Below, piece by piece: positions 1-64,000 of a DNA stretch of 64,000 nucleotides; position 1 is the first letter of the stretch, and each line of letters starts with the position of its first letter. The notes below the pieces were generated by a model. It ran no database searches and was not told the DNA's origin. It saw only the letters and a list, made by a program, of their open reading frames with translations. The stretch covers positions 416,001-480,000 of the forward strand of contig JAOZGC010000002.1 of assembly GCA_027491915.1 (NCBI GenBank), given 5' to 3'. Both the position numbers and the translations under genes were made by a program. This stretch comes from Thermoproteota archaeon (GTDB lineage: Archaea > Korarchaeota > Korarchaeia > Korarchaeales > Korarchaeaceae).

Positions 1-1876
1 CCACGTCGACCTCGGCTCCGGGAGCGTATCGGTGGAGCCTCTGGACGGATCGCTGGCCGCCGAATACCTGGGAGGGACGGGTTTCGCGGCCAGGTGGCTC
101 TACGACGGGGTCGGTCCTGAGACCGACCCCCTGGGCCCCGACAACCTGCTCATATTCGCCGTCGGCGCCCTGACCGGGACGGCCTTCCCGCAGGCGAGCC
201 GGCACGTCATAGCCGCCAAGTCCCCCCTGACCGACATATACGGCGAGTCCCACGCCGCCGGCCACTGGGGGGCCGAGCTGAAGTTCGCGGGATACGACGC
301 CATCGTGTTCAGGGGGAGGTCGCCGAGGCCGGTCTACCTCTGGGTGGAGGACGGGTCGATAGAGCTCAGGGACGCCTCCGACCTGTGGGGCAGGACCACC
401 TACGAGACCGAGGCCATGATAAGGGAGGAGGCGGGAGATCCCTTCGTCAAGGTCGCCTCCATAGGGCAGGCTGGGGAGAACCTGGTCAGGTTCGCGGGGA
501 TCTTCAACGACCACGGGAGGGCGGCCGCCAGATCCGGCATAGGGGCGGTGATGGGATCCAAGAGGCTCAAGGCCGTGGCGGTAAGGGGGCACGGCTCGGT
601 GGAGCTGGCCGACCCCGACAGGTTCATGGAGCTCTTCTTCGACTGGAGGGAGAGGATGCTCTCCCACCCCTTCACCCCGGACAGGGTCAAGTACGGCACC
701 AACAACCTGGTGGAGCTGATGCAGGCCATAGGGAGGCTCCCGGCCTACAACCACAGGGAGGGGGTGTTCGACGAGTGGGAGAAGGTCTCCGGCGAGAGGA
801 TAACCAGGGAGTACCTGGTCGCCCCGAAGGCCGACTTCGCGTGCCTCCAGAGGTGCGGGAGGTTCGTCAGGGTCCCCTCCGGCAAGTACGCCATGGTGGG
901 CAAGGGCCCGGAGTACGAGGGGCTGGACGCCCTCGGCCCCAACGTGGGGAACTCCGACGTCGAGGCCCTCATATACGCCAACCACCTGTGCAACCAGTAC
1001 GGCATGGACGTGATATCCGCCGGGGGCGTCATAGCCTGGGCCATGGAGTCCTGGGAGAGGGGCCTCCTGACGGCGGAGGACACCGGAGGGCTGGAGCTCA
1101 GGTGGGGAGACGGAGACCTGATAGTGCAGCTCGTGGAGATGATAGCCTTCAGGAAGGGTTTCGGGGACCTACTGGCAGAGGGGGTCTACAGGGCCTCCAA
1201 GAAGATCGGCAGGGGAACGGAGAAGTACGCCATGCACGTCAAGAAGATGGAGATAGCTGCGCAGGACGGCAGGGCCCAGAAGTCCATGGGCCTGGCCCAC
1301 GCCACCTCCAACAGGGGGGCGGACCACCTGTACGCCTTCCCGGTGCTGGACGAGGTGGGCTTCGAGAAGGAGATAGTGGAGAGGTTCGGGGAGCGCTACC
1401 TGCCGGAGATGACCGACAGGCTCAATCCGAAGTACAAGGGGATCATGGTGAAGGAGCTGGAGGACTTCTGCGCCGTGGTTGAGGCCGTGGGGGTGTGCAA
1501 GTACGGGACCGTCATACCCCCCGTTTTCTACTACGGAGACCTGGCCGACGCCCTGACGGCCGCCACCGGGGTGACATACGACGAGGCCAGGCTCAGGCTC
1601 ATAGGGGAGAGGATAGTGAACCTGCAGAGGCTGTTCAACGTCAGGGAGGGGATAACCAGGAGGGACGACACCCTGCCCGAGAGGTTCACGAGGGAGCCCA
1701 TGCCCCGGGGACCCTCCAGGGGCCAGGTGGTGGAGCTGGACCAGATGCTGGACGAGTACTACGGGCACAGGGGGTGGGATCCGGAGACCGGGATACCCAC
1801 CAGGGAGAGGCTCGAGGCACTCGGGCTCGGGAGGGAGGCGGAGGAGCTGGCGGCCGCCGGCTACCCCGTCAAGTGA
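1..1876 (+). CDS. aor: Tungsten-containing aldehyde:ferredoxin oxidoreductase family protein (5' end probably cut by window edge)
   Basis: AOR motifs YLGGxG, DPLGPDN, KSPLT, GAVMGSKRLKA, GPEYE, GMDVIS, DTLPERF, YYxxRGWD. The reading frame is open upstream of the 32 GTG (HVDLGSGSVS). Confidence 0.93.
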   Translation, partial: HVDLGSGSVSVEPLDGSLAAEYLGGTGFAARWLYDGVGPETDPLGPDNLLIFAVGALTGTAFPQASRHVIAAKSPLTDIYGESHAAGHWGAELKFAGYDAIVFRGRSPRPVYLWVEDGSIELRDASDLWGRTTYETEAMIREEAGDPFVKVASIGQAGENLVRFAGIFNDHGRAAARSGIGAVMGSKRLKAVAVRGHGSVELADPDRFMELFFDWRERMLSHPFTPDRVKYGTNNLVELMQAIGRLPAYNHREGVFDEWEKVSGERITREYLVAPKADFACLQRCGRFVRVPSGKYAMVGKGPEYEGLDALGPNVGNSDVEALIYANHLCNQYGMDVISAGGVIAWAMESWERGLLTAEDTGGLELRWGDGDLIVQLVEMIAFRKGFGDLLAEGVYRASKKIGRGTEKYAMHVKKMEIAAQDGRAQKSMGLAHATSNRGADHLYAFPVLDEVGFEKEIVERFGERYLPEMTDRLNPKYKGIMVKELEDFCAVVEAVGVCKYGTVIPPVFYYGDLADALTAATGVTYDEARLRLIGERIVNLQRLFNVREGITRRDDTLPERFTREPMPRGPSRGQVVELDQMLDEYYGHRGWDPETGIPTRERLEALGLGREAEELAAAGYPVK

Positions 1877-1923
1877 CCAGTATATAGGGAAATTTTTATG
1901 AATTCTTTCCCTATATACCGGTC
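1875..1923. promoter_or_regulatory. 18-bp inverted repeat enclosing a TATA-like element (operator and/or terminator hairpin)
   Basis: GACCAGTATATAGGGAAA-N13(TTTTTATGAATTC)-TTTCCCTATATACCGGTC with 17/18 complementarity; AT-rich; ends immediately before GTG 1924. Confidence 0.75.
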
Positions 1924-3306
1924 GTGCTTCCCAGGGAGACGCTGGTCAGGGTGCTGAGGGACCAGCAAGAGGGGGTACCTCCCCCCCTCGTGAGGAGGGA
2001 TATCTCGATACCCACCCGCCCACCCCTCAGGAGGGCCGTCTCCGTGGTGGGGCCCAGGAGGGCCGGGAAGACCTACTCGATGTTCCAGCTCATGAGGGAC
2101 CTGATGTCCGCCGGGGTCGCCAGGGAGAGGCTCCTCTACCTGGACCTCGAGGACTACAGGCTGGCCGGAGCCGACCAGCGTGACCTCGGGAGGATAATAG
2201 ACCTCCACGCGGAGATTTACCCTGAGGCCTCTCGGGGGGAGAGGTGGATCTTTCTGGACGAGGTTCAGGCGATCCTCGGGTGGGAGGGGGTCGTCAGGAC
2301 CCTCCTGGACCTGGGGAGATCGTGGGTCTTCGTCACGGGTTCCTCCTCCAGGCTCCTGTCCAGGGAGGTGGCCACCCAGCTCAGGGGTAGGACCCTGACG
2401 TTCGAGCTGTTCCCCTTCTCGTTCAGGGAGTTCTTGAGGGCCAGGGGGGCCGGGGACCTGGTCAACGCCGCCGCCGGGGCGTCGAGCTCCGAGGAGGCGC
2501 GCCTGAAATCGCTCCTCCGGGAGTACCTCTCGCGGGGCGGGTACCCGGAGGCGGCGCTGAACCCCGGACTCGGGGAGAGGATACTCAGGGAGATATGGGA
2601 GGTGACCGTTTCCAGGGACCTGATAGACAGGTGGGGGATAAGGAACGTCAGGGCCCTGAGGCTCCTGGTGGGGGCGGTCAGGAGGTCGAGGGAGTTCTCG
2701 GTGCACGGGTTCTACAGGTACCTGAAGTCGATGGGCCTCAGGGTCGGCAAGGACACCCTCTACAACTACCTGGAGTACCTGAGGGACGCCATGATCGTCT
2801 TCCCCCTGCGGAGGTACTCCAGGTCCGTCAGGGAGATCGAGGCCACGTCTCCAAAGCTCTACCTGGTGGACAACGGGCTCTACCTCGGGGAGGTCGGGGA
2901 GGGGGAACTCATGGAGAACCTGGCGTTCCTGGAGCTGAGGCGGAGGGGGGCGGTGGAGGGAGAGAGGCTCTTCTACTGGAGGTCCAGGTCGGGATCCGGG
3001 GAGGTGGACTTCCTGATTGCGGACTCCCGACTCCGCCCGACGAGGCTCGTCCAGGTGACCCGAGAGGTCAGGTGGGACGACCCCAGGCAGGTCAGGAGGG
3101 AGCTTGGCTCCCTCGTCAGGGCGGCCCGGGAGACCGGGTGCCGGAGCCTTTGGGTGGTCACCTGGGATCAGGAGGGAGCCGAGGTCTTCGAGGGCGCGGA
3201 GGTCGAGCTGGTCCCCATGTGGAGGTGGGCGCTCGGGTTCCCCTCGGGGTTCTGGGAGGGGGTATCCCCCAGATTCCCGGCGGGCGCTCACCCGCCGGGG
3301 GAGTAG
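1924..3306 (+). CDS. AAA+ ATPase (AAA_14 + DUF4143 type) with C-terminal PD-(D/E)xK-like region
   Basis: Walker A GPRRAGKT, Walker B IFLDEVQ, VTGSSS, LRGR, PFSFREF, GGYPE, KLYLVDNG, EVDF. Confidence 0.9.
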   Translation: MLPRETLVRVLRDQQEGVPPPLVRRDISIPTRPPLRRAVSVVGPRRAGKTYSMFQLMRDLMSAGVARERLLYLDLEDYRLAGADQRDLGRIIDLHAEIYPEASRGERWIFLDEVQAILGWEGVVRTLLDLGRSWVFVTGSSSRLLSREVATQLRGRTLTFELFPFSFREFLRARGAGDLVNAAAGASSSEEARLKSLLREYLSRGGYPEAALNPGLGERILREIWEVTVSRDLIDRWGIRNVRALRLLVGAVRRSREFSVHGFYRYLKSMGLRVGKDTLYNYLEYLRDAMIVFPLRRYSRSVREIEATSPKLYLVDNGLYLGEVGEGELMENLAFLELRRRGAVEGERLFYWRSRSGSGEVDFLIADSRLRPTRLVQVTREVRWDDPRQVRRELGSLVRAARETGCRSLWVVTWDQEGAEVFEGAEVELVPMWRWALGFPSGFWEGVSPRFPAGAHPPGE

Positions 3307-4652
3307 CGGAACCCCGAGACGTCCCCCAGGATGAGGACCGGCTCCTTCCCCAGATCCAAGACCACCTCCCCCGCCCCCCGGGCTACCTCGCCGCCGGCCA
3401 GGTCCAGGACCGTTAGGTTCCCCCTCCCTTCTATCACCAGGGGACCGACCTGCTCCGGCCCCCTGACGACCCACCAGTCCTGCCAGACGACCGAGATCGG
3501 CCCTTGGGGCGTCGAGAACTTGAACAGGTAGGTCAGGGTGTCGTTCCGGGAGAGCTCCAGCTCGGCCCTCCCGAGCAGCCTCGAGAGGGTCTGGTACGCG
3601 TAGAACGCCCTCTTCTTGACCCCCTCCCCCCCGTCCCATGGTCCCTTCCCGTCGTAGACGAGTCCCGACTGGTCGAAGAATCCCTCGCCGGTCCCCTCGT
3701 AGCTGGGCTCCTCGACGTAGCACCAGAACACCTTCTCCACCCCCACGGCCCGGAGCACCACGAACCTCTTCACCAGGTCGGCGGCCTGCTCCTCCTCGGT
3801 CTGACACACCTCGCCGACGCAGCCGGAGAAGGTGGACGTCTCCTGGACCCAGATGGGCCTGTCACCCAGCCCGTACTCCTCCAGGACGGACCTCATCTCC
3901 CTGTATATCTCCACGCCGGACAGGTAGTTCTCGGCCCCGGGGAGCCGCCTGGACGGGGCCGCCAGCCCGTAGTAGTGGAAGTTGAACACGTCCACCAGGT
4001 CCCCGACCCCCCGATCCAGGAAGGCCCTCAGGTAGGGGATCAGGATGGACCCGTCGAGCAGGCCCCCCATGACGACCTTGCAGTCGGGGCAGGCCCTCTT
4101 TATCGCCGAGGCGTACACGGAAAATCTATCCGCGTACTCTTCCGGGCCGCAGGACGTCCCCCACCCGCCGTTCTCCTCGTTTCCCACCATCCAGAGGGTC
4201 ACCCTCCTCCCGACCAGCTCCGCTCCCCTGCCCTCGGTGTAGTACCTGACTATCTCCTCGACGGCCCGGGACGTCTCGTTGGGATCCCTCATCTCGGGGG
4301 CCCAGAAGGCTGCCAGCGGCTCCGATCCGTTCCCCACAACCCACCTCATCGCCTTTGTGTTCCTGATCTCCTGCTTGGATCCCACGTAATCGGGGGTGGC
4401 CCCCAGGAAGAAGCCGTAGCTGTGTACGTCCACCATGAGCTCGGAGAGGTACCTCTTGTCGTGGACTATACCCGTTATTCCGAAGAAACCGTCCCTCTCA
4501 GCCGGTTTGGGTTGGGGCTCCACCCCTCCCCCGGGCTCCACCCCTCCCCCGGGCTCCACCCCTCCGGGGCCTCTCGTGGCGAGCGCGGCCACAAAGAAGA
4601 ACGCGACGGCGACCGCCGCCAGGAGAATGGGGATCCTGCTCCCCCTTCCCAT
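3288..4652 (-). CDS. Membrane-anchored or secreted clan GH-A glycoside hydrolase (GH39/GH5-like)
   Basis: N-terminal hydrophobic anchor, (GGGVEP)n linker, acid/base WMVGNE, FNFHYY, nucleophile PIWVQE, K-x-A-F-x-A-Y, C-terminal beta-rich domain. Confidence 0.75.
   Translation of the reverse strand: MGRGSRIPILLAAVAVAFFFVAALATRGPGGVEPGGGVEPGGGVEPQPKPAERDGFFGITGIVHDKRYLSELMVDVHSYGFFLGATPDYVGSKQEIRNTKAMRWVVGNGSEPLAAFWAPEMRDPNETSRAVEEIVRYYTEGRGAELVGRRVTLWMVGNEENGGWGTSCGPEEYADRFSVYASAIKRACPDCKVVMGGLLDGSILIPYLRAFLDRGVGDLVDVFNFHYYGLAAPSRRLPGAENYLSGVEIYREMRSVLEEYGLGDRPIWVQETSTFSGCVGEVCQTEEEQAADLVKRFVVLRAVGVEKVFWCYVEEPSYEGTGEGFFDQSGLVYDGKGPWDGGEGVKKRAFYAYQTLSRLLGRAELELSRNDTLTYLFKFSTPQGPISVVWQDWWVVRGPEQVGPLVIEGRGNLTVLDLAGGEVARGAGEVVLDLGKEPVLILGDVSGFRYSPGG
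4515..4565. repeat. 18-bp in-frame tandem repeat, about 2.8 copies (GGGCTCCACCCCTCCCCC), encoding the GGGVEP linker
   Basis: Read directly from the sequence. Confidence 0.9.
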
Positions 4653-4748
4653 GGGCGCGAAACCGACCGCTTGAATAAAAACGGCGGCCCCGCCGGCCGC
4701 TCGGCCGCTTTTTAATGGTCCCCGCGCGCCGCCCGACCGGGACCTCCT

Positions 4749-6602
4749 CTGGACGAGGGCGGGGAGATCTCGCTGAAGAGGGACGTCGGCTGGTTCGGAT
4801 CTTTCGCGATGGGCTACGCCGACGTCGGGGCCGACGTGTTCATGGCGCTCGGGATGGTGGCCTCCTATGCCGCCGGGGCGCTTCCCCTGGCCTTCTCGGT
4901 GGCCGCCGTCGTTTACGTCCTCACCGGCCTCGTCTACGCCGAGCTGGCCTCAACCTACCCCTACGCCGGCGGGGCCCAGGTTTACGCCGCCCGCGGCCTG
5001 GGAGACGCGGCTGGCTTCGTCGCCGGGTGGGCCCTCATCCTGAGCTACACCGTGGACGTGGCCCTCTTCTCCCTTGCGGCGGCCGGTTACCTGTCCTACT
5101 TCCTCCCCTGGCTTGCCTCCCGCGTCGAGCTGTTCGGCCTCGGCGTGCGCAGCGTCTCGGCGTGCGCAGCTCTTGTCTCGGCCTCCCTGACGGCCCTGAA
5201 CCTGGTCGGCATAAGGGGATCCTCCCGCCTGAACGAGGCCATGGTGGCGCTGGGCCTGACCGTCCAGGCTCTGCTCCTGATCGTTGGTCTCGCCAGTTTG
5301 GATTTGGAGTCCCTCTCCGCTTCCATCTCTGAGGTGGGCAGCCCTGGGGCCAGGCCAGGGGTCTCCTACCTCCCCGGAATAGACCTGAGGACGCAGAACT
5401 TCCTCTACGCGTCGACCCTGGCCATGAGTTCCTTCGTAGGGGTTGAGTCCATCGCCCAGGCCGCCGAGGAGATAAGGAGACCCCACAGGTGGATCCCCGT
5501 GGCCACCAAGCTCTCGGTGGCCTCCGTCCTCGTGTTCGCCCTGGGCCTCTCGGCGGTGGGAGTCGGGACGGTCGGGTGGAGGGCCCTGGCTGCGGCGGAG
5601 GAGAGGCCCCTGACCGCCCTGGCCTTCTCCCTCCCCCTGATCGGTCCGATCGCCTCTCCGGTCGTGGCCGCCACGGGCTTCGCCATAAACCTGGTCTCGG
5701 CAAACACCGGGATAATAGGGGTCTCCAGGGTGGCCTACTCCATGGGGAAGTACGGCCTGCTCCCCTCTTGGTTCAGGGTGGTCCACCGAAGGTGGAGGAC
5801 GCCGGCGCGCACCGTGCTGACGTTCGGGGCCATAGGCTCGGCTGCCGCCCTGGTGGGGGGGCTGGATTCCGTCGCCGACGTCTACGCCTTCGGCGCCCTG
5901 ATCTCCTATCTCTTGGTTCACCTGAGCGTCATAAAGCTGAGGAACATGGACAGGGACGCCTACAGGCCCTGGAGGTCTCCTGGCTCCGTCTCTATCTCCG
6001 GGCGCGAGGTCCCGCTCGTCGGGGCGGCCGGCGCGCTGGCGACGGCCTCGATGCTCGCCCTGGTGGCCGCCATGCACCCGGTGGGGAGGACCATGGGCTC
6101 GGCGTGGATCGCGGCCGGACTGGCCGTATACGCCTCCTACAGGAGGGCCGTCGGCCTGCCGATCCTGGGAAGGCTGTCCGGTTCGGCGGTGAAGCCCGCC
6201 TCCCGCGTACTCGACGTGTTGGTTCCCCTGGAGCCCAGGTTCCCCCCCGAGGTCATCGCCGAGGCCGTCTCCTCGGCCCTCAGGGACAGGGCGAGGGTCC
6301 ACCTCCTGGCGGCCGTCGACCCGACCTCGCCGGGCGCCGCGTCCGAGGCCGAGGAGCTTTCTCGCTTCCTGGACGAGGTCGCCTCCCTCCTCAGGGACAG
6401 GGTGGCCGGGGTCGGCGCCTCCCTGAGGTGGGGAGATCCGGCCGACGCCACCTTAGAGGAGGCGAGGCGCGGCTCCTACGACCTGATTCTGATCCTGGCC
6501 GGAAGGAGGCCCGTCAAGGGATCCCCTGGCGGAATTATTAGTCGGCTGACCAGGGATCTCCCCGGCAGGCTGGAGGTGGTGAGATGGGGAAGTTCCTGGT
6601 GA
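4749..6602 (+). CDS. APC-family amino acid permease with C-terminal USP domain (probable CTG start)
   Basis: LKRDVGWFGSFAMG, YAELAS..P.AGG, SFVGVESIAQAAEE, SRVAYSM, RWRTP, C-terminal GDPA..YDLI USP signature. No ATG/GTG/TTG lies between the in-frame stop at 4713 and ATG 4809. Confidence 0.88.
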   Translation: MDEGGEISLKRDVGWFGSFAMGYADVGADVFMALGMVASYAAGALPLAFSVAAVVYVLTGLVYAELASTYPYAGGAQVYAARGLGDAAGFVAGWALILSYTVDVALFSLAAAGYLSYFLPWLASRVELFGLGVRSVSACAALVSASLTALNLVGIRGSSRLNEAMVALGLTVQALLLIVGLASLDLESLSASISEVGSPGARPGVSYLPGIDLRTQNFLYASTLAMSSFVGVESIAQAAEEIRRPHRWIPVATKLSVASVLVFALGLSAVGVGTVGWRALAAAEERPLTALAFSLPLIGPIASPVVAATGFAINLVSANTGIIGVSRVAYSMGKYGLLPSWFRVVHRRWRTPARTVLTFGAIGSAAALVGGLDSVADVYAFGALISYLLVHLSVIKLRNMDRDAYRPWRSPGSVSISGREVPLVGAAGALATASMLALVAAMHPVGRTMGSAWIAAGLAVYASYRRAVGLPILGRLSGSAVKPASRVLDVLVPLEPRFPPEVIAEAVSSALRDRARVHLLAAVDPTSPGAASEAEELSRFLDEVASLLRDRVAGVGASLRWGDPADATLEEARRGSYDLILILAGRRPVKGSPGGIISRLTRDLPGRLEVVRWGSSW

Positions 6603-6853
6603 TCCTCAACGTCTACGTTGACAGCAGGAGGCTGGAGGACGTGGTGGAGGCCCTCCTAGGGATGCCGGAGGTGGTGGACCTGTACGAGGTGACCGGGAGC
6701 TACGACGTGGTGGCGGTGGTGGAGACCGACTCCAAGGAGAGCTTCAGGTCTCTGCTGGTCAAGAGGATCCTGAGGATAGGGGGGGTCAAAGAGACCAACA
6801 GCTCCGTCATCCTCCACGTCCACAAGAGGGCCGGGGAGGCGGTGGAGGGTTGA
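6584..6853 (+). CDS. Stand-alone Lrp/AsnC ligand-binding (RAM) domain protein
   Basis: PEV..LYEVTGSYDVVA..GVKETNS motif; no HTH; overlaps the upstream gene. Confidence 0.88.
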   Translation: MGKFLVILNVYVDSRRLEDVVEALLGMPEVVDLYEVTGSYDVVAVVETDSKESFRSLLVKRILRIGGVKETNSSVILHVHKRAGEAVEG

Positions 6854-7269
6854 GCCCAAAGCTGAGGGTCCTGGCGCCGGTGGCCGGCCCCGAGGAGGCG
6901 GCCGCCCTCCTGGGGGTCCTGTCGGGCGTCCTCGCGGGGGGCTTCGAGGTGGTCGTCCTCGGCGTCATCCCCGTCCCGGCCGCCTCCCCCCTGGACGCCC
7001 CGGAGCTGGCAGACGAGGCGAGGGAACTGGAGACGACCCTCGGCGCGGCCGCGGCCCGCTCGCCAGTTCTCCCCGGGCGGGTGACCGCGAGGGTGGTCCT
7101 GGCCAGGGATCCCGCCGGGGCTGTGATGGAGTCGCTCGAGGGGTTCGACCTGCTCGCGGTCTCCACCGGGTTCCTGAGGTCTGCGCGTGGGGTGTTCGGC
7201 GGGATCAGGGTCGAGGACGCGGCGGAGGCCGGCATCCCGGTGCTCGTCTGGGCCGCCCCAGGGAGGTGA
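6850..7269 (+). CDS. Universal stress protein-like protein
   Basis: RVLAPV..VIPVP...PLDA...ARDPAGAV..FDLL..IPVLV; 4-bp overlaps on both sides. Confidence 0.65.
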   Translation: MSPKLRVLAPVAGPEEAAALLGVLSGVLAGGFEVVVLGVIPVPAASPLDAPELADEARELETTLGAAAARSPVLPGRVTARVVLARDPAGAVMESLEGFDLLAVSTGFLRSARGVFGGIRVEDAAEAGIPVLVWAAPGR

Positions 7270-8072
7270 TCGCGTCGCCCTCCCCACCCGACAGGGGGGA
7301 CGCGCTCCGCGTCGTCGGCTGGCTCGCCCTGGCCCAGTCCGTCGCCGGGGCCGCGGCCTGGCGGTTCGGAGTCATCCCTGAGTACCAGGTCGGTCCGGCC
7401 GAATCGGCCGGCCTGTCGGCCGGCTACGTCCTGGCCGTCTTCGCGGCGACGACGCTGATGTTGTACCTGCTCAGGAGGAGGCTCCTCTCCCTCCTGAGGC
7501 TTCTGATCTCGGCCTCCCTCTCCCTGTCCACCCTGGTCACCACGGCCTACCTCCTGGAATCCGCGGGCCTCCGGCCCGAGGTTTACCTCCCCGCGTCGTG
7601 CGCCGCGGCCCTCCTGGTCCTCCGCCCCGGGCTGCCCGGGAACGCGGCGAAGGCCGTATCGGCCGGGGCACTGGGCTACTTCTTCTCCACCCTCTTCCCC
7701 ACTCACTTCTCCCTCATCCTACTCGCGATGATGGCCGCATACGACGCCTACGCGGTCTTCAGGGGTCCCCTGTCCAGGATCTTGTCGGACGCGGCCTCGG
7801 TCTCCGAGCCCCGGGGCGGCCGGGTGATGGACCTGCTGACCATCCAGACCGGCGGGGTCTCCATAGGGTACGGCGACGCCTTCTTCTACTCCCTGGCGAC
7901 CGCGGTGTCCGTGGGCTCCCTCCCGCCGGTCCCCGCCCTCGCCTCCGTGGTCGCCCTGGAGGCCGGGATAGCGGCGACGCTGCTGGCCCTCCCGAAGGTC
8001 GGGAGGCCCCTGCCGGGGCTGACCCTCCCGGTGGCCCTGTGGCTGGCCTCCCTCCTGCTCTGGGGACCGTAA
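7266..8072 (+). CDS. Presenilin/SPP-family intramembrane aspartyl protease
   Basis: YD (AAYDAYAV), GxGD (IGYGDAFFYS) and PAL-like (PLPGL) motifs in a multi-TM protein. Confidence 0.85.
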   Translation: MIASPSPPDRGDALRVVGWLALAQSVAGAAAWRFGVIPEYQVGPAESAGLSAGYVLAVFAATTLMLYLLRRRLLSLLRLLISASLSLSTLVTTAYLLESAGLRPEVYLPASCAAALLVLRPGLPGNAAKAVSAGALGYFFSTLFPTHFSLILLAMMAAYDAYAVFRGPLSRILSDAASVSEPRGGRVMDLLTIQTGGVSIGYGDAFFYSLATAVSVGSLPPVPALASVVALEAGIAATLLALPKVGRPLPGLTLPVALWLASLLLWGP

Positions 8073-9197
8073 TCACCCCGGCGACGGCCGAGGCAGCCCG
8101 GAGGAGGCCAGGCGGGCGTATCCCTCCGCGGCCCTCCCCAACTCTCCCACCTCCACCGACTCGTCCGGCGTGTGGGCGGCGGACTCCTCGCCGGGGCCGT
8201 AGCCCAGGGTCGGGATCCCCTCCTCCCCGGCCGAGTAGGAGCCGTCCGTGCCGAACCTCCACACGGTCCTCCCAGCGCCGAGCACCCGCTGGGCCCAGTC
8301 GACCAGGGGACCCTCGTAGATCCAGGCCGGGAAGAAGGCCTCCACCTCCTCCGAGAATCCGGTGTAGCACCTGATCTCCCTCCGGACCACCCTGGCCTCC
8401 CTGGTTCCCCCGGCCGAGAGGAACCTCAGCACCGACTCCCTGGTCTCCCCCGGGACCATCCTGTAGTCCACCAGGACCTCGCAGGAGTCGGGGACCACTG
8501 GTATCTGCCCCGGACTGCAGGAGATGGCCACAGGGCAGGCGGTAGCCCTGCCGAGCAGGGGGTGATCGGGCAGGTCAGCCTCCCCCAGCTCCAGCGCTGC
8601 CCTGGCCGCCTTGACCAGCGCGCTGTCCCCGACGTCCGGCATGCTGGAGTGGCTGGTCCTCCCGCGGAACTCCAGGGCTACCTCGACCCTCCCCCTGTGT
8701 CCCACGGCCACCCTGAGTCCGGTGGCCTCCCCCAGGATGACCAGGTCCGGCCTCACCCCGAGCTCGTCCAGCGCGTGCCTCAGGCCGAACCCCTCCTGAT
8801 CCTCCTCGTGGACCACGAAGGCGAGGTACAGGTCGCTGGCCGGCTCCCCGATGAGCCCCACGGAGTGCACCATGGCCGCCACCGCCCCCTTCATGTCGGC
8901 CGCCCCCCGACCCACGAGCCTGCCCCCCCTGACCTCGCCGGCGAACGGGTCCACCGACCAGGCCGCCTCGTCTCCCGGGGGGACCACGTCCATGTGCCCG
9001 TCGAACAGGATCGCGCCCTCCCCGGACCCGGAGACTTTGGCCAGGACGTTTCCGACCCCATCCACCCTAACCCAGTCGACCCCCACCCTCGACAGCTCGT
9101 CCCTTATCAGGGCGGCCACGTCGCCCTCCGCCCCGGAGGGACTCGGGGTCCTCACCAGCTCCGCCGCGAACTCCACCAGTTCCCGGTCCGTGGGCAT
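8073..9197 (-). CDS. M20 family metallo-hydrolase (ArgE/DapE/YgeY-like)
   Basis: DGHMDVV, GRGAADMKG, HEE, GE.T, HSS.P, FGTDG, AHTPDE. Confidence 0.9.
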   Translation of the reverse strand: MPTDRELVEFAAELVRTPSPSGAEGDVAALIRDELSRVGVDWVRVDGVGNVLAKVSGSGEGAILFDGHMDVVPPGDEAAWSVDPFAGEVRGGRLVGRGAADMKGAVAAMVHSVGLIGEPASDLYLAFVVHEEDQEGFGLRHALDELGVRPDLVILGEATGLRVAVGHRGRVEVALEFRGRTSHSSMPDVGDSALVKAARAALELGEADLPDHPLLGRATACPVAISCSPGQIPVVPDSCEVLVDYRMVPGETRESVLRFLSAGGTREARVVRREIRCYTGFSEEVEAFFPAWIYEGPLVDWAQRVLGAGRTVWRFGTDGSYSAGEEGIPTLGYGPGEESAAHTPDESVEVGELGRAAEGYARLASSGLPRPSPG

Positions 9198-9279
9198 AGG
9201 TCTCGACCGACCCCCAGGGATAAAAATCGGCCCGGCGTCGGTGCAATTTTTTTACAGCCGTCCCCTCCTCCCGGCCGCG

Positions 9280-10482
9280 ATGGACCCCCTCCTCTCCTTC
9301 GCGGCCGCCATGGCGCTCCTGGTGTCCCTGATGGCCCTGGGCAGGGACGTGGTCGAGGCGGTGGCCGCGTCCACCGCGGCCTTCGGCGTCCTGTCCCTCG
9401 GCTGGGGGGTCTTCCCCTCGGCCGCCAGGGGATTGGCCTCCACCGGCACCGTCAACCTTCTCTCGGCCGTGGCCCTGGCCCTCTCGCTGGCCCACGTGAT
9501 GAGGTGGGCCGGAATACTGGACGGGGCCACCGCAGCCTTCGTCTCCGTCGGGAAGAGATTCGCCGCCGTCTCCGTCCCGGCCCTCGTGGGCCTGATCCCC
9601 ATGCCGGGGGGAGCCCTGGTCTCGGCCATGATGATGAGGGGGGTATACTTAGACGACATGGGGGTGAACAGGCCCCTGGCCACCTTCCTCAACTACTGGT
9701 TCAGGCACGTGTGGGTGGCCGTCTGGCCCCTTTACCAGGGGATACTGATAACGGCCGCGATCCTGGACTCCCCCGTCAGGTCCGTGATCTCCGCCACCTT
9801 CCCGGCCTCGCTGGCCTCCGTGGCCGCCGGCCTGCTGGTCGCGGTTCCGGCCATGGGGCGGCCGTCCGGCGGGGGTTATCCCACTCCGGCCGGGTCCCCG
9901 TCCCCCGCATCGGCCGCCCGCGGCCTCTGGCCCTTCGCCCTGGTCGTCGCCTCCTTCCTGGCCGGGCTGCCGGTGACGGGCGCCCTCGCCCTCACCCTGG
10001 CCGCCGTCCTGGTGGCGACCAGGCCGGACCGTTCCGAGCTGCGGGAGGCGGTCGCCTTCGCGCTCAACCCCAGGTTCGTCGTCCTCATCCTCTCCGCCAT
10101 GGTCCTGAGGCAGTTCGTTTTGGAGAGCGGGGCCTCGGGAGAGTTCCTCTCCCTCCTGGGCGACGTGGGGGTCCCCCCCCTGGCCGCGGCCTTTCTCATC
10201 CCAATGGCGGTGGGGGTCTTCACCGCCGCCGAGTTCGTCTACGCCGCCTCCGTCTTCCCCCTGATGAAGGGACTGCTCGCCCCAGGGGGGATCATAGACC
10301 CCTCGGCGATGCTCACCGCCTACGCCGGCGGCTTCGTCGGCGTGATGCTGTCGCCGGCCCACCTCTGCCTCGTCCTGACGGCGGAGCACTTCGGGAGCCG
10401 GGTGCCCCCGGTCTACAGGTACCTGCTGCCCGCGGCGGCCGTCGCCGCCGCCCTGTCGGGGGCGGCAGCCCTGGCGCTCTGA
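9280..10482 (+). CDS. DUF401-family integral membrane protein (putative transporter)
   Basis: PALVGLIPMPGGALVSA, NYWFRHVW..WPLY, MLSPAHLCL; TATA-like TTTTTTA about 30 nt upstream of ATG 9280. Confidence 0.8.
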   Translation: MDPLLSFAAAMALLVSLMALGRDVVEAVAASTAAFGVLSLGWGVFPSAARGLASTGTVNLLSAVALALSLAHVMRWAGILDGATAAFVSVGKRFAAVSVPALVGLIPMPGGALVSAMMMRGVYLDDMGVNRPLATFLNYWFRHVWVAVWPLYQGILITAAILDSPVRSVISATFPASLASVAAGLLVAVPAMGRPSGGGYPTPAGSPSPASAARGLWPFALVVASFLAGLPVTGALALTLAAVLVATRPDRSELREAVAFALNPRFVVLILSAMVLRQFVLESGASGEFLSLLGDVGVPPLAAAFLIPMAVGVFTAAEFVYAASVFPLMKGLLAPGGIIDPSAMLTAYAGGFVGVMLSPAHLCLVLTAEHFGSRVPPVYRYLLPAAAVAAALSGAAALAL

Positions 10483-10504
10483 GGCGGCGGGGATGGGATC
10501 GGGC

Positions 10505-11800
10505 TCATGATCCGGGGGATCCGCCCCCCCGGGCCGCCCTGATCTCCCTGAGTATCTCCTCCGCCCTGTCTATCCTTATCTTCCTCTCCCTCACCAGCCT
10601 CTCGACCACCAGGTCCACCTCCTCCGGGGTGGCTCCCGCCGCCATGGCCACGTTCCTGGCGTGCAGCTTCATGTGCCCTGCCTGTATCCCCTCCGTGGCC
10701 AGCGCCCTGAGAGCCGCGAAGTTCTGGGCCAGGCCGACCGCGGCCATCACCTCCGCCAGCTCCCTGGCCGTCTTGACCCCCATGATCTTCAGGGCCGCCC
10801 GGGCCACCGGGTGGACCCTGGCCACGCCGCCCACCGTTCCCACGGCCATGGGCATCTCTATCCACCCCCTGAGGTTCCCCTCCTCGTCCTTCCACCACCT
10901 GGACAGGGAGGTGTACCTCCCGCCCCTGGCGGCGTAGGAGTGGGCCCCGGCCTCCAGGGCCCTGGTGTCCTGACCCGTGGCCCTGGCCACGGCTATAACC
11001 CCGTTCATTATTCCCTTGTTGTGGGTCGCCGCCCTGTAGGGGTCGGCGGCGGCGAACTCGTAGGCGGCCACCACGCCGTCCACCACCTCCTCCCCCCCTA
11101 TCTCCTCCTTCAGGTAGGTTACCTCGGCCCCGGCGAGCCTCCTGTCGGCCAGGTTTGATATTATCCTCAGGAGGACCCGACCCCCGGTTATCCTCTCTAT
11201 CAGCGGGGCCACCGCCTCGGCCATGGTGTTGACCGCGTTTGCCCCCATGGCGTCCCTAACGTCCACCAGAAGGTGGGTTATGACCATCGGCCCGGAGCCC
11301 GTGCGGACGATCCTCGTCTCGACGTCCCTGGCCCCCCCGCCGAACCTGACCAGCACCGGATCCTGCTCGTTGGCGAGCTCTATTATGCGATCCTTCTCGG
11401 CCAGTATGGCCTCGGCGGCCGACTCCGGGTCGTCCACCCCCACCAGCTGTATCTGGCCTATCATTATCGGGTCGGTGGACCAGGCCCTGAAGCCGCCCGA
11501 CGCCCTGGCCATCTTAGCCGCGTTGCTGGCCGCCGCAACCACCGACGGCTCCTCTATGGCCATCGGGACCAGGACGTCCCTCCCGTTCACGATGAAGTTC
11601 ACGGCGACGCCCAGCGGCAGGGGCCAGACCCCTATCACGTTCTCTATCATCCTGTCCGCCATCTCCAGGGGGATGCCCGAGTAGAGGGCCCTCTCCTCCT
11701 CGTCGGAGAGGCCGGCGAACTCCCTGACGATCCGCCTCCTCTCCTCCATTCCCATCCTGTAGAAACCCGGGATCCTGGAAGATCTGGATCTGGACGGCAT
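10505..11800 (-). CDS. hmgA: HMG-CoA reductase, class II
   Basis: ENVIG, EEPSVVAA, DAMGAN, THNKGIMNG, GIQAGHMKLH. Confidence 0.95.
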   Translation of the reverse strand: MPSRSRSSRIPGFYRMGMEERRRIVREFAGLSDEEERALYSGIPLEMADRMIENVIGVWPLPLGVAVNFIVNGRDVLVPMAIEEPSVVAAASNAAKMARASGGFRAWSTDPIMIGQIQLVGVDDPESAAEAILAEKDRIIELANEQDPVLVRFGGGARDVETRIVRTGSGPMVITHLLVDVRDAMGANAVNTMAEAVAPLIERITGGRVLLRIISNLADRRLAGAEVTYLKEEIGGEEVVDGVVAAYEFAAADPYRAATHNKGIMNGVIAVARATGQDTRALEAGAHSYAARGGRYTSLSRWWKDEEGNLRGWIEMPMAVGTVGGVARVHPVARAALKIMGVKTARELAEVMAAVGLAQNFAALRALATEGIQAGHMKLHARNVAMAAGATPEEVDLVVERLVRERKIRIDRAEEILREIRAARGGGSPGS

Positions 11801-11822
11801 CCCGGTGGAGCTCGGAGATCTC

Positions 11823-13082
11823 TTATAAACCCGGCCCGGCCGCCGGGGAGGGGGCGCGGCGCCCGCCCGGCCGCGCGCCGTCTTTCACCTCCCCCCTGAA
11901 CAGGAGGTAGAAAGCCGCCACGTAGGCGCAGTAGGTCAGGCTGGTCGCGTAGATGGGAACGTCCAGATCGATCCGGTCCATCAACAATCCCCCGACCTGA
12001 GAGGCGACGGAGTTGGGGAGGGCCCAGGCCACGGCGTTCACGGCGGTCACGGACCCCCTCTCCTCTTCCGGGGTCAGCCTCATCATCAGGGCCGACTGGA
12101 GCGGGTTGACGGCGTTCATCAGGACCTGCCTCGGCAGGTACAGGGCGGCCGCGGCCGCGAAGCTTGGGGCGCTCGGTATGGCGGCCAGCAGCGGGATGGA
12201 GGCGGCCTGCGGCAGGACTATGGCCTTGAGGATCCCGAACCTCCTCGACAGGGGGGTCGAGAGGAGGTAGGCCGCGCCGACGCTCAGCTCGGCCATGGTG
12301 AAGAGGGTCCCTATGGGACCCGACTCAACCCCGAACTTGACGCTGAGGTAGTACCCTAGGAGGGGGATGCTCATCCCGGCGCCGAAGGAGACCAGGGCGC
12401 TGCTGACCGCGAACTTCCACGCCACCCTCCGGGCCCTGAGCCCCCTCAATCCCCCCCTCCCCGGCGCCGGCCTGAATCTCTCCCTGACCGGCAGCAGCGG
12501 GATCGCCCCCGCCAGCCCCAGGGAGCCGGCGACCAGCACCATCCTCCTGTAGGACTCCAGGTAGGTCCCGCCGGCCGCGACCCAGATCTCCGGTATCCAC
12601 CCGGCCAGCCCGCCGGCCGCGAAACCCGCGCTCCTGATCGTGGAATCCAGGCTGTACGCCTCTTCCACGAGATCTCCGGCCGCCTCTGCGAACAGGGCGT
12701 TCGACGCCGGTCCCGATAGGGCCCACCCCATACCCTCCATGGCGGCCGCCGCCATCAGGAACGGCAGGTCCACCCTCCACCACAGGACGAGGCCGGAGAG
12801 TGTGGAGAGGGAGTACCCGAGGAGGTAGAGCCTCTTCCTGCCGACCCTGTCCGACAGGACGCCCAGGGGCAGCATGAGGGCCCCCGAGAGGATCCCGGCT
12901 ACCAGGGAGTAGGTGCCTATCGTCGTGGCGGTGTACCCCGCCTCCTTCAGGTAAAGCTGCCAGAAGGATCCCCACACCCCCCAGCCGACGGACTGCAGTC
13001 CGCCGGCCGCTATCAGGAGTTTAGAATCCCTCCCCAGCCTGCCGTACCTCGCCGCCTCCTCCCGCAGCCTCCTCAATGCCAT
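11823..13082 (-). CDS. MFS transporter
   Basis: Motif A GVLSDRVGRK; about 12 TM segments. Confidence 0.88.
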   Translation of the reverse strand: MALRRLREEAARYGRLGRDSKLLIAAGGLQSVGWGVWGSFWQLYLKEAGYTATTIGTYSLVAGILSGALMLPLGVLSDRVGRKRLYLLGYSLSTLSGLVLWWRVDLPFLMAAAAMEGMGWALSGPASNALFAEAAGDLVEEAYSLDSTIRSAGFAAGGLAGWIPEIWVAAGGTYLESYRRMVLVAGSLGLAGAIPLLPVRERFRPAPGRGGLRGLRARRVAWKFAVSSALVSFGAGMSIPLLGYYLSVKFGVESGPIGTLFTMAELSVGAAYLLSTPLSRRFGILKAIVLPQAASIPLLAAIPSAPSFAAAAALYLPRQVLMNAVNPLQSALMMRLTPEEERGSVTAVNAVAWALPNSVASQVGGLLMDRIDLDVPIYATSLTYCAYVAAFYLLFRGEVKDGARPGGRRAPSPAAGPGL

Positions 13083-13168
13083 CGGGGAGCCCCCATCGGC
13101 CCTCAGGAGGGATCCGCGACCAAAAGTTTAACGGCGTGACCCCGGAAACTCCCGACGGGGATGGGCAT

Positions 13169-13486
13169 ATGCCCATGGCCGAGGTGACCGTGATCCCCCT
13201 GGGTGTCGGACCCAGCGTCGGCCGCTTCGTGGCCGAGTGCCTCAGGCTGGTCAGGAGGTCGGGCCTCAGGTACAGGCTCACCCCAACCTCCACGGTCATA
13301 GAGGGGAGCCTGGACGAGATCTTCGCCGTCGTCAGGGAGATCCACGAGGTACCCTTCTCCCTGGGCGCTCCCAGGGTCGTGACCGTGGTCAAGATAGATG
13401 ACAGAAGGGACAAGCCGGAGGACATGGATTACAAGATCAGGAGCGTCGAGGAGAGGCTGGGAGATGCCGACGCCGATGCCGCTTGA
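13169..13486 (+). CDS. MTH1187/YkoF-like thiamine-binding protein
   Basis: AEVTVIPLG..SV, T.IEG, GAPRV..KIDDRRDK. Confidence 0.88.
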   Translation: MPMAEVTVIPLGVGPSVGRFVAECLRLVRRSGLRYRLTPTSTVIEGSLDEIFAVVREIHEVPFSLGAPRVVTVVKIDDRRDKPEDMDYKIRSVEERLGDADADAA

Positions 13487-13955
13487 CGTCCCGCCGGATC
13501 TCCTGAACTACTCGGTCAGGGTGCTGGCCGCGGCCCTCATGGGAGGCGTCGTGGGATGGGAGCGGAGGACCCAGAGGAAGCCGGCCGGGCCCAGAACGCA
13601 TGCCATAATAGCCGCCACCTCGGCGGCCGTCATGCACGCCGCCTCTTCCGTCTTCCCGGCGGACGCCGGTAAGATGATGGCGGCCCTGGTTTCGGCGACG
13701 GGGTTCATAGGGGCCGGCGTCATCATAAGGTCCGAGCTCAGGGTGGTCGGCGTCACCACGGCCGCCACGCTGTGGGGGGTCACCGCCCTGGGCATAATGT
13801 CCGGCATGGGACTGGTGGCCCACGCCGCCGTCCTGTTCGCGGTCGTCCTCCTTCTGTTGGAGCTGAAGCAGCTGGTGGGAGAGCGTGAAGGCGGCCCCTC
13901 GGTCGAGAGAAAACCCACCGGAAGAAAAGAGGGAGGAGAGGAGGGGAAGGGATGA
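13464..13955 (+). CDS. MgtC/SapB family membrane protein
   Basis: GWER...KPAGPRTH, GFIGAGVI, GVTTAATLW. Confidence 0.88.
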   Translation: MPTPMPLDVPPDLLNYSVRVLAAALMGGVVGWERRTQRKPAGPRTHAIIAATSAAVMHAASSVFPADAGKMMAALVSATGFIGAGVIIRSELRVVGVTTAATLWGVTALGIMSGMGLVAHAAVLFAVVLLLLELKQLVGEREGGPSVERKPTGRKEGGEEGKG

Positions 13956-13992
13956 GGGATCCCGCGGGGGCGGGCGGGGGGCGACCCGCTGA

Positions 13993-14913
13993 TCATCCCC
14001 CTCCGCCGCCGAATCCGGGCATCTCCGAGGGCGGCGCGGGCGGCCTGAACAGGCTGTCCGGCGCGGATCTCTGGACCGAGGTGGCCTCCATCTCGACGGA
14101 TCCGCCCGAAGACTGGCCCTTGAAGTAGGTCGGTATCCCGTCTCCCGTGAAGCACGCCTCGCTTCCCGTGCTCTCCCACGCGTAGCAGTAGGACGTCTCT
14201 CCCGCGTATATCCTAGTTCCGATGTAGACCGGCGTCTCCGTCTGGCTCTCCTTCCTTGCCTCGCCGACCGGATCCACGTAGTAGGTCTGCTGCTGAGACT
14301 GGGCAGCCCTGTAACACATCCACCCCTGGCCGGGTACCATGGTGCACTGGACGATTCCCTCCGGGGTGGATATCATCATGAACTGGACGGGCTGCCCCTG
14401 CGCGGTCGTGCTAATCTTATACATGATCTTGCCTCCCTTAACGGCCAGCTCCATGGTACCCGAGGTGCTCTGCCCCTCCGAAGTTCCCGTGAAATCATAG
14501 GTAACCCACCACTCGCGACTCCCCGATAGGAGCGACGCCAGATCTGGTCCTCCCTGCTGCCCTTGACCTCCTCCCTGCTGCCCTTGACCTCCGGCTGGCG
14601 GTGGCGGTGGAGGGGGAGGGGGGTGAGGCCTGGCGTGCTGGCCGCCCAGCCCCGGTATGAGCCCCGCCATTCCCGCGGCCCCGACCACTATCAGGACGAG
14701 CCCGGCCGCCGCGACGGCCATGCCCAGCTTGGCCCGCCCCCCTCCGGATCTGGCCGATTTGGATCTCGCCGCCACCCCAGATTTTCCCCCACTCAACCTG
14801 GACTCGTACTTCCTCCTCATGGACTCGTAGGTCTCCCTGCTTATCTTGCCCTGGGAGTAGGCCTCGTCCAACCTCCTTATGAGGTCCTCGACCCTCTCGC
14901 CTCTCTCAGGCAA
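13993..14913 (-). CDS. Bitopic membrane protein: N-terminal SHOCT-like helix pair, TM, Pro/Gly-Gln linker, extracellular Cys-containing beta-rich domain
   Basis: LDEAYSQGKISRETYE, one TM, poly-Pro, GGQGQQ repeat. TTG start at 14913 inferred from a TATA-like element at about 14953. Confidence 0.6.
   Translation of the reverse strand: MPERGERVEDLIRRLDEAYSQGKISRETYESMRRKYESRLSGGKSGVAARSKSARSGGGRAKLGMAVAAAGLVLIVVGAAGMAGLIPGLGGQHARPHPPPPPPPPPAGGQGQQGGGQGQQGGPDLASLLSGSREWWVTYDFTGTSEGQSTSGTMELAVKGGKIMYKISTTAQGQPVQFMMISTPEGIVQCTMVPGQGWMCYRAAQSQQQTYYVDPVGEARKESQTETPVYIGTRIYAGETSYCYAWESTGSEACFTGDGIPTYFKGQSSGGSVEMEATSVQRSAPDSLFRPPAPPSEMPGFGGGGG
14549..14592. repeat. 21-bp perfect tandem duplication (CCTCCCTGCTGCCCTTGACCT x2) encoding a G/Q linker
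   Basis: Read directly from the sequence. Confidence 0.9.
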
Positions 14914-15118
14914 GGCCCGTCTCCCCCTGAGATAATCTTGGAGGCGACCAGGATATAAGGGGTGTGGATCATTGTTCTCTGCCAGGGACCGCTGGGAAAG
15001 GAACGGAGCCCCGTCCCATCCAAACGTTACCCACATCTGCCGAAGAAGCCATTAGATGTTTCTCCATCTTTCCGGGAATCCGGACCACGTTTAAATTCAT
15101 CCGGGTGGGTTCAATGGT

Positions 15119-16423
15119 GTGAACCTCGTCGTCTGGATCCGGCGGGCATCCTGGGCGGCCGGGGTCGCGGGCCTGCTGATCACCATCCTGGCCCCCGGGT
15201 GGGTCTCAGAACCTGGCCCGCCCGATCCAGCCCGGCTGACCTCCGGAACGATCCTCCTAATCTCCACCGCGGCCGCCTTCCTGGCGGCCGCGAGGACGGT
15301 CGGCACCCCGGAGTACCACTTCAGCCCCTGGGGGCTCGTGCCGCCGGGCACCTTCCTGCTCCTCTCATACTCGGTCATGAGCCTCTCCGGGGCCCTCTAC
15401 GACAGGCCGCTCTGGTCGGGCCTCTACCTGGAGCACGCCCTGATGGCCGCCGGCCTCATAGCGATCGGGGTGGGCGTCAGGGGGTGGGCCGAGGTCATGT
15501 CCCCCAGGCCCAGGGTCGCGGGGACCGGGCGGATCCTGGCGGCCGCCGTGGTCTCGCTGGCCATGGTCGGGGCCATCCTCACGGCCACCGCCTGCCTGTA
15601 CTCCGGGGGATGCGGGATCAGGAAGAACGTCCTCCCAGAATACTTGATCATGGACCTCGTAATGTTCACCCTGTCCTTAGTGATGGCGGCCTGGCTGCTT
15701 AGGTCACCCGTCCTGTCCAGGTTTCCGGAGTCATTCTCTCCCCTGATATCGATCTACATCCTCTTCCCCCTGATGTCTCTCCTCTCCGTGGCGGACGACC
15801 TGATAGACATCCCGGGGGCCCAATCCGAGATGGCCATGATGTTCTACTACTTCCTGGCGCCGCCCCTCCTGGCGGCGGGAATCTTCTCCACGGCCCCAAA
15901 CGTCCGGGCCGCCGGCGACCGGGTCGGGGACGGTCCCTCGCTGACCCTGGCAGAGATATGCCCGGAGTGGAGGGACGCCGAGGGAGAGCTGGAGTTCCTC
16001 AGGTCGGTGTCCCACGGCAGGGTGATACTGCTCGTGTGCCACGCCGGCAGCCCCCTGATGAGGGCGGTCGAATCCTCCGACCTGCCCAGGACCGTGGCCC
16101 TGATGTCGGCGGGCGTGGACCACCCGGAGATGGTGGCCCCTCTAACTTTCAGGGTCGCCCCGGAGCCGGCCCAGATAATCAACCTGATGGAGAGGGTCAG
16201 GAGGTCCTCCGGGCCGCTGACCCTGGTGGTGGACAACCTCACCGACCTGATAACCCTGGGCGGGGTCGAGTCCACCTACAAGGTCGTCAGGGTGATCCTG
16301 GAGGAGCTCCGGGAGTCGGACGCCGCGGTCTTCCTCATGGCCCCGGCGGCCCACGACGGGAGGGTCGTCACCACCTTCAGGCTCCTCCTCCCGCAGAGGG
16401 TGTCCCTCTGCCCGGCTCCCTGA
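15119..16423 (+). CDS. Multi-TM protein with C-terminal DUF835-like (inactive KaiC/RecA-fold) domain
   Basis: About 8 TMs followed by LVVDNLTDLI..GVESTYK...AH; no Walker A. Confidence 0.6.
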   Translation: MNLVVWIRRASWAAGVAGLLITILAPGWVSEPGPPDPARLTSGTILLISTAAAFLAAARTVGTPEYHFSPWGLVPPGTFLLLSYSVMSLSGALYDRPLWSGLYLEHALMAAGLIAIGVGVRGWAEVMSPRPRVAGTGRILAAAVVSLAMVGAILTATACLYSGGCGIRKNVLPEYLIMDLVMFTLSLVMAAWLLRSPVLSRFPESFSPLISIYILFPLMSLLSVADDLIDIPGAQSEMAMMFYYFLAPPLLAAGIFSTAPNVRAAGDRVGDGPSLTLAEICPEWRDAEGELEFLRSVSHGRVILLVCHAGSPLMRAVESSDLPRTVALMSAGVDHPEMVAPLTFRVAPEPAQIINLMERVRRSSGPLTLVVDNLTDLITLGGVESTYKVVRVILEELRESDAAVFLMAPAAHDGRVVTTFRLLLPQRVSLCPAP

Positions 16424-17594
16424 CCCCGAGCATCAGGGCCGCCGCGGCCAGGGACGTGACGATCGAGTAGGAGAAGGCGGCCGAGGCGCCCCAGCGATCC
16501 CACAGCAGGCCGAAAGCCAGGTTGGCCGCCGCGGTGGCCGCGCCCACGGCCAGGTAGTAGAGGCCGTACGCCGTCCCCCTCAGGGCGCCTGGGGCGAACT
16601 TGGCCACGGCGGCCCTCTGGACCGTCTCGACGGTCCCCATGTAGACGCCGAAGATCAGGGCCATGACCATAACGGTCGCCCGAGACAGGCCCGCCAGGCC
16701 CAGGGAGGAGGCGGCGGCCAGCGTGACGTATCCCGCGGCCAGCGCCCTGGCGCTCCCCACCCTGTCGGCCATCCTGCCGGCCGGGACGGCGGCCGCGGCG
16801 TGGACGAGGTTCATGGCGGCGTATATCAGGGGGACCGCGACGACGGCGAACCCGGCGTCCCTCGCCCTGACCAGGACGAAAGAGAAGCTGTAGGCCCCGG
16901 CCGAGAACAGCGCCACCGGGACGAGGAACCGCGAGAATCCTCCCCTTAGGATCTCGCCGGCGTTTCTGAGTCCCCCCGCCCCCCTCTCGTTCCCCTCCCC
17001 ACCTCTCCTCTCGCTCACGAAGAGGGTCAGGACCACCAGGGCCAGCGCCCCGGGGACTATGGACGCCAGGAAGACTCCCCTCTCCCCCACGACCGGGACG
17101 AGCGCCGCGGCCGCCAGCGGTCCGATCACGGCGCCCATCTGATCCATCGACCTGTGTATGCCGAAGGCCCTCCCCAGGCGCGCCTCCCCGACGGACTCAG
17201 ACAGCAGGGCGTCCCTGGCGGAGGTCCTTATGCCCTTCCCAACCCTGTCGGTGAGCCTCACGGCGAAGGCGCCGATCCAATCCCTAACCAGGGCCAGGGC
17301 CGGCTTTGCGAAGTTGGACACGGCGTATCCGGCCAGGACGACCGCCTTCCTGACCCCGAGCCTGTCGGATATCACCCCGGACGCCACCCTGAGCAGGTAG
17401 TTGACCGCGTCCGCCGTCCCCTCTATCAGCCCCAGAATCGCCCTGCTGGCCCCGAGGTCCTCCACTATGAACACCGGCAGCAGCCCGAGGATCATCTCCG
17501 TCGAGACGTCCGTGAAGAAGCTCACGGCCCCCAGGGCCAGGACGTTCCTCATCCCCCCGGTCGATCCCCCGCCGTCCTCCCCGCCGTCGGGCAT
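16377..17594 (-). CDS. MFS transporter
   Basis: SFFTDVSTEM, DRVGKGIRTSARDALL, GRMADRVG. Confidence 0.9.
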   Translation of the reverse strand: MPDGGEDGGGSTGGMRNVLALGAVSFFTDVSTEMILGLLPVFIVEDLGASRAILGLIEGTADAVNYLLRVASGVISDRLGVRKAVVLAGYAVSNFAKPALALVRDWIGAFAVRLTDRVGKGIRTSARDALLSESVGEARLGRAFGIHRSMDQMGAVIGPLAAAALVPVVGERGVFLASIVPGALALVVLTLFVSERRGGEGNERGAGGLRNAGEILRGGFSRFLVPVALFSAGAYSFSFVLVRARDAGFAVVAVPLIYAAMNLVHAAAAVPAGRMADRVGSARALAAGYVTLAAASSLGLAGLSRATVMVMALIFGVYMGTVETVQRAAVAKFAPGALRGTAYGLYYLAVGAATAAANLAFGLLWDRWGASAAFSYSIVTSLAAAALMLGVREPGRGTPSAGGGA

Positions 17595-17644
17595 CCCGAC
17601 CCGGGGGAGCCGGTGCTTATTTACCCATCCCTCCCCCGGGCCCG

Positions 17645-18472
17645 ATGGACTTCGGATCCCGCCACTGGCTCCACGCCCTCTCGGCCTACGCCCTGTTTAT
17701 GGCCGCCTGGGTACCCTACAGGTGGATCTGCGGGGGGCTGGACCCGGCGGAGGTGTACCTGATCGACCTGGCGGCGAAGCCGGCGATAACCGCCCTGGCC
17801 CTCTACCCGACCCTGGTGCTCGCCGACCGGGGTGGCCTGCGGGACCTGGGATTGTCGCCGGCCGGGATGCCGCGCCGCTACGCAGCCGGCCTGGTGGGGG
17901 CCGCGGCCATGTGGGCGGCCCACTACCTGCTGATCCCGACCCTCCTCGGGTACCCGCCGGGTCCCCCGACCCCGGATCTCGACCTCGAGAGCGCCCTGCT
18001 CTCCCTGGACATAATCCTGACGGCCGGCCCGATGGAGGAGCTGTTCGACAGGGGGTACGTCTTCCCCGAGATGCTGAGGTCGGCGCGCCCGGGGAGGATC
18101 GGGACCCTGGCGGCCGCCTCCGCCGCCTCGGCCCTCTTCGCCCTCTCCCACCTGCCGATAGACCTGTTCGTCTGGAGGGCCGGGCCGCTGTGGACGGCCT
18201 TCCACATGGCCTCGACCTTCGCGTTCGGTGCGGCCCTCTGCTGGCTCTCCCTGAAGACCGGGGGGATAGAGGCGGCCGTGGGGTTCCACACCGGTTGGGA
18301 CCTGGCGGTGACGATTCTGGTGGTCCCGTCGGTGGTCCCGGGCTGGGCCTACCCGATCAGGGAGGCCGTCGGTCTGACCCTGGGGGTGGCGGCGGCCGCG
18401 GCCCTCTCCGGGGCCCGGGGCGGGTGGCCCCGGGCGCCGAGCCGGGTCAGATCCTCCCCCCAAGGAACATGA
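17645..18472 (+). CDS. CPBP (CAAX/Abi) intramembrane metalloprotease
   Basis: EELFDRG, LFALSH, H..WD motifs. Confidence 0.88.
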   Translation: MDFGSRHWLHALSAYALFMAAWVPYRWICGGLDPAEVYLIDLAAKPAITALALYPTLVLADRGGLRDLGLSPAGMPRRYAAGLVGAAAMWAAHYLLIPTLLGYPPGPPTPDLDLESALLSLDIILTAGPMEELFDRGYVFPEMLRSARPGRIGTLAAASAASALFALSHLPIDLFVWRAGPLWTAFHMASTFAFGAALCWLSLKTGGIEAAVGFHTGWDLAVTILVVPSVVPGWAYPIREAVGLTLGVAAAAALSGARGGWPRAPSRVRSSPQGT

Positions 18473-19115
18473 CTATGGCCATGACCATCAGGCCGACCAG
18501 CATCTCGAGGGCCCCGTACAACAGCCTCCCGGCCCCGGATATCTTCCCGAGGTAGACCCCTATCATGAAGAGTCCCGACAGGGTGAGGCCGAAGGACAGG
18601 GGGAAGGCGTACCCGAGCTCCAGAATTCCAGCCTCGGCCGCCGCGAACGGGACGACCGCCAGCATGGAGGCGGCCATGGGGGCCGCCCCGGCCACCAGCC
18701 CTATGACCACGGCGGACAGCCTCATGGCCTTGGCCACCAGGGACCTGTCCAGGTCCATCATCACGGCGGCCTCCATCTCCCTCAGCTGGTGCAGCCTCTC
18801 GGCCCTCTCCGTCATGTAGGTGCCCACCATGGCGGATATCCCTATGGCCACCGCCCCTCCCGTCCCGGCGCTCACCACCAGCCTGGGATCCGGGGTCCCC
18901 GCGGCGTACGCCCCGACCACGACGCCGAGCATGGTCAGCACCCCGTCGAAGGAGTTGGTCACCGCGTATCTCCTTGCTATCTCCCACATCCCGGTCATGT
19001 GGGCGTAGGACTCGAAGCTCTCGTAGACCTCCAGCAGGGAGTCCCAGACCTCCCCCAACAGGAACCTGATCGACCAGAGGCGGCCCCTCCTCCTCTCCCC
19101 GCCCCTCTCCTCCAT
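18447..19115 (-). CDS. VIT1/CCC1 family metal transporter
   Basis: NSFDGVLT, GTYMTERAER. Confidence 0.85.
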   Translation of the reverse strand: MEERGGERRRGRLWSIRFLLGEVWDSLLEVYESFESYAHMTGMWEIARRYAVTNSFDGVLTMLGVVVGAYAAGTPDPRLVVSAGTGGAVAIGISAMVGTYMTERAERLHQLREMEAAVMMDLDRSLVAKAMRLSAVVIGLVAGAAPMAASMLAVVPFAAAEAGILELGYAFPLSFGLTLSGLFMIGVYLGKISGAGRLLYGALEMLVGLMVMAIVMFLGGRI

Positions 19116-19201
19116 GCCGCCCCCCAGCCGCCCCCCTCAGATATAAGTCGGGCGCGGACGCTCCGGTCGATTTTTTTACGTCCGCCCCCGCCGGCCGCCG
19201 C

Positions 19202-20470
19202 GTGGACGGCCGGACCCAGAGGAGGAACCTGGCCATAATGACGGTCACCTGGGGGATCATGGCCCCCTTCTCCTCCGCCCTATCTACCTACTCCTCCCTG
19301 TACTTCCTGGAGCTCGGGGCCGGGCCGGCCGTCATAGGACTGATAGGCACCGTGTCAGCGGTCACGCTCGCCTTCTCCAGGCTGATAGGCGGATACCTGG
19401 CGGACACCGTCGGCCGCAGGATCCTGATGTCCCTCATGACGGTGGTCTACGGCCTGTCCAGCCTCATATACGCCCTCGCCCCCGACTGGACCTGGCTCGT
19501 CCCGGCCGCCTTCCTCTCCTCCCTGTCCCTCCTGTACCAGCCGGCGGTCACCGCGATGATGGCCGACAGCCTCCCCCCGGAGAGGAGGGGGAGCGGCCTC
19601 TCGGCGGCGCACACCGCGTCTGACGTCGTCGGCCTGGTGGGCCCCCCGGCCGCGGCGGCCCTCGTCGGCGCCGTCGGCCTGGTCCCGGCCGTCAGGATGA
19701 TGTACGTGGGAGACGCGGCCGCCAAGATATCCTCCGGGATCCTCCGCCTCTTCCTGAGGGAGACCCTTCCTTCCAGCAGGAGGCCCACCGTCAGGGGGGG
19801 TCTGAGGGATTATCTCTCGGCGGTAAGGATGCTCAGGGGAGACCTGGGGAGGGCCGTGCTGATAACGGCCGTGGGAGGATCCGTGGGCGCCATGGCCTTC
19901 CCCTTCGCCCAGATATACGCGGTGAAGGTCGTCGGAATATCTCCGGAGGCCTGGGGCATCATATCCACGATCATCGGGCTGGAGTCCACCGCCTCGACCC
20001 TGGTATCCGGGATCCTGGCGGACAGGGTCGGGAGGAGGGTCGTGCTCGGGGCCGGCTACCTCTCCGGGGCCGCGGGCCTGGCGATGCTGACCCTGGTCCC
20101 CAGGGGATGCTTCGCCGGGGTACTCGCCGCCATGGCCGTCGCCGTGGCCGTCGCCTCCTGGCCCTCCTCCTTCGCCATATTCGCGGACCTGACCCCGCCC
20201 GAGGCCAGGGGGAGGATGACCGCCGTCAGGGGACTGATAATGGGGAACCTCCGCGGCGCGTTCTCCGCGGCCGGCGGGGCCGCCTACCAGCTGAACCCGG
20301 CCCTGTCCTTCCTCGCCGGGGCCGCCGGCTACGCCGCGGTGGCCGCCTCGGCCCTCCTCCTGCTGCCCGGCGGGCTACCCCGGGCGACCGGAGTGGAAGG
20401 GAGGGCGATCGATTTATCACAGGGGACGGCCCACCCACACAATGGGAGCCAGGTTCTCCTCCAAGCTTGA
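19202..20470 (+). CDS. MFS transporter
   Basis: GYLADTVGRR, GILADRVGRR, PPERRG. Confidence 0.88.
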   Translation: MDGRTQRRNLAIMTVTWGIMAPFSSALSTYSSLYFLELGAGPAVIGLIGTVSAVTLAFSRLIGGYLADTVGRRILMSLMTVVYGLSSLIYALAPDWTWLVPAAFLSSLSLLYQPAVTAMMADSLPPERRGSGLSAAHTASDVVGLVGPPAAAALVGAVGLVPAVRMMYVGDAAAKISSGILRLFLRETLPSSRRPTVRGGLRDYLSAVRMLRGDLGRAVLITAVGGSVGAMAFPFAQIYAVKVVGISPEAWGIISTIIGLESTASTLVSGILADRVGRRVVLGAGYLSGAAGLAMLTLVPRGCFAGVLAAMAVAVAVASWPSSFAIFADLTPPEARGRMTAVRGLIMGNLRGAFSAAGGAAYQLNPALSFLAGAAGYAAVAASALLLLPGGLPRATGVEGRAIDLSQGTAHPHNGSQVLLQA

Positions 20471-21902
20471 CTCGGCCCCCCTGGCGGCCACCTTCGGGGA
20501 CTTCATCCTCCTCCCGGGGAAGGCCGCCGTGGAGCCGTCCGAGGTGGACCTGTCCACCAGGATCTCCCCATCCATGAGCCTGGCCATCCCCCTGATCTCC
20601 TCCCCCATGGACACCGTGACGGAGGTGGACATGGCCGTCGGCATGGCCAGGCTCGGGGGGCTGGGCGTGGTCCACAGGAACTGCCCGGTCGAGGAGCAGG
20701 TGGCCATGGTCAGGGCGGTCAAGAGGGCCGAGAGCTTCATCATAAGGGACGTCGTCACGGTCGCCCCGGACCAGACGGTCTCGGACGCCAGGGCCCTGAT
20801 GGATGCCAGGGGGATCTCCGGCCTCCCAGTGGTCGCGGACGGGCGGCTGGTGGGGATAGTCACGAGGAGGGACGTGGCCTTCGCCGCAGACCAGTCGAGG
20901 CCGATCAGGGAGATAATGACGGTCGACCCGGTGACGGTGGGGCCCGACGTGACCCCCCAGGAGGCCAAGGCCCTGATGGGCCAGCACAAGGTGGAGAAGC
21001 TGCCGGTCGTCGACCGGGACGGCACCCTGCTCGGCCTCATAACCGCCAGGGACATATTCTCCATGGAGAGCCGGCCCGAGTCCACCAGGGATCGGGAGGG
21101 CAGGCTGGCGGTGGCCGCGGCCGTCTCCCCCTTCGACCTGGAGAGGGCAAGGGCCCTGGACCGGTGGGTGGACGCCCTGTTCACCGACGTCGCCCACTTC
21201 CACAACGAGGCCGCCATGTCCGCTGCGGCCAGGATGGCCAGGGAGGTGTCGGCGGACCTGTTCGTGGGGAACGTGGGCACCAGAGAGGCAGCCGAGGAGG
21301 CCCTCTCCAGGGTGGACCCCGTGGCCGGCCTCAGGGTGGGCATGGCCTCCGGCAGCATCTGCACCACCGGGGAGGTCACCGGGGTCGCCGCGCCCACCCT
21401 CTTCGCCGTGGCCCAGGCGGCCGACGCCGCCGAGGCCCTAGGGTCGGACGCGTCCATAATAGCCGACGGCGGGATCAGGGGACCCGGGGAGGCCGCCAAG
21501 GCCCTCGCGGCCGGCGCCTCGGCCGTAATGTTGGGGTACGCCCTGGCCGGATCCAGGGAGGCCCCGGGGCAGCCCCTCATGTTCGGGGGGAGGATGTACA
21601 AGTTCTACAGGGGGATGGGGAGCCCCTCGGCCAGGCGCAGGAGGTACGCCCTGGACAGGTACTCCAGGCCGTCCAAGGAGATAGCCGAGGGGATAGAGGG
21701 GCTGGTCCCCTACAGGGGGGACCTGGAGACAGTCGTGAGGAAGTTCGTCGCCGGGCTGAGGGCGGCCATGGGGTACGCCGGCGCGTCCAGCGTTCGAGAG
21801 CTCTGGGAGGTCGGGAGGTTCGCCAGGGTGAGCCAGGCGGGACTCAGGGAGATCTCTCCCCACGACGTGAGGCCCCTGGAGTGGCGTCCCGAGGTGGGCT
21901 GA
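20442..21902 (+). CDS. guaB: IMP dehydrogenase with CBS pair
   Basis: SSPMDTVTE, GLGVVHRN, GSICTT (catalytic Cys), IADGGI, YRGMGS, EGIEG. Confidence 0.95.
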   Translation: MGARFSSKLDSAPLAATFGDFILLPGKAAVEPSEVDLSTRISPSMSLAIPLISSPMDTVTEVDMAVGMARLGGLGVVHRNCPVEEQVAMVRAVKRAESFIIRDVVTVAPDQTVSDARALMDARGISGLPVVADGRLVGIVTRRDVAFAADQSRPIREIMTVDPVTVGPDVTPQEAKALMGQHKVEKLPVVDRDGTLLGLITARDIFSMESRPESTRDREGRLAVAAAVSPFDLERARALDRWVDALFTDVAHFHNEAAMSAAARMAREVSADLFVGNVGTREAAEEALSRVDPVAGLRVGMASGSICTTGEVTGVAAPTLFAVAQAADAAEALGSDASIIADGGIRGPGEAAKALAAGASAVMLGYALAGSREAPGQPLMFGGRMYKFYRGMGSPSARRRRYALDRYSRPSKEIAEGIEGLVPYRGDLETVVRKFVAGLRAAMGYAGASSVRELWEVGRFARVSQAGLREISPHDVRPLEWRPEVG

Positions 21903-21915
21903 TCGCCCCCCTCCC

Positions 21916-22482
21916 TCACCTCCTCGCCGCGCGGACGAAGTTCTCCAGTATCCTGGAGCCGAACTCCGTGTGGGACACCTCCGGGTGGAACTGGACCCCG
22001 AAGACCCCGAGGTCCTGGATCTCCATGGCCTGGACCCTGCAGGACCTGCTGGAGGCCGTCACGACCGCGCCCGGGGGAGGCTCCAGGACCTCGTCGTTGT
22101 GGGACTCCCAGGCCACGAACCTCCCGGGGACGCCCTCGAAGAGGGGCGAGTCGGCGATCACCTCCACCTCCACCCCGCCGAACTCCGGCCTCGCGGCCGG
22201 CCCCACCCTCCCCCCCAGGACGTGGGCCGCCAGGTGGTGGGACAGGCATATCCCCAGCACCGGCAGCCCGTGGACGACGTACTCCGGGGCCCGCCCCATG
22301 GACGGGAGGTCCCGGGGGACGCTCTGGGGCCCCCCTCCCATGACGAACGCGTCGGCCTCCACCTCGGAGGGGGGCACGCTCGCCGGCACCAGCCTGGTCT
22401 CCACCCCGATCTCCGAGAGCCGCCTGGCTATCAGGTGGTTGTACTGCCCCCCGAAGGTCACCACGGGGACCAGCATCTCCAT
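21916..22482 (-). CDS. guaAA: GMP synthase glutamine amidotransferase subunit A
   Basis: FGGQYNHLI, GGPQSV, LGIC, SHNDEV, VQFHPEV. Confidence 0.92.
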   Translation of the reverse strand: MEMLVPVVTFGGQYNHLIARRLSEIGVETRLVPASVPPSEVEADAFVMGGGPQSVPRDLPSMGRAPEYVVHGLPVLGICLSHHLAAHVLGGRVGPAARPEFGGVEVEVIADSPLFEGVPGRFVAWESHNDEVLEPPPGAVVTASSRSCRVQAMEIQDLGVFGVQFHPEVSHTEFGSRILENFVRAARR

Positions 22483-22497
22483 CCCCCCGCGGGTCGG

Positions 22498-23622
22498 CTA
22501 CTCGAACTCTATCGTGGCCGGCGGCTTGGGCGTCAGGTCGTAGTAGAGCGCCCCGGCCCCGGGGACCCGGCGTCGGATCCCCTCGGCGATCTCCCCCAGG
22601 ACCCCCGGCGGCGGGAGGCACGCCTCGGCCGTCATGAAGTCCTCCGTGGACACCGCCCTGGCGGCCACGGCCAGCCGCCCGCCCCCCCACCTGTCAACCT
22701 CCATCAGGACCCTGACGGCCCCCGGCTCGGCCGCCAGGAGCTCCCCCCTGACGGGGGCCGCCGCGTCCGGGTAGTCTACCCCGGAGACGACCAGGATCTT
22801 GCCCAGCCTCCTCTGATCCCCCTTGACGCCCGTGGCCCTGGCGTCGAGCTCCCTCACTTCCACCCCCACCTCCCGGGCCAGGTCGGGCCTCTCCCTACCC
22901 CCGTCCTCGAGCGCGGCTGCCAGGGTCTGGGAGCAGCCCAGGGCCAGGAGGGCCGGTTCCACCACGCCCGAGGCCGCGCGGGCTGCCCCGAGCTTGTCCG
23001 GGGTGCACTCTCCGAGGCACCTGACCAGGAGCCCCGGTCCGGGGAAGGGCTGCCTCTCGACCACGGCCCGCGGGAGCCCGAGGTGCCTGGCGAGTTCCCT
23101 CACCTGATCCTTGTACAGGTCCCTTAGGGGCTCAACGACCGAGAAGCCGTACCTCTCCAGGGACCTTATCCCCACCTGCTCCAGGACGTTGTGCTGGGTC
23201 TTTATCCCGCCGACGGTCTCTATCACGTCCGGCGCTATGGTGCCCTGGACCAGCCACCGGGCCCCCACCTCGCCGGCCAGCCCAGCCAGGGCCGAGTAGA
23301 AGGCCTCCCTGAAGGCCACCCTCTTCTCCTCCGGATCGGACAGCCCGCTCACGGCCGCCGAGAACTCGGCCGACAGGTCGACCACCTGGGGGTCGAGGAC
23401 CCCCCCCAGCTCCCGGGCCACCTCGGCCGCCTCCCCCTCCCTGAGGAAGCCGGTGTCCAAGACGACCGCGTGGAGCCTGTCTCCCACGGCCCTCCGGGCC
23501 AGGACCGCGGCGACCGCGCTGTCTACCCCGCCGGACACGGCCGCCAGGGCCTCTCCCCTTATCTCCGACCTGAGCCTCCCGACCACCTCGGCCTCGAAGG
23601 AGAGGGGATCGAACCCCCGCAT
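22498..23622 (-). CDS. guaAB: GMP synthase ATP-pyrophosphatase subunit B
   Basis: SGGVDS, QGTIAPD, IKTQHN, YKDQVR, PFPGPGL, DFMTA, KPPATIEFE. Confidence 0.93.
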   Translation of the reverse strand: MRGFDPLSFEAEVVGRLRSEIRGEALAAVSGGVDSAVAAVLARRAVGDRLHAVVLDTGFLREGEAAEVARELGGVLDPQVVDLSAEFSAAVSGLSDPEEKRVAFREAFYSALAGLAGEVGARWLVQGTIAPDVIETVGGIKTQHNVLEQVGIRSLERYGFSVVEPLRDLYKDQVRELARHLGLPRAVVERQPFPGPGLLVRCLGECTPDKLGAARAASGVVEPALLALGCSQTLAAALEDGGRERPDLAREVGVEVRELDARATGVKGDQRRLGKILVVSGVDYPDAAAPVRGELLAAEPGAVRVLMEVDRWGGGRLAVAARAVSTEDFMTAEACLPPPGVLGEIAEGIRRRVPGAGALYYDLTPKPPATIEFE

Positions 23623-23855
23623 AAACGACCTCCCGGGCCGCCGTTAAAAAGGCGGCGAGCGTCCCTTCCCTTCCAGCCCATGCGACCGTTGACGAGTCGA
23701 CCGGCCCCCCTCCTTCACCGTTCCTCAAATCCCGCGCCGAGAAGCCATTGGGAACCGGAGACTTACTCAGATTGGCCGGCGGGAGCCTCACCCTCGGGCG
23801 CTCCCGGGATGATCAACTTTTTTTCGATCCGACGGGGCCCGGCCCCCGATCCGAC

Positions 23856-25205
23856 ATGGTCCGCAGGCCGAAGATCGTGGTGGAGCCCCCGGGCCCCAAG
23901 GCCAGGGAGATCATAGCCAGGGACGAGGCCGTGCTGTCCAGGTCCCTAACCAGGACCGCCCCGCTGGTCGGGGTCGGGGCGGAGGGGGTCTGGGTCAGGG
24001 ACATAGACGGGAACGAGTTCCTGGACTTCGGGTCGGGAATAGCCGTCACCAACGTGGGCCACATGCACCCCAGGGTGGTGGAGACCGTCAAGAGGGAGGT
24101 GGAGAGGCTGATATTCGTCAACAGCTTCGACTTCCACACCGTCCCCCAGGTGAACCTGGCCGAGAGGCTGGTCCGGATAACCCCCGGAAGCTTCAGGAAG
24201 CGGGTTTTCTTCGTCAACAGCGGCACCGAGGCGGTGGAGTGCGCCATAAAGGCCTCCAGGTACAGGACGGGCCGCTACTACACCGTGGCCTTCATAAACT
24301 CCTTCCACGGCAGGACCATGGGGTCGCTGGCCCTTACCTCCACCTCCACGACCGCCAGGAGGAGGTTCCAGCCCATGATGCCCGGGGTGGTCCACGCCCC
24401 CTACCCCTACTGCTACAGGTGCCCCCTGGGGCACAGGGAGGGCCCCCCGGACTGCGGGTTCGCCTGCCTCTCCTACCTGGAGGATCAGATACTGGGCCAC
24501 GTGGCCCCCCCTGACGAGGTGTCCGCCATAGTATTCGAGCCCATCCAGGGGGCCGGAGGTTACGTGGTCCCCCCGGGGGAGTGGGTCAGGGGGCTGAGGA
24601 GGATCGCCGACGAGCACGGCATACCCCTGATAGCGGACGAGGTCCAGTCCGGCATGGGGAGGACCGGCCGGTGGTGCGCGGTCGAGCACTTCGGGGTGGT
24701 CCCCGACGGGGTCACCCTCTCCAAGGCCATAGCGGCCGGCTTCCCGTTCGGGGCGTTCGTCGGGAGGGCCGACCTGCTCGAGTGGGAGCCGGGGGCCCAC
24801 GAGAACACGCTGGGCGGGAACCCGGTGCTGGCCAGCGTGGCCCTCACGGTCCTGGACGTGATCGAGGAGGAGCGCCTCATGGAGAACGCCGAGCGGGTCG
24901 GCTCCCACATGATGGGGAGGCTGAGGGACATGGCGTCCGAGCACGAGGTCGTGGGGGACGTGAGGGGGAAGGGCCTGATGATAGGGGTGGAGTTCGTCAG
25001 GGACAGGGAGACCAGAGAGCCTGCCCCGAGGGTGAAGTCGGAGGTGATAAGGAGGGCCTTCAAGAGGGGGCTGATCCTCCTGGGGGCCGGGAGGTCCAGC
25101 CTCAGGCTGGCCCCGCCCCTCGTGATAACCGAGGAGGAGGCGGACGTGGGCCTGGACATACTGGAGGAGGTGATAGGGGAGGTCGAGGGGGACCTCCTCT
25201 CCTGA
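23856..25205 (+). CDS. Class III PLP aminotransferase (4-aminobutyrate/ornithine-type)
   Basis: NSGTEAVE, FHGRT, EPIQG, DEVQSG.GRTG, SKA, TLGGNP. Confidence 0.92.
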   Translation: MVRRPKIVVEPPGPKAREIIARDEAVLSRSLTRTAPLVGVGAEGVWVRDIDGNEFLDFGSGIAVTNVGHMHPRVVETVKREVERLIFVNSFDFHTVPQVNLAERLVRITPGSFRKRVFFVNSGTEAVECAIKASRYRTGRYYTVAFINSFHGRTMGSLALTSTSTTARRRFQPMMPGVVHAPYPYCYRCPLGHREGPPDCGFACLSYLEDQILGHVAPPDEVSAIVFEPIQGAGGYVVPPGEWVRGLRRIADEHGIPLIADEVQSGMGRTGRWCAVEHFGVVPDGVTLSKAIAAGFPFGAFVGRADLLEWEPGAHENTLGGNPVLASVALTVLDVIEEERLMENAERVGSHMMGRLRDMASEHEVVGDVRGKGLMIGVEFVRDRETREPAPRVKSEVIRRAFKRGLILLGAGRSSLRLAPPLVITEEEADVGLDILEEVIGEVEGDLLS

Positions 25206-25261
25206 CCCGACCCCGGAGGGATTAAAATGTCCGCCCGCCCGCGGATCGCGGTGGACGCGGA

Positions 25262-26281
25262 ATGACGTCCCGTCCCCTCCTGCTGGCGGTCCTGGTCCTG
25301 GCGCTCCTACCCAACCCGCCCGCGATATCCCGGGCTGGCGGGACGACCAGGAGGGTGGCCGTCTACTCCAACGACATAGACTGGGGACTGTGCGGGGCCG
25401 AGATAACCGAGGCCGCCGCCAGGGCCGGGGTCGTCCTGGACCGGGTGAGCGACCCCTCCCTGCTCCGGGACTACGACGCGGTCATAGTGCTCGGGGGGCA
25501 CATGGCCCCGACCGACCGGTCCATGCCCGACAACATCGCCTCCGACTACCTCACCCCCGACCAGAGGTCCAGACTGGAGGGGGAGCCGGACGCCGAGATA
25601 GTGGTGGTCGTGCCGGGCCGCCCGGAGATCTTCGTCTTCGCCGGCCACGACAGGTACGACACCAGGGACCTGGCCCTCTCGGACTCCGACGGGGACGGGT
25701 GGGGCAACGCCGCGGAGGTGGTCCGGGGCTCGAGGTTCGACTCCCCGGAGGGACCCCTGTGGGGGAGGGAGGTGCTGCTGATAGTCTCCCACGACGGCTT
25801 CCAGGACGTCGAGTACTCCACGGTCAGGGACCACCTGGAGTCTCGGGGGGCCTCGATCTCGGTGGCGAGCGACCTACCCGGAACGGCCAGGGGCGTCTCC
25901 GGGACGGAGGTTCACGTGGACCTCACCCTGGACGAGGTCTCGGTCTCCGACTACGACGCCGTGATCTTCATAGGGGGCCCGGGGACCCCCCAGCACCTCT
26001 GGGGCGACGGGCGGGCCGAGGCCATAGCCTCCCAGGCCGCGGCGCTCGGGATCCCGCTGGGGGCGATATGCCTGGCCCCCGGGGTCCTGGCCGACGCGGG
26101 GGTCCTGAGGGGGAGGAGGGCGACCGTCTACCCCGACCCCTCGGCCGTCCAGAAACTCCTGGACGGGGGCGCGGAGTACGTCGACGAGCCCGTCGTGGTG
26201 GACGGAACGATAGTGACCGCGAGGGACCCGGCCGCCGCCCGCGCCTTCGCCAGGGAGATCTCGAGGCTCCTCAGGTGGTGA
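25262..26281 (+). CDS. Secreted protein: surface-binding-like N-domain, DxDxDG loop, DJ-1/PfpI domain
   Basis: Signal peptide; VIVLGG...AGHDRYDT; DSDGDG; GFQDVEY, FIGGPG, AICLAP, VVVDGTIVTA. Confidence 0.8.
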   Translation: MTSRPLLLAVLVLALLPNPPAISRAGGTTRRVAVYSNDIDWGLCGAEITEAAARAGVVLDRVSDPSLLRDYDAVIVLGGHMAPTDRSMPDNIASDYLTPDQRSRLEGEPDAEIVVVVPGRPEIFVFAGHDRYDTRDLALSDSDGDGWGNAAEVVRGSRFDSPEGPLWGREVLLIVSHDGFQDVEYSTVRDHLESRGASISVASDLPGTARGVSGTEVHVDLTLDEVSVSDYDAVIFIGGPGTPQHLWGDGRAEAIASQAAALGIPLGAICLAPGVLADAGVLRGRRATVYPDPSAVQKLLDGGAEYVDEPVVVDGTIVTARDPAAARAFAREISRLLRW

Positions 26282-26352
26282 GGGCCCAGAAGTGAAGGGC
26301 CAAACGGGAAAAAGGAGGTGGGTGTGGAGGGAGACGCGTGGCGGGCTCGGGT

Positions 26353-26700
26353 TCAGAGCCCCTTCTCCTCGAGCTCTATCTCGATCCCGCCGACCATCCC
26401 CGCGACCACGTTGTACAGGAAGGCGGCTATGGCCCCCACTATGCCCGCGATGACCCCGTAGATTATCCCGCCTATTATGGCCCCGACCAGGCCGATCCCG
26501 GCGAAGGCCAGCCCACCTCCCGTCACGGCCGGGCCGTGGCTCGGGGGCATCCCGAGGCCGGGACCCATACCGTAACCGTAGATCGACGGGAGCCCTATCA
26601 GGGCTATCAGGATCCCTATTATCAGGCCCAGGATTATACCCAGGACCAGGTAGACCTTGAAGACGGAGAACACCCCTATGTGGGTCAGCTCGTACCTCAA
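26353..26700 (-). CDS. DUF3566-like small membrane protein
   Basis: YELTHIGVFSVFK..two TMs..LYNVVA..VGGIEIEL. Confidence 0.65.
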   Translation of the reverse strand: MRYELTHIGVFSVFKVYLVLGIILGLIIGILIALIGLPSIYGYGMGPGLGMPPSHGPAVTGGGLAFAGIGLVGAIIGGIIYGVIAGIVGAIAAFLYNVVAGMVGGIEIELEEKGL

Positions 26701-26840
26701 CCGCCGTCACCCCCGAGACCCGGGATCGCCTGAATATAAACGATGCCACCGCCGGCCGTAAAATCTGAGTCTGGGACCGGTCCCGAAGGGCGGGAGCGGC
26801 CCTTATATGCCGGATCCCGGGGGGAGGGGGGGGTGATCTC

Positions 26841-27137
26841 TTGGCCGTCGAGCTGAGGAGGAAGGCCCGAGCGTTCGTCCTGGTCTCGACCAAGCCGGGG
26901 GCCGAGGTGGGCGTGGCCCAGAGGCTCCTCACCTACCCGGAGGTCGTGGAGGCCCACGTCATACCGGGGGAGTACGACGTCCTGGCCGTCCTGGAGATCA
27001 GGAGGGACATAGTGGCCCCGAGCTCCGAGGAGATAATGGACTTCGTCATCAACACCGTGGCCAAGATGGACGGCGTGGAGGACACCCACACGATAATACC
27101 CAGCCACTCCTGGAGCAAGCTGCCGGGGGCGGGGTGA
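26841..27137 (+). CDS. Stand-alone Lrp/AsnC ligand-binding domain protein
   Basis: AFVLV..PG.E, GEYDVLA, GVEDTHT. Confidence 0.85.
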   Translation: MAVELRRKARAFVLVSTKPGAEVGVAQRLLTYPEVVEAHVIPGEYDVLAVLEIRRDIVAPSSEEIMDFVINTVAKMDGVEDTHTIIPSHSWSKLPGAG

Positions 27138-27150
27138 CCGCCCGGCCCCC

Positions 27151-28227
27151 TCAGGGGATTATCTCCGTGGTGTTGTTGTAGGGGGGGTAGAGGACCTCTC
27201 CGGGGTCTATCCTCCCCTCGCCGATCAGGGCCCGGACCTCGTCGGCCACCGAGAGCACCTCGTCCACCAGGTGCCTGGTAAGGTCGCAGAGGGCCTCGAA
27301 TCCCTCCTCCCCCCAGAGCCTCTCGACGTGGGCGTAGAGGCACCTCCCCCCGCAGTACCTGAGGTAGGGGCACGACGCGCAGGGCTCCCCTATCGAGACC
27401 CTCCCCGGGAGATCCCCGGGCCCAACCGAGCCGAGCCTCCCCAGCTCGGCCCACCCCTCGGCCACGGCTATGGGGCACGCCAGTACCCTGCCGTCGGTGG
27501 ACACGGCGAAGGCGTCCCTCCCGGCCCCGCAGGGCGGGATCCCCATGGACTCTCCCGTGAGCTCCACCCTCAGCACCCCGAGCACCGGGACCAACCCCGG
27601 GACCCTGCCCTCCCTGGCCTCGGAGATCCAGTAGTCGACCAGCCTGGAGACCCCCGGCTTGTAGACGCGCTCGGCCCACCCCCGGAAGTCCGCCCACCCC
27701 TCGCTCCAGACGGCGTCTATCTGCCAGTGGACGTGGTCGAATAGGCCCAGCTCGAGCAGGTGCCTGGCGTCCCTGTAGACGTCGCTCCCCTCGGAGACGG
27801 TCATCCTGGCTATCAGGTCCCCGGAGAAGCCGACCTCCCTCAGCCACCTGGCCGAGGACAGGACGGTCCGGTACACCCCCCTGCCCCTGTAGCCGTCGGT
27901 GACCCCTTCCGGCCCGTCTATGGACAGCAGGACGGCGTCCATCCTCCTCCAGTACTCCGGGGGGAGCGCCCTGACCGCGGTCCCGTTGGTCTGCACCACG
28001 AACCTCCTGGCCGGCACCGCGTCCATGACCTCCATTATGAAACCCGGGTTTAGGAGGGGTTCCCCCCCGTAGAAGGCTATCGTGGCGTCTCCGTCCCCCT
28101 CCACGAGCCTTATCAGGTCTCCGAGATCGTACTCCACCCGCCACGGGACGATCTCGGGGTTGAAGCTCCCCCCGCAGTAGGAGCACCTCAGGTTGCACCT
28201 GCCGGTGGTGAACACGAAGTACAGCAA
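27151..28227 (-). CDS. Radical SAM/SPASM protein (AF0577/TIGR04084-like)
   Basis: CNLRCSYC, FYGGEPL, QTNG, SIDG, SPASM cysteines CGAG..CP..CASC...CGGRC..C. Confidence 0.88.
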   Translation of the reverse strand: MLYFVFTTGRCNLRCSYCGGSFNPEIVPWRVEYDLGDLIRLVEGDGDATIAFYGGEPLLNPGFIMEVMDAVPARRFVVQTNGTAVRALPPEYWRRMDAVLLSIDGPEGVTDGYRGRGVYRTVLSSARWLREVGFSGDLIARMTVSEGSDVYRDARHLLELGLFDHVHWQIDAVWSEGWADFRGWAERVYKPGVSRLVDYWISEAREGRVPGLVPVLGVLRVELTGESMGIPPCGAGRDAFAVSTDGRVLACPIAVAEGWAELGRLGSVGPGDLPGRVSIGEPCASCPYLRYCGGRCLYAHVERLWGEEGFEALCDLTRHLVDEVLSVADEVRALIGEGRIDPGEVLYPPYNNTTEIIP

Positions 28228-28287
28228 CGGCGGCGGGGGGTCCGGGATCGGGTCGGGTTATAAACGTCCGCCCCCCGCCGGGTCTGG

Positions 28288-28941
28288 ATGCTCGTCGCCG
28301 GGGTGGACGAGGCCGGCAGGGGTCCGGTCATAGGGCCCATGGTCCTGGCCGCGGTGATGATCGAGGACGGAGACGAGGAGACCCTGGCCGAGGCCGGCGT
28401 CAGGGACTCGAAGCTCGTTCCTCCCGGCGAGAGGAGGAGGCTGGCCGCCCTGATAAGGGAGCTGGCGGTGGACTGGAGGGTGGAAGTCATCCCAGCCAGG
28501 ACCGTGGACTCCTTCGCCTCCTCCGGGGGGCTGAACCGTCTGGAGGCCGAGGTCGCGGCGCGGCTGCTGTCCTCGCTGAGGCCCGCCCCCGAGACCGCGG
28601 TGGTGGACGCCCCCGAGAGGAAGCCGGGGAGGTTCTCCCGCCTCCTGGCCGCCAGGGTGAGAATCCCCAGGCTGTTGACCGTGGCGGAGGCAGACAGGAG
28701 GTATCCGGTGGTGTCCGCCGCATCCATACTCGCTAAGGAGGAGAGGGAGGCGAGGGTGGCCGATCTGAGGGAGAGGCTCGGCGACTTCGGCAGCGGGTAC
28801 CCCCACGACCCGAAGACCATAGAGTTCCTCAGGAGGGTCCTCTCGTCCGGGGAGGTTCCGCCGGAGGTCAGGAGGAGCTGGCTCACCGTGTCCAGGGTCA
28901 GGAGGGAGCTGGGATTGGATTCGCTGGAGGGCTACCTCTGA
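28288..28941 (+). CDS. rnhB: Ribonuclease HII
   Basis: GVDEAGRGPVIGPMV, DSK, SAASILAK, GSGYP.D, RRSW. Confidence 0.96.
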   Translation: MLVAGVDEAGRGPVIGPMVLAAVMIEDGDEETLAEAGVRDSKLVPPGERRRLAALIRELAVDWRVEVIPARTVDSFASSGGLNRLEAEVAARLLSSLRPAPETAVVDAPERKPGRFSRLLAARVRIPRLLTVAEADRRYPVVSAASILAKEEREARVADLRERLGDFGSGYPHDPKTIEFLRRVLSSGEVPPEVRRSWLTVSRVRRELGLDSLEGYL

Positions 28942-28967
28942 CGATCAGTTAAGATTATTTCTGCGGG

Positions 28968-29591
28968 TTGCCGGTGTCGCCGGAGTTGGACTTGGCCGCC
29001 GAGATCCTCTGGGGGGCAGCCGCGGCGGGGCTGGCCTTTCTCGGGATCCTGGTATACCTGGCGATCCACAGGAGGATAGCCGCCAGGGGGGGAGTGGTCC
29101 CCGAGCCCGATCCCCTGCGCAGGCTGGCCCTCAAGCTGGCCGCCTACGCCTCGGTCCTGGTGGCGGTCGGTCAGGGGTGGGACCTGCTGTACGGGTACCT
29201 GACCAGCGTGGTCGGGAGGGTCAGGCTGGAGCCCGTCAGGGTGGCCAGGGTGGACGAGCTCGGGCCCGGTCAGTTCGTCTACTTCACCCTGCCGGTCCAC
29301 CCCGACATGACCCCGGGGGACCACCAGTGCATGCTCATAAGGCTGGAGCCGGAGGAGGCGGCCTCCCTGGGGGAGGAGTTCGTGGCCTACAGCGCGGTCT
29401 GCACCCACCTGGGGTGCATAGTGCAGTACAAGCCTGATCAGGACGACATATACTGCCCGTGCCACGCCGGGATATTCGACCTCTCCGGAAAGAACGTGTC
29501 CGGTCCACCCCCGAGGCCCCTCCCCAGGGTGGAGATAGAGGTCACCGAGGACGGCGAGGTTATCGCCCTGGGGTGGGCGGGGGAGCGTTAA
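28968..29591 (+). CDS. Rieske [2Fe-2S] protein of a Rieske/cytochrome b complex
   Basis: CTHLGC, CPCH, GPPPRPL; two N-terminal hydrophobic helices. Confidence 0.92.
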   Translation: MPVSPELDLAAEILWGAAAAGLAFLGILVYLAIHRRIAARGGVVPEPDPLRRLALKLAAYASVLVAVGQGWDLLYGYLTSVVGRVRLEPVRVARVDELGPGQFVYFTLPVHPDMTPGDHQCMLIRLEPEEAASLGEEFVAYSAVCTHLGCIVQYKPDQDDIYCPCHAGIFDLSGKNVSGPPPRPLPRVEIEVTEDGEVIALGWAGER

Positions 29592-29630
29592 GTTTTTTGC
29601 CTGCCTCCCCTCCGGGGCCCGGCGATCGCC

Positions 29631-29870
29631 ATGGGGAAGATCCGGGTCACCATAGACCGGGACTCCTGCATATCCGACTTCGCCTGCGTCGCCGTATGCC
29701 CCGACGTCTTCGAGATGGCCGACGACGGGAAGAGCGCCATAACCGAGCAGTACAGGGTGGGCGGGGATCTGGGGGTCGGGGAGGTCCCCGACGACCTGGA
29801 GGACTGCGTGAACCAGGCCGTGGACATATGCCCGGTCAAGATCATAAAGGCCGAGAAGGTGGGGGGCTGA
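29631..29870 (+). CDS. Single-cluster ferredoxin (CxxDxxCxxxCP...CP)
   Basis: IDRDSCISDFACVAVCPDVF...ICPV. Confidence 0.92.
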   Translation: MGKIRVTIDRDSCISDFACVAVCPDVFEMADDGKSAITEQYRVGGDLGVGEVPDDLEDCVNQAVDICPVKIIKAEKVGG

Positions 29871-29915
29871 GCCCCTCCCCTCCCATCTTTTGACGGTCGC
29901 GGCGGGGGAGTCCGG

Positions 29916-31304
29916 GTGCCCGGTCGGAGGGGTACCCTGGGTCCCTGGCTCAGGACCCACTCCATATGCAAGATACCCGCGCACTCCCTCGGCCCACTGA
30001 ACGGTCTTGGGGGCCTGGCGGCCCTGATGCTCGGCGTGGAGGCGCTGACCGGGATCCTCCTCTCCCTCTTCTACGTCCCCAGGTTCGGCGGGGAGAACCT
30101 GGCCTACCGGAGCATAGTGGCGATTACCAGCGAGGTGAGGTACGGGCTCCTCCTGAGGTCCGTCCACTACCACGCCGGCAACCTGATGCTGCTGCTGTCG
30201 GTGGCCCACTTCCTGAAGACCTACATCCTGGGGAACTACGCCCAGCCCAAGGGGCTCTCCCACCTGCTGGGGGTGGCGACCGGGCTGACCGCCGTGGCCG
30301 CGGCCGTGACGGGCTACTCCATGAGGGCCGACTACGTGGGGGTGGAGGCCATACTGATAGGCCAGAACCTGGTCAAGGCCCTGCCCATGGGCGGGCTGAT
30401 CTTCAGGGCGATCTACGGGACGGGGGGGATGGACGACTCGCTCCTCAGGTACAACGCTCTGCACTTCACCCTGGGGGGCCTCCTCTTCCTGGAGCTTCTC
30501 CTCCACGTCTGGTTCAGCCACAGGCACCACGCCGCCCCCCCGGCCGACGGGTCCAGGCCCAGGCCCCTGATGCCGGTGTGGCCCAACTTCTTCCTCTCCG
30601 TCTCCTCGGGCGCCCTGATGGCCGTCGGGGCCCTCTTGGTGTTATCCTCCCTCTTCCCCCCCGGCCTGGCCGAGCCATACGTCCCCGGGACCGCGATACC
30701 GCCGGGAGTCCCGGAGTGGTTCATGGTGGCGGACTACACCCTAATCAAGAGCGGGATCCACCCCGGATTCGCCGGTGTGTTCGTCCCGCTGGCGGCCGTC
30801 GCCCCGATAGCCCTGATGCCGTGGATAGAGGGGACCGGGGACCGGGACCGGAGGATAGGGAAGAGGAGGTTCGCGGCGGCCTACCTGGCCGCCTTCATGT
30901 CCGTGTTCGCAGTCTTCACGGTCTGGGGGTACCTCACCGTCGGGGAGCAGGTCTCCCTGGAGGCCGAGCTGGCGGTCGGCGCGGCCGCCGCGGCCGTCCC
31001 CGCCGCCGCGGTCCTCTGGCTCACGAGGGTCCCCAGGGTCAGGTGGCCCGCCCGCCCGGGCACCGCCCCCGGGGACCGCGCCCCCCGGGACCGCCTCGCC
31101 GCCCTCGGTTCCGGCATACTGTCGTCGGCCGGGAAGATCTGCTGGACGGCGCTGGCGGGGCAGGTCGCGATAGCCTACCTGGGGTGGTCCCTGTCCCAGC
31201 GCGGGGAGTGGCTCTGGGCCGGGGCCTCCCTCGGCGCCTCCCTGATGCTGGCCGGGCTCACGGTCCTGGTGGCCAAGGCGGCGACCCTGGACTCCCCGGT
31301 GTGA
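29916..31304 (+). CDS. Cytochrome b (unsplit) of a Rieske/cytochrome b complex
   Basis: His pairs RSVH..H and LH..H, TGY, WPNF, PEWF, PWI. Confidence 0.9.
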   Translation: MPGRRGTLGPWLRTHSICKIPAHSLGPLNGLGGLAALMLGVEALTGILLSLFYVPRFGGENLAYRSIVAITSEVRYGLLLRSVHYHAGNLMLLLSVAHFLKTYILGNYAQPKGLSHLLGVATGLTAVAAAVTGYSMRADYVGVEAILIGQNLVKALPMGGLIFRAIYGTGGMDDSLLRYNALHFTLGGLLFLELLLHVWFSHRHHAAPPADGSRPRPLMPVWPNFFLSVSSGALMAVGALLVLSSLFPPGLAEPYVPGTAIPPGVPEWFMVADYTLIKSGIHPGFAGVFVPLAAVAPIALMPWIEGTGDRDRRIGKRRFAAAYLAAFMSVFAVFTVWGYLTVGEQVSLEAELAVGAAAAAVPAAAVLWLTRVPRVRWPARPGTAPGDRAPRDRLAALGSGILSSAGKICWTALAGQVAIAYLGWSLSQRGEWLWAGASLGASLMLAGLTVLVAKAATLDSPV

Positions 31305-31369
31305 GCCCGGACGTGTTTTCCATTATTGGTAACGTGCCCGAGAAAAGATAACGTTTAATTAAACTTCCG

Positions 31370-32617
31370 GTGGGCGCCCCGGCGAAATTGCTCGGATTTG
31401 CGTCTCCACCGGCCGCGGCCGCCGGCGGGTTGGTTACCCCCGCGCCGGTGCTGGTCCTCGCTTCTGTGGGGTTCTCCACCCTCCTCTCGAGGCTGCTGAC
31501 CACGCTGCCCCGCCTCACGTCCGGCCCGGGCCGGAGGCGCGCTGTGCTCGGCCCGGCCGTCGGGCTGGCCGCGCTGGTCGCCTCGTCGGCAGCCTTCCTC
31601 TGGGGGCTGGTGTCCCCGCCGTCGGGCCCGGCTTTGACGCTGGTCACACTGATCCTGGCGGTCGCGGGTCACCGGATGGCGTCTGGGGGGGTGCGATCCC
31701 GGCCCGGGGGCCGGTCCACCCGGATCGCGGCCGCCGCATGCGTCGCCTGCGCCCTGGGGACGGCCGCCTGGTCTTCCTGGTGCGGACTCCGGGCCGGGCG
31801 GCCGTCTTGGGACGCTGTAGACCTGGCCCTCGGCCTCGCGGCGCTCGCCCTGGCGGCGGCCGAGTCTACCCACGCGATCCGGGCCTCTCTCGGGGTTGGC
31901 AGCCCCATGGAGAGCCTCTTCCTCTCCTCCTCTTCCCTCCTGCCCGTCTACTCCCTCTCCCTCCTGATCCCGTGCGGTTCGGCCTCACCCTCCCCGACCT
32001 GTCCAGATCCGGCCGGTCTGGTGGCCCCCCTGACCTTCTTCATCGCGTCCGGGATCGGGCTGGTCGCGGCCCCGGCGGAGCCGGCGGCCCCGCCCGCCGA
32101 GGTCGGGTTCATCCCGGATTCTGGGATCCTGCTCGAGGTGGATCCCACCCCGGCCGGGGTGATGTCCGCCGTCGCCTACATAAGGAGGGCGAGCCGGCTG
32201 GTCGGGGGCCCCCTGGTCCTCATATCCAGGAGGACCTCCCCTCTGCTCAGGTTCCTGTCCGACGAGCCGGGCGTGGACCTGCTGATAGAGGTGTCCCCGG
32301 GGGTCTCCTACTCCCGATCTGGGGGCGGGATCTCCTCCCCTCCCGACGCCCCCTCAATATCCAAGGCGGTCAGGGACGCGGAGGAGAGGCTGGGCGGGGA
32401 CCGGGGGCTCCTCGTCGTCGACTCCATGACCGACCTGATATTCCTCTCCGGGGTGGAGGAGGCCTACAAGATAGCCAGGGGGGTATCCGAGGTCATTTCC
32501 GACAGCGGGTGGCGCGGTATCTTCCTTCTGACCCGGGGCGCCCACCCCCCTCAGGTGCCCAACCTCCTGAGGGGCCTGCTCTGGCCCTCTTGGGAGATCC
32601 GGGGTCCCGAGGGTTAG
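31370..32617 (+). CDS. Multi-TM protein with C-terminal DUF835-like domain (paralog of 15119-16423)
   Basis: TMs followed by LLVVDSMTDLI..GVEEAYK..GAH; exact start uncertain. Confidence 0.6.
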   Translation: MGAPAKLLGFASPPAAAAGGLVTPAPVLVLASVGFSTLLSRLLTTLPRLTSGPGRRRAVLGPAVGLAALVASSAAFLWGLVSPPSGPALTLVTLILAVAGHRMASGGVRSRPGGRSTRIAAAACVACALGTAAWSSWCGLRAGRPSWDAVDLALGLAALALAAAESTHAIRASLGVGSPMESLFLSSSSLLPVYSLSLLIPCGSASPSPTCPDPAGLVAPLTFFIASGIGLVAAPAEPAAPPAEVGFIPDSGILLEVDPTPAGVMSAVAYIRRASRLVGGPLVLISRRTSPLLRFLSDEPGVDLLIEVSPGVSYSRSGGGISSPPDAPSISKAVRDAEERLGGDRGLLVVDSMTDLIFLSGVEEAYKIARGVSEVISDSGWRGIFLLTRGAHPPQVPNLLRGLLWPSWEIRGPEG

Positions 32618-32627
32618 CCGGGGCGGC

Positions 32628-33407
32628 CTATATCCTGCCGGATATCCTGGCCCTCAGGACCTCCCTCTTGAGCTCCGCTATCAACTCCCCCGGGTTTATG
32701 TGCTTCGGGCAAACCTCGGAGCAGGCGTGGGCCTGGTGGCACCTCCAAACCCCGGCGCAGTCGTCGTCCGCGATCACCAGCCTTAGGGGCTTGACCGAGG
32801 GGTCCTCCCTCGAGTCCACCTCGAACCTGAACAGCTGGCCCAGGGCGGCCGGCCCCAGGTAGTAGGGGTTGGAGTAGGCCGCCGGGCAGGCGCTGTAGCA
32901 CGCCGCGCACCATATGCAGTCCGAGGCGACCCTGTACCTCTCGAACTCCTCCGGCGGGACCCTGATGTTCTCTGAGTCGCTCCTCGGGATCAGGTAGGGC
33001 ATCGAGGCCTTCATCTTGTCGAGGAAGGGTTCCACGTCCACCACCAGGTCCTTTATCACCGGGAGGTGGGGCAGGGGCTCCATGGTCACGGTTCGGCCCA
33101 CCTCGGCCACCTGGGTCTCGCAGGCGAGCCTCTCCCTCCCGTTTATGAGCATGGCGCAGGATCCGCATATCTTCTGCCTGCAGGAATACCTGAGGGACAG
33201 GGTCTGGTCTACCTCCCTGAGTATGTGGAGGAGGCCGTCCAGCACCGTCATGCCCGGCCTGTAGGGGACCTCGTACTCCTGATAGTAGGGGCCGACGCCC
33301 GACTCCGGGTCGTACCTCCTGACCCGGAAGACGACCGTCTCCCCGCTGCCGCCGGCGGGGACCCCTGCCCCTCCGCCCTCTCCCTCCACCCTCAACGGTC
33401 CCGTCAC
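32628..33407 (-). CDS. sdhB: Succinate dehydrogenase/fumarate reductase Fe-S subunit
   Basis: SCRQKICGSC, LAC, CIWCAACYSACP, CHQAHACSEVCP; GTG start inferred. Confidence 0.93.
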   Translation of the reverse strand: MTGPLRVEGEGGGAGVPAGGSGETVVFRVRRYDPESGVGPYYQEYEVPYRPGMTVLDGLLHILREVDQTLSLRYSCRQKICGSCAMLINGRERLACETQVAEVGRTVTMEPLPHLPVIKDLVVDVEPFLDKMKASMPYLIPRSDSENIRVPPEEFERYRVASDCIWCAACYSACPAAYSNPYYLGPAALGQLFRFEVDSREDPSVKPLRLVIADDDCAGVWRCHQAHACSEVCPKHINPGELIAELKREVLRARISGRI

Positions 33408-33418
33408 CTCCCCTCCCC

Positions 33419-35128
33419 TCAGTACTTCCTCTCCCTCGGCGGCCACCTGGTGATCACCACCGGTCTGTACTCCAGGACCGGGCCGTCCGGCGTGAACCTG
33501 GCCAGCGTGTGCTTGAGCCAATTTTCGTCGTCCCTCCTGGGGTAGTCGGTCCTGTAGTGGGCGCCCCTGCTCTCCCTCCTGGCCAGGGCCCCGGAGGCCA
33601 CCGCCAGGGCCACGTCTATCATTCCCCCGGTGGCCAGGGCGTCGTACAGGGCCACGTTGAAGGTCTTCCCGCCGCTCCGGACCCCGGCCCCCTCCCAGTA
33701 CCTCTTCCTTATGGACTTCAGCTCCGCCACGGCCGCCGACAGGCCCTCCTCGTCCCTGAATATGCCGACCTTCTCCCACATGACCCTCTGCATCTCGGCC
33801 CGGAGGTGGTAGGGGTTCTCGGCCCGCTCCTCACCGCCCCTCTCCACCAGCCTCCCGATCCAGGCCTCGACCTCCCTCTCCGCCTCCTCGAACGGTCCGG
33901 AGGGGGGGTCCGAGGCCGAGGCGGCGTCCGAGGAGGCGGACTCCCCGGCCCTCTTCCCGAAGACGACGCACTCCAGCAGGGAGTTCCCCCCCAACCTGTT
34001 CGCCCCGTGGACGCTCACGCAGGCGCACTCCCCGGCCGCGTAAAGGCCCGGGACCTCGGTCCTCCCGTGCTTGTCGGTGTCTATCCCGCCCATGGTGTAG
34101 TGGTGCCCCGGCTGGACGGGGATGGGCTCGTATCTGGCGTCGACCCCGGCGAACTTCAGGGCGAGCTCCCATATCTGGGGGAGCCTCTCCATGATCCTGT
34201 CCTCTCCGAGTCCGGTTATGTCCAGGTGGACGTACTCCCCCTCGAACCCCCTCCCCTCCAGCACCTCCCTGTATATCGACCTGGCCACTATGTCCCTGGG
34301 GGCCAGCTCCATCTTCTCCGGGGCGTACCTGGCCATGAACCTCTCCCCCCTGTTGTTGAGCAGCACCCCTCCCTCCCCCCTGGCCGCCTCGCTGATGAGT
34401 ATGTTCGTCCCGTACAGCGTGGTCGGGTGGAACTGGATGAACTCCATGTCCTCCAGCGGGGCGCCGGCCCAGTAGGCCAGGGCCATTCCGAACCCGGTGC
34501 TGTGGTGGGAGTTGGTGGTCCTGGCGTATATCCTGCCCGCGCCCCCGGTCGCCATGACCACCGCCCTCGCGGCGTAGGACTCCAGCTCCCCGGTCCTGAG
34601 GTTCATGGCGACGACGCCCACCACCCTCTCCCCTTCCTTGACCAGCTTCAGGGCCACCCTCTCGTCGTAGAAGGTGATCCCCAGCCTCAGGGACTGCTGG
34701 TATAGGGTGTGCATCACCGCGTGTCCCGTGTGGTCGGCCGCGTAGCACGTCCTCGGGAAGGCCGCGCCGCCGAAGGGCCTCTGGGCTATCCTGCCGTCCT
34801 CGGTCCTGCTGAACGGGACGCCCCACCTGTCGAGCTCCAGAACCCTCTCTATGGCGTCCCGGGCGTACTCCTCCACGGCGTCCTGGTCGGCCAGGTAGTC
34901 AGCCCCCTTTATCGTGTCGAAGGCGTGCCTCTCCCAGCTGTCCGTCGGATCAGCGTTCCCCAGGGCGGCGTTTATCCCGCCCTGGGCCGCGACCGAGTGG
35001 CTCCTCATCGGGTAGACCAGGCTCAGGACGGCCACGTCAGCCCCCGAGAGCTTGGCCTCGACGGCCGCCCTGAGACCCGCCAGGCCTCCCCCGACCACCA
35101 GCACCCCGTGCCTCTCCAAGGGGGCCAC
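33419..35128 (-). CDS. sdhA: Succinate dehydrogenase/fumarate reductase flavoprotein
   Basis: GGGLAG, RSHSVAAQGG, QFHPT, SEAARGEG, HYTMGG, HGANRLGGNSL, ESRGAH. Confidence 0.96.
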   Translation of the reverse strand: MAPLERHGVLVVGGGLAGLRAAVEAKLSGADVAVLSLVYPMRSHSVAAQGGINAALGNADPTDSWERHAFDTIKGADYLADQDAVEEYARDAIERVLELDRWGVPFSRTEDGRIAQRPFGGAAFPRTCYAADHTGHAVMHTLYQQSLRLGITFYDERVALKLVKEGERVVGVVAMNLRTGELESYAARAVVMATGGAGRIYARTTNSHHSTGFGMALAYWAGAPLEDMEFIQFHPTTLYGTNILISEAARGEGGVLLNNRGERFMARYAPEKMELAPRDIVARSIYREVLEGRGFEGEYVHLDITGLGEDRIMERLPQIWELALKFAGVDARYEPIPVQPGHHYTMGGIDTDKHGRTEVPGLYAAGECACVSVHGANRLGGNSLLECVVFGKRAGESASSDAASASDPPSGPFEEAEREVEAWIGRLVERGGEERAENPYHLRAEMQRVMWEKVGIFRDEEGLSAAVAELKSIRKRYWEGAGVRSGGKTFNVALYDALATGGMIDVALAVASGALARRESRGAHYRTDYPRRDDENWLKHTLARFTPDGPVLEYRPVVITRWPPRERKY

Positions 35129-35129
35129 C

Positions 35130-35555
35130 TCACAGGCCTATCACCCAGGCCCAGTATATCAGGAAGCCCACGGTCGACAGGACGACCGCCCAGAACAGCC
35201 TATCCTCGTTCCTGGCGGCCCACGGGGAGAGCTCTATGGCCAGCACCCTCAGGCCGTTCAGGGCGTGGTAGACGCCGGAGAAGACCACCAGGTCGTCCGT
35301 CAGGAGGGTCCCGAAGGGAAAGGCGTACCCGAAGTGGTTGGCCAGCACGTGGATCAGGGTCCCCACTACCAGGATCACGGCCGTCACCCTGTGGAGGACC
35401 CAGGCCCACATCCCCCACCCCCTCCTCCGGGCGTGGGTTATCCAGTGCACCACGTTACCGGGCCCGGCCGCCGGGTTGTAGTGTCCGGGCCTCCTCTCCC
35501 GCTGGTCCTCTCCCTCTCCCTCGCCCGGCATCCCCATCGCCCGGCCGGGGCCCAT
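35130..35555 (-). CDS. sdhC: Succinate dehydrogenase cytochrome b anchor subunit
   Basis: WVLHRVTA, IH, YHALNGLR; about 3 TMs. Confidence 0.85.
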   Translation of the reverse strand: MGPGRAMGMPGEGEGEDQRERRPGHYNPAAGPGNVVHWITHARRRGWGMWAWVLHRVTAVILVVGTLIHVLANHFGYAFPFGTLLTDDLVVFSGVYHALNGLRVLAIELSPWAARNEDRLFWAVVLSTVGFLIYWAWVIGL

Positions 35556-35568
35556 TTCTGTAAAAAAG

Positions 35569-36102
35569 TTATCCGACCTCCACCCGGGCGGCCCCGAGCA
35601 GGTCGGAGCACAGGAGGTCCTCTTCTCCGGGCCCGTAGACCCTCAGCCTCACACCTCCGACCACCCAGGTCCCGCCGCCGGAGAGGCAGTAGACGCCGAA
35701 CAGCGTGCCCGGGTCGTCCACAATATCTTCCACCTCCTCCGGGCTCCCGGCGGCGATCAGCCCGAGCGAGCCTCCGAGGAGGCCGACCTCCGACTTGAAC
35801 CCCTCAACGACCACCGCCTCGGCCCCCAGGGACTCGGCCAGCCCGACGGCCCTCCCGAGGTCCAGTCCCTCTCCCAGGACTATTCTGGTTACTCCCTCGG
35901 AGGTCAGCACCACCCCGGCGGCCCCGGCCGCCGCCATCCTCCAACCGTCCTTCCCCTCGGGCTCCCTCAGGTCCTCCGGGTGGGAGGAGTGCTTCACGCC
36001 GAAGACCCTCAACCCCCTGGCCGAGAGGCACCGCACGACCGCCTCGGCCGCCCTAGTCTTGCCCCTTCCGCTCCACCCGAACACGTGGACGAGGAGCGCC
36101 AT
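35569..36102 (-). CDS. mobB: Molybdopterin-guanine dinucleotide biosynthesis protein B-like
   Basis: GWSGRGKT, VKH, EGKD, VVEGFK. Confidence 0.85.
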   Translation of the reverse strand: MALLVHVFGWSGRGKTRAAEAVVRCLSARGLRVFGVKHSSHPEDLREPEGKDGWRMAAAGAAGVVLTSEGVTRIVLGEGLDLGRAVGLAESLGAEAVVVEGFKSEVGLLGGSLGLIAAGSPEEVEDIVDDPGTLFGVYCLSGGGTWVVGGVRLRVYGPGEEDLLCSDLLGAARVEVG

Positions 36103-36396
36103 CTACTCCCCGCCCCTCCTCCTGTCTATTATCCTCCTTATCAGGTCGAGCGTGGCCCTCATCTGGTACCCCCCGCCGGCCCTTTCCATCTCCTCCCTGA
36201 CGGCCCTGGCCGCCTCGGCGAAGTCAAAACCCCCGAGGCCGTCTCTCAGCTCCCCCTCCAACTCTATCGCGTCGGAGACCCGCCCCTCCATCAGCGCGTC
36301 CACCCAGTCCTCCAGGTCGTCGAGGTGCGACTCGTCGCAGTACGAGGCGGCCACTATGAGCCTCCTGAGGTAGAACTCCGTGTCCCTGCGGGGCAA
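36103..36396 (-). CDS. Hypothetical protein
   Basis: Host-like codon usage; abuts mobB. Confidence 0.6.
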   Translation of the reverse strand: MPRRDTEFYLRRLIVAASYCDESHLDDLEDWVDALMEGRVSDAIELEGELRDGLGGFDFAEAARAVREEMERAGGGYQMRATLDLIRRIIDRRRGGE

Positions 36397-36454
36397 GGTC
36401 CCTCCCGGCGCCGGAGGCAGGAAGATCTTAAGTTTCTCGGAGGCGGCGCGGGCC

Positions 36455-36901
36455 TCAGTCCCACTCGGGCCCCTCCGAGTCGCAGGGGGATCCCGTCAGG
36501 AATATCTCCACGATCTCCCCCGCGTCCCTGGCGTAGACCCCATAATCCCCGTCCTGAGTTTCCCTCAGGGCGAAAACCGTGACGGTGCAACCGGATTCAT
36601 CCTCCAGCTCAACCTCGCACGTCCACTCCTCTTCCCCGTACTCGTCCTCCGGCTCCCCCTCGTAGAGGGGCACCCTGACCGTGGAGGCCACCCACTCCCC
36701 GCACTCGAACAGGATCGCCGTGGCGCCCACGAACCTGGCGATGGGGGTCAGGAGCCTCCTTAGGATCGACCTCCTCTCCTCTGGAGACAACCTGGCGAAC
36801 TCCCCCGGATCTTCGGCCACCTCGACGATGAACCTGTCCCAGGCGGCCCCCACTTCCTCCAGCTCCAAGCTCCTCCTCAGTCCCGGGGGAGCCGGACCCA
36901 A
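36455..36901 (-). CDS. Hypothetical acidic protein
   Basis: Host-like codon usage; Glu-rich; fills the gap between neighbours. Confidence 0.55.
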   Translation of the reverse strand: MGPAPPGLRRSLELEEVGAAWDRFIVEVAEDPGEFARLSPEERRSILRRLLTPIARFVGATAILFECGEWVASTVRVPLYEGEPEDEYGEEEWTCEVELEDESGCTVTVFALRETQDGDYGVYARDAGEIVEIFLTGSPCDSEGPEWD

Positions 36902-36921
36902 GTGATAATGTTTTCCCGCCG

Positions 36922-37575
36922 CTACGGCCTCACCAGCCGCGCGGAGGGATCCCCTCCCCCCCAGTGGATCACGGCGGCCTGGAGCCTGTAGGCCGGCCCC
37001 GGGTTGACCGCCAGGGTCTCGCCGAGCCTCTCGATACCCCTGGCCTCGTGTATGTGGCCGCAGACGCAGAGCCGGGGTCTCCTCTCCAGCAGGAACCTCG
37101 CCACCTCGGCCGACCCGCCGTGCCCCCCTCCGGGCAGGAGATCCAACCTGGACGGCCTCGGAGGGCTGTGCGTCAGGAGGACGTCTACTTCCCCCAGTCG
37201 GGACAGGATCTCGGCCACCTTCCCCTCGGGAATCTCGTTCGGCGTGCCGTGCGGGGTGGGCGTGGAGCCCCCCACCCCTCCGACTCTGAGGCCGGCAGCC
37301 TCCACCACCCTCCCGTGGGCGTTCGCGGCCGAGCCTACGGCCGGCGCGCCCATGAGCTCCGGGGGGTCCATGTTTCCGGGGACCAGGACGACGGGCGCCG
37401 GATCACCATCCAGCACCCTCTCGACCTCCCTCAGCCCCTTACCACAGTTGGATAGGTCGCCGGAGATCAGCAGGAGGTCGTGGTCGAACTCTCTCAGGAT
37501 CCTCCCGAGTCTGTCGGCCCAGCCGTGGACGTCGCTGAGGGCCAGTATCACCAGGTCCCCCATCCCGATCCCCAC
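36922..37575 (-). CDS. Calcineurin-like metallophosphoesterase (Icc-related)
   Basis: SDVHG, GDL, PGNMD, THSPP, GHIHE, NPG. Confidence 0.9.
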   Translation of the reverse strand: MGIGMGDLVILALSDVHGWADRLGRILREFDHDLLLISGDLSNCGKGLREVERVLDGDPAPVVLVPGNMDPPELMGAPAVGSAANAHGRVVEAAGLRVGGVGGSTPTPHGTPNEIPEGKVAEILSRLGEVDVLLTHSPPRPSRLDLLPGGGHGGSAEVARFLLERRPRLCVCGHIHEARGIERLGETLAVNPGPAYRLQAAVIHWGGGDPSARLVRP

Positions 37576-37620
37576 GGGATCCCGAAACCACTATTATTGT
37601 ATTTTTCCCCCGGTGGGCCC

Positions 37621-39669
37621 GTGGGCGCCAGATCGATACCGGCGGTCATCCTCCTGGCGTGCCTGGCGGCCCCCGCGGCCCAGACCCTCCGGGCCGGCGG
37701 CCTGGGTCAGGGCGGCGAGGCCTGGACGGTTCCCCTCAGGAGGGTCAGCGCCGTCTCCTGGTCTCCGAACGGGTCCCTCCTGGCCGTGGGCGCCGGCGAC
37801 GCCGTCCTCATCTTGAACTCCTCCGGGTCTGTGGTCTCTGAGGCGGAGCTGGGCGGAGAGGTTCTGGACGTCTCCTGGATGCCCGGATCCGTCGTGGCGT
37901 CCACCGCGCGGGGTCTTTTCAGGGCCTACCCGGGGCCCGTCGAAGAGATCTTCTCCCTCTCCGGCGAGGCCGACGCGTCCATCTTGGAACCCTCGCCCGA
38001 CGGCGGCCTGATGGCGGCCGCCTGGGGGTGGTCCCGGGGGCTCGAGGAGGGGGGCGTCCTCGCCCTCGTCGATCCGTCGGGCGGCGTGGCGGCCAGGTTG
38101 GATCTCCCCTCCTCTCCGTCTGATCTGGACTGGAGGCCGGACGGATCGGCCCTGGCCGTCGGGACCGTCGGGGGGATCACCCTGGCGGTGTCCCGCTCCG
38201 GCGAGAGGCTCTGGATCACCGACGTGAGGTCGGCCAGGCCCTTCGCCAACACCGTCAGGTCGGTCGAGTGGGTCCCGAACGGGACCCTGCTGTCCGAGGG
38301 ACTGGGTCCCAGGTTCGTGGACTTCCTCAGGGCCGAGACCGGGGGGCTGGCGGGGTACTTCACGATCCCGGGGATGCCCGCTGGCATCGATTGGACCCAA
38401 GAGGGGGACCTGCTGTGCGCCGGCGCGGGGGACAGGATCGCCATAGTTTCCCGGTCTGGCGAGCAGATCTGGGTGTCCGACGCCTTCATATCTCCCCCCA
38501 AAGTGATCGGCTGGTCCCCAGACGGCGACTCCTGCCTGGCCATCTCCCAGAAGTGGGCCTTGGCCGTCTCCCGGGACGGGGAGACCCTCTGGTTTGCATC
38601 TCCGGGGGATAGGGTGGTGGACGCCGAGTGGGGTCCGGCCGGGGCGGCCGTGGCGCTGGCCTGGGAGTCAGGCGTGGGGGTGTTCGCAGCCCGCCCCCAG
38701 CGGATTGAGCTATCCGCCGACCCCCTGGTCCCGGCCGGGGAGACCGAGGTGGAGATCCGCCTCTTCAACCCGCTCCCTTGGTCGATCGACGCGCGCCTCG
38801 ACCTCTCCGTGGGGGGATCGGGGGCAGGATCCCTGGAGCTCGAGGCCTCCCCTGGATGGAACTCCTGGAACGCGACCCTGGATCTCCCGCCCGGGGAGGT
38901 GGAGGTGGGGGCGCTGGCCGAGACCCCCCTGGGCGCCGCGTCCGCCTCGACCCGGGTGTCGGCCTTCCTCCCCCCGGAGGTAAACCTCTCCGTCTCCGCC
39001 TCTCCCGGCGGGCCGGCCGAGGTTCGGGCCCTCATCCACAACCCGAACCCGTCCGGGGGAAACTGCTCAGCCTCCCTCCTGATCGACGGGGCGCCCCGGG
39101 ACGGGTGGTCCGGCCCGTGTCCCTACGGCTGGACAGAGGCCTCCTGGGAGGTTCCCCTGGACCCCGGAGCCCACGGGGTGGAGGTCTCCCTCGAGTTCCT
39201 CGGGGTGGAGGTGAGATCTGGGACGGTCGAGGTGAGACAGCCGGCCGACCGGGTGGAGGTCTCCATAGGGAGGCCCTCTGGGGTGTGGGGCGAGGTCTCG
39301 GTCCCCGTGAGGGCGTCCAACCCCTATGACGGCGAGGTGGACCTGACGCTGGAAGTTTGGGTCGACGGGGTCCTCGCCGCGTCCCGCAACCTGACCCTCC
39401 CTCCCAGGGGAGAGGAGACGCTGCGGGTGCCCCTCCCGGGTGGAGACCACGAGGTCTACTCGAGGGCCCTCTGGCTCGGGAGGGTCCTGGGGGAGGCCAG
39501 GGCCAGGGTCTCGGTCCTCCCCGCCTGGCTCCCCGTCGCGGCCGCCGGCGCGGCGGCAGCCCTGGCCCTGGCTCTCCTGATGAGGAGGATCAGGGGCGCC
39601 CGAGAGGACAGGCGGGAGGCCCTCTTCCGCATCCTCGCGGGATCCCCGGACGGGGGAGGGTCGAGGTAG
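37621..39669 (+). CDS. Cell-surface protein: WD40-like beta-propeller, about 3 Ig-like (CARDB-like) domains, C-terminal TM anchor
   Basis: Signal peptide; repeated W(S/R)PxG..LA blades; V.NP...DG Ig repeats; TM plus basic tail. Confidence 0.75.
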   Translation: MGARSIPAVILLACLAAPAAQTLRAGGLGQGGEAWTVPLRRVSAVSWSPNGSLLAVGAGDAVLILNSSGSVVSEAELGGEVLDVSWMPGSVVASTARGLFRAYPGPVEEIFSLSGEADASILEPSPDGGLMAAAWGWSRGLEEGGVLALVDPSGGVAARLDLPSSPSDLDWRPDGSALAVGTVGGITLAVSRSGERLWITDVRSARPFANTVRSVEWVPNGTLLSEGLGPRFVDFLRAETGGLAGYFTIPGMPAGIDWTQEGDLLCAGAGDRIAIVSRSGEQIWVSDAFISPPKVIGWSPDGDSCLAISQKWALAVSRDGETLWFASPGDRVVDAEWGPAGAAVALAWESGVGVFAARPQRIELSADPLVPAGETEVEIRLFNPLPWSIDARLDLSVGGSGAGSLELEASPGWNSWNATLDLPPGEVEVGALAETPLGAASASTRVSAFLPPEVNLSVSASPGGPAEVRALIHNPNPSGGNCSASLLIDGAPRDGWSGPCPYGWTEASWEVPLDPGAHGVEVSLEFLGVEVRSGTVEVRQPADRVEVSIGRPSGVWGEVSVPVRASNPYDGEVDLTLEVWVDGVLAASRNLTLPPRGEETLRVPLPGGDHEVYSRALWLGRVLGEARARVSVLPAWLPVAAAGAAAALALALLMRRIRGAREDRREALFRILAGSPDGGGSR

Positions 39670-39740
39670 CCGGGGTACCTGGGGGCGCGGGGGACCGAGG
39701 GATCTTTTTTTATGGTCGCCCCACCTCAAACCGGATCCGC

Positions 39741-41015
39741 TTGCCAAAGCTCCTCTTCCTGGTGCTGGACGGCGCCGCCGACAGGCCCGAGCCCGGATCC
39801 GAGACCCCCCTGGAGGTGGCGTCGAAGCCGGGGATTGACTCCATCGCCCGCAGGTCGAGGTGCGGCCTGATGTACGTGCTGGGCAGGGGGAGGGCCCCGG
39901 AGAGCGACGCCGCCGTGATGGCTCTCCTGGGTCACGACCCGGACGAGTACTACCCCGGCAGGGGGGCCGTAGAGGCCCTGGGGGCGGGGGTGGAGTTGGG
40001 AGAGGGAGACGTGGCCTTCAGGGCCAACTTCGCGACCGTGGACCCGCGGACCCTCAGGATAGTGGACAGGAGGGCCGGGAGGGACGTCTCCCCGGAGGAG
40101 GCCTCGGACCTGGCCGCGGCCCTGGACGGGCTGGAGCTGGACGGCGTGAGGGTCAGGGTCAGGCCCACGCTGGGCCACAGGGCCGTGGTGGTCTTCTCCC
40201 CGAGGTCCGGGAGGCTGTCGCCCTCGGTGGGCAACACAGATCCGGCCTACGTCAGGTCCGGCCGCATAAGCGTGGCCGTCCCCAAGCCGGGAGACTCCAT
40301 CGTGCCGTGCGAGCCCCTGTCCCGGGACCCGGCCGCCGAGGCGACGGCGGCAGCCGTGAACGAGTTCACCAGGAGGGCCGTCGAGATACTGGACTCCCAC
40401 CCGGTGAACAGGATCAGGAGGGATCGGGGGAGCCTCCCTGCGAACGCCATCCTCCTGAGGGACGCCGGCGGCGCCCCCAGGACGCTGAGCCCCATCTGGG
40501 GATCCCGGGGGCTGAGGTTCGGGGCCGTCGCGGAGATGCCGGTGGAGGTGGGGGTGGCCAGGCTGCTCGGGATGGAGGTGGCTCAGGTCCCGCCGCCGAC
40601 CGGGGACCTGAGGGCCGACGCCCCCTCCAGGCTGGAGGCGACGCTGAGGCTGCTGAACTCGGTCGACGGAGTCTACGTCCACCTCAAGGGGCCCGACGAG
40701 CCCGGCCACGACGGGAACTTCTCCAGGAAGGTGGCCGCCATAGAGGCCATAGACTCGGCCTTCGTCTCCCCCCTTCTGGGGGAGCTGGACCCCTCCGAGG
40801 TCGGCCTGGTGGTGACGTCCGACCACGCCACCCCCTGGCGGCTGAGGAGCCACAGCGACGACCCGGTCCCCGTCGCCCTCACCGCTCCCGGATCCGGCGG
40901 GGACGGGGTGGACTCGTTCGACGAGGTCTGCTGCGGCCGGGGATCTCTGGGGGTGATTGACCACGCCCGGCGCCTCCTGCCGGAGGCGCTCGATGAGATC
41001 TTCGGGCCGGCGTGA
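39741..41015 (+). CDS. apgM: Archaeal 2,3-BPG-independent phosphoglycerate mutase
   Basis: LDGAAD, PESD, GRGAVEA.G, FRANFAT, HLKGPDEPGHDG, SDHATP, HSDDPVP. Confidence 0.9.
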   Translation: MPKLLFLVLDGAADRPEPGSETPLEVASKPGIDSIARRSRCGLMYVLGRGRAPESDAAVMALLGHDPDEYYPGRGAVEALGAGVELGEGDVAFRANFATVDPRTLRIVDRRAGRDVSPEEASDLAAALDGLELDGVRVRVRPTLGHRAVVVFSPRSGRLSPSVGNTDPAYVRSGRISVAVPKPGDSIVPCEPLSRDPAAEATAAAVNEFTRRAVEILDSHPVNRIRRDRGSLPANAILLRDAGGAPRTLSPIWGSRGLRFGAVAEMPVEVGVARLLGMEVAQVPPPTGDLRADAPSRLEATLRLLNSVDGVYVHLKGPDEPGHDGNFSRKVAAIEAIDSAFVSPLLGELDPSEVGLVVTSDHATPWRLRSHSDDPVPVALTAPGSGGDGVDSFDEVCCGRGSLGVIDHARRLLPEALDEIFGPA

Positions 41016-41965
41016 TCCGGAAAACCTTTTTCCGGTCGATCCCGCCGGGGCCGGGCGAGAACTTGGGGTTCGAGCGAGAGCGAAAGGAAGAGGGAGGGCC
41101 CGGGGAACCGTATGGGAGGCTCGCGTCCGAGGCCAGGGACGTGCACGCCGAGAGGCCGGCCAGGCCGCTGGGCCTCGACAGGGTCGGCTCGATCGGGGTG
41201 AGGGTTCCCCTGAGGGTCCCGGAGGGGATGATAGTCCCGGCGGAGGTGGACCTGCTCGTGGACCTCCCCCCAGGGAGGAGGGGAGTCGACCTCTCGAGGC
41301 AGGTGCTCGCCCTGCTGGAGGCCTCGGCCGGGGCCTCGGGGGGTCTGGACCTGGCGCGCCGGGCCGCCGAGGCCGCGTCCTCCAGGCTCCCCTACGCGAG
41401 GTCCGTGGAAGTCCGGGTGAGGTACTCGGGCCTCATCCCCAGGGGGCCGAACTCCTCGCCCGAGCCCTACTGGGCCGAGGCCGCCGTCCTGTCCCGCGCG
41501 GGGTCCAGGCGCGAGGAGCTCTCGGTCACCGTCCTGGGGACGACGGCCTGCCCCTGCACGCAGGAGCTGCTGCGCGCCCTGGCCGAGATGAGGGGGATGC
41601 CGCCCGGCGTCCCGGCGCCGACCCACACCCAGAGGGCCTCGGCCACCCTGACGGTCTCCTCCCGGGACGTCTCAGGGATCGGCGAGGGGGATCTGGTGGG
41701 GGTCCTCGAGCGGGGCCTGAGCTCCCCGGTCAGGTCGGCCCTTAAGAGGCCCCAGGAGGCCAGGCTCGTCGAGTCCATGCTGGAGAACCCGAGGCTGGTC
41801 GAGGACGCCGCGAGGGAGATCATGTGGCTGGCGGCCGATCTCCCCCTGCCGGAGGACGCGGAGATCAGGGTCTCGGTCAGGACCCAGGAGAGCGTCCACG
41901 GTCACGACCTGCTGGCCGAGGGGAGGGCCACCGTGGCGGACGTCAGGGCCGCCTCCGGGGCCTGA
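41012..41965 (+). CDS. mptA: GTP cyclohydrolase MptA/FolE2 family
   Basis: DV...P...LDRVG, VDLP..RRG, TACPC, THTQR, LKRPQE, NPRLVED..R, ESVHGHD; start may be TTG 41063. Confidence 0.88.
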   Translation: MIRKTFFRSIPPGPGENLGFERERKEEGGPGEPYGRLASEARDVHAERPARPLGLDRVGSIGVRVPLRVPEGMIVPAEVDLLVDLPPGRRGVDLSRQVLALLEASAGASGGLDLARRAAEAASSRLPYARSVEVRVRYSGLIPRGPNSSPEPYWAEAAVLSRAGSRREELSVTVLGTTACPCTQELLRALAEMRGMPPGVPAPTHTQRASATLTVSSRDVSGIGEGDLVGVLERGLSSPVRSALKRPQEARLVESMLENPRLVEDAAREIMWLAADLPLPEDAEIRVSVRTQESVHGHDLLAEGRATVADVRAASGA

Positions 41966-42719
41966 GGGCTCCGGCCACCGCGCACTCCCCCCAGGGGACG
42001 CTCAGGTCCCCCACGGATCCGGGCCCCAGGGCGTCCATCCCGCGCACCAGGGCCGCGGGCACGCCCTCTCCCCCCTCGCCGATCACCAGGTGGGCGGCGG
42101 ACGCCAGGGAGTCGAGCAGGTCCAGTTGGGTGATCCCTATCCTCCTCCCGAAGAGGTCGGTCCTCCCCCTGAGATCCAGCAGGGGCCTGACTCCCCAGGA
42201 ACCTATTGCCACGGACACGGTCCCCCTCCTGAGGGGCAGCAGGTAGCTGTCCGCCACCACCACCCCGACCCTGACCCCCTCCGCCCCCTCGATCCCCCGG
42301 GCCACCCTCCTGGCCGATCCGTCCGGGTCCTCGGGCCAGAGGGAGGCCATCCCGGCCGGGGCGTTCTTGAGGTCCACCCCGGCGTTCGGGACCATGATCC
42401 CCCGCTTTAGGGTCAGGATGGCCCACCTTACAGCCCCCAAAACCTCGTCCGCCTCGTCCAGCACCAGCTGGCAGAATTCAGGGGCCAGCCCAGTCTCGAC
42501 GGCTAGGTCCCGGGCCCGACCGCCCGGCCTCACCTCCGAGAGGTCGGCGTACCTCCCCTCCACGGCCGACACCGCCTTTGAGGACACCACCACCACATCC
42601 CCGACCTCGACGGGTCTGCCCGATCTCCTGGCGGCGGAGGCGACGGCGGCCGCCAGGTCGTCGCCGGGTCCGAGGATCCCCGTCCTGAGCGGGATCACCT
42701 CCACCGCCCCTCTCGCCAA
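41943..42719 (-). CDS. cofE: CofE-family gamma-glutamyl ligase (candidate folylpolyglutamate synthase, FolC2-like)
   Basis: GDVVVVSSKAVS..EGR, PNAGVD..N, P.DPD.SA, V.DS..PLRRG, DLFGR, GEG.EG.P..LVRG. Confidence 0.88.
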   Translation of the reverse strand: MARGAVEVIPLRTGILGPGDDLAAAVASAARRSGRPVEVGDVVVVSSKAVSAVEGRYADLSEVRPGGRARDLAVETGLAPEFCQLVLDEADEVLGAVRWAILTLKRGIMVPNAGVDLKNAPAGMASLWPEDPDGSARRVARGIEGAEGVRVGVVVADSYLLPLRRGTVSVAIGSWGVRPLLDLRGRTDLFGRRIGITQLDLLDSLASAAHLVIGEGGEGVPAALVRGMDALGPGSVGDLSVPWGECAVAGALRPRRRP

Positions 42720-43468
42720 ATCGAGATCGCCTCCCACAGGGAGCCGACCCTCTCCACCCCGGGGATCTCCCTCCCCCACCCGGTGAGCGTGGCGACCCTG
42801 ACCTCCGCTGCCAGGTCGGCGAGCAGCCTCGCGGCGACCTCGAGCTTCAGGAACTTCCTCCCGAGGTCCTTCCCAGACTCCTCGTCGTGTCGACTCACCC
42901 CGGCCAGGTCCATGCCGGCCAGGATGATCCCGTCCGCCCCGGCGGCGGCCGCCAGGTGGGCGGCCCTGTCCCCGTCCGTGAACCCGCCGAAGTTCCTGAC
43001 CCCGCCGACCGGCGCCGCCTGGGTCGTCCCGAGGCACGGCGCCAGCCTGGGCACGAGGGACCTGAGCCTCCCCAGGTTGTCCCCGTGGGCGTGGACCACC
43101 AGGATGGAACCGGCCCTCCCGGCCGCCTCCAGGATATCGGGATCTCCGTCCAGGTCTGTGACGACCACCTCCGGCACCAGCCCGGCCCTCAGGGCCTCGG
43201 CGGCGGCCCCGTCGGCGGCCACCACGGGCACCCCCCCGCCCACCACCCCCCTGCCCAGGTCCCTCCCGGCCGAGGGGCCGTTCCCGAGGACGACGACGGG
43301 CCCCCCGCCCAGCCTCTCCTCGACCTCCCCGGGGTCCACCCGACCGTGCTCCTCCAGGAGATCGTCCAGCGCCTCGGCCGCGGCCGCGTCCGCGGCCGGG
43401 TCGAGCCCGAGGAGGTCCGCTATCCACCGGTAGGTCGGGAGCCACCGGCCTAGATCCGCGTCCATCAT
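42695..43468 (-). CDS. mptE: 6-hydroxymethyl-7,8-dihydropterin pyrophosphokinase (DUF115)
   Basis: G.GPS, AADGA, VTDLDG, VHAHGDN, GTTQ, NFGGFTDGDRA, K..KL. Confidence 0.9.
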   Translation of the reverse strand: MMDADLGRWLPTYRWIADLLGLDPAADAAAAEALDDLLEEHGRVDPGEVEERLGGGPVVVLGNGPSAGRDLGRGVVGGGVPVVAADGAAAEALRAGLVPEVVVTDLDGDPDILEAAGRAGSILVVHAHGDNLGRLRSLVPRLAPCLGTTQAAPVGGVRNFGGFTDGDRAAHLAAAAGADGIILAGMDLAGVSRHDEESGKDLGRKFLKLEVAARLLADLAAEVRVATLTGWGREIPGVERVGSLWEAISIWREGRWR

Positions 43469-43520
43469 CGCCCCGCCGCGGCCCGGAAGGAATATATCAG
43501 TCTCGTCGCCGGATCGCCGG

Positions 43521-44753
43521 ATGTCAGAGTCCTCCCTTGGGGGCCTTAAGGTGGGATGGGGCTACCCCGTGCGCGTCTTCGCCGTCGTTAACCTAAGTCC
43601 CGAGTCCTTCTACAGGGGATCCGTGGCCAGAGACCTCGACTCCCTGATGGAGATGGTGGAGTCTGCCGTGGAGGCGGGGGCCGACGCCGTGGACGTGGGG
43701 GGAATGTCGTCGGCCCCGTACGTGGACGGGTGGGTCCCCGCCGAGGAGGAGACCAGGAGGGTGATCCCGGCCGTCAGGTCGATATCGGGCTCCTTCGACG
43801 TCCCGGTGATAGTGGACACGTGGAGGTCGGAGGTCGCCGAGGCGGCCCTTGGGGCGGGCGCAGCGGCTGTGAACGACGTCACCGGTCTTAGGGGGGACGA
43901 GCGGATGGCCGACCTGATAGCCGAGAGCGGGGCCTCCGCCGTCCTGTGCGCCAGCGGCCCGGTGGTGGACCCCTCCGACCCGATCCTGGAGGTCAGGAGG
44001 CTCCTGAGGGAGAGCCTCTCCGTTGCCAGGGGGGCAGGGATCGACCCGGAGAGGATCCTGATAGACCCGGCGATAGGCTTCTTCAGGGATGCCGGCGTCC
44101 CCTGGTACGAGTGGGACGCTAAGATCCTGGCCGGCCTGAGGCGGCTCTCGATACTTGAGAGGCCCGTGGAGGTGGGCGTGTCAAGGAAGTCCTTCATAGG
44201 CGAGATAGCCGGCGCGCCCACCCCGGAGGGGAGGCTCCCAGGGTCCCTGGCCGCGGCGGCGGCCGCCGTGATTAACGGGGCCTCGGCCGTTAGGACCCAC
44301 GATCCGGCCGAGACGGTCCAGGCTGTCAGGGTGGCCGAGGCGATTAGGGATCCCCCAAGGGAGTGCTCCTACGGCCTGGTCTCGTGCTCCGAGCTTGTGG
44401 GACTCACCGCGGACGACGCGATGGAGCTCATGGGGGAGATGGGGGTCCACCCGGTCGGCTCCAGGATAATGGCGCGAAAGTCCACGTTCAGGCTCCTCCT
44501 CCTTAGGAACGTGGCCGCCCCGGTGGCCAGCGTGGTCAAGCAGGAGATGCTCGCCTCCGGGGGTGACTGCGCCACCCCCACGCAGACCATCGTGTCGGGG
44601 AGTGGGGGAAGGGTTCGGATCCTGATCATGGGCACCGACGCCCAGATCTCGAGGCTGATCTCGAAGCTCAAGGCCGACGTGAGCCACGGGATGGGTCTCA
44701 GGTCCGACTTCGAGGACGTTCTCATGGTGATATCCGAGATCCTCGGCGGGTGA
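43521..44753 (+). CDS. folP: Dihydropteroate synthase with a C-terminal ~130-aa dihydropteroate-reductase-like domain
   Basis: VNLSPESF, DVGG.S, VDT, VNDV, DP.IGF, GVSRKSF, VRTHD; tail MG.....IM..K...KQEMLASGGDCATP...LIMGT..Q..RLI.KL. Confidence 0.9.
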   Translation: MSESSLGGLKVGWGYPVRVFAVVNLSPESFYRGSVARDLDSLMEMVESAVEAGADAVDVGGMSSAPYVDGWVPAEEETRRVIPAVRSISGSFDVPVIVDTWRSEVAEAALGAGAAAVNDVTGLRGDERMADLIAESGASAVLCASGPVVDPSDPILEVRRLLRESLSVARGAGIDPERILIDPAIGFFRDAGVPWYEWDAKILAGLRRLSILERPVEVGVSRKSFIGEIAGAPTPEGRLPGSLAAAAAAVINGASAVRTHDPAETVQAVRVAEAIRDPPRECSYGLVSCSELVGLTADDAMELMGEMGVHPVGSRIMARKSTFRLLLLRNVAAPVASVVKQEMLASGGDCATPTQTIVSGSGGRVRILIMGTDAQISRLISKLKADVSHGMGLRSDFEDVLMVISEILGG

Positions 44754-45603
44754 GCCCGGGGGCGGACGCCGCGGCGGCCCCGGCCAGTATGAGGGCGACT
44801 CCCGCCAGCCTGCGCCCGGACGGCGGCTCCCCCAGGATCAGGATCCCGAGGACCGCGGCCGTGGCCGGCTCCAGCGTGGATATGACGCCCGCCCTGGAGG
44901 CCTCGATCCTCCTGAGCCCCTCGGCCTGGAGGACATAGGCCAGGGCCGCCGTGGCGAGGCCCATGTACGCGCCCGGGAGGACCGAGCAGGTCGGCGGGAG
45001 ACCCGGCTCGACCGCCGCGGCCTCCAGGGCGGCCCACGGGAGGGGGCCCAGGCCGACCTCCAGGGGGCTGAGCCCCGCCCTGTCCACCAGGTACCTGGAG
45101 GCGGCGATCACGCCGGCGTAGGCCAGGCCGGACCCGAGACCCAGCGCGAGCCCCCGGGCCGAGAGCCCTTCCCCCGGGCCGGACCTGATGGTCGCCACAC
45201 CGGCCAGGGCCAGGATCACGGCCGCGGCCTTGGCCCGGGTGAGCTCCTCCCCCAGGAAGATCTTCCCCAGGATGGGGACCATCGCCGGGGCCGTGTAAAG
45301 CAGGGCGGCCGCCGTCCCGGCGTCGGACGCTTCCACGGCCCCCAGGTAGAGCAGGTAGAGGGGGCCGGAGAGCGCGAGTCCGTAGAGGATCACCCTGGGG
45401 TCGGGCGGCCTCCTGACGATCATGTAGTACGCCAGGCTGGCGGCCGAGCCGAAGGCGGCCCTTAGGAAGGCCCACCGCGCGGGAGAGACGCCGCACGATG
45501 AGAAGGCCCTCTCCACGATCCCGAGGGTCCCCCATATCAGGGCCGCGGCCGCGACGAAGGCGGCCCCGCCGACCTCATCCCCATCTGATACACCTGCCCT
45601 CAC
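44722..45603 (-). CDS. EamA/DMT family transporter
   Basis: About 10 TMs; LLYTAP...FLGE, STLEP..A..LG..ILGE. Confidence 0.88.
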   Translation of the reverse strand: MRAGVSDGDEVGGAAFVAAAALIWGTLGIVERAFSSCGVSPARWAFLRAAFGSAASLAYYMIVRRPPDPRVILYGLALSGPLYLLYLGAVEASDAGTAAALLYTAPAMVPILGKIFLGEELTRAKAAAVILALAGVATIRSGPGEGLSARGLALGLGSGLAYAGVIAASRYLVDRAGLSPLEVGLGPLPWAALEAAAVEPGLPPTCSVLPGAYMGLATAALAYVLQAEGLRRIEASRAGVISTLEPATAAVLGILILGEPPSGRRLAGVALILAGAAAASAPGLTRRGSRISP

Positions 45604-45689
45604 CCCTGGTCCCCCCGGCCGCCGCGGTCCGCCGATCCGCGTCCGCCGCGGCCTCCCTACTTTTAAAACGCCCCGGGGCCCGTCCCCGG

Positions 45690-46445
45690 ATGCCGTCCGT
45701 CAGGACTGTTCCCGCCCTCGCCCTCGCGGCGGCCTTCGCCGCGGCGCTCGCCCTGGGGGCCGCCGGGGCGCTGGACCCCCAGTCCGCCCTGATCTCCGGG
45801 GCCCTGCTCCCGGCGGCCATGTGGGTGATGTACGTTCGGGGGTGGGACTACAGGGAGCCGGAGCCCTGGTCCCTCATAGCCTTGGCCTTCGTCGTCGGGA
45901 TGGCCTCGGTCCTGCCGGCGCTGCTCGGGGAGGCGCTCCTGGAGACGGGGGACGACCTCCTGGACGCCTCCGTCGTGGCCCCCCTAGTGGAGGAGGCCTC
46001 GAAGCCCCTGGGACTCTACGTCCTCTGGAGGAGCGTGGAGCTGGACGACGAGTTGGACGCCGTGTTCTACGCCGTCACCAGCGGCATGGGGTTCGCCTTC
46101 GTGGAGAACGTCCTTTACGAGATCGCCCCCCTCTCGACCGGGTACGGGGAGTGGGCCCTGGTGTCGGCCGCGAGGGGGACCGCCTCCATGGTGGGGCACG
46201 CCTGCTACACCTCCCTGACGGGCCTGGGCCTCGCCGCCGCCAGGTTCGGCCGGGGGTGGGGGGGCTTCCTCCCCCCCTACCTGCTCGCGGTCGCGCTGCA
46301 CGGGGCGGGAAACGCCCTGCTGATACTCTCAGGCGGAGACGGATCTCCCCTCCTCCTGGCGCTCGCCCTCCTGGCGGAGCCCCTGATCGAGCTGCTGATA
46401 CTCAGGTGGGTCTTCTCGCGCGTCAGCTCCCCGGGGGGTGGGTAG
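45690..46445 (+). CDS. PrsW-family intramembrane glutamic protease
   Basis: D..EPEP, APLVEEASK, GFAFVEN, R....GHA, LHG..N. Confidence 0.88.
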   Translation: MPSVRTVPALALAAAFAAALALGAAGALDPQSALISGALLPAAMWVMYVRGWDYREPEPWSLIALAFVVGMASVLPALLGEALLETGDDLLDASVVAPLVEEASKPLGLYVLWRSVELDDELDAVFYAVTSGMGFAFVENVLYEIAPLSTGYGEWALVSAARGTASMVGHACYTSLTGLGLAAARFGRGWGGFLPPYLLAVALHGAGNALLILSGGDGSPLLLALALLAEPLIELLILRWVFSRVSSPGGG

Positions 46446-46824
46446 CCTGGCGTCTAGACTGAGCGACGATCTCAAGGCGAGGATCGTGGAGCTGATACTG
46501 GAGTCCAGGCTGAGGGAGGCGCTGGCCGAGCTGTCCGAGGCGATGGGCGTGCCGGAGCCGAGGTTCAGGGTCGGCCACGTCAAGGGTCACTCCTCGGCCC
46601 TGGCGGTGTACGTGCCCTCGAGGGAGACCATCTTCTTCTCCAGCGGGGAGGCCATGAGGGACCCCCTCGTCGTGCTGCACGAATTTTACCACCACGCCAG
46701 GATGTTCGCCGGGAGGCACCGCGGGACCGAGAGGCACGCCGACGAGTTCGCGGCCGACTTCGTGAGGGCGTACCTGAGGAGGTCCCGGGGATCGCGCTCC
46801 GATGGGGGACCCGGGAGGCCCTGA
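46438..46824 (+). CDS. Small zincin-like HEXXH protein
   Basis: VVLHEFYHH...E..AD.FA; overlaps prsW. Confidence 0.7.
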   Translation: MGSLASRLSDDLKARIVELILESRLREALAELSEAMGVPEPRFRVGHVKGHSSALAVYVPSRETIFFSSGEAMRDPLVVLHEFYHHARMFAGRHRGTERHADEFAADFVRAYLRRSRGSRSDGGPGRP

Positions 46825-46855
46825 TTTATATCGCCGGCGGCCCGCCCCACGGGAG

Positions 46856-49564
46856 ATGGAGGAAGGGCATCGTCGGTGGCACGGCCTCGGGGTGGGGGAG
46901 GTGCTCTCCCTCCTCTCGACCTCCCCATCTGGGCTGACCCGGAGGGAGGCGGAGGAGAGGCTCTCCAGATTCGGGCCGAACGAGATCCGGGCCGAGGGGG
47001 GGCCATCTGCCCTGAGAATACTCGCCTCCCAATTCGCCAACTTCCTCGTGGGCCTGCTGCTGGTCTCCCTGGCGATATCCCTCCTCCTGGGAGAGTTGTA
47101 CGACGCGGCCGCCATAGGGGCGATAGTGGCGGCCAACGCGGTCATCGGCTTCTACCAGGATTACAGGGCCGAGAGGGCCATGGAGGCCCTGAAGAGGCTC
47201 GTCACCCCCATGGCCAGGGTGGTCAGGGAGGGGGAGACCCTGGAGATCCCGGCCAGGGAGCTGGTCCCGGGCGACGTCGTCCTGATAGAGGCGGGGGATA
47301 GAATACCGGCCGACGCGAGGCTCATAGAGTCCTTCGACCTCGAGGTGGACGAGTCCGTCCTGACGGGCGAGTCCGGCGCCGTATCCAAGGAGGCTGGGGT
47401 CGTCCTCCCGCCGGACACCCCCCTCCAGGACAGGATGAACATGGTCTACATGGGGACCGTGGCCGTGAGGGGGGCCGGTAGGGCCGCGGTCGTGTCCACC
47501 GGCATGGAGACCGAGTTCGGCAGGATAGCCAGCATGGTCCAGGAGATAGAGAGGGAGGAGACCCCCCTCATGAGGAGGCTGGGGAGATTCGGCAGGAGGC
47601 TGGGGGCCCTGGTGTTCGTCCTGGCGGTGGCCGCCTCCCTGGCCCAGCTGATCCACGGGCTCCCCCCGGTGAGCTCCTTCATGACGGCCGTGGCCCTGGC
47701 CGTGTCCGCCGTCCCCGAGGGGCTGCCCGCCGTGGTCACCGTGACCCTGGCCTTCGGCATGAGGGAGATGGCCAGGAGGAACGCCCTGGTTAGGAGGCTC
47801 TCCAGCGTCGAGACCCTGGGGAGCACGACGGTCATATGCTCCGACAAGACCGGGACCATAACCAAGAACGAGATGACCGTGAGGGTCGTCTACGTCCCGT
47901 GGCAGGAGGTGGCGGTCAGCGGGACCGGGTACGAGCCCGTGGGGGAGTTCACCCTCCCGGGCGGCGGAGAGGTGCCGGCCGACGTCATGGGGGCCGTCAG
48001 GGAGACGCTGCTAGGGATGGCCCTCTGCTCCTCCTCCGAGATACGGGAGGAGGGAGGGAGGTGGATCGTGGTGGGAGATCCGACCGAGGGGGCCCTGCTG
48101 GCCGCGGCCGCCAAGGCCGGGATATGGAGGGAGGAAGCCCTCGCCAGCAGGCCCCTGGTCGACGAGGTACCCTTCGAGTCGGCCAGGAAGAGCATGACCA
48201 CGGTGCACAGGGTAGGGGATGGGCTGGTGGCCTACACCAAGGGGGCGCCCGAGGTGATACTCGAGATCTGCGACAGGATATCCGTCTCCGGGGAGGTCAG
48301 GGAGATGAGGCCGGAGGACAGGGAGAGGCTGCTGGAGGTGGTCGAAGCCCTGAGCTCCAGGGCCCTCAGGGTGCTCGCCGTTGGTTACAGGGAGGTCCGG
48401 GAGGGGGAGGGCGGAGGGGACGCGTCTGGGGACGGCCTGGTGTTCCTCGGCCTGGCCGCCATGATGGACCCCCCCAGGGAGGAGGTGGCCGGAGCCCTGG
48501 CCAGGTGCAGGGCGGCGGGGATAAGGGTGATCATGATAACGGGGGACCACAGGTCGACGGCCGTGGCCGTGGCCAGGGAGATAGGCCTGCTCTCCGGCGG
48601 GGAGGAGGGAAGGGTGTTCACGGGGGCCGAGATAGACGCCATGGGGGAGGAGGAATTCATGGAGGCCGTCAGGAGGGCCGTGGTGTTCGCCAGGGTCTCC
48701 CCGGAGCACAAGCTCAGGATAACGTCTGCCCTGCAGCGGGAGGGCCACGTCGTGGCCGTGACCGGGGACGGGGTGAACGACGCCCCGGCCCTGAAGAAGG
48801 CGGACATAGGGGTGGCCATGGGGATAAAGGGGACCGAGGTGGCCAAGGAGGCGGCGGACATGGTGCTCCTCGACGACAACTTCGCCACCATAGTCGGGGC
48901 GGTGGAGGCGGGCAGGGTGGTTTACGACAACATAAGGAAGTTCATCAGGTTCCTGCTGGCCTGCAACTTCGACGAGATAGCCGTCATAGCCACCTCCGCG
49001 ATGCTGGGACTCCCGCTGCCGCTGAGGCCCATCCAGATCCTGTGGCTCAACCTGGCCACCGACGGCCTCCCGGCCACGGCCCTGGCCTTCGACCCCCCCG
49101 AGGAGGACGTCATGTCGAGGCCGCCCAGGAGGCCCGGCGAGGGGATCCTCCACGGCATGCTCCGGTTCGTCGCCGCGTCCGCCGTGATGCAGTACGCCGG
49201 GACCATGCTGACCTTCGCCTACAGCTACCTGGTCCTGGGGGAGTCCTATCCCGAGGCCAACACCCTCGCCTTCACCCAGGCGGTCCTCTTCGAGCTCCTG
49301 GTCGTCTTCAACTGCAGGTCGGACACCAGGTCCGTGTGGAGGCTGGGGATCCTGGGCAACAAGAAGCTGCTGGCCTCCGTGATTGCCATGATCGCACTCC
49401 ACGTCGCGGTCATCTACCTGCCGCCCCTCCAGGCCACCTTCGGGACGGCCCCGCTGACGGCGACCGACTGGACCATAACTTTCGCCGCCGCCTCCGGGGG
49501 TCTCCTGGTGCTACCGGAGGTCTTCATCCGCGGACGCGCCGGGAGGGGAGGCGGGTCCGAGTGA
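46856..49564 (+). CDS. P2A-type (Ca2+-like) cation-transporting P-type ATPase
   Basis: LTGES, VPEGLP, DKTGT, KGAPE, MITGD, TGDGVNDAP, QILWLNL.TDG. Confidence 0.95.
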   Translation: MEEGHRRWHGLGVGEVLSLLSTSPSGLTRREAEERLSRFGPNEIRAEGGPSALRILASQFANFLVGLLLVSLAISLLLGELYDAAAIGAIVAANAVIGFYQDYRAERAMEALKRLVTPMARVVREGETLEIPARELVPGDVVLIEAGDRIPADARLIESFDLEVDESVLTGESGAVSKEAGVVLPPDTPLQDRMNMVYMGTVAVRGAGRAAVVSTGMETEFGRIASMVQEIEREETPLMRRLGRFGRRLGALVFVLAVAASLAQLIHGLPPVSSFMTAVALAVSAVPEGLPAVVTVTLAFGMREMARRNALVRRLSSVETLGSTTVICSDKTGTITKNEMTVRVVYVPWQEVAVSGTGYEPVGEFTLPGGGEVPADVMGAVRETLLGMALCSSSEIREEGGRWIVVGDPTEGALLAAAAKAGIWREEALASRPLVDEVPFESARKSMTTVHRVGDGLVAYTKGAPEVILEICDRISVSGEVREMRPEDRERLLEVVEALSSRALRVLAVGYREVREGEGGGDASGDGLVFLGLAAMMDPPREEVAGALARCRAAGIRVIMITGDHRSTAVAVAREIGLLSGGEEGRVFTGAEIDAMGEEEFMEAVRRAVVFARVSPEHKLRITSALQREGHVVAVTGDGVNDAPALKKADIGVAMGIKGTEVAKEAADMVLLDDNFATIVGAVEAGRVVYDNIRKFIRFLLACNFDEIAVIATSAMLGLPLPLRPIQILWLNLATDGLPATALAFDPPEEDVMSRPPRRPGEGILHGMLRFVAASAVMQYAGTMLTFAYSYLVLGESYPEANTLAFTQAVLFELLVVFNCRSDTRSVWRLGILGNKKLLASVIAMIALHVAVIYLPPLQATFGTAPLTATDWTITFAAASGGLLVLPEVFIRGRAGRGGGSE

Positions 49565-50250
49565 GGCGGAGGGTGGGCGGCGGGGTGGCGGGGCATCGGC
49601 CCCCGCGTGCCGGCCCCCTCAGGCTCTCGGTCCCAACCGCGATACTGGAGTACAGGGTGGAGACCGACCTTGGGGAGACCTCCGGGGAGATCGGCCTGAA
49701 CGCCTTCCTCTCCAGGTGGGCGTCCGACCTGATCAGGATGTCCTACCTGCTCAGGCCGCCTCCCCGCCGCGCGGGCGGCGGGATCCCCCTGCCGGTTACC
49801 GAGGACCCGGCCGAGGCCGCGGCCAGGATACCCTCCCTGTACAGGAGCGCTGTCGACGACGTCGCCGAGCTGGAGGGGAGGGCCGCCCGCATCTGGCGGG
49901 CCTCGAGGTACCAGCTGCTGTTCCCTCCTCCCCCCGGGGCCGCCTCCCTGGAGGACAGGATATCCAGGAGGGCGGCCGAGATCAGATCCGCCGTCCAGGC
50001 GTTCCACCTGCTCCTAGGCGTCGACCTGGGAGCCGAGATATCGCGCATGGAGTTCAGGCCGGTCGGGATGTCCCGCGAGGGGGTGACCTTCTCCTACTCG
50101 GGGGAGGGGCCTGTGTGGATTCGGGGGGACGGGCTGAGGTCGAGGGGGATAGAGGAGATGATATCCTCGGAGAGGGAGATCCTGGAGATGCTCCTGGGAT
50201 CCCGATCCGACGGCGGCCGGTCCCCCGCCGCGGGGGACTCCCCCACTTAA
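49561..50250 (+). CDS. Hypothetical protein coupled to the P-type ATPase
   Basis: GTGA overlap with the ATPase stop; host-like codon usage in the last ~230 codons of the long ORF. Confidence 0.55.
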   Translation: MRRRVGGGVAGHRPPRAGPLRLSVPTAILEYRVETDLGETSGEIGLNAFLSRWASDLIRMSYLLRPPPRRAGGGIPLPVTEDPAEAAARIPSLYRSAVDDVAELEGRAARIWRASRYQLLFPPPPGAASLEDRISRRAAEIRSAVQAFHLLLGVDLGAEISRMEFRPVGMSREGVTFSYSGEGPVWIRGDGLRSRGIEEMISSEREILEMLLGSRSDGGRSPAAGDSPT

Positions 50251-50275
50251 ATCGTCCCCGCCCCGGGTCGGCCCG

Positions 50276-51124
50276 ATGTGGACCGGGTCCGTGGTCGCGG
50301 GCCTGGCGGCCGCCCTGGGGGCCGGGACCGTGTGGGGCCTCACCCCCGCCCTCTACCTCAGGGCCTCCAGGAGCGGCGGGTCGATCAGGGCGAACGCGTG
50401 GAAGAGCCTCGGCGGGCTGGCCGGTCTCTCCATACCCTGGCTGGCCTTCGGAGCCCCCCTCCCCGGCGACCCCGTCTCCGCGGGGCTCATAGCGCTGGCC
50501 GCCCTCTTCGGGGGAGGCTTCGGGGACTACGCCTACTTCAGGGGGCTGGCCCGGGTGGGCCCCTCCAGGGCCACCCCGATAGGGTACACCTACATGCTCT
50601 GGACCTCCCTGGCGTCCCTCCTGATCTACGGCGAGCCGCCCACCGTCAATCAGGCGGTCGGGATGATCCTGGCCCTGGCCGGGATATGGCTCATATCCCA
50701 GGACGGGGAGGGGGGGAGGTGGGACGCCGCCGGGGTGGCCTGGTCCCTGGCGGCCTCCGCCTCCTGGGCCCTCTCCCCCATAGCCATAAGGGGGGCCCTG
50801 GAGCGGGTGGCTCCGGCGGTCGCCTCCTTCTGGAACTCCCTCTTCCTCGCGGTCGGGTTCGCCGCGGCCGCGGCCCTCGGGGGCGGGATGTCCTGTGACG
50901 GGTGGGCCGAGTCAGCCCTCGGGGGCCTCCTGGGGATAGGCCTCGGGGTGACCCTCTACTACTACGGGGTGGAGGCGGCCGGGGTCAACCTTACGGTGCT
51001 AGCCAACTCCGTCACCCCGGTGGTTTCCCAGGCGGCCGGGTGGGCGGCCGGGGAGCCCCCCACGAGGAGGGTCGCCTCCGGGGCGGCGCTCGTCGCCCTC
51101 GGCCTGGCCGCCGGGGTTCTCTGA
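50276..51124 (+). CDS. EamA/DMT family transporter
   Basis: About 10 TMs; GD..YF..L..VGPSRATP, GEP repeats. Confidence 0.85.
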   Translation: MWTGSVVAGLAAALGAGTVWGLTPALYLRASRSGGSIRANAWKSLGGLAGLSIPWLAFGAPLPGDPVSAGLIALAALFGGGFGDYAYFRGLARVGPSRATPIGYTYMLWTSLASLLIYGEPPTVNQAVGMILALAGIWLISQDGEGGRWDAAGVAWSLAASASWALSPIAIRGALERVAPAVASFWNSLFLAVGFAAAAALGGGMSCDGWAESALGGLLGIGLGVTLYYYGVEAAGVNLTVLANSVTPVVSQAAGWAAGEPPTRRVASGAALVALGLAAGVL

Positions 51125-51181
51125 TACGTCTCAAGGTTTATATCTGTCCGGCGACCGTCTAACCCACCCAAGGGGTCTGTT

Positions 51182-52963
51182 ATGAGGAAATATCTCGCCG
51201 TCATACTCTCCCTCGTCGCCGTGGCGGGGCTGTTCGGCGCGGTGTCCGGATCCCCCGCCCAGGCGGCCCCCCAGCCCCAGGAGGGACAGGAACTCGAGCT
51301 GGAGCTGATGGTCCTCAGCTGGGACGACTGGTCCGTCCACTGCGGCGAGGCCCTGGCCGACGAGCTGGGTCAGATAGGGATCAAGGTCGACCTGAACCCG
51401 CTGGACGACTCGGTCATGTATCCCAGGATAGACGCCAGGAACTACTCCATGTTCGAGATGGCGCTGGGCTATGACGCCGTCCCGACCCACATGTTCTACA
51501 GGTTCCACTCCTCCCAGGACTTCGAGGGAGGATCCAACTACTGGAGCTACAGGAACCCCCAGTACGATCAGGTGATAGAGCAGGCCATGTCCGCCCCCAG
51601 CCTGGATCAGGCCAAGCAGTACATGTACCAGGCCCAGGAGATCCTGGTCGACGACCTGCCCTACATACCCCTCTTCCTGACCCAGGACGTGCACGCCTTC
51701 TACAAGGGTTGGGAGGGGGTCCACGCCATGCCCGGCGGGCCCATAAATTCCTTCAACAAGCTCACGATAGTGGACCTGCATCACCCAGAGAAGGACACCT
51801 TCGTCATGGCCTACCCGAGCTTCCCGAGGTCCCTCAACCCGATGCCCGCGACCGACGGCAGGTCCCTCTGGTACGTCCTCCTGGTCTACGACTCCCTGCT
51901 GGCCTACGACGACAACCTCAACCTCATACCCTGGATGGCCGACAACTGGTCCGTCTCCGACAACGGCCAGACCATAACCTTCCACCTCAGGGACGGGCTC
52001 AAGTGGCACGACGGCCAGCCCGTGACCGCCGAGGACGTGGCCTTCACCTTCGAGTACGCCAAGCAGAACGAGGCCTACGGGAGCTTCTACGTGGACGTCA
52101 CCACCTACCTGGACAGCGTCGAGACGCCCGACAACAGGACCGTCGTGGTCCACCTGACCAAGCCCTACGTCTTCGCCGCCAACGCCTTCGGCCTCGTCCC
52201 GATAGTGCCGAAGCACATCTGGGAGAGCGTCCCGAGCTGGGACTGGCCGAGCTCCGACGCCCTCCAGTACGGCATAGGGAGCGGCCCGTTCAAGCTGGTC
52301 GACTTCGTGGAGGGGGACTACATAGAGCTGGAGAAGTTCGACGACTACTGGCTCGAGGGGGCTCCCAAGGTCGATCACGTGACCATAAGGGTGATAGACT
52401 CCTCGGAGGCCAGGATCCTGGCCATAAAGAACGGGGAGGCCGACACCCACAGGTACGAGCTGGAGCCGGCCTACATCGCTCAGCTGGAGAACGACCCCAA
52501 CATAGACCTCTACAGGACCTCCACCATATGGGACTACGTGCTCGGCTTCAACCTCAACCAGTGGCCGATGAACGACAGCAGGTTCAGAGAGGCCATAGCC
52601 CTGGCCATAGACAGGGATGAGATAGTCCAGAGGGCGGCCCTGGGGGCCGGCTACGCCACCGACTCCTTCGTGCCCTCGGTCAACTTCGGGGATTGGGAGA
52701 ACCCGAACGCCAAGCTCCCGTCCCGCGACCTCGACCGCGCCAGGCAGCTGCTGGCCGAGATGGGATTCAGGGACGTGGACAACGACGGGATCCTGGAGTA
52801 CTCGCCGCCCGCCCCGACTCCGCCGCCCTCCGAGAACGTCACGCCCTCTCCGCCGCCTCCACCTCCGCCCCCGCAGGCCGGCGCCGACATGACGTGGCTC
52901 ATAGCGGGCGTAGTGATCGTGATAATAGGGGTGGCGGCCGCCCTGATCCTCAAGAGGAGGTGA
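51182..52963 (+). CDS. oppA: Peptide/nickel ABC substrate-binding protein (family 5), circularly permuted, with C-terminal TM anchor
   Basis: LR.GLKWHDGQPVTAEDV, GSGPFKL, FREAIALAIDR, Y.NP..D; Pro-rich linker, TM and KRR tail. Confidence 0.9.
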   Translation: MRKYLAVILSLVAVAGLFGAVSGSPAQAAPQPQEGQELELELMVLSWDDWSVHCGEALADELGQIGIKVDLNPLDDSVMYPRIDARNYSMFEMALGYDAVPTHMFYRFHSSQDFEGGSNYWSYRNPQYDQVIEQAMSAPSLDQAKQYMYQAQEILVDDLPYIPLFLTQDVHAFYKGWEGVHAMPGGPINSFNKLTIVDLHHPEKDTFVMAYPSFPRSLNPMPATDGRSLWYVLLVYDSLLAYDDNLNLIPWMADNWSVSDNGQTITFHLRDGLKWHDGQPVTAEDVAFTFEYAKQNEAYGSFYVDVTTYLDSVETPDNRTVVVHLTKPYVFAANAFGLVPIVPKHIWESVPSWDWPSSDALQYGIGSGPFKLVDFVEGDYIELEKFDDYWLEGAPKVDHVTIRVIDSSEARILAIKNGEADTHRYELEPAYIAQLENDPNIDLYRTSTIWDYVLGFNLNQWPMNDSRFREAIALAIDRDEIVQRAALGAGYATDSFVPSVNFGDWENPNAKLPSRDLDRARQLLAEMGFRDVDNDGILEYSPPAPTPPPSENVTPSPPPPPPPPQAGADMTWLIAGVVIVIIGVAAALILKRR

Positions 52964-52974
52964 ATCCTCCTCCC

Positions 52975-52992
52975 CACCCTCCTTTTTTATCC
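52975..52992 (+). terminator. Probable oligo-T terminator or attenuator after oppA
   Basis: CCTCCTTTTTTATCC just after the oppA stop. Confidence 0.45.
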
Positions 52993-53033
52993 TCCCGCCG
53001 CAGGCGCCCACCGTCGGGTGAGCCCCACTGGGG

Positions 53034-54008
53034 ATGAGGGAGTACGTTCTCAGGAGGGCCGCGTCCTCCCTGGTCACCTTCCTCCTGATAATAGTCCTGA
53101 ACTTCTTCATATTCAGGATAATGCCCGGGGATCCGGCCAGGGCCGTCGTCGGGGACGTCAGGATGAAGCCCGAGATCAGGGAGATACTGGTCAGGAAGTT
53201 CGGCCTAGACAAGCCCATATGGGTCCAGTTCCTCTACTACCTGGACAGGCTGGCCCACGGCGACCTGGGCTACTCCTTCCAGTATCCGGGAACCCCGGTC
53301 ACGGACCTGATCTTGGGCAGGAGGATGGTGAACACCTTCCTCCTGATGGGGACCTCAATAATCATATCCCTGGTGATAGGGATGGCCCTCGGCGTCGTGG
53401 CGGCCTGGAAGAGGGGGTCCAAGCTGGACGTCGGGATACTCACCTTCTCCCTGGTGACCTACTCGATACCCACCTTCTGGATGGGCATAATGATAATACT
53501 CCTGCTCGGATTCTACGGGAAGCTCATACCCCTGGGGGGGACGGTGACCCCCGGGGTCGCCTCCGAGGGGCCCGTCCAGTACTGGCTCGACTACCTGCAC
53601 CACATGATAGGCCCGACCATAACCCTCGTCCTCTCCTTCCTGGGCTACTACTTCCTCATCATGAGGAACACCCTGCTGGACGTCTTCACCGAGGACTACA
53701 TGCTCACCGCCAGGGCCAAGGGACTGAGGGACAGGACCATCCTGTTCAAGCACGCCATGAGGAACGCCCTCCTGCCCATGATCTCGGTCATAGCCCTCGA
53801 GGTGATATACCTGTTCAGCGGGGCCACGGCCACGGAGACCGTGTTCTCCTGGCACGGCCTCGGGCTGCTGGTGTACGAGTCGGTCCTGAGGTCCGACCTG
53901 CCCGTCCTGCAGGGCCTCTTCATATTCATAGCCATCTCCGTGCTCGTGGCCAACCTGCTGGCCGACATAACTTACGCCCTGGTGGACCCGAGGATCAGGT
54001 ACGGGTGA
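53034..54008 (+). CDS. oppB: Peptide ABC permease
   Basis: MPGDP, GLDKP, DY.LTARAKGL, HAMRNA, ETVFSW.GLG, DPRIR. Confidence 0.93.
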   Translation: MREYVLRRAASSLVTFLLIIVLNFFIFRIMPGDPARAVVGDVRMKPEIREILVRKFGLDKPIWVQFLYYLDRLAHGDLGYSFQYPGTPVTDLILGRRMVNTFLLMGTSIIISLVIGMALGVVAAWKRGSKLDVGILTFSLVTYSIPTFWMGIMIILLLGFYGKLIPLGGTVTPGVASEGPVQYWLDYLHHMIGPTITLVLSFLGYYFLIMRNTLLDVFTEDYMLTARAKGLRDRTILFKHAMRNALLPMISVIALEVIYLFSGATATETVFSWHGLGLLVYESVLRSDLPVLQGLFIFIAISVLVANLLADITYALVDPRIRYG

Positions 54009-54012
54009 TGGC

Positions 54013-54894
54013 ATGTCCGGCCGCGGCGCCGTCAGGAGGAGGGTGCTGGTCAGGAGGCTGAGGAACTTCTGGTCCCTCTACTCCTCCAGCAGGCTGGGCG
54101 TGTTCGGCCTCGCAGTGATCCTCTTCTACACCGCGCTGGCCGCGTTAGCGCCGCTGCTGGCCCCCTACGATCCGGACGAGTTCGTCGGCAGGCCCCTCGA
54201 CTCGCCGAGCTGGGAGCATCCCCTGGGCACCGATCAGATGGGGAGGGACCTGCTCAGCAGGCTGATAGTCGGGACCAGGGTGTCCCTGGTGGTTGGGCTG
54301 GCCGCCAGCGCCATGGCCGTGGTCATAGGGTCGGTGATAGGGCTGGTCTCGGGGTACTTCGGGGGGATCCTGGACACGGTCCTCATGAGGATAACGGACA
54401 TCTTCATACAGCTGCCGACCCTCCCGCTGATGCTCATATTCGTGGCCATCCTGGGGAAGGGGATCTTCAACATAGTGCTGGTGATAGCCATCCTGGGCTG
54501 GACCGCCACGGCCAGGATGGTGAGGTCCCAGACCCTCTCCCTGAAGGAGAGGCCCTTCGTCGAGGCGGCCAGGGCCGTCGGGGCCGGGGACCTCCAGATA
54601 CTGGCGGTCCACATAGCCCCCAACGTTGTCCCCCTGATCTTCGCCAACGCCACCATCTCGGTCGTCAACGCCATACTCTCCGAGTCCTTCCTGAGCTTCC
54701 TCGGGTTCGGCGATCCGAGGATGCCCAGCTGGGGCATGCTCCTCTACTACGCCAGGATGGCCGGCGCCACGGTGAACGGGTTCTGGTGGTTCATAGTTCC
54801 CCCGGGTGTGGCCATAATGATGCTGGCCCTGGGGTTCGCCTGCATGAACTACAGCCTGGACCAGATACTGAACCCCAGGCTGAGGAAGAGGTAG
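54013..54894 (+). CDS. oppC: Peptide ABC permease
   Basis: HPLGTD..GRD, FVEAARAVGA, PSWG. Confidence 0.93.
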   Translation: MSGRGAVRRRVLVRRLRNFWSLYSSSRLGVFGLAVILFYTALAALAPLLAPYDPDEFVGRPLDSPSWEHPLGTDQMGRDLLSRLIVGTRVSLVVGLAASAMAVVIGSVIGLVSGYFGGILDTVLMRITDIFIQLPTLPLMLIFVAILGKGIFNIVLVIAILGWTATARMVRSQTLSLKERPFVEAARAVGAGDLQILAVHIAPNVVPLIFANATISVVNAILSESFLSFLGFGDPRMPSWGMLLYYARMAGATVNGFWWFIVPPGVAIMMLALGFACMNYSLDQILNPRLRKR

Positions 54895-54898
54895 GTAG

Positions 54899-55873
54899 GT
54901 GAGTCCCTTGGGAGACGAGGTTCTCAGGGTCGAGGACCTGGCCGTCTACTACGAGACCATGAAGGGGACTGTCAGGGCCGTGGACGGGGTCTCCTTCTCG
55001 GTCAGGAGGGGGGAGATAGTCGGGCTGGCCGGGGAGTCGGGGAGCGGCAAGACCACCACCGCCATGGCCATAATCAGGCTGCTGCCGGAGAACGGGAGGA
55101 TAGTGAGGGGGAGGATACTGCTCGGGGACCTGGACGTGGCCTCCCTCCCCGAGGAGGAGATGAGGAGGGTGAGGTGGAACAGGGTGTCCATGGTCTTCCA
55201 GGGAGCCATGAACGCCCTCAACCCGGTCCTGAGGGTCGGGGAGCAGATAGGGGAGGTCCTGGTCGAGAAGAAGGGTCTCTCGAAGAGGGAGGCCTGGGAG
55301 AGGGTGAAGGAGCTCTTCAGGCTGGTCGGGATAGACCCCTCCAGGGCGTGGGACTACCCCCACGAGTTCAGCGGCGGGATGAGGCAGAGGGCCATGATAG
55401 CCATGGCCATCGCCCTGAACCCGGACCTGGTGATAGCCGACGAGCCGGTCACCGCCCTGGACGTGGTGGTCCAGTCGCGCATCCTGGACCTCCTGAGGGA
55501 CCTCAGGGACAAGTTGGGGATAAGCGTCCTGATGATAACCCACGACCTATCGGTCATAGCGGAGACCTGCGACAGGACCGCCATAATGTACGCCGGGAAG
55601 ATAGTGGAGTACGGGGACACGGAAGTCGTCTTCGCCAGGTCCCTCCACCCCTACACCAGGGCCCTGATAGCCGCCTTCCCCAGCATAACCGGGGAGAGGA
55701 GGAACTTCGAGCCGATAAGGGGGGACCCGCCCAACATGCTGGAGGTACCGCCCGGGTGCCCCTTCCACCCAAGGTGCCCGAGCAGGTTCGAGCCCTGCGA
55801 CAGGAGGGAGCCGGAGCTGGTGGAGGCCGAGCCGGGACACTGGGTGGCGTGCCACCTGACGGGAGGAGGTTGA
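54899..55873 (+). CDS. oppD: Peptide ABC ATPase
   Basis: GESGSGKT, FSGGMRQR, ADEP, HPYT, GCPFHPRC. Confidence 0.93.
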   Translation: MSPLGDEVLRVEDLAVYYETMKGTVRAVDGVSFSVRRGEIVGLAGESGSGKTTTAMAIIRLLPENGRIVRGRILLGDLDVASLPEEEMRRVRWNRVSMVFQGAMNALNPVLRVGEQIGEVLVEKKGLSKREAWERVKELFRLVGIDPSRAWDYPHEFSGGMRQRAMIAMAIALNPDLVIADEPVTALDVVVQSRILDLLRDLRDKLGISVLMITHDLSVIAETCDRTAIMYAGKIVEYGDTEVVFARSLHPYTRALIAAFPSITGERRNFEPIRGDPPNMLEVPPGCPFHPRCPSRFEPCDRREPELVEAEPGHWVACHLTGGG

Positions 55874-56871
55874 GCTTGGCGGAGAAGCTGCTGGAGGTCA
55901 GGGACCTCAGGGTCTGGTTCCCGGCCAGGACCGGCCTCCTGGCCGCCCTCAGGGGGGTTAAGAGGTGGGTCAAGGCCGTCGACGGGGTGAGCTTCGACGT
56001 CAAGAGGGGGGAGGTGGTGTGCCTGGTGGGCGAGTCTGGGAGCGGCAAGACCACCACCGCCAGGGCCGTGCTGAGGCTTATAGAGCCCACCGGGGGGGAG
56101 GTCCTGTTCGACGGGGTGGACGTCCTCTCGCTCCCCAAGGCGGAGCTGAAGAGGTGGAGGACCGAGGCCCAGCTGATATTCCAGGACCCCTACGAGTCCA
56201 TAGATCCCAGGATGGTGGTGTACGACGTCGTGGCGGAGCCCCTGAGGGTGAACCGGCTGGCCGAGGGGGCAGACGACGAGTACGACAGGGTCGCCAGGGC
56301 CCTGGAGGACGTCAGGCTGGTCCCCCCGGAGGACTTCATGTCCAGGTTCCCCCACGAGCTGTCTGGGGGGCAGAGGCAGAGGGTGGCCATAGCCAGGGCC
56401 CTGATACTCAGGCCCAGGTTCCTGGTAGCGGACGAGCCGGTCAGCATGCTGGACGCCTCGATAAGGACCCAGATACTCACCCTGATGGAGGACCTGAGGA
56501 GGGAGTACGGGCTCACGTACCTCTACATAACCCACGACCTCGCCCAGGCCAGGTACACGGGGGACAGGATAGTGGTCATGTACCTGGGGAGGATAATGGA
56601 GGTGGGGCCCACCGAGGAGGTAATAAGGGATCCCCTGCACCCCTACACCAAGGTGCTCCTGTCCCACGTGCCAGTCCCGGATCCCAGGGAGGCCAGGAGG
56701 AGGGAGAAGATAGAGATACCCGGTGAGACTCCCAACCCCATAGATCTTCCGCCGGGGTGCAGGTTCTGGCCCAGGTGCCCCTTCGCCAGGGAGGAGTGCA
56801 GGGAGAGGGAGCCGGAGCTGGTTGAGGTCAGTCCGGGGCGGTTCGTGGCATGCCACCTGGCAGGAGGGTGA
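55870..56871 (+). CDS. oppF: Peptide ABC ATPase
   Basis: VKAVDGVSF, GESGSGKT, LSGGQRQR, ADEPVSMLD, GCRF.PRC; TTG start overlaps the oppD stop. Confidence 0.93.
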   Translation: MSLAEKLLEVRDLRVWFPARTGLLAALRGVKRWVKAVDGVSFDVKRGEVVCLVGESGSGKTTTARAVLRLIEPTGGEVLFDGVDVLSLPKAELKRWRTEAQLIFQDPYESIDPRMVVYDVVAEPLRVNRLAEGADDEYDRVARALEDVRLVPPEDFMSRFPHELSGGQRQRVAIARALILRPRFLVADEPVSMLDASIRTQILTLMEDLRREYGLTYLYITHDLAQARYTGDRIVVMYLGRIMEVGPTEEVIRDPLHPYTKVLLSHVPVPDPREARRREKIEIPGETPNPIDLPPGCRFWPRCPFAREECREREPELVEVSPGRFVACHLAGG

Positions 56872-57224
56872 CGGCGGCGTCGGCCGCCCTGTACGGGATC
56901 GGCGTCGGCCTCCTGATGGCCGGCACCCGATTCGGCGTCTTCCCCTCCCACCTGACCCTGTCCATCGGGGCGATCCTGACGGCGATCGCCTGCCGGGGGC
57001 GCGATCCCCGGGAGTCCGCCGAGAACCTGGTGATCCTGCTCGCGTCCGCCCTGGTATCCGAGGCCGCGGTCAACTGCGCCCCGGCCCTGGCCGTGGGAGA
57101 CCGCGTCCTGGCCAACGCCATACTGCTCGTGGGGGTTGGGGACGCCGTCGCGGGACAGCTTATCCTGATCCCGGTCCTGTCGACCGCGGCCGCCTTGGCC
57201 GCCCTGGCCTCGGGGTATAGGTAA
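56868..57224 (+). CDS. Small hydrophobic membrane protein
   Basis: GTGA overlap with the oppF stop; about 4 TMs. Confidence 0.55.
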   Translation: MTAASAALYGIGVGLLMAGTRFGVFPSHLTLSIGAILTAIACRGRDPRESAENLVILLASALVSEAAVNCAPALAVGDRVLANAILLVGVGDAVAGQLILIPVLSTAAALAALASGYR

Positions 57225-57248
57225 TATCCTTCCCGGGCGGCTCGTCCT

Positions 57249-58430
57249 ATGCGCAGCCCCAGCCCCGGGGAACTGGCCGAGCTCAAGGCGGCGGCCTTCG
57301 ACGCAATAGACGAGGCCGCCGACGATGTTTGGGAACTGGCCCTGTACCTCCACGAGAATCCCGAGCTCGGGGGGAGGGAGAGGGCCTCGGTCGCTAAGAT
57401 AACCTCCCTCCTGAGGTCCAGGGGTTTCTCCGTCGAGGTGGGGGTGGCCGGTATGGACACGGCCTTCGTGGCATCGGCCCCCGGATCATCGGGGAGGCCA
57501 TCCCTGGCCTACCTGGCGGAGTACGACGCCCTGCCCGGGATCGGCCACGCCTGCGGTCACAACCTAATAGCCGCCTCCAGCGTGGCGGCCGCCCTGGGCG
57601 CGTCGTCAGCCCTCCCGTCCCTCGGCGGGTCCGTGGCCGTGGTGGGCACGCCCGGCGAGGAGAACATCGGGGGGAAGGTCATAATGGTCAGGGAGGGGGT
57701 CTTCTCAGGGTTCGACGCGGCCCTCATGGCCCACCCGGGGGACAGGTGGTCGCTGGACCAGAGGCTCCTGGCCCTCACCGCCCTGGAGTTCACCTTCAGG
57801 GGGAGGTCCTCCCACGCCGCCGCGGCCCCGGAGGAGGGGAGGGACGCCCTGGACGCGGTCGTCCTATTCATAAACGGGATAAACGCCCTGAGGGAGCACG
57901 TGAAGCCGGACGTCCGGATGCACGGGATTGTGGCGGAGGGGGGCAGGGCTCCGAACGTCGTCCCCGACCGGACCGTCTACAGGATGTACGTCAGGGCCTC
58001 CACCAGGGAGAGGGTAGACGAGGTGGTCTCCAGGGTCCTGGACGCCGCCAGGGGGGCGGCCCTCATGACCGGGTGCGAGGTCGAGTGGAGGGAGTACGAG
58101 CTTCCCCTGGATGAGATGAGGGTGAGCGAGACCCTGATTCGGCTGTTCGAGTCCAACGCCGCCCTCCTGGGGGTGAAGGAGTTCAAGGCTCACGAGGGCC
58201 TCGGCTCCAGCGACGTGGGCAATGTCAGCAGGGTGATCCCGACCATACAGCCCACCTTCAAGATAGTCCGTGAGGGGGTCCCGCCCCACACGGAGGAGTT
58301 CGCCAGGGCGGCCGCCTCCGAGGAGGCCCGGGAGGCTACCCTGAAGGTGGCCAAGATCCTGGCCGCCACCGGGGTGGACCTACTCGCCGACCCGGGCCTG
58401 TTGGAGAGGGCCAGATCCGAGATAGCGTGA
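57249..58430 (+). CDS. M20D-like amidohydrolase (AbgB/PM20D2-like)
   Basis: HENPEL, EYDALPGIGHACGHN, GTPGEE, HA..P..G, GSSDVGNVS. Confidence 0.9.
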   Translation: MRSPSPGELAELKAAAFDAIDEAADDVWELALYLHENPELGGRERASVAKITSLLRSRGFSVEVGVAGMDTAFVASAPGSSGRPSLAYLAEYDALPGIGHACGHNLIAASSVAAALGASSALPSLGGSVAVVGTPGEENIGGKVIMVREGVFSGFDAALMAHPGDRWSLDQRLLALTALEFTFRGRSSHAAAAPEEGRDALDAVVLFINGINALREHVKPDVRMHGIVAEGGRAPNVVPDRTVYRMYVRASTRERVDEVVSRVLDAARGAALMTGCEVEWREYELPLDEMRVSETLIRLFESNAALLGVKEFKAHEGLGSSDVGNVSRVIPTIQPTFKIVREGVPPHTEEFARAAASEEAREATLKVAKILAATGVDLLADPGLLERARSEIA

Positions 58431-58458
58431 CGCGAGATCCCGGCCGGGCTCGTACCAC

Positions 58459-58842
58459 CTATTCGGTCTTTCCCGCGTCGGATCGGCGGCCGACCGCCCC
58501 CAGCCTGAGCCCGTACTCCTTCAACCTAGCGAAGTGCCTCTCGTTACCGGTGAGAAGGTCCATCCCCTTGGAGATGGCCGTGGCCCCTATTATCAGGTCG
58601 GCGTCCCCCAATAGCTCTCCCCTCTCCCTCAGCCGATCGTATAGCCTGCAGTACTCGATGATCACCTCGTTGTCCAGGCCGATCACCTCGAAGGCCTCCT
58701 CCAGGAGTTCCTTGGCCCTCTCCCTGTCCCCCTCCGGCATTCCCCTGAGGAACTCGAGGACCGTCAGCACGGATACGGCGTCCCCCCTCATCTCCCCCCT
58801 CCTGAGGGAGTCTATCAGGACGTCAGTGTCCACGAGCTCCAA
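58459..58842 (-). CDS. vapC: VapC PIN-domain toxin
   Basis: LVDTDVLID, E, DLIIGATA, TGN.RHF. Confidence 0.9.
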   Translation of the reverse strand: MELVDTDVLIDSLRRGEMRGDAVSVLTVLEFLRGMPEGDRERAKELLEEAFEVIGLDNEVIIEYCRLYDRLRERGELLGDADLIIGATAISKGMDLLTGNERHFARLKEYGLRLGAVGRRSDAGKTE

Positions 58843-59059
58843 GGGAGAACCCCCCCCTCCTAAACTCCCTGCTGGACTCCTCGATCCGATCCAGGTGATC
58901 TGAGGCGATCTCTCTAAGCCTGTGGAAGGCGTCCTCCCTCTTGATCTTCAAGATCTCCTCGGCGACGTCGCTCAGGAACTCACTCCAATCCCTGGCGCCT
59001 TTGAGCTTCTCCAGTCTCTCCTTCACCTCCCTCCTGACGGGGATGGTGGTATACCCCAT
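58823..59059 (-). CDS. vapB: VapB-like antitoxin
   Basis: YTTI.V..EVK.RL..LKG..WSEFL; overlaps vapC. Confidence 0.8.
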   Translation of the reverse strand: MGYTTIPVRREVKERLEKLKGARDWSEFLSDVAEEILKIKREDAFHRLREIASDHLDRIEESSREFRRGGFSLGARGH

Positions 59060-59078
59060 CGCGGCTCTTGATTTGTGT

Positions 59079-59100
59079 GATTATTTAATTATTAATAATC
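59079..59100. promoter_or_regulatory. AT-rich palindromic promoter/operator of vapBC-1
   Basis: GATTATT-N8-AATAATC about 20 nt upstream of the antitoxin ATG. Confidence 0.6.
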
Positions 59101-59108
59101 GCCGGGGA

Positions 59109-59531
59109 TCACGGCTCGAAGTCCCCTACGCGCCTGACCCACTCGGTTCCGACCTTCCTCACGAGGGTCTCGTCGGCCGTGTACAGCGGGGCCCCCGAGA
59201 GCTCGGAGAGCGCCGCGTAGGACGCGTCGTAGACGGTTATCCCCTTCCTCATGGCCAGCTCCACAGTTCTGCGGGCCAGATCGCCGGACAGGGGGTGGAG
59301 CGTCAGTTGGAAGTCGTCCAGCGTCTCTGCGATCTCCTTCAGTTCCTCCTCCCCGAACGCGCCCGAGTACTTCAGGGCGTTCAGAACCTCGTAGGGCAAT
59401 ATGTCCGGCGCCTCCAGGTCCAGGGCGCCAGAGGAGTAGGCGTCCCTCAGCAGCCTGGCCTCGGCCGAGTCATCCTCCTCCACGAACCACTTCACCACGA
59501 CCGAGGCGTCTACTACCGCCTTTCCCTCCAT
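59109..59531 (-). CDS. vapC: VapC PIN-domain toxin
   Basis: VVDASVVVKW, YEV.NAL, TVYDASY, LYTAD. Confidence 0.9.
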   Translation of the reverse strand: MEGKAVVDASVVVKWFVEEDDSAEARLLRDAYSSGALDLEAPDILPYEVLNALKYSGAFGEEELKEIAETLDDFQLTLHPLSGDLARRTVELAMRKGITVYDASYAALSELSGAPLYTADETLVRKVGTEWVRRVGDFEP

Positions 59532-59761
59532 CTCCTTATCTCCTCCACGGAGCTCCATCCCTCAACCTTTCTGGAGAGCTTCTCCGACCTCAGGGCTGCC
59601 CTCTTTATCCTGAGCGCGTCTTTCTCGCGCCTCCTTGCCTCCTCCCTCTCGATGACCTCTACGATCGCCCTCCTGACCACCTCGCTCCAGTTCACGTGCC
59701 TCAGCTCATCCATCTTCCTCTTTATCCTCCTGTCAATCCTGAAGCTCACGACCACGGACAT
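59513..59761 (-). CDS. vapB: RHH/CopG-like antitoxin
   Basis: SVVVSFRI...K.KM....VNWSEVVRRAI...SVEEIR..R. Confidence 0.8.
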   Translation of the reverse strand: MSVVVSFRIDRRIKRKMDELRHVNWSEVVRRAIVEVIEREEARRREKDALRIKRAALRSEKLSRKVEGWSSVEEIRRWRERR

Positions 59762-59909
59762 CGGGCCGCATTACTGGTTTGTAATATAAGTATATACAGA
59801 TTGGGGGCCCTGCTGGCCGGGCCGGATCCCCCCGCCGCGGCGTCGGGATTCGGGAACCGGGTCGGCGGGGGCGCGCCTCTTTTTATCGGGTGAGACCGCG
59901 GACCCTCCA

Positions 59910-60374
59910 ATGAGTTCCGGCGTCGAGAGGGCGGTCTGCCTCATGAGGGAGCTCGGCGTCCGAGGGGAGGTGATCCCCCACGAGGGGTCCAGCGGCAGGA
60001 CCTCAGAGGGGGCGGCCGAGGCCCTCGGCGTCCCGCTAGAGAGGATCGTCAAGACGCTGATATTCACCTCCGAGGGCAGGTTCGTCGCCGTGGTCGCCCG
60101 AGGGGACAGGAGAGTTAATGTGGACGCCCTCCGCCGGGTGGCAGGTTTCCGCCGGAGACCCAGGCTGGCCTCCGCCGGGGAGGTGGAGGAGCTGACCGGC
60201 TTCAGCCCGGGTGGCCTTCCCCCCTTCGCCCCGACCGGCAGGATGCCGTGCTACGTGTCGGCCAGCGTGCTGGAGATGGACTGGGTGATCGGGGCGGCCG
60301 GGACCGAGTTCGCCGGGGTGAAGTTCGACCCCCGAGAGCTCCTCGGGCTGGGGTTCAGGGCGGTCGACGTCTGA
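59910..60374 (+). CDS. YbaK/EbsC aminoacyl-tRNA deacylase family
   Basis: T...AAEALG....IVKTL, LA...EV..LTG..PGG.PPF. Confidence 0.88.
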   Translation: MSSGVERAVCLMRELGVRGEVIPHEGSSGRTSEGAAEALGVPLERIVKTLIFTSEGRFVAVVARGDRRVNVDALRRVAGFRRRPRLASAGEVEELTGFSPGGLPPFAPTGRMPCYVSASVLEMDWVIGAAGTEFAGVKFDPRELLGLGFRAVDV

Positions 60375-60412
60375 CCCTCAACTCACGTCGGTCGCGGGGG
60401 GCTATCTCCGGC

Positions 60413-61645
60413 TCACTCCAGCTCCCTTCCCCTCGTCTCCACCCCCAGGACGGCCACCGCCGCTGCGGCCGTCAGCTGGGCCGCGGCGAAGGTGAGGAGG
60501 GCCAGCTGGTAGCTGCCGGTGAGATCCAGCACCGCCCCCACCAGGTAGGGACCCAGGATGCCGCCCAGCCTGCCGAAGGAGTTGGCCGCGCCGGCCCCAG
60601 TGGCCCTCAGGTCGGTGGGATAGAGCTCCGGCGTGTAGGCGTAGGTCACCCCCCAGGCCCCGAGGTTGAAGAAGGATAGGGTCAAGGCGCCGGCCAGCGC
60701 CTGGGTCGGGTCTGAGGCCCACCAGTAGACGGCGGTGCCGAGCCCGGCGAGCGCCATGTAGGCCGATAGGGAGGTCCGCCTGCCCACCCTCTCCACCAGG
60801 TAGGCCGCGCTCCAGTAGCCGGGTATCTGGGCCGCCGTGACCATCAGGTTGTACCTGAGGGACCCCACGAGGGAGAGGCCCCTGTCGGCCAGGATCTTGG
60901 GGAACCACAGGAAGACCCCCCAGTAGGTCATCACTATGGCGAACCAGTGGATCCAGAGCATGGCGGTCCTCCGGAGGTAGGGCCCCCTGAGTATCTCCGA
61001 GACCGGCCTCCTGGGCGGGGGAGGGGTGAGCTCTATGCCGAGCTCCTCGGCCAGCCTCTCCGCCTCGTCCCGCCTGCCGGCCGCAGCCAGGTACCTGGGG
61101 GATTCCCCGAGGCCCGCCGCCGGTATGAGGACCGCGGCCAGCAGCGGGAGCGGCCCGCCCCAGGCGAACACCGACCTCCAACCCTCATCGGCCAGGGCCA
61201 GGCCTATCCCCGCCGACAAGAGCCATCCGAAGGCCCAGCCGGACTCCATTAGGGCCACGTACCTCCCCCTGACCGACCGGGGTGCCACCTCGGACAGGTA
61301 GGTGCTGGCCGACACCAGGTACCCAGCCGCCCCGAGGCCCGCGGCGAACCTGATCGCGGCCATGTCGACCCAGCCGGCGGACGCGGCGCAGGCCGCCGTC
61401 GCCGCGGCCGTCAGGACCAGCGAGGCCACAGAGGCCGTCCTCCGCCCGAGGGAGTCGGCCGCCCTGCCGAACAGGAGGGCCCCGGCGAACATTCCTATCA
61501 TGAACGAGTTCAGCAGGATCCCGGTCTCGGTCCCGGTCAGCCCCCACTCGTCGGCGATCTTCTTGAGGGTGGTCGAGACCAGCCCCGAGTCCGCGGCCAC
61601 CAGCGCCCACCCCAGCGTGAGCGCCGCCAGGTACCTGCGGCCCAA
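60413..61645 (-). CDS. MFS transporter (sugar/aromatic acid-type)
   Basis: GRAADSLGRR, RF.AGLG, ESPRYL, YTPELYPT..R.TG.G, ETRG..LE. Confidence 0.9.
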   Translation of the reverse strand: MGRRYLAALTLGWALVAADSGLVSTTLKKIADEWGLTGTETGILLNSFMIGMFAGALLFGRAADSLGRRTASVASLVLTAAATAACAASAGWVDMAAIRFAAGLGAAGYLVSASTYLSEVAPRSVRGRYVALMESGWAFGWLLSAGIGLALADEGWRSVFAWGGPLPLLAAVLIPAAGLGESPRYLAAAGRRDEAERLAEELGIELTPPPPRRPVSEILRGPYLRRTAMLWIHWFAIVMTYWGVFLWFPKILADRGLSLVGSLRYNLMVTAAQIPGYWSAAYLVERVGRRTSLSAYMALAGLGTAVYWWASDPTQALAGALTLSFFNLGAWGVTYAYTPELYPTDLRATGAGAANSFGRLGGILGPYLVGAVLDLTGSYQLALLTFAAAQLTAAAAVAVLGVETRGRELE

Positions 61646-61686
61646 GGGATCCGCACCCGACCTAACGCGCCGGGGAGTTAAAAAAG

Positions 61687-61880
61687 TTGGAGATCTCAGA
61701 CCCCCGAGATCCCTGGGAGACCGGGGCCCCGGGGCCCCGTATGGAGACCGGCCGAGGGGCGCTCGGCCCGCTGTCCACCCGTCCGGCGGGTCCCCCGGCC
61801 GCGCGCCTTCGCCTGGGGCGGAGGGAGGGGCCCAGGAGGTCGGGCTCCCCGAACCGCGGGCGGGGCCGCGGGCGCGCGCC
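61687..61880. other. About 200-nt structured intergenic element (candidate ncRNA or regulatory element)
   Basis: Three 27-nt-periodic GGAGAYC+hairpin units followed by a 77-nt four-way junction; no credible protein. Confidence 0.3.
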
Positions 61881-61910
61881 TACTTTTAGGAGACCGGCGG
61901 GGCCGCGGGG

Positions 61911-62861
61911 GTGCCCTTGTCTGGCCTCGATCTGTCCGGCCTCAGGTGCGTCGCCTTCGCCGGGAAGGGCGGGGTGGGGAAGACCACCTGCTCCGCGGCC
62001 CTGGCCCTGGCCCTATCCAGGGGCGGAGAGAGGGTGCTCCTCGTCTCCAGCGACCCGGAGCCCTCCATCTCCGACCTGTTCGGAGTCGATGTCAGGGGGA
62101 GGCCCAGGGAGGTCGCCCCGAACCTCGAGGCCGTGGAGCTGGACGGCGACTCCGTGCTCGAGATGTGGAGAGAGAGGTACGGGGAGGAGGTGTACCGGGT
62201 GGTGAGCGGGTTCATCCCGGTCGGCCGGGAGATCGTGGACTACGTGGCCGGGGCCCCTGGGATAGCCGAAGAGTTCTCTCTGGCATACCTCTTGGATTTC
62301 TGGGAGTCGGGAAATTTCGACAGGATCGTGTGGGACACCGCCCCGGCCGGGGGAACCCTCTCCCTCCTCCGGCTGGAGCAGACATTCTACGATCACCTGG
62401 GGGAAGCGGCCGGGCTGTTCCTCAGGATCAGGGACGCGCTCGACAGGATCCGCCGCGGGGGTTGGGAGGGGGGGAGGGGTCCGCTGGAGATTATAGGGGG
62501 GTGGAGGAACCTGCTTGGCAGGGTGTTGGGGATGCTCAGGTCCGACCGCCTGGGCGCGCTGGTCGTCTCCGAGCCCGAGGCGCTCTCGGCCGCCCAGGCC
62601 CTCAGGATCGCCGACCGGTTGGAGGAGTTCGGGGTGAGGGTGGCGGGCCTCGTGATAAACGGACTGATCTCGGAGGACCTGGTCAGATCCTGCCCGCGCC
62701 TCGAGGCGAGGCTGCGCGGACAGGGTGAGGCGGTCTCGAGGCTCCTGCTGGGGAGGATGTGGCCCCAGGTGGTCGAGGTTCCCCTGATGCCCCGGGACAT
62801 CTCTTCTCGGACCGACCTGCGGCCCGTGGCCGAGGCCCTGATGGGGGGTGGCCAGCCTTGA
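61911..62861 (+). CDS. ArsA/GET3-family ATPase (single domain)
   Basis: GKGGVGKTT, SSDP..S.SD, PG..E, DTAP.G. Confidence 0.88.
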   Translation: MPLSGLDLSGLRCVAFAGKGGVGKTTCSAALALALSRGGERVLLVSSDPEPSISDLFGVDVRGRPREVAPNLEAVELDGDSVLEMWRERYGEEVYRVVSGFIPVGREIVDYVAGAPGIAEEFSLAYLLDFWESGNFDRIVWDTAPAGGTLSLLRLEQTFYDHLGEAAGLFLRIRDALDRIRRGGWEGGRGPLEIIGGWRNLLGRVLGMLRSDRLGALVVSEPEALSAAQALRIADRLEEFGVRVAGLVINGLISEDLVRSCPRLEARLRGQGEAVSRLLLGRMWPQVVEVPLMPRDISSRTDLRPVAEALMGGGQP

Positions 62862-64000
62862 GGGGTTGGACCGGCAGGCTCCTGAGGGTGGACGCCGGGT
62901 CCGGAGACGTGTGGACGGAGGAGATACCGGCGGAGGTGCTCAGGTCTCTCCTGGGGGGGAAGGGGTTGGGAGCCTACCTGCTCCACAGGCTGGCTCCGCC
63001 GGGCGCCGACCCCCTGGGTCCCGACAACCCGATCATATTCGCCGTGGGGCCCCTGACCGCCCTGTTCCCGGGGTGCGGGAGGTACGCCGTGGTCACCAAG
63101 TCCCCGATGACCGGGTACTTCCTCGACTCCCACGCGTCCGGCAACCTGGGAGCGGAGATCAAGCTGGCCGGCTTCGACGCGGTGGCGATCACGGGGTCGG
63201 CCCCGGTTCCCAGCTACCTGCTGGTAGAGTCCGGCGAGGGGGAGCTCGTGGAGGCCCCTTGGCTGGCGGGGGCCGACGTTTACGACGCCCACGACCGGGT
63301 CGCCTCGCGCGAGCCCGGCGCGTCGGTGGCCGTCGTCGGCCCGGCGGCGGAGAGGCTCGTCAGGTTCTGCGTGGTCCACTCCGAGAGGCTCCACGCGGCG
63401 GGCAGGGGAGGGGCCGGGACCGTCATGGCATCGAAGGGGCTGAAGGCCCTGGCGGCCAGGGGGTCCGAGGCCCCGGCCGCGGCCGACCCGGAGGCCCTGC
63501 TGTCGCTCTGGTCCGCCGTGGAGTCCAGGTACTCGGGCAGGTGGGGCCCAGCCAACGATGGGACCACCGGGGCGGTTGAAGACGCCCAGGAGCTCGGCAT
63601 GCTCCCGACGAGGAACTTCTCCACGACCAGCTTCGAGTTCGCGGACAGGTACTCGGCCGATGAGGTCAGGAGGTACAGGGCGGCCGACCTGTCCTGCTTC
63701 GCCTGCCCCAGGGCCTGCGTGAAGCTGCACAGGCTGCCCGACGGGACCGTGACGGCCGTCAGGTACGAGGGCATGGCCATGCTCGGATCGAACCTGGGCC
63801 TCGAGGACCCGAGGGACATGATCCGCCTGTACGAGAGGTGCAACAGGCTGGGAATGGACGTGATATCCGCCGGGTCGGCCATGGCCCTGGCGGCGGAGGC
63901 CGCGGAGATGGGCCTGATAGAGGGGGAGTTCTCAGATCTTAGGTTCGGGGACGCCGAGGGCTTCCTCAGGCTGGCCGACGCCATAGCGAGGAGGGAGGGG
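62858..64000 (+). CDS. aor: Second aldehyde:ferredoxin oxidoreductase family protein (runs off the window; absent from the ORF track)
   Basis: TTG at 62858 overlaps the ArsA-family gene stop; reads MRGWTGRLLRVD..LGGKGLG..DPLGPDN..KSPMTG..GTVMASKGLKA..CFACPRAC..CNRLGMDVIS. Confidence 0.92.
   Translation, partial: MRGWTGRLLRVDAGSGDVWTEEIPAEVLRSLLGGKGLGAYLLHRLAPPGADPLGPDNPIIFAVGPLTALFPGCGRYAVVTKSPMTGYFLDSHASGNLGAEIKLAGFDAVAITGSAPVPSYLLVESGEGELVEAPWLAGADVYDAHDRVASREPGASVAVVGPAAERLVRFCVVHSERLHAAGRGGAGTVMASKGLKALAARGSEAPAAADPEALLSLWSAVESRYSGRWGPANDGTTGAVEDAQELGMLPTRNFSTTSFEFADRYSADEVRRYRAADLSCFACPRACVKLHRLPDGTVTAVRYEGMAMLGSNLGLEDPRDMIRLYERCNRLGMDVISAGSAMALAAEAAEMGLIEGEFSDLRFGDAEGFLRLADAIARREG

Follow-up and report, generated by a model that had tools for sequence, protein, structure and literature searches.

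Four adjacent genes in an archaeal genome of 1.12 Mb (91% complete) probably encode a tetrahydrofolate-type pathway that would need neither FolC nor dihydrofolate reductase (DHFR, the folA product). The genes lie within the 64,000-nucleotide stretch of DNA analysed here (the window) and belong to the mptA, cofE, mptE and folP families, with folP extended by a Prd-type domain. The initial annotation had read the cluster in this way, and comparative evidence now supports that reading. Many archaea possess folate-dependent enzymes and FolP, yet carry no recognisable FolC or DHFR. The CofE paralog, which belongs to a phylogenetically separable clade called A below, and the neighbouring FolP-Prd fusion together offer concrete candidates for the two steps that are missing. 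Enzymes of both kinds are already known, namely the FolC2 of Chlamydia and the Prd of H. pylori and haloarchaea.

In the proposed pathway, MptA would open GTP to yield dihydroneopterin phosphate, which a phosphodiesterase/phosphatase and an aldolase would convert to 6-hydroxymethyl-dihydropterin, the substrate for pyrophosphorylation by MptE. The FolP domain would then carry out condensation with p-aminobenzoate (pABA) or a related arylamine to give dihydropteroate. The fused C-terminal Prd domain, a putative small flavoprotein module, would bring dihydropteroate to the tetrahydro level, and the clade A CofE, as a GTP-dependent amide-forming ligase, would add one or more gamma-linked glutamates. 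Which of reduction and glutamylation comes first, and which arylamine is used, are presumed here.

Gene layout and the pterin branch

The mptA gene, encoding the GTP cyclohydrolase (MptA/FolE2 family, GCYH-IB) with which the pterin branch begins, occupies 41141..41965 on the plus strand, where GTG 41141 is the likely start within a mechanical open reading frame (ORF) of 41012-41965. The cofE gene (41943..42704, minus strand) encodes a CofE-family GTP-dependent gamma-glutamyl ligase. Its PF01996 match (207.1 bits) is confined to residues 253-469 of a 500-aa mechanical ORF (41943-43445, minus strand), and its likely start is GTG 42704 (253 aa) or GTG 42698 (251 aa). The mptE gene, for an archaeal 6-hydroxymethyl-7,8-dihydropterin diphosphokinase, lies at 42695..43468 on the minus strand. 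The folP ORF (43521-44753, plus strand, 410 aa) comprises a dihydropteroate synthase (DHPS) catalytic domain at 43521..44357 (PF00809, 192.7 bits, residues 21-260) followed by the Prd-type domain at 44358..44753.

The mptA and cofE genes are convergent, their ends sharing 23 nt (41943-41965); the start of cofE overlaps the stop of mptE (42695-42704), and mptE and folP diverge with their start codons 52 nt apart. ORF and Pfam calls confirm the contiguity of the four genes and their strands as first described, and the coordinates agree with the reported minus-strand overlap of mptE and cofE, their divergence from folP and the convergence of mptA on cofE. The span originally given for the cluster, 41012..45603, does hold all four genes, but its end takes in a fifth, encoding an EamA-family transporter (44722..45603, minus strand; PF00892, 114 bits), which runs towards folP and shares 32 nt with it. 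An AT-rich element, AATATAT at 43491..43497, sits at the midpoint between the divergent mptE and folP starts, 26-27 nt from either start codon, and is a candidate TATA box common to both genes.

The four-gene arrangement is beyond chance because it recurs in six loci of related genomes (L088, L096, L097, L098, L100 and L104) and in one further locus, L006.

The product of mptA passes the Pfam criterion for GCHY-1 (PF02649, 153.8 bits, residues 42-302) and scores 183.7 bits with the MptA model TIGR00294 (cut-off 220) and 122.2 bits with the FolE2 model NF010200 (cut-off 215). MptE passes the gathering cut-off of PF01973 (62.4 versus 34.6 bits), and FolP passes the cut-off of the DHPS equivalog TIGR01496 (205.7 versus 162.6 bits). 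With its adjacent MptA-type cyclohydrolase and MptE kinase, the cluster resembles the MptA-MptB-MptD-MptE route by which archaea make 6-HMDP (de Crecy-Lagard et al. 2012, as cited in a passage of PMC12506659), but differs from it in that neither MptD nor FolB found a match in the host genome (91% complete). The aldolase step, already remarked on as not visible near the cluster, is therefore also without a match in the whole-genome search; tblastn with single seeds likewise returned nothing for folK or folB in this genome.

Other results from the host genome bear on the product of the pathway. No chorismate-binding enzyme was found there, and therefore no PabB, a result shared by 5/5 genomes searched; no pABA route was found in the host genome, nor were FolD, ThyA or ThyX (91% complete). 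Given the missing chorismate-binding enzyme, FolD, ThyA, ThyX, MptD and FolB, the product may not be classical folate. Modified folates are known in archaea, and the cluster could serve a non-folate pterin cofactor: a carrier akin to methanopterin, or a modified folate, whose arylamine is not pABA and which CofE would glutamylate and Prd would reduce. We regard this explanation as unlikely. MptG (beta-RFAP synthase), which defines the methanopterin branch, had no match in the host genome and gave scores only below cut-off in the family, whereas FolP lies above its DHPS equivalog cut-off, SHMT is present in the host genome and ThyX is found in 16 of the 18 other genomes of the family.

A CofE clade linked to FolP

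HMM searches of the host genome (91% complete) gave no match for folC, folA, cofD or cofH, and tblastn searches with single seeds gave none for cofC, cofD or folC. Both were thus negative for a full F420 pathway accompanied by folC and folA, part of what the initial annotation had named as speaking against its reading. Among 31 relatives, neither FolC above its cut-off nor DHFR was detected in any, although related genomes are not independent samples in this or the other occurrence counts. FolC occurs in 0/11 genomes with a FolP-linked CofE, compared with 6/12 other Prd-bearing archaea and 14/14 Prd-bearing bacteria. A CofE homolog is present in all 19 genomes of the family and CofD in none of them. 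Methanosarcina acetivorans, included as a control, matched neither FolC nor DHFR.

A maximum-likelihood tree of 58 CofE rows, CT611 not among them, is divided into two clades with UFBoot/SH-aLRT values of 100/99. Clade A (32 rows) includes 26/26 FolP-linked CofEs, and the CofE of the host cluster falls here. Clade B (26 rows) includes 4/4 CofD-adjacent CofEs, none of which belongs to clade A. Eleven genomes carry one member of each clade, and the host genome has a second CofE paralog besides the cluster gene. A CofE gene lies within 8 kb in 19 of the 26 loci at which Prd is C-terminal to FolP but in none of the 54 other Prd loci (80 loci in total); of 17 relatives that carry Prd, 13 have CofE no more than 2.5 kb away from it. 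Loci with the FolP-CofE link carry the labels Methanocellales, Methanotrichaceae, Methanoperedens, Methanosarcinaceae, Hydrothermarchaeota, Odinarchaeota and Promethearchaeota.

Compared with the canonical F420-0:L-glutamate ligases (A. fulgidus AF2256, M. jannaschii MJ0768), the host CofE aligns over its full length with PDB 2g9i/7uld (E = 5e-45) and conserves the metal, GTP and glutamate-site columns. It differs from them in lying outside the CofD-adjacent clade, in coming from a genome in which the searches revealed no F420 pathway, and in the equivalents of R154 and R234 of Af-CofE, which a passage of PMC10861534 describes as contacting the F420 chromophore. Arginine is found at R154 in 100% and at R234 in 84% of canonical rows, whereas clade A has Q (50%) and I (72%), and the host CofE carries L and V there. 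The D/N/E columns of the catalytic site are retained.

These comparisons support the earlier proposal that the enzyme is a folate or pteroate ligase rather than an F420 ligase, because it belongs to a separate, well-supported and FolP-linked clade, because canonical CofD-adjacent paralogs coexist with this type in 11 genomes, because FolC is missing wherever the FolP-CofE link was counted, because the family retains CofE throughout while showing no CofD, and because both chromophore-contacting arginines are lost. Judged by sequence comparison, the substrates would be pteroate or folate.

It is correspondingly hard to see the host CofE as an ordinary F420-0:L-glutamate ligase that finishes the cofactor from imported FO or F420-0, its pterin neighbours reflecting coincidental clustering of cofactor genes, and we consider this improbable. 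Without CofD, which neither search found in the host genome and which is missing from the 19 family genomes, no F420-0 would be made from FO; cofH and cofC also went unmatched, by HMM and tblastn respectively. The host protein does score 191.1 bits with the F420 CofE equivalog TIGR01916, above the cut-off of 180.65, although the CofD-adjacent CofEs belong to the other clade and the contact arginines are replaced. In genus g7 (G021/G022), a same-strand run of nitroreductase, cofD, cofC and an ECF S component is followed by a clade A CofE gene, which may have an F420 role there, but G021 has a canonical CofE besides (L103, 312.5 bits). Finally, coincidence would have to account for a FolP link that recurs in loci of seven labelled archaeal groups.

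The preferred reading of the host CofE as a folate or pteroate ligase has a precedent in CT611, the FolC2 of Chlamydia trachomatis (COG1478/PF01996). Passages of PMC1971073 and PMC4161248 report that an E. coli folC mutant is complemented by CT611, whose gene lies in a folate cluster of genomes that have neither FolC nor F420 genes. The host CofE shares with FolC2 the PF01996 fold family, a folate gene cluster and a genome without a FolC hit, but differs in belonging to an archaeal clade paired with FolP-Prd. With the chlamydial FolC2 model TIGR04132 it scores 93.5 bits, far under the cut-off of 350, and it therefore lies outside the bacterial FolC2 group. Scores with this model range over 92-140 bits in clade A and 61-112 bits in the canonical clade; the corresponding ranges with TIGR01916 are 160-229 and 214-341 bits.

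The Prd-type domain of FolP

Residues ~280-410 of FolP, an extra ~130 aa, match no Pfam or NCBIfam model. The Prd-type domain itself has ~105 residues and carries the motif KQEMLAxGGD ... MGT..Q...L..KL. A phmmer search with this domain recovered 268 representative relatives, still without a Pfam family, and the domain is present at no fewer than 578 genomic loci. Its position relative to FolP is C-terminal at 26 of 80 loci and N-terminal at 44, and its fusion partners are FolP, GCHY-1, FolB and HPPK. Because a FolB fusion occurs (P0057), the domain was rejected as a candidate for the missing aldolase.

In 9 of 151 genomes, a profile built from the alignment of these relatives (A1) matches the linker within a frame 806-981 aa long, with E values of 1e-21 to 6e-4. 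All three of the linker-bearing frames examined contain Mur_ligase_M, Mur_ligase_C and Pterin_bind, and are thus FolC+FolP fusions; pairwise BLASTP matches a FolC-X-FolP linker at E = 1e-5. This linker is labelled Prd in PMC3403918, and a passage of PMC1971073 lists it, under the name Prd/DHFR2, as a DHPS-fused dihydropteroate reductase dependent on flavin. DHFR is found in only 1/37 Prd-bearing genomes, that match being marginal, versus 10/14 control genomes, and Prd-bearing bacteria have FolC (14/14) but no DHFR (0/14).

It had been suggested from the outset that the extra domain of FolP supplies the reduction step. Homology to a linker named Prd/DHFR2 in the literature and the near absence of DHFR both argue for this, and we propose that the domain is a dihydropteroate reductase, dependent on flavin, which replaces DHFR, its flavin and its reductase chemistry being predicted from homology. 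The host domain resembles the Prd/DHFR2 of H. pylori FolP and of the haloarchaeal FolC-Prd-FolP proteins as a small FolP-fused domain in genomes without DHFR. It differs from them in being C-terminal to FolP, with no FolC fused or found. The N-terminal domain of H. pylori FolP is reportedly a characterised Prd/DHFR2 member (work attributed to Levin, 2004 and 2007), and by this analogy the host domain would be its relative.

An AlphaFold2 model of the domain, made from the domain alignment, has a pLDDT of 88; for the full 410-aa FolP-Prd, folding with no alignment gave 37.5. Five of the six best structural matches to the model are ThyX-family flavoproteins, with Z up to 8.2, values of 7-8 being within the range that the tool reports for unrelated best matches. 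Profile-profile comparison of A1 with a 10-sequence ThyX alignment (A2) gives a probability of 0.5%, so the likeness to ThyX is one of structure. A sequence-profile search of the PDB returned only a designed protein (E = 0.099), and with Foldseek no PDB entry reached E <= 0.001, the only rows being weak KH-domain ones. In the ESM Atlas the domain falls in clusters of ~120 aa that are unnamed or called 'dihydropteroate synthase', with no Pfam family, and a word-index search returned only the self match.

A purely regulatory or oligomerisation module of pterin-branch enzymes, with reduction left to an unrelated enzyme, would suit the small size of the domain, its varied fusion partners (as is often so for ligand-sensing domains) and the absence of a PDB sequence relative or significant Foldseek match, but is improbable given the homology to the Prd-labelled linker, the listing of a DHPS-fused reductase, the scarcity of DHFR beside Prd even in bacteria that all have FolC, and best structural matches that are flavin- and folate-binding ThyX proteins.

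Reach of the CofE and Prd pairing

Beyond the host genome, it is quite possible, though we put it forward tentatively, that the FolP-linked clade A CofE is the missing archaeal dihydrofolate synthase/folylpolyglutamate synthase and forms, together with Prd, an ancient and widespread end of the pathway that is independent of FolC and FolA. The genomes to which this might well extend, on the same tentative footing, are labelled methanogens, ANME, Asgard, Hydrothermarchaeota and Thermoproteota. In that case glutamylation may follow reduction, the route passing through tetrahydropteroate. The full-text papers searched yielded no description of an archaeal CofE-type folate ligase or of such a widespread clade; supplementary tables may list candidates.

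If this broader proposal is true, the FolC2 proteins of Chlamydia and CPR would derive from the archaeal folate clade and not from an F420 enzyme, and many archaeal annotations as 'coenzyme F420-0:L-glutamate ligase' would be wrong. Clade A proteins that exceed the TIGR01916 cut-off will be named F420 ligases, which will inflate predictions of F420 use in genomes where cofD is not found; this naming follows from the scores of the clade A proteins tested, 16 of 19 of which lie above the cut-off.

A folate-type gene cluster and its genomic setting

The window (64 kb, roughly 69% G+C) belongs to a source genome of 1,116,564 bases in four contigs, which is 91.16% complete with 0% contamination. 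Open reading frames and Pfam and NCBIfam scores place four genes within 41012–44753, in the order and on the strands given by the initial annotation. The span that it assigned to them, 41012..45603, is too long, as the four genes end at 44753 on the plus strand and the remainder takes in a fifth gene, an EamA-family transporter on the minus strand (44722–45603).

The first gene of the cluster (plus strand, open from 41012, likely GTG start at 41141) encodes an MptA/FolE2-family GTP cyclohydrolase that matches PF02649 with 153.8 bits and scores 183.7 against TIGR00294, below the cut-off of 220. A CofE-family ligase follows on the minus strand (PF01996, 207.1 bits). Its mechanically called frame has 500 aa and the family match begins only at residue 253; therefore, the gene most likely spans 41943–42704 and encodes 253 aa. 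MptE is encoded on the same strand (PF01973, 62.4 bits), and FolP, on the plus strand and ending at 44753, scores 205.7 against TIGR01496 (cut-off 162.6). FolP carries a further stretch of about 130 residues that no Pfam or NCBIfam model matched.

The mptA and cofE genes converge and overlap by 23 nt, the start of cofE overlaps the stop of mptE, and mptE and folP diverge from start codons 52 nt apart. AATATAT (43491–43497), the sole AT-rich element of this gap, lies 26–27 nt from each start codon. It may serve as a candidate TATA box shared by mptE and folP, and its spacing suggests that the transcripts would be leaderless. Upstream of mptA, an inverted repeat (CCGGAAAACC/TTTTTCCGG, 41017–41037) sits directly past the stop codon of a phosphoglycerate-mutase-like gene. 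That gene (39357–41015, plus strand) encodes an apgM-type homolog with 387 bits against the apgM subfamily model (cut-off 320) and 441 bits against the phosphonoformyl-transferase model PhpG (cut-off 545).

The lack of FolC, DHFR and F420 genes that had been noted for the window extends to the whole source genome, where every absence reported here means that a gene was not found in the genomes searched (the source genome being 91% complete). Specifically, HMM searches gave no match to FolC (TIGR01499), DHFR (PF00186), CofD (TIGR01819), CofH (TIGR03551), MptD (PF04038), the beta-RFAP synthase MptG (TIGR00144) or FolB (PF02152), and tblastn with single seeds of CofC, CofD, HPPK, FolB and FolC had no match at E ≤ 1. 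Also not found by HMM were pABA synthesis (chorismate-binding enzymes, PF00425), FolD (PF02882) and thymidylate synthase (ThyX, PF02511; ThyA, PF00303); SHMT was found. A tblastn search of the source genome with ten ThyX seeds taken from relatives reached E = 0.12 at best, and ThyX occurs in 16 of the 18 other genomes of the source family. The ThyX proteins of this family are about 300 aa long, with a Pfam match split by an insertion (loci L135–L142 of relatives).

The extra domain of FolP

An exhaustive phmmer search with FolP residues 280–410 recovered 268 representatives at E ≤ 0.001, of which 150 were listed and 45 of those scanned against Pfam. PF00809 is present on 32 of the 45, with the extra domain N- or C-terminal to it; 10 have no Pfam partner, and the domain itself is covered by no Pfam family in the 45 proteins. 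The other partners are GCHY-1, FolB and HPPK, once each: in P0026, P0057 and P0116, the domain is at the C-terminus of the GCHY-1 cyclohydrolase, the N-terminus of FolB (Peptococcaceae/Desulfotomaculum) and the C-terminus of HPPK, respectively. The core motif of A1, a 55-sequence alignment of the domain, is KQEMLAxGGD...(T)D.LLMGT..Q...L..KL. Species-representative genomes hold at least 578 loci with the domain, and the best 80 of these represent many archaeal and anaerobic bacterial lineages, with the domain on the C-terminal side of FolP in 26, on its N-terminal side in 44 and not adjacent to FolP in 10.

We sampled 151 genomes of the phylum to which a Methanosarcina genome belongs; the domain is present in 42 of them and, in nine of these, lies within open frames of 806–981 aa. 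All three of the long frames that we fetched comprise Mur_ligase_M, Mur_ligase_C and Pterin_bind, that is, FolC-X-FolP, and the match to the domain lies within the X segment (residues ~469–572 of locus L085). For haloarchaea, this architecture has been named 'FolC-Prd-FolP' (PMC3403918). Direct BLASTP of the domain against the FolC-X-FolP linker yields E = 1e-5, with 31% identity over 86 residues. Levin et al. reportedly found in 2004 and 2007 that the H. pylori N-terminal segment shares homology with the haloarchaeal linker and provides the DHFR-complementing activity. Prd (also DHFR2) is the literature name for a flavin-dependent dihydropteroate reductase domain. DHFR is found in none of the 31 relatives (the genome set around and including the source), in one of 37 Prd-bearing genomes (a match of 25.1 bits) and in 10 of 14 control genomes.

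The fold predicted with A1 has a pLDDT of 88.0 and a pTM of 0.75. Foldseek returned no significant match for this model, and a wide structural search placed ThyX-family proteins in five of the top six positions: ThyX at ranks 1–4 (Z 8.2, 7.2, 7.0 and 6.8 over 100–111 aligned residues) and ThyX-like PolB at rank 6 (Z 6.0). ThyX binds flavin and folate, which would fit a reductase role for the domain. However, the tool itself rates Z values of this size as middling, and profile-profile comparison of the domain with ThyX gave no support.

A CofE clade linked to FolP–Prd

We compared the window's proteins by tblastn with the best 80 of the at least 578 Prd loci. Of the 26 loci with C-terminal FolP–Prd, 19 have a CofE homolog no more than 8 kb away; the other 54 loci have none. 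At eight of the 80 loci, labelled Methanocellales (two), Methanoperedenaceae, Methanothrix/Methanotrichaceae (two), Odinarchaeota, Promethearchaeota and Hydrothermarchaeota, the CofE start is no more than 120 nt downstream of FolP–Prd on the same strand. In the 31 relatives, which are kindred genomes and thus not independent counts, PF01996 matches occur in 29, Prd in 17 and FolC above cut-off in none; for the 17 with Prd, CofE is within 2.5 kb of it in 13, 11.7 kb away in one and on another contig in three. The four-gene set recurs, with its order shuffled, in five genera, and all 19 genomes of the source family have CofE homologs and none has CofD. Counted over the 37 Prd-bearing genomes, FolC is found in none of the 11 with CofE adjoining FolP–Prd, in six of the 12 other archaea and in all 14 bacteria.

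A maximum-likelihood tree of 58 CofE homologs (IQ-TREE, LG+C20) was built from 31 rows of the source genome and 17 relatives, 19 FolP-linked CofEs of the 80 loci and eight further paralogs of six genomes in that locus set, with two duplicate loci removed. The relatives' 29 rows represent one to three genomes per genus, leaving out partial matches of less than 100 bits and many full-length matches of further genomes of the same genus. The family splits at a branch with UFBoot/SH-aLRT support of 100/99 into clade A (32 rows, including the window's CofE and all 26 FolP-linked rows) and clade B (26 rows, including all four CofD-adjacent rows). In eleven genomes, one clade-A member coexists with one from the canonical part of clade B. 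A third group, B2 (seven rows, support 100/99), includes the source genome's second CofE, and one Odinarchaeota and one Promethearchaeota genome are likewise represented in it.

The NCBIfam scores set these groups apart. Against the F420 CofE model TIGR01916 and the chlamydial FolC2 model TIGR04132, respectively, 19 clade-A proteins score 160–229 and 92–140 bits, 14 canonical B1 proteins 214–341 and 61–112 bits, and five B2 proteins 146–198 and 33–71 bits. The F420 equivalog cut-off is still passed by 16 of the 19 clade-A proteins, which will therefore be annotated automatically as F420 ligases.

Structures of Af-CofE with F420 are described as having F92 stacked behind the deazaflavin chromophore, the segment G153–C155 at its front face and, also at the front, R234 of the dimer partner pi-stacked above the pyrimidine ring (PMC10861534). 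We aligned these columns through PDB 2g9i and the 58-row alignment. In the R154 column, 100% of canonical rows have R, 50% of clade A has Q and the window's CofE has L; in the R234 column, 84% of canonical rows have R, 72% of clade A has I and the window's CofE, which has W at the F92 position, has V. All clades conserve the invariant D/N/E/G columns that belong to the catalytic site. With these columns kept and the chromophore positions changed, the alignment makes clade-A CofE look like a ligase that has retained its chemistry and altered its chromophore pocket.

Both non-canonical parts of the cluster have precedents. Chlamydia FolC2, also of the CofE family and validated by complementation according to two reports (PMC1971073, PMC4161248), is one for a CofE-type ligase in a folate role, and the Prd/DHFR2 domain is one for the FolP fusion. 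Clade A is distinct from canonical CofE and from the FolC2 model, and is a candidate FolC replacement in methanogens, Asgard archaea and others; no proposal of an archaeal FolP–Prd-linked CofE clade in this role was found in the part of the literature that was covered. The cluster's product could be a modified folate. We consider the finding to be of moderate to high interest, because it turns the gap of missing FolC and FolA in archaea into a directly testable gene pair.

Other CofE genes in the lineage

The source genome's second CofE homolog is outside the window (G000:C4:342206-342943; positions 1450–2358 of locus L002; plus strand) and has 302 aa with 33% identity to the window's CofE. 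It has an insertion of about 45 aa, and next to it lie a thioredoxin-reductase-like ORF and the genes for a GNAT acetyltransferase and a membrane protein. No pterin genes surround it, and no F420 genes were found in its host genome (91% complete). Canonical-type CofEs (TIGR01916, 266–302 bits) occur in family genus g3 (G002, G006 and G010; loci L092–L095 and L125), three genomes in which neither CofD nor Prd was matched; the CofE-family proteins of this lineage clearly have uses beyond those presently understood. The related genus g7 (G021 and G022) has nitroreductase, CofD, CofC, an ECF S component and then a clade-A CofE on one strand, adjoining MptA/FolP–Prd/MptE (L104, G021:C53:60700-70000, positions 1908–8295), and G021 also has a canonical CofE. 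This run could represent an operon for FO/F420 salvage that is linked to the pterin genes, and its clade-A CofE may have a role in F420.

In a Methanothrix sp. locus (L052, 8336–9232), the frame of the FolP-linked CofE continues into a cytidine-deaminase-like stretch (residues 264–299 of the piece scanned), which may reflect a fusion or a missed stop.
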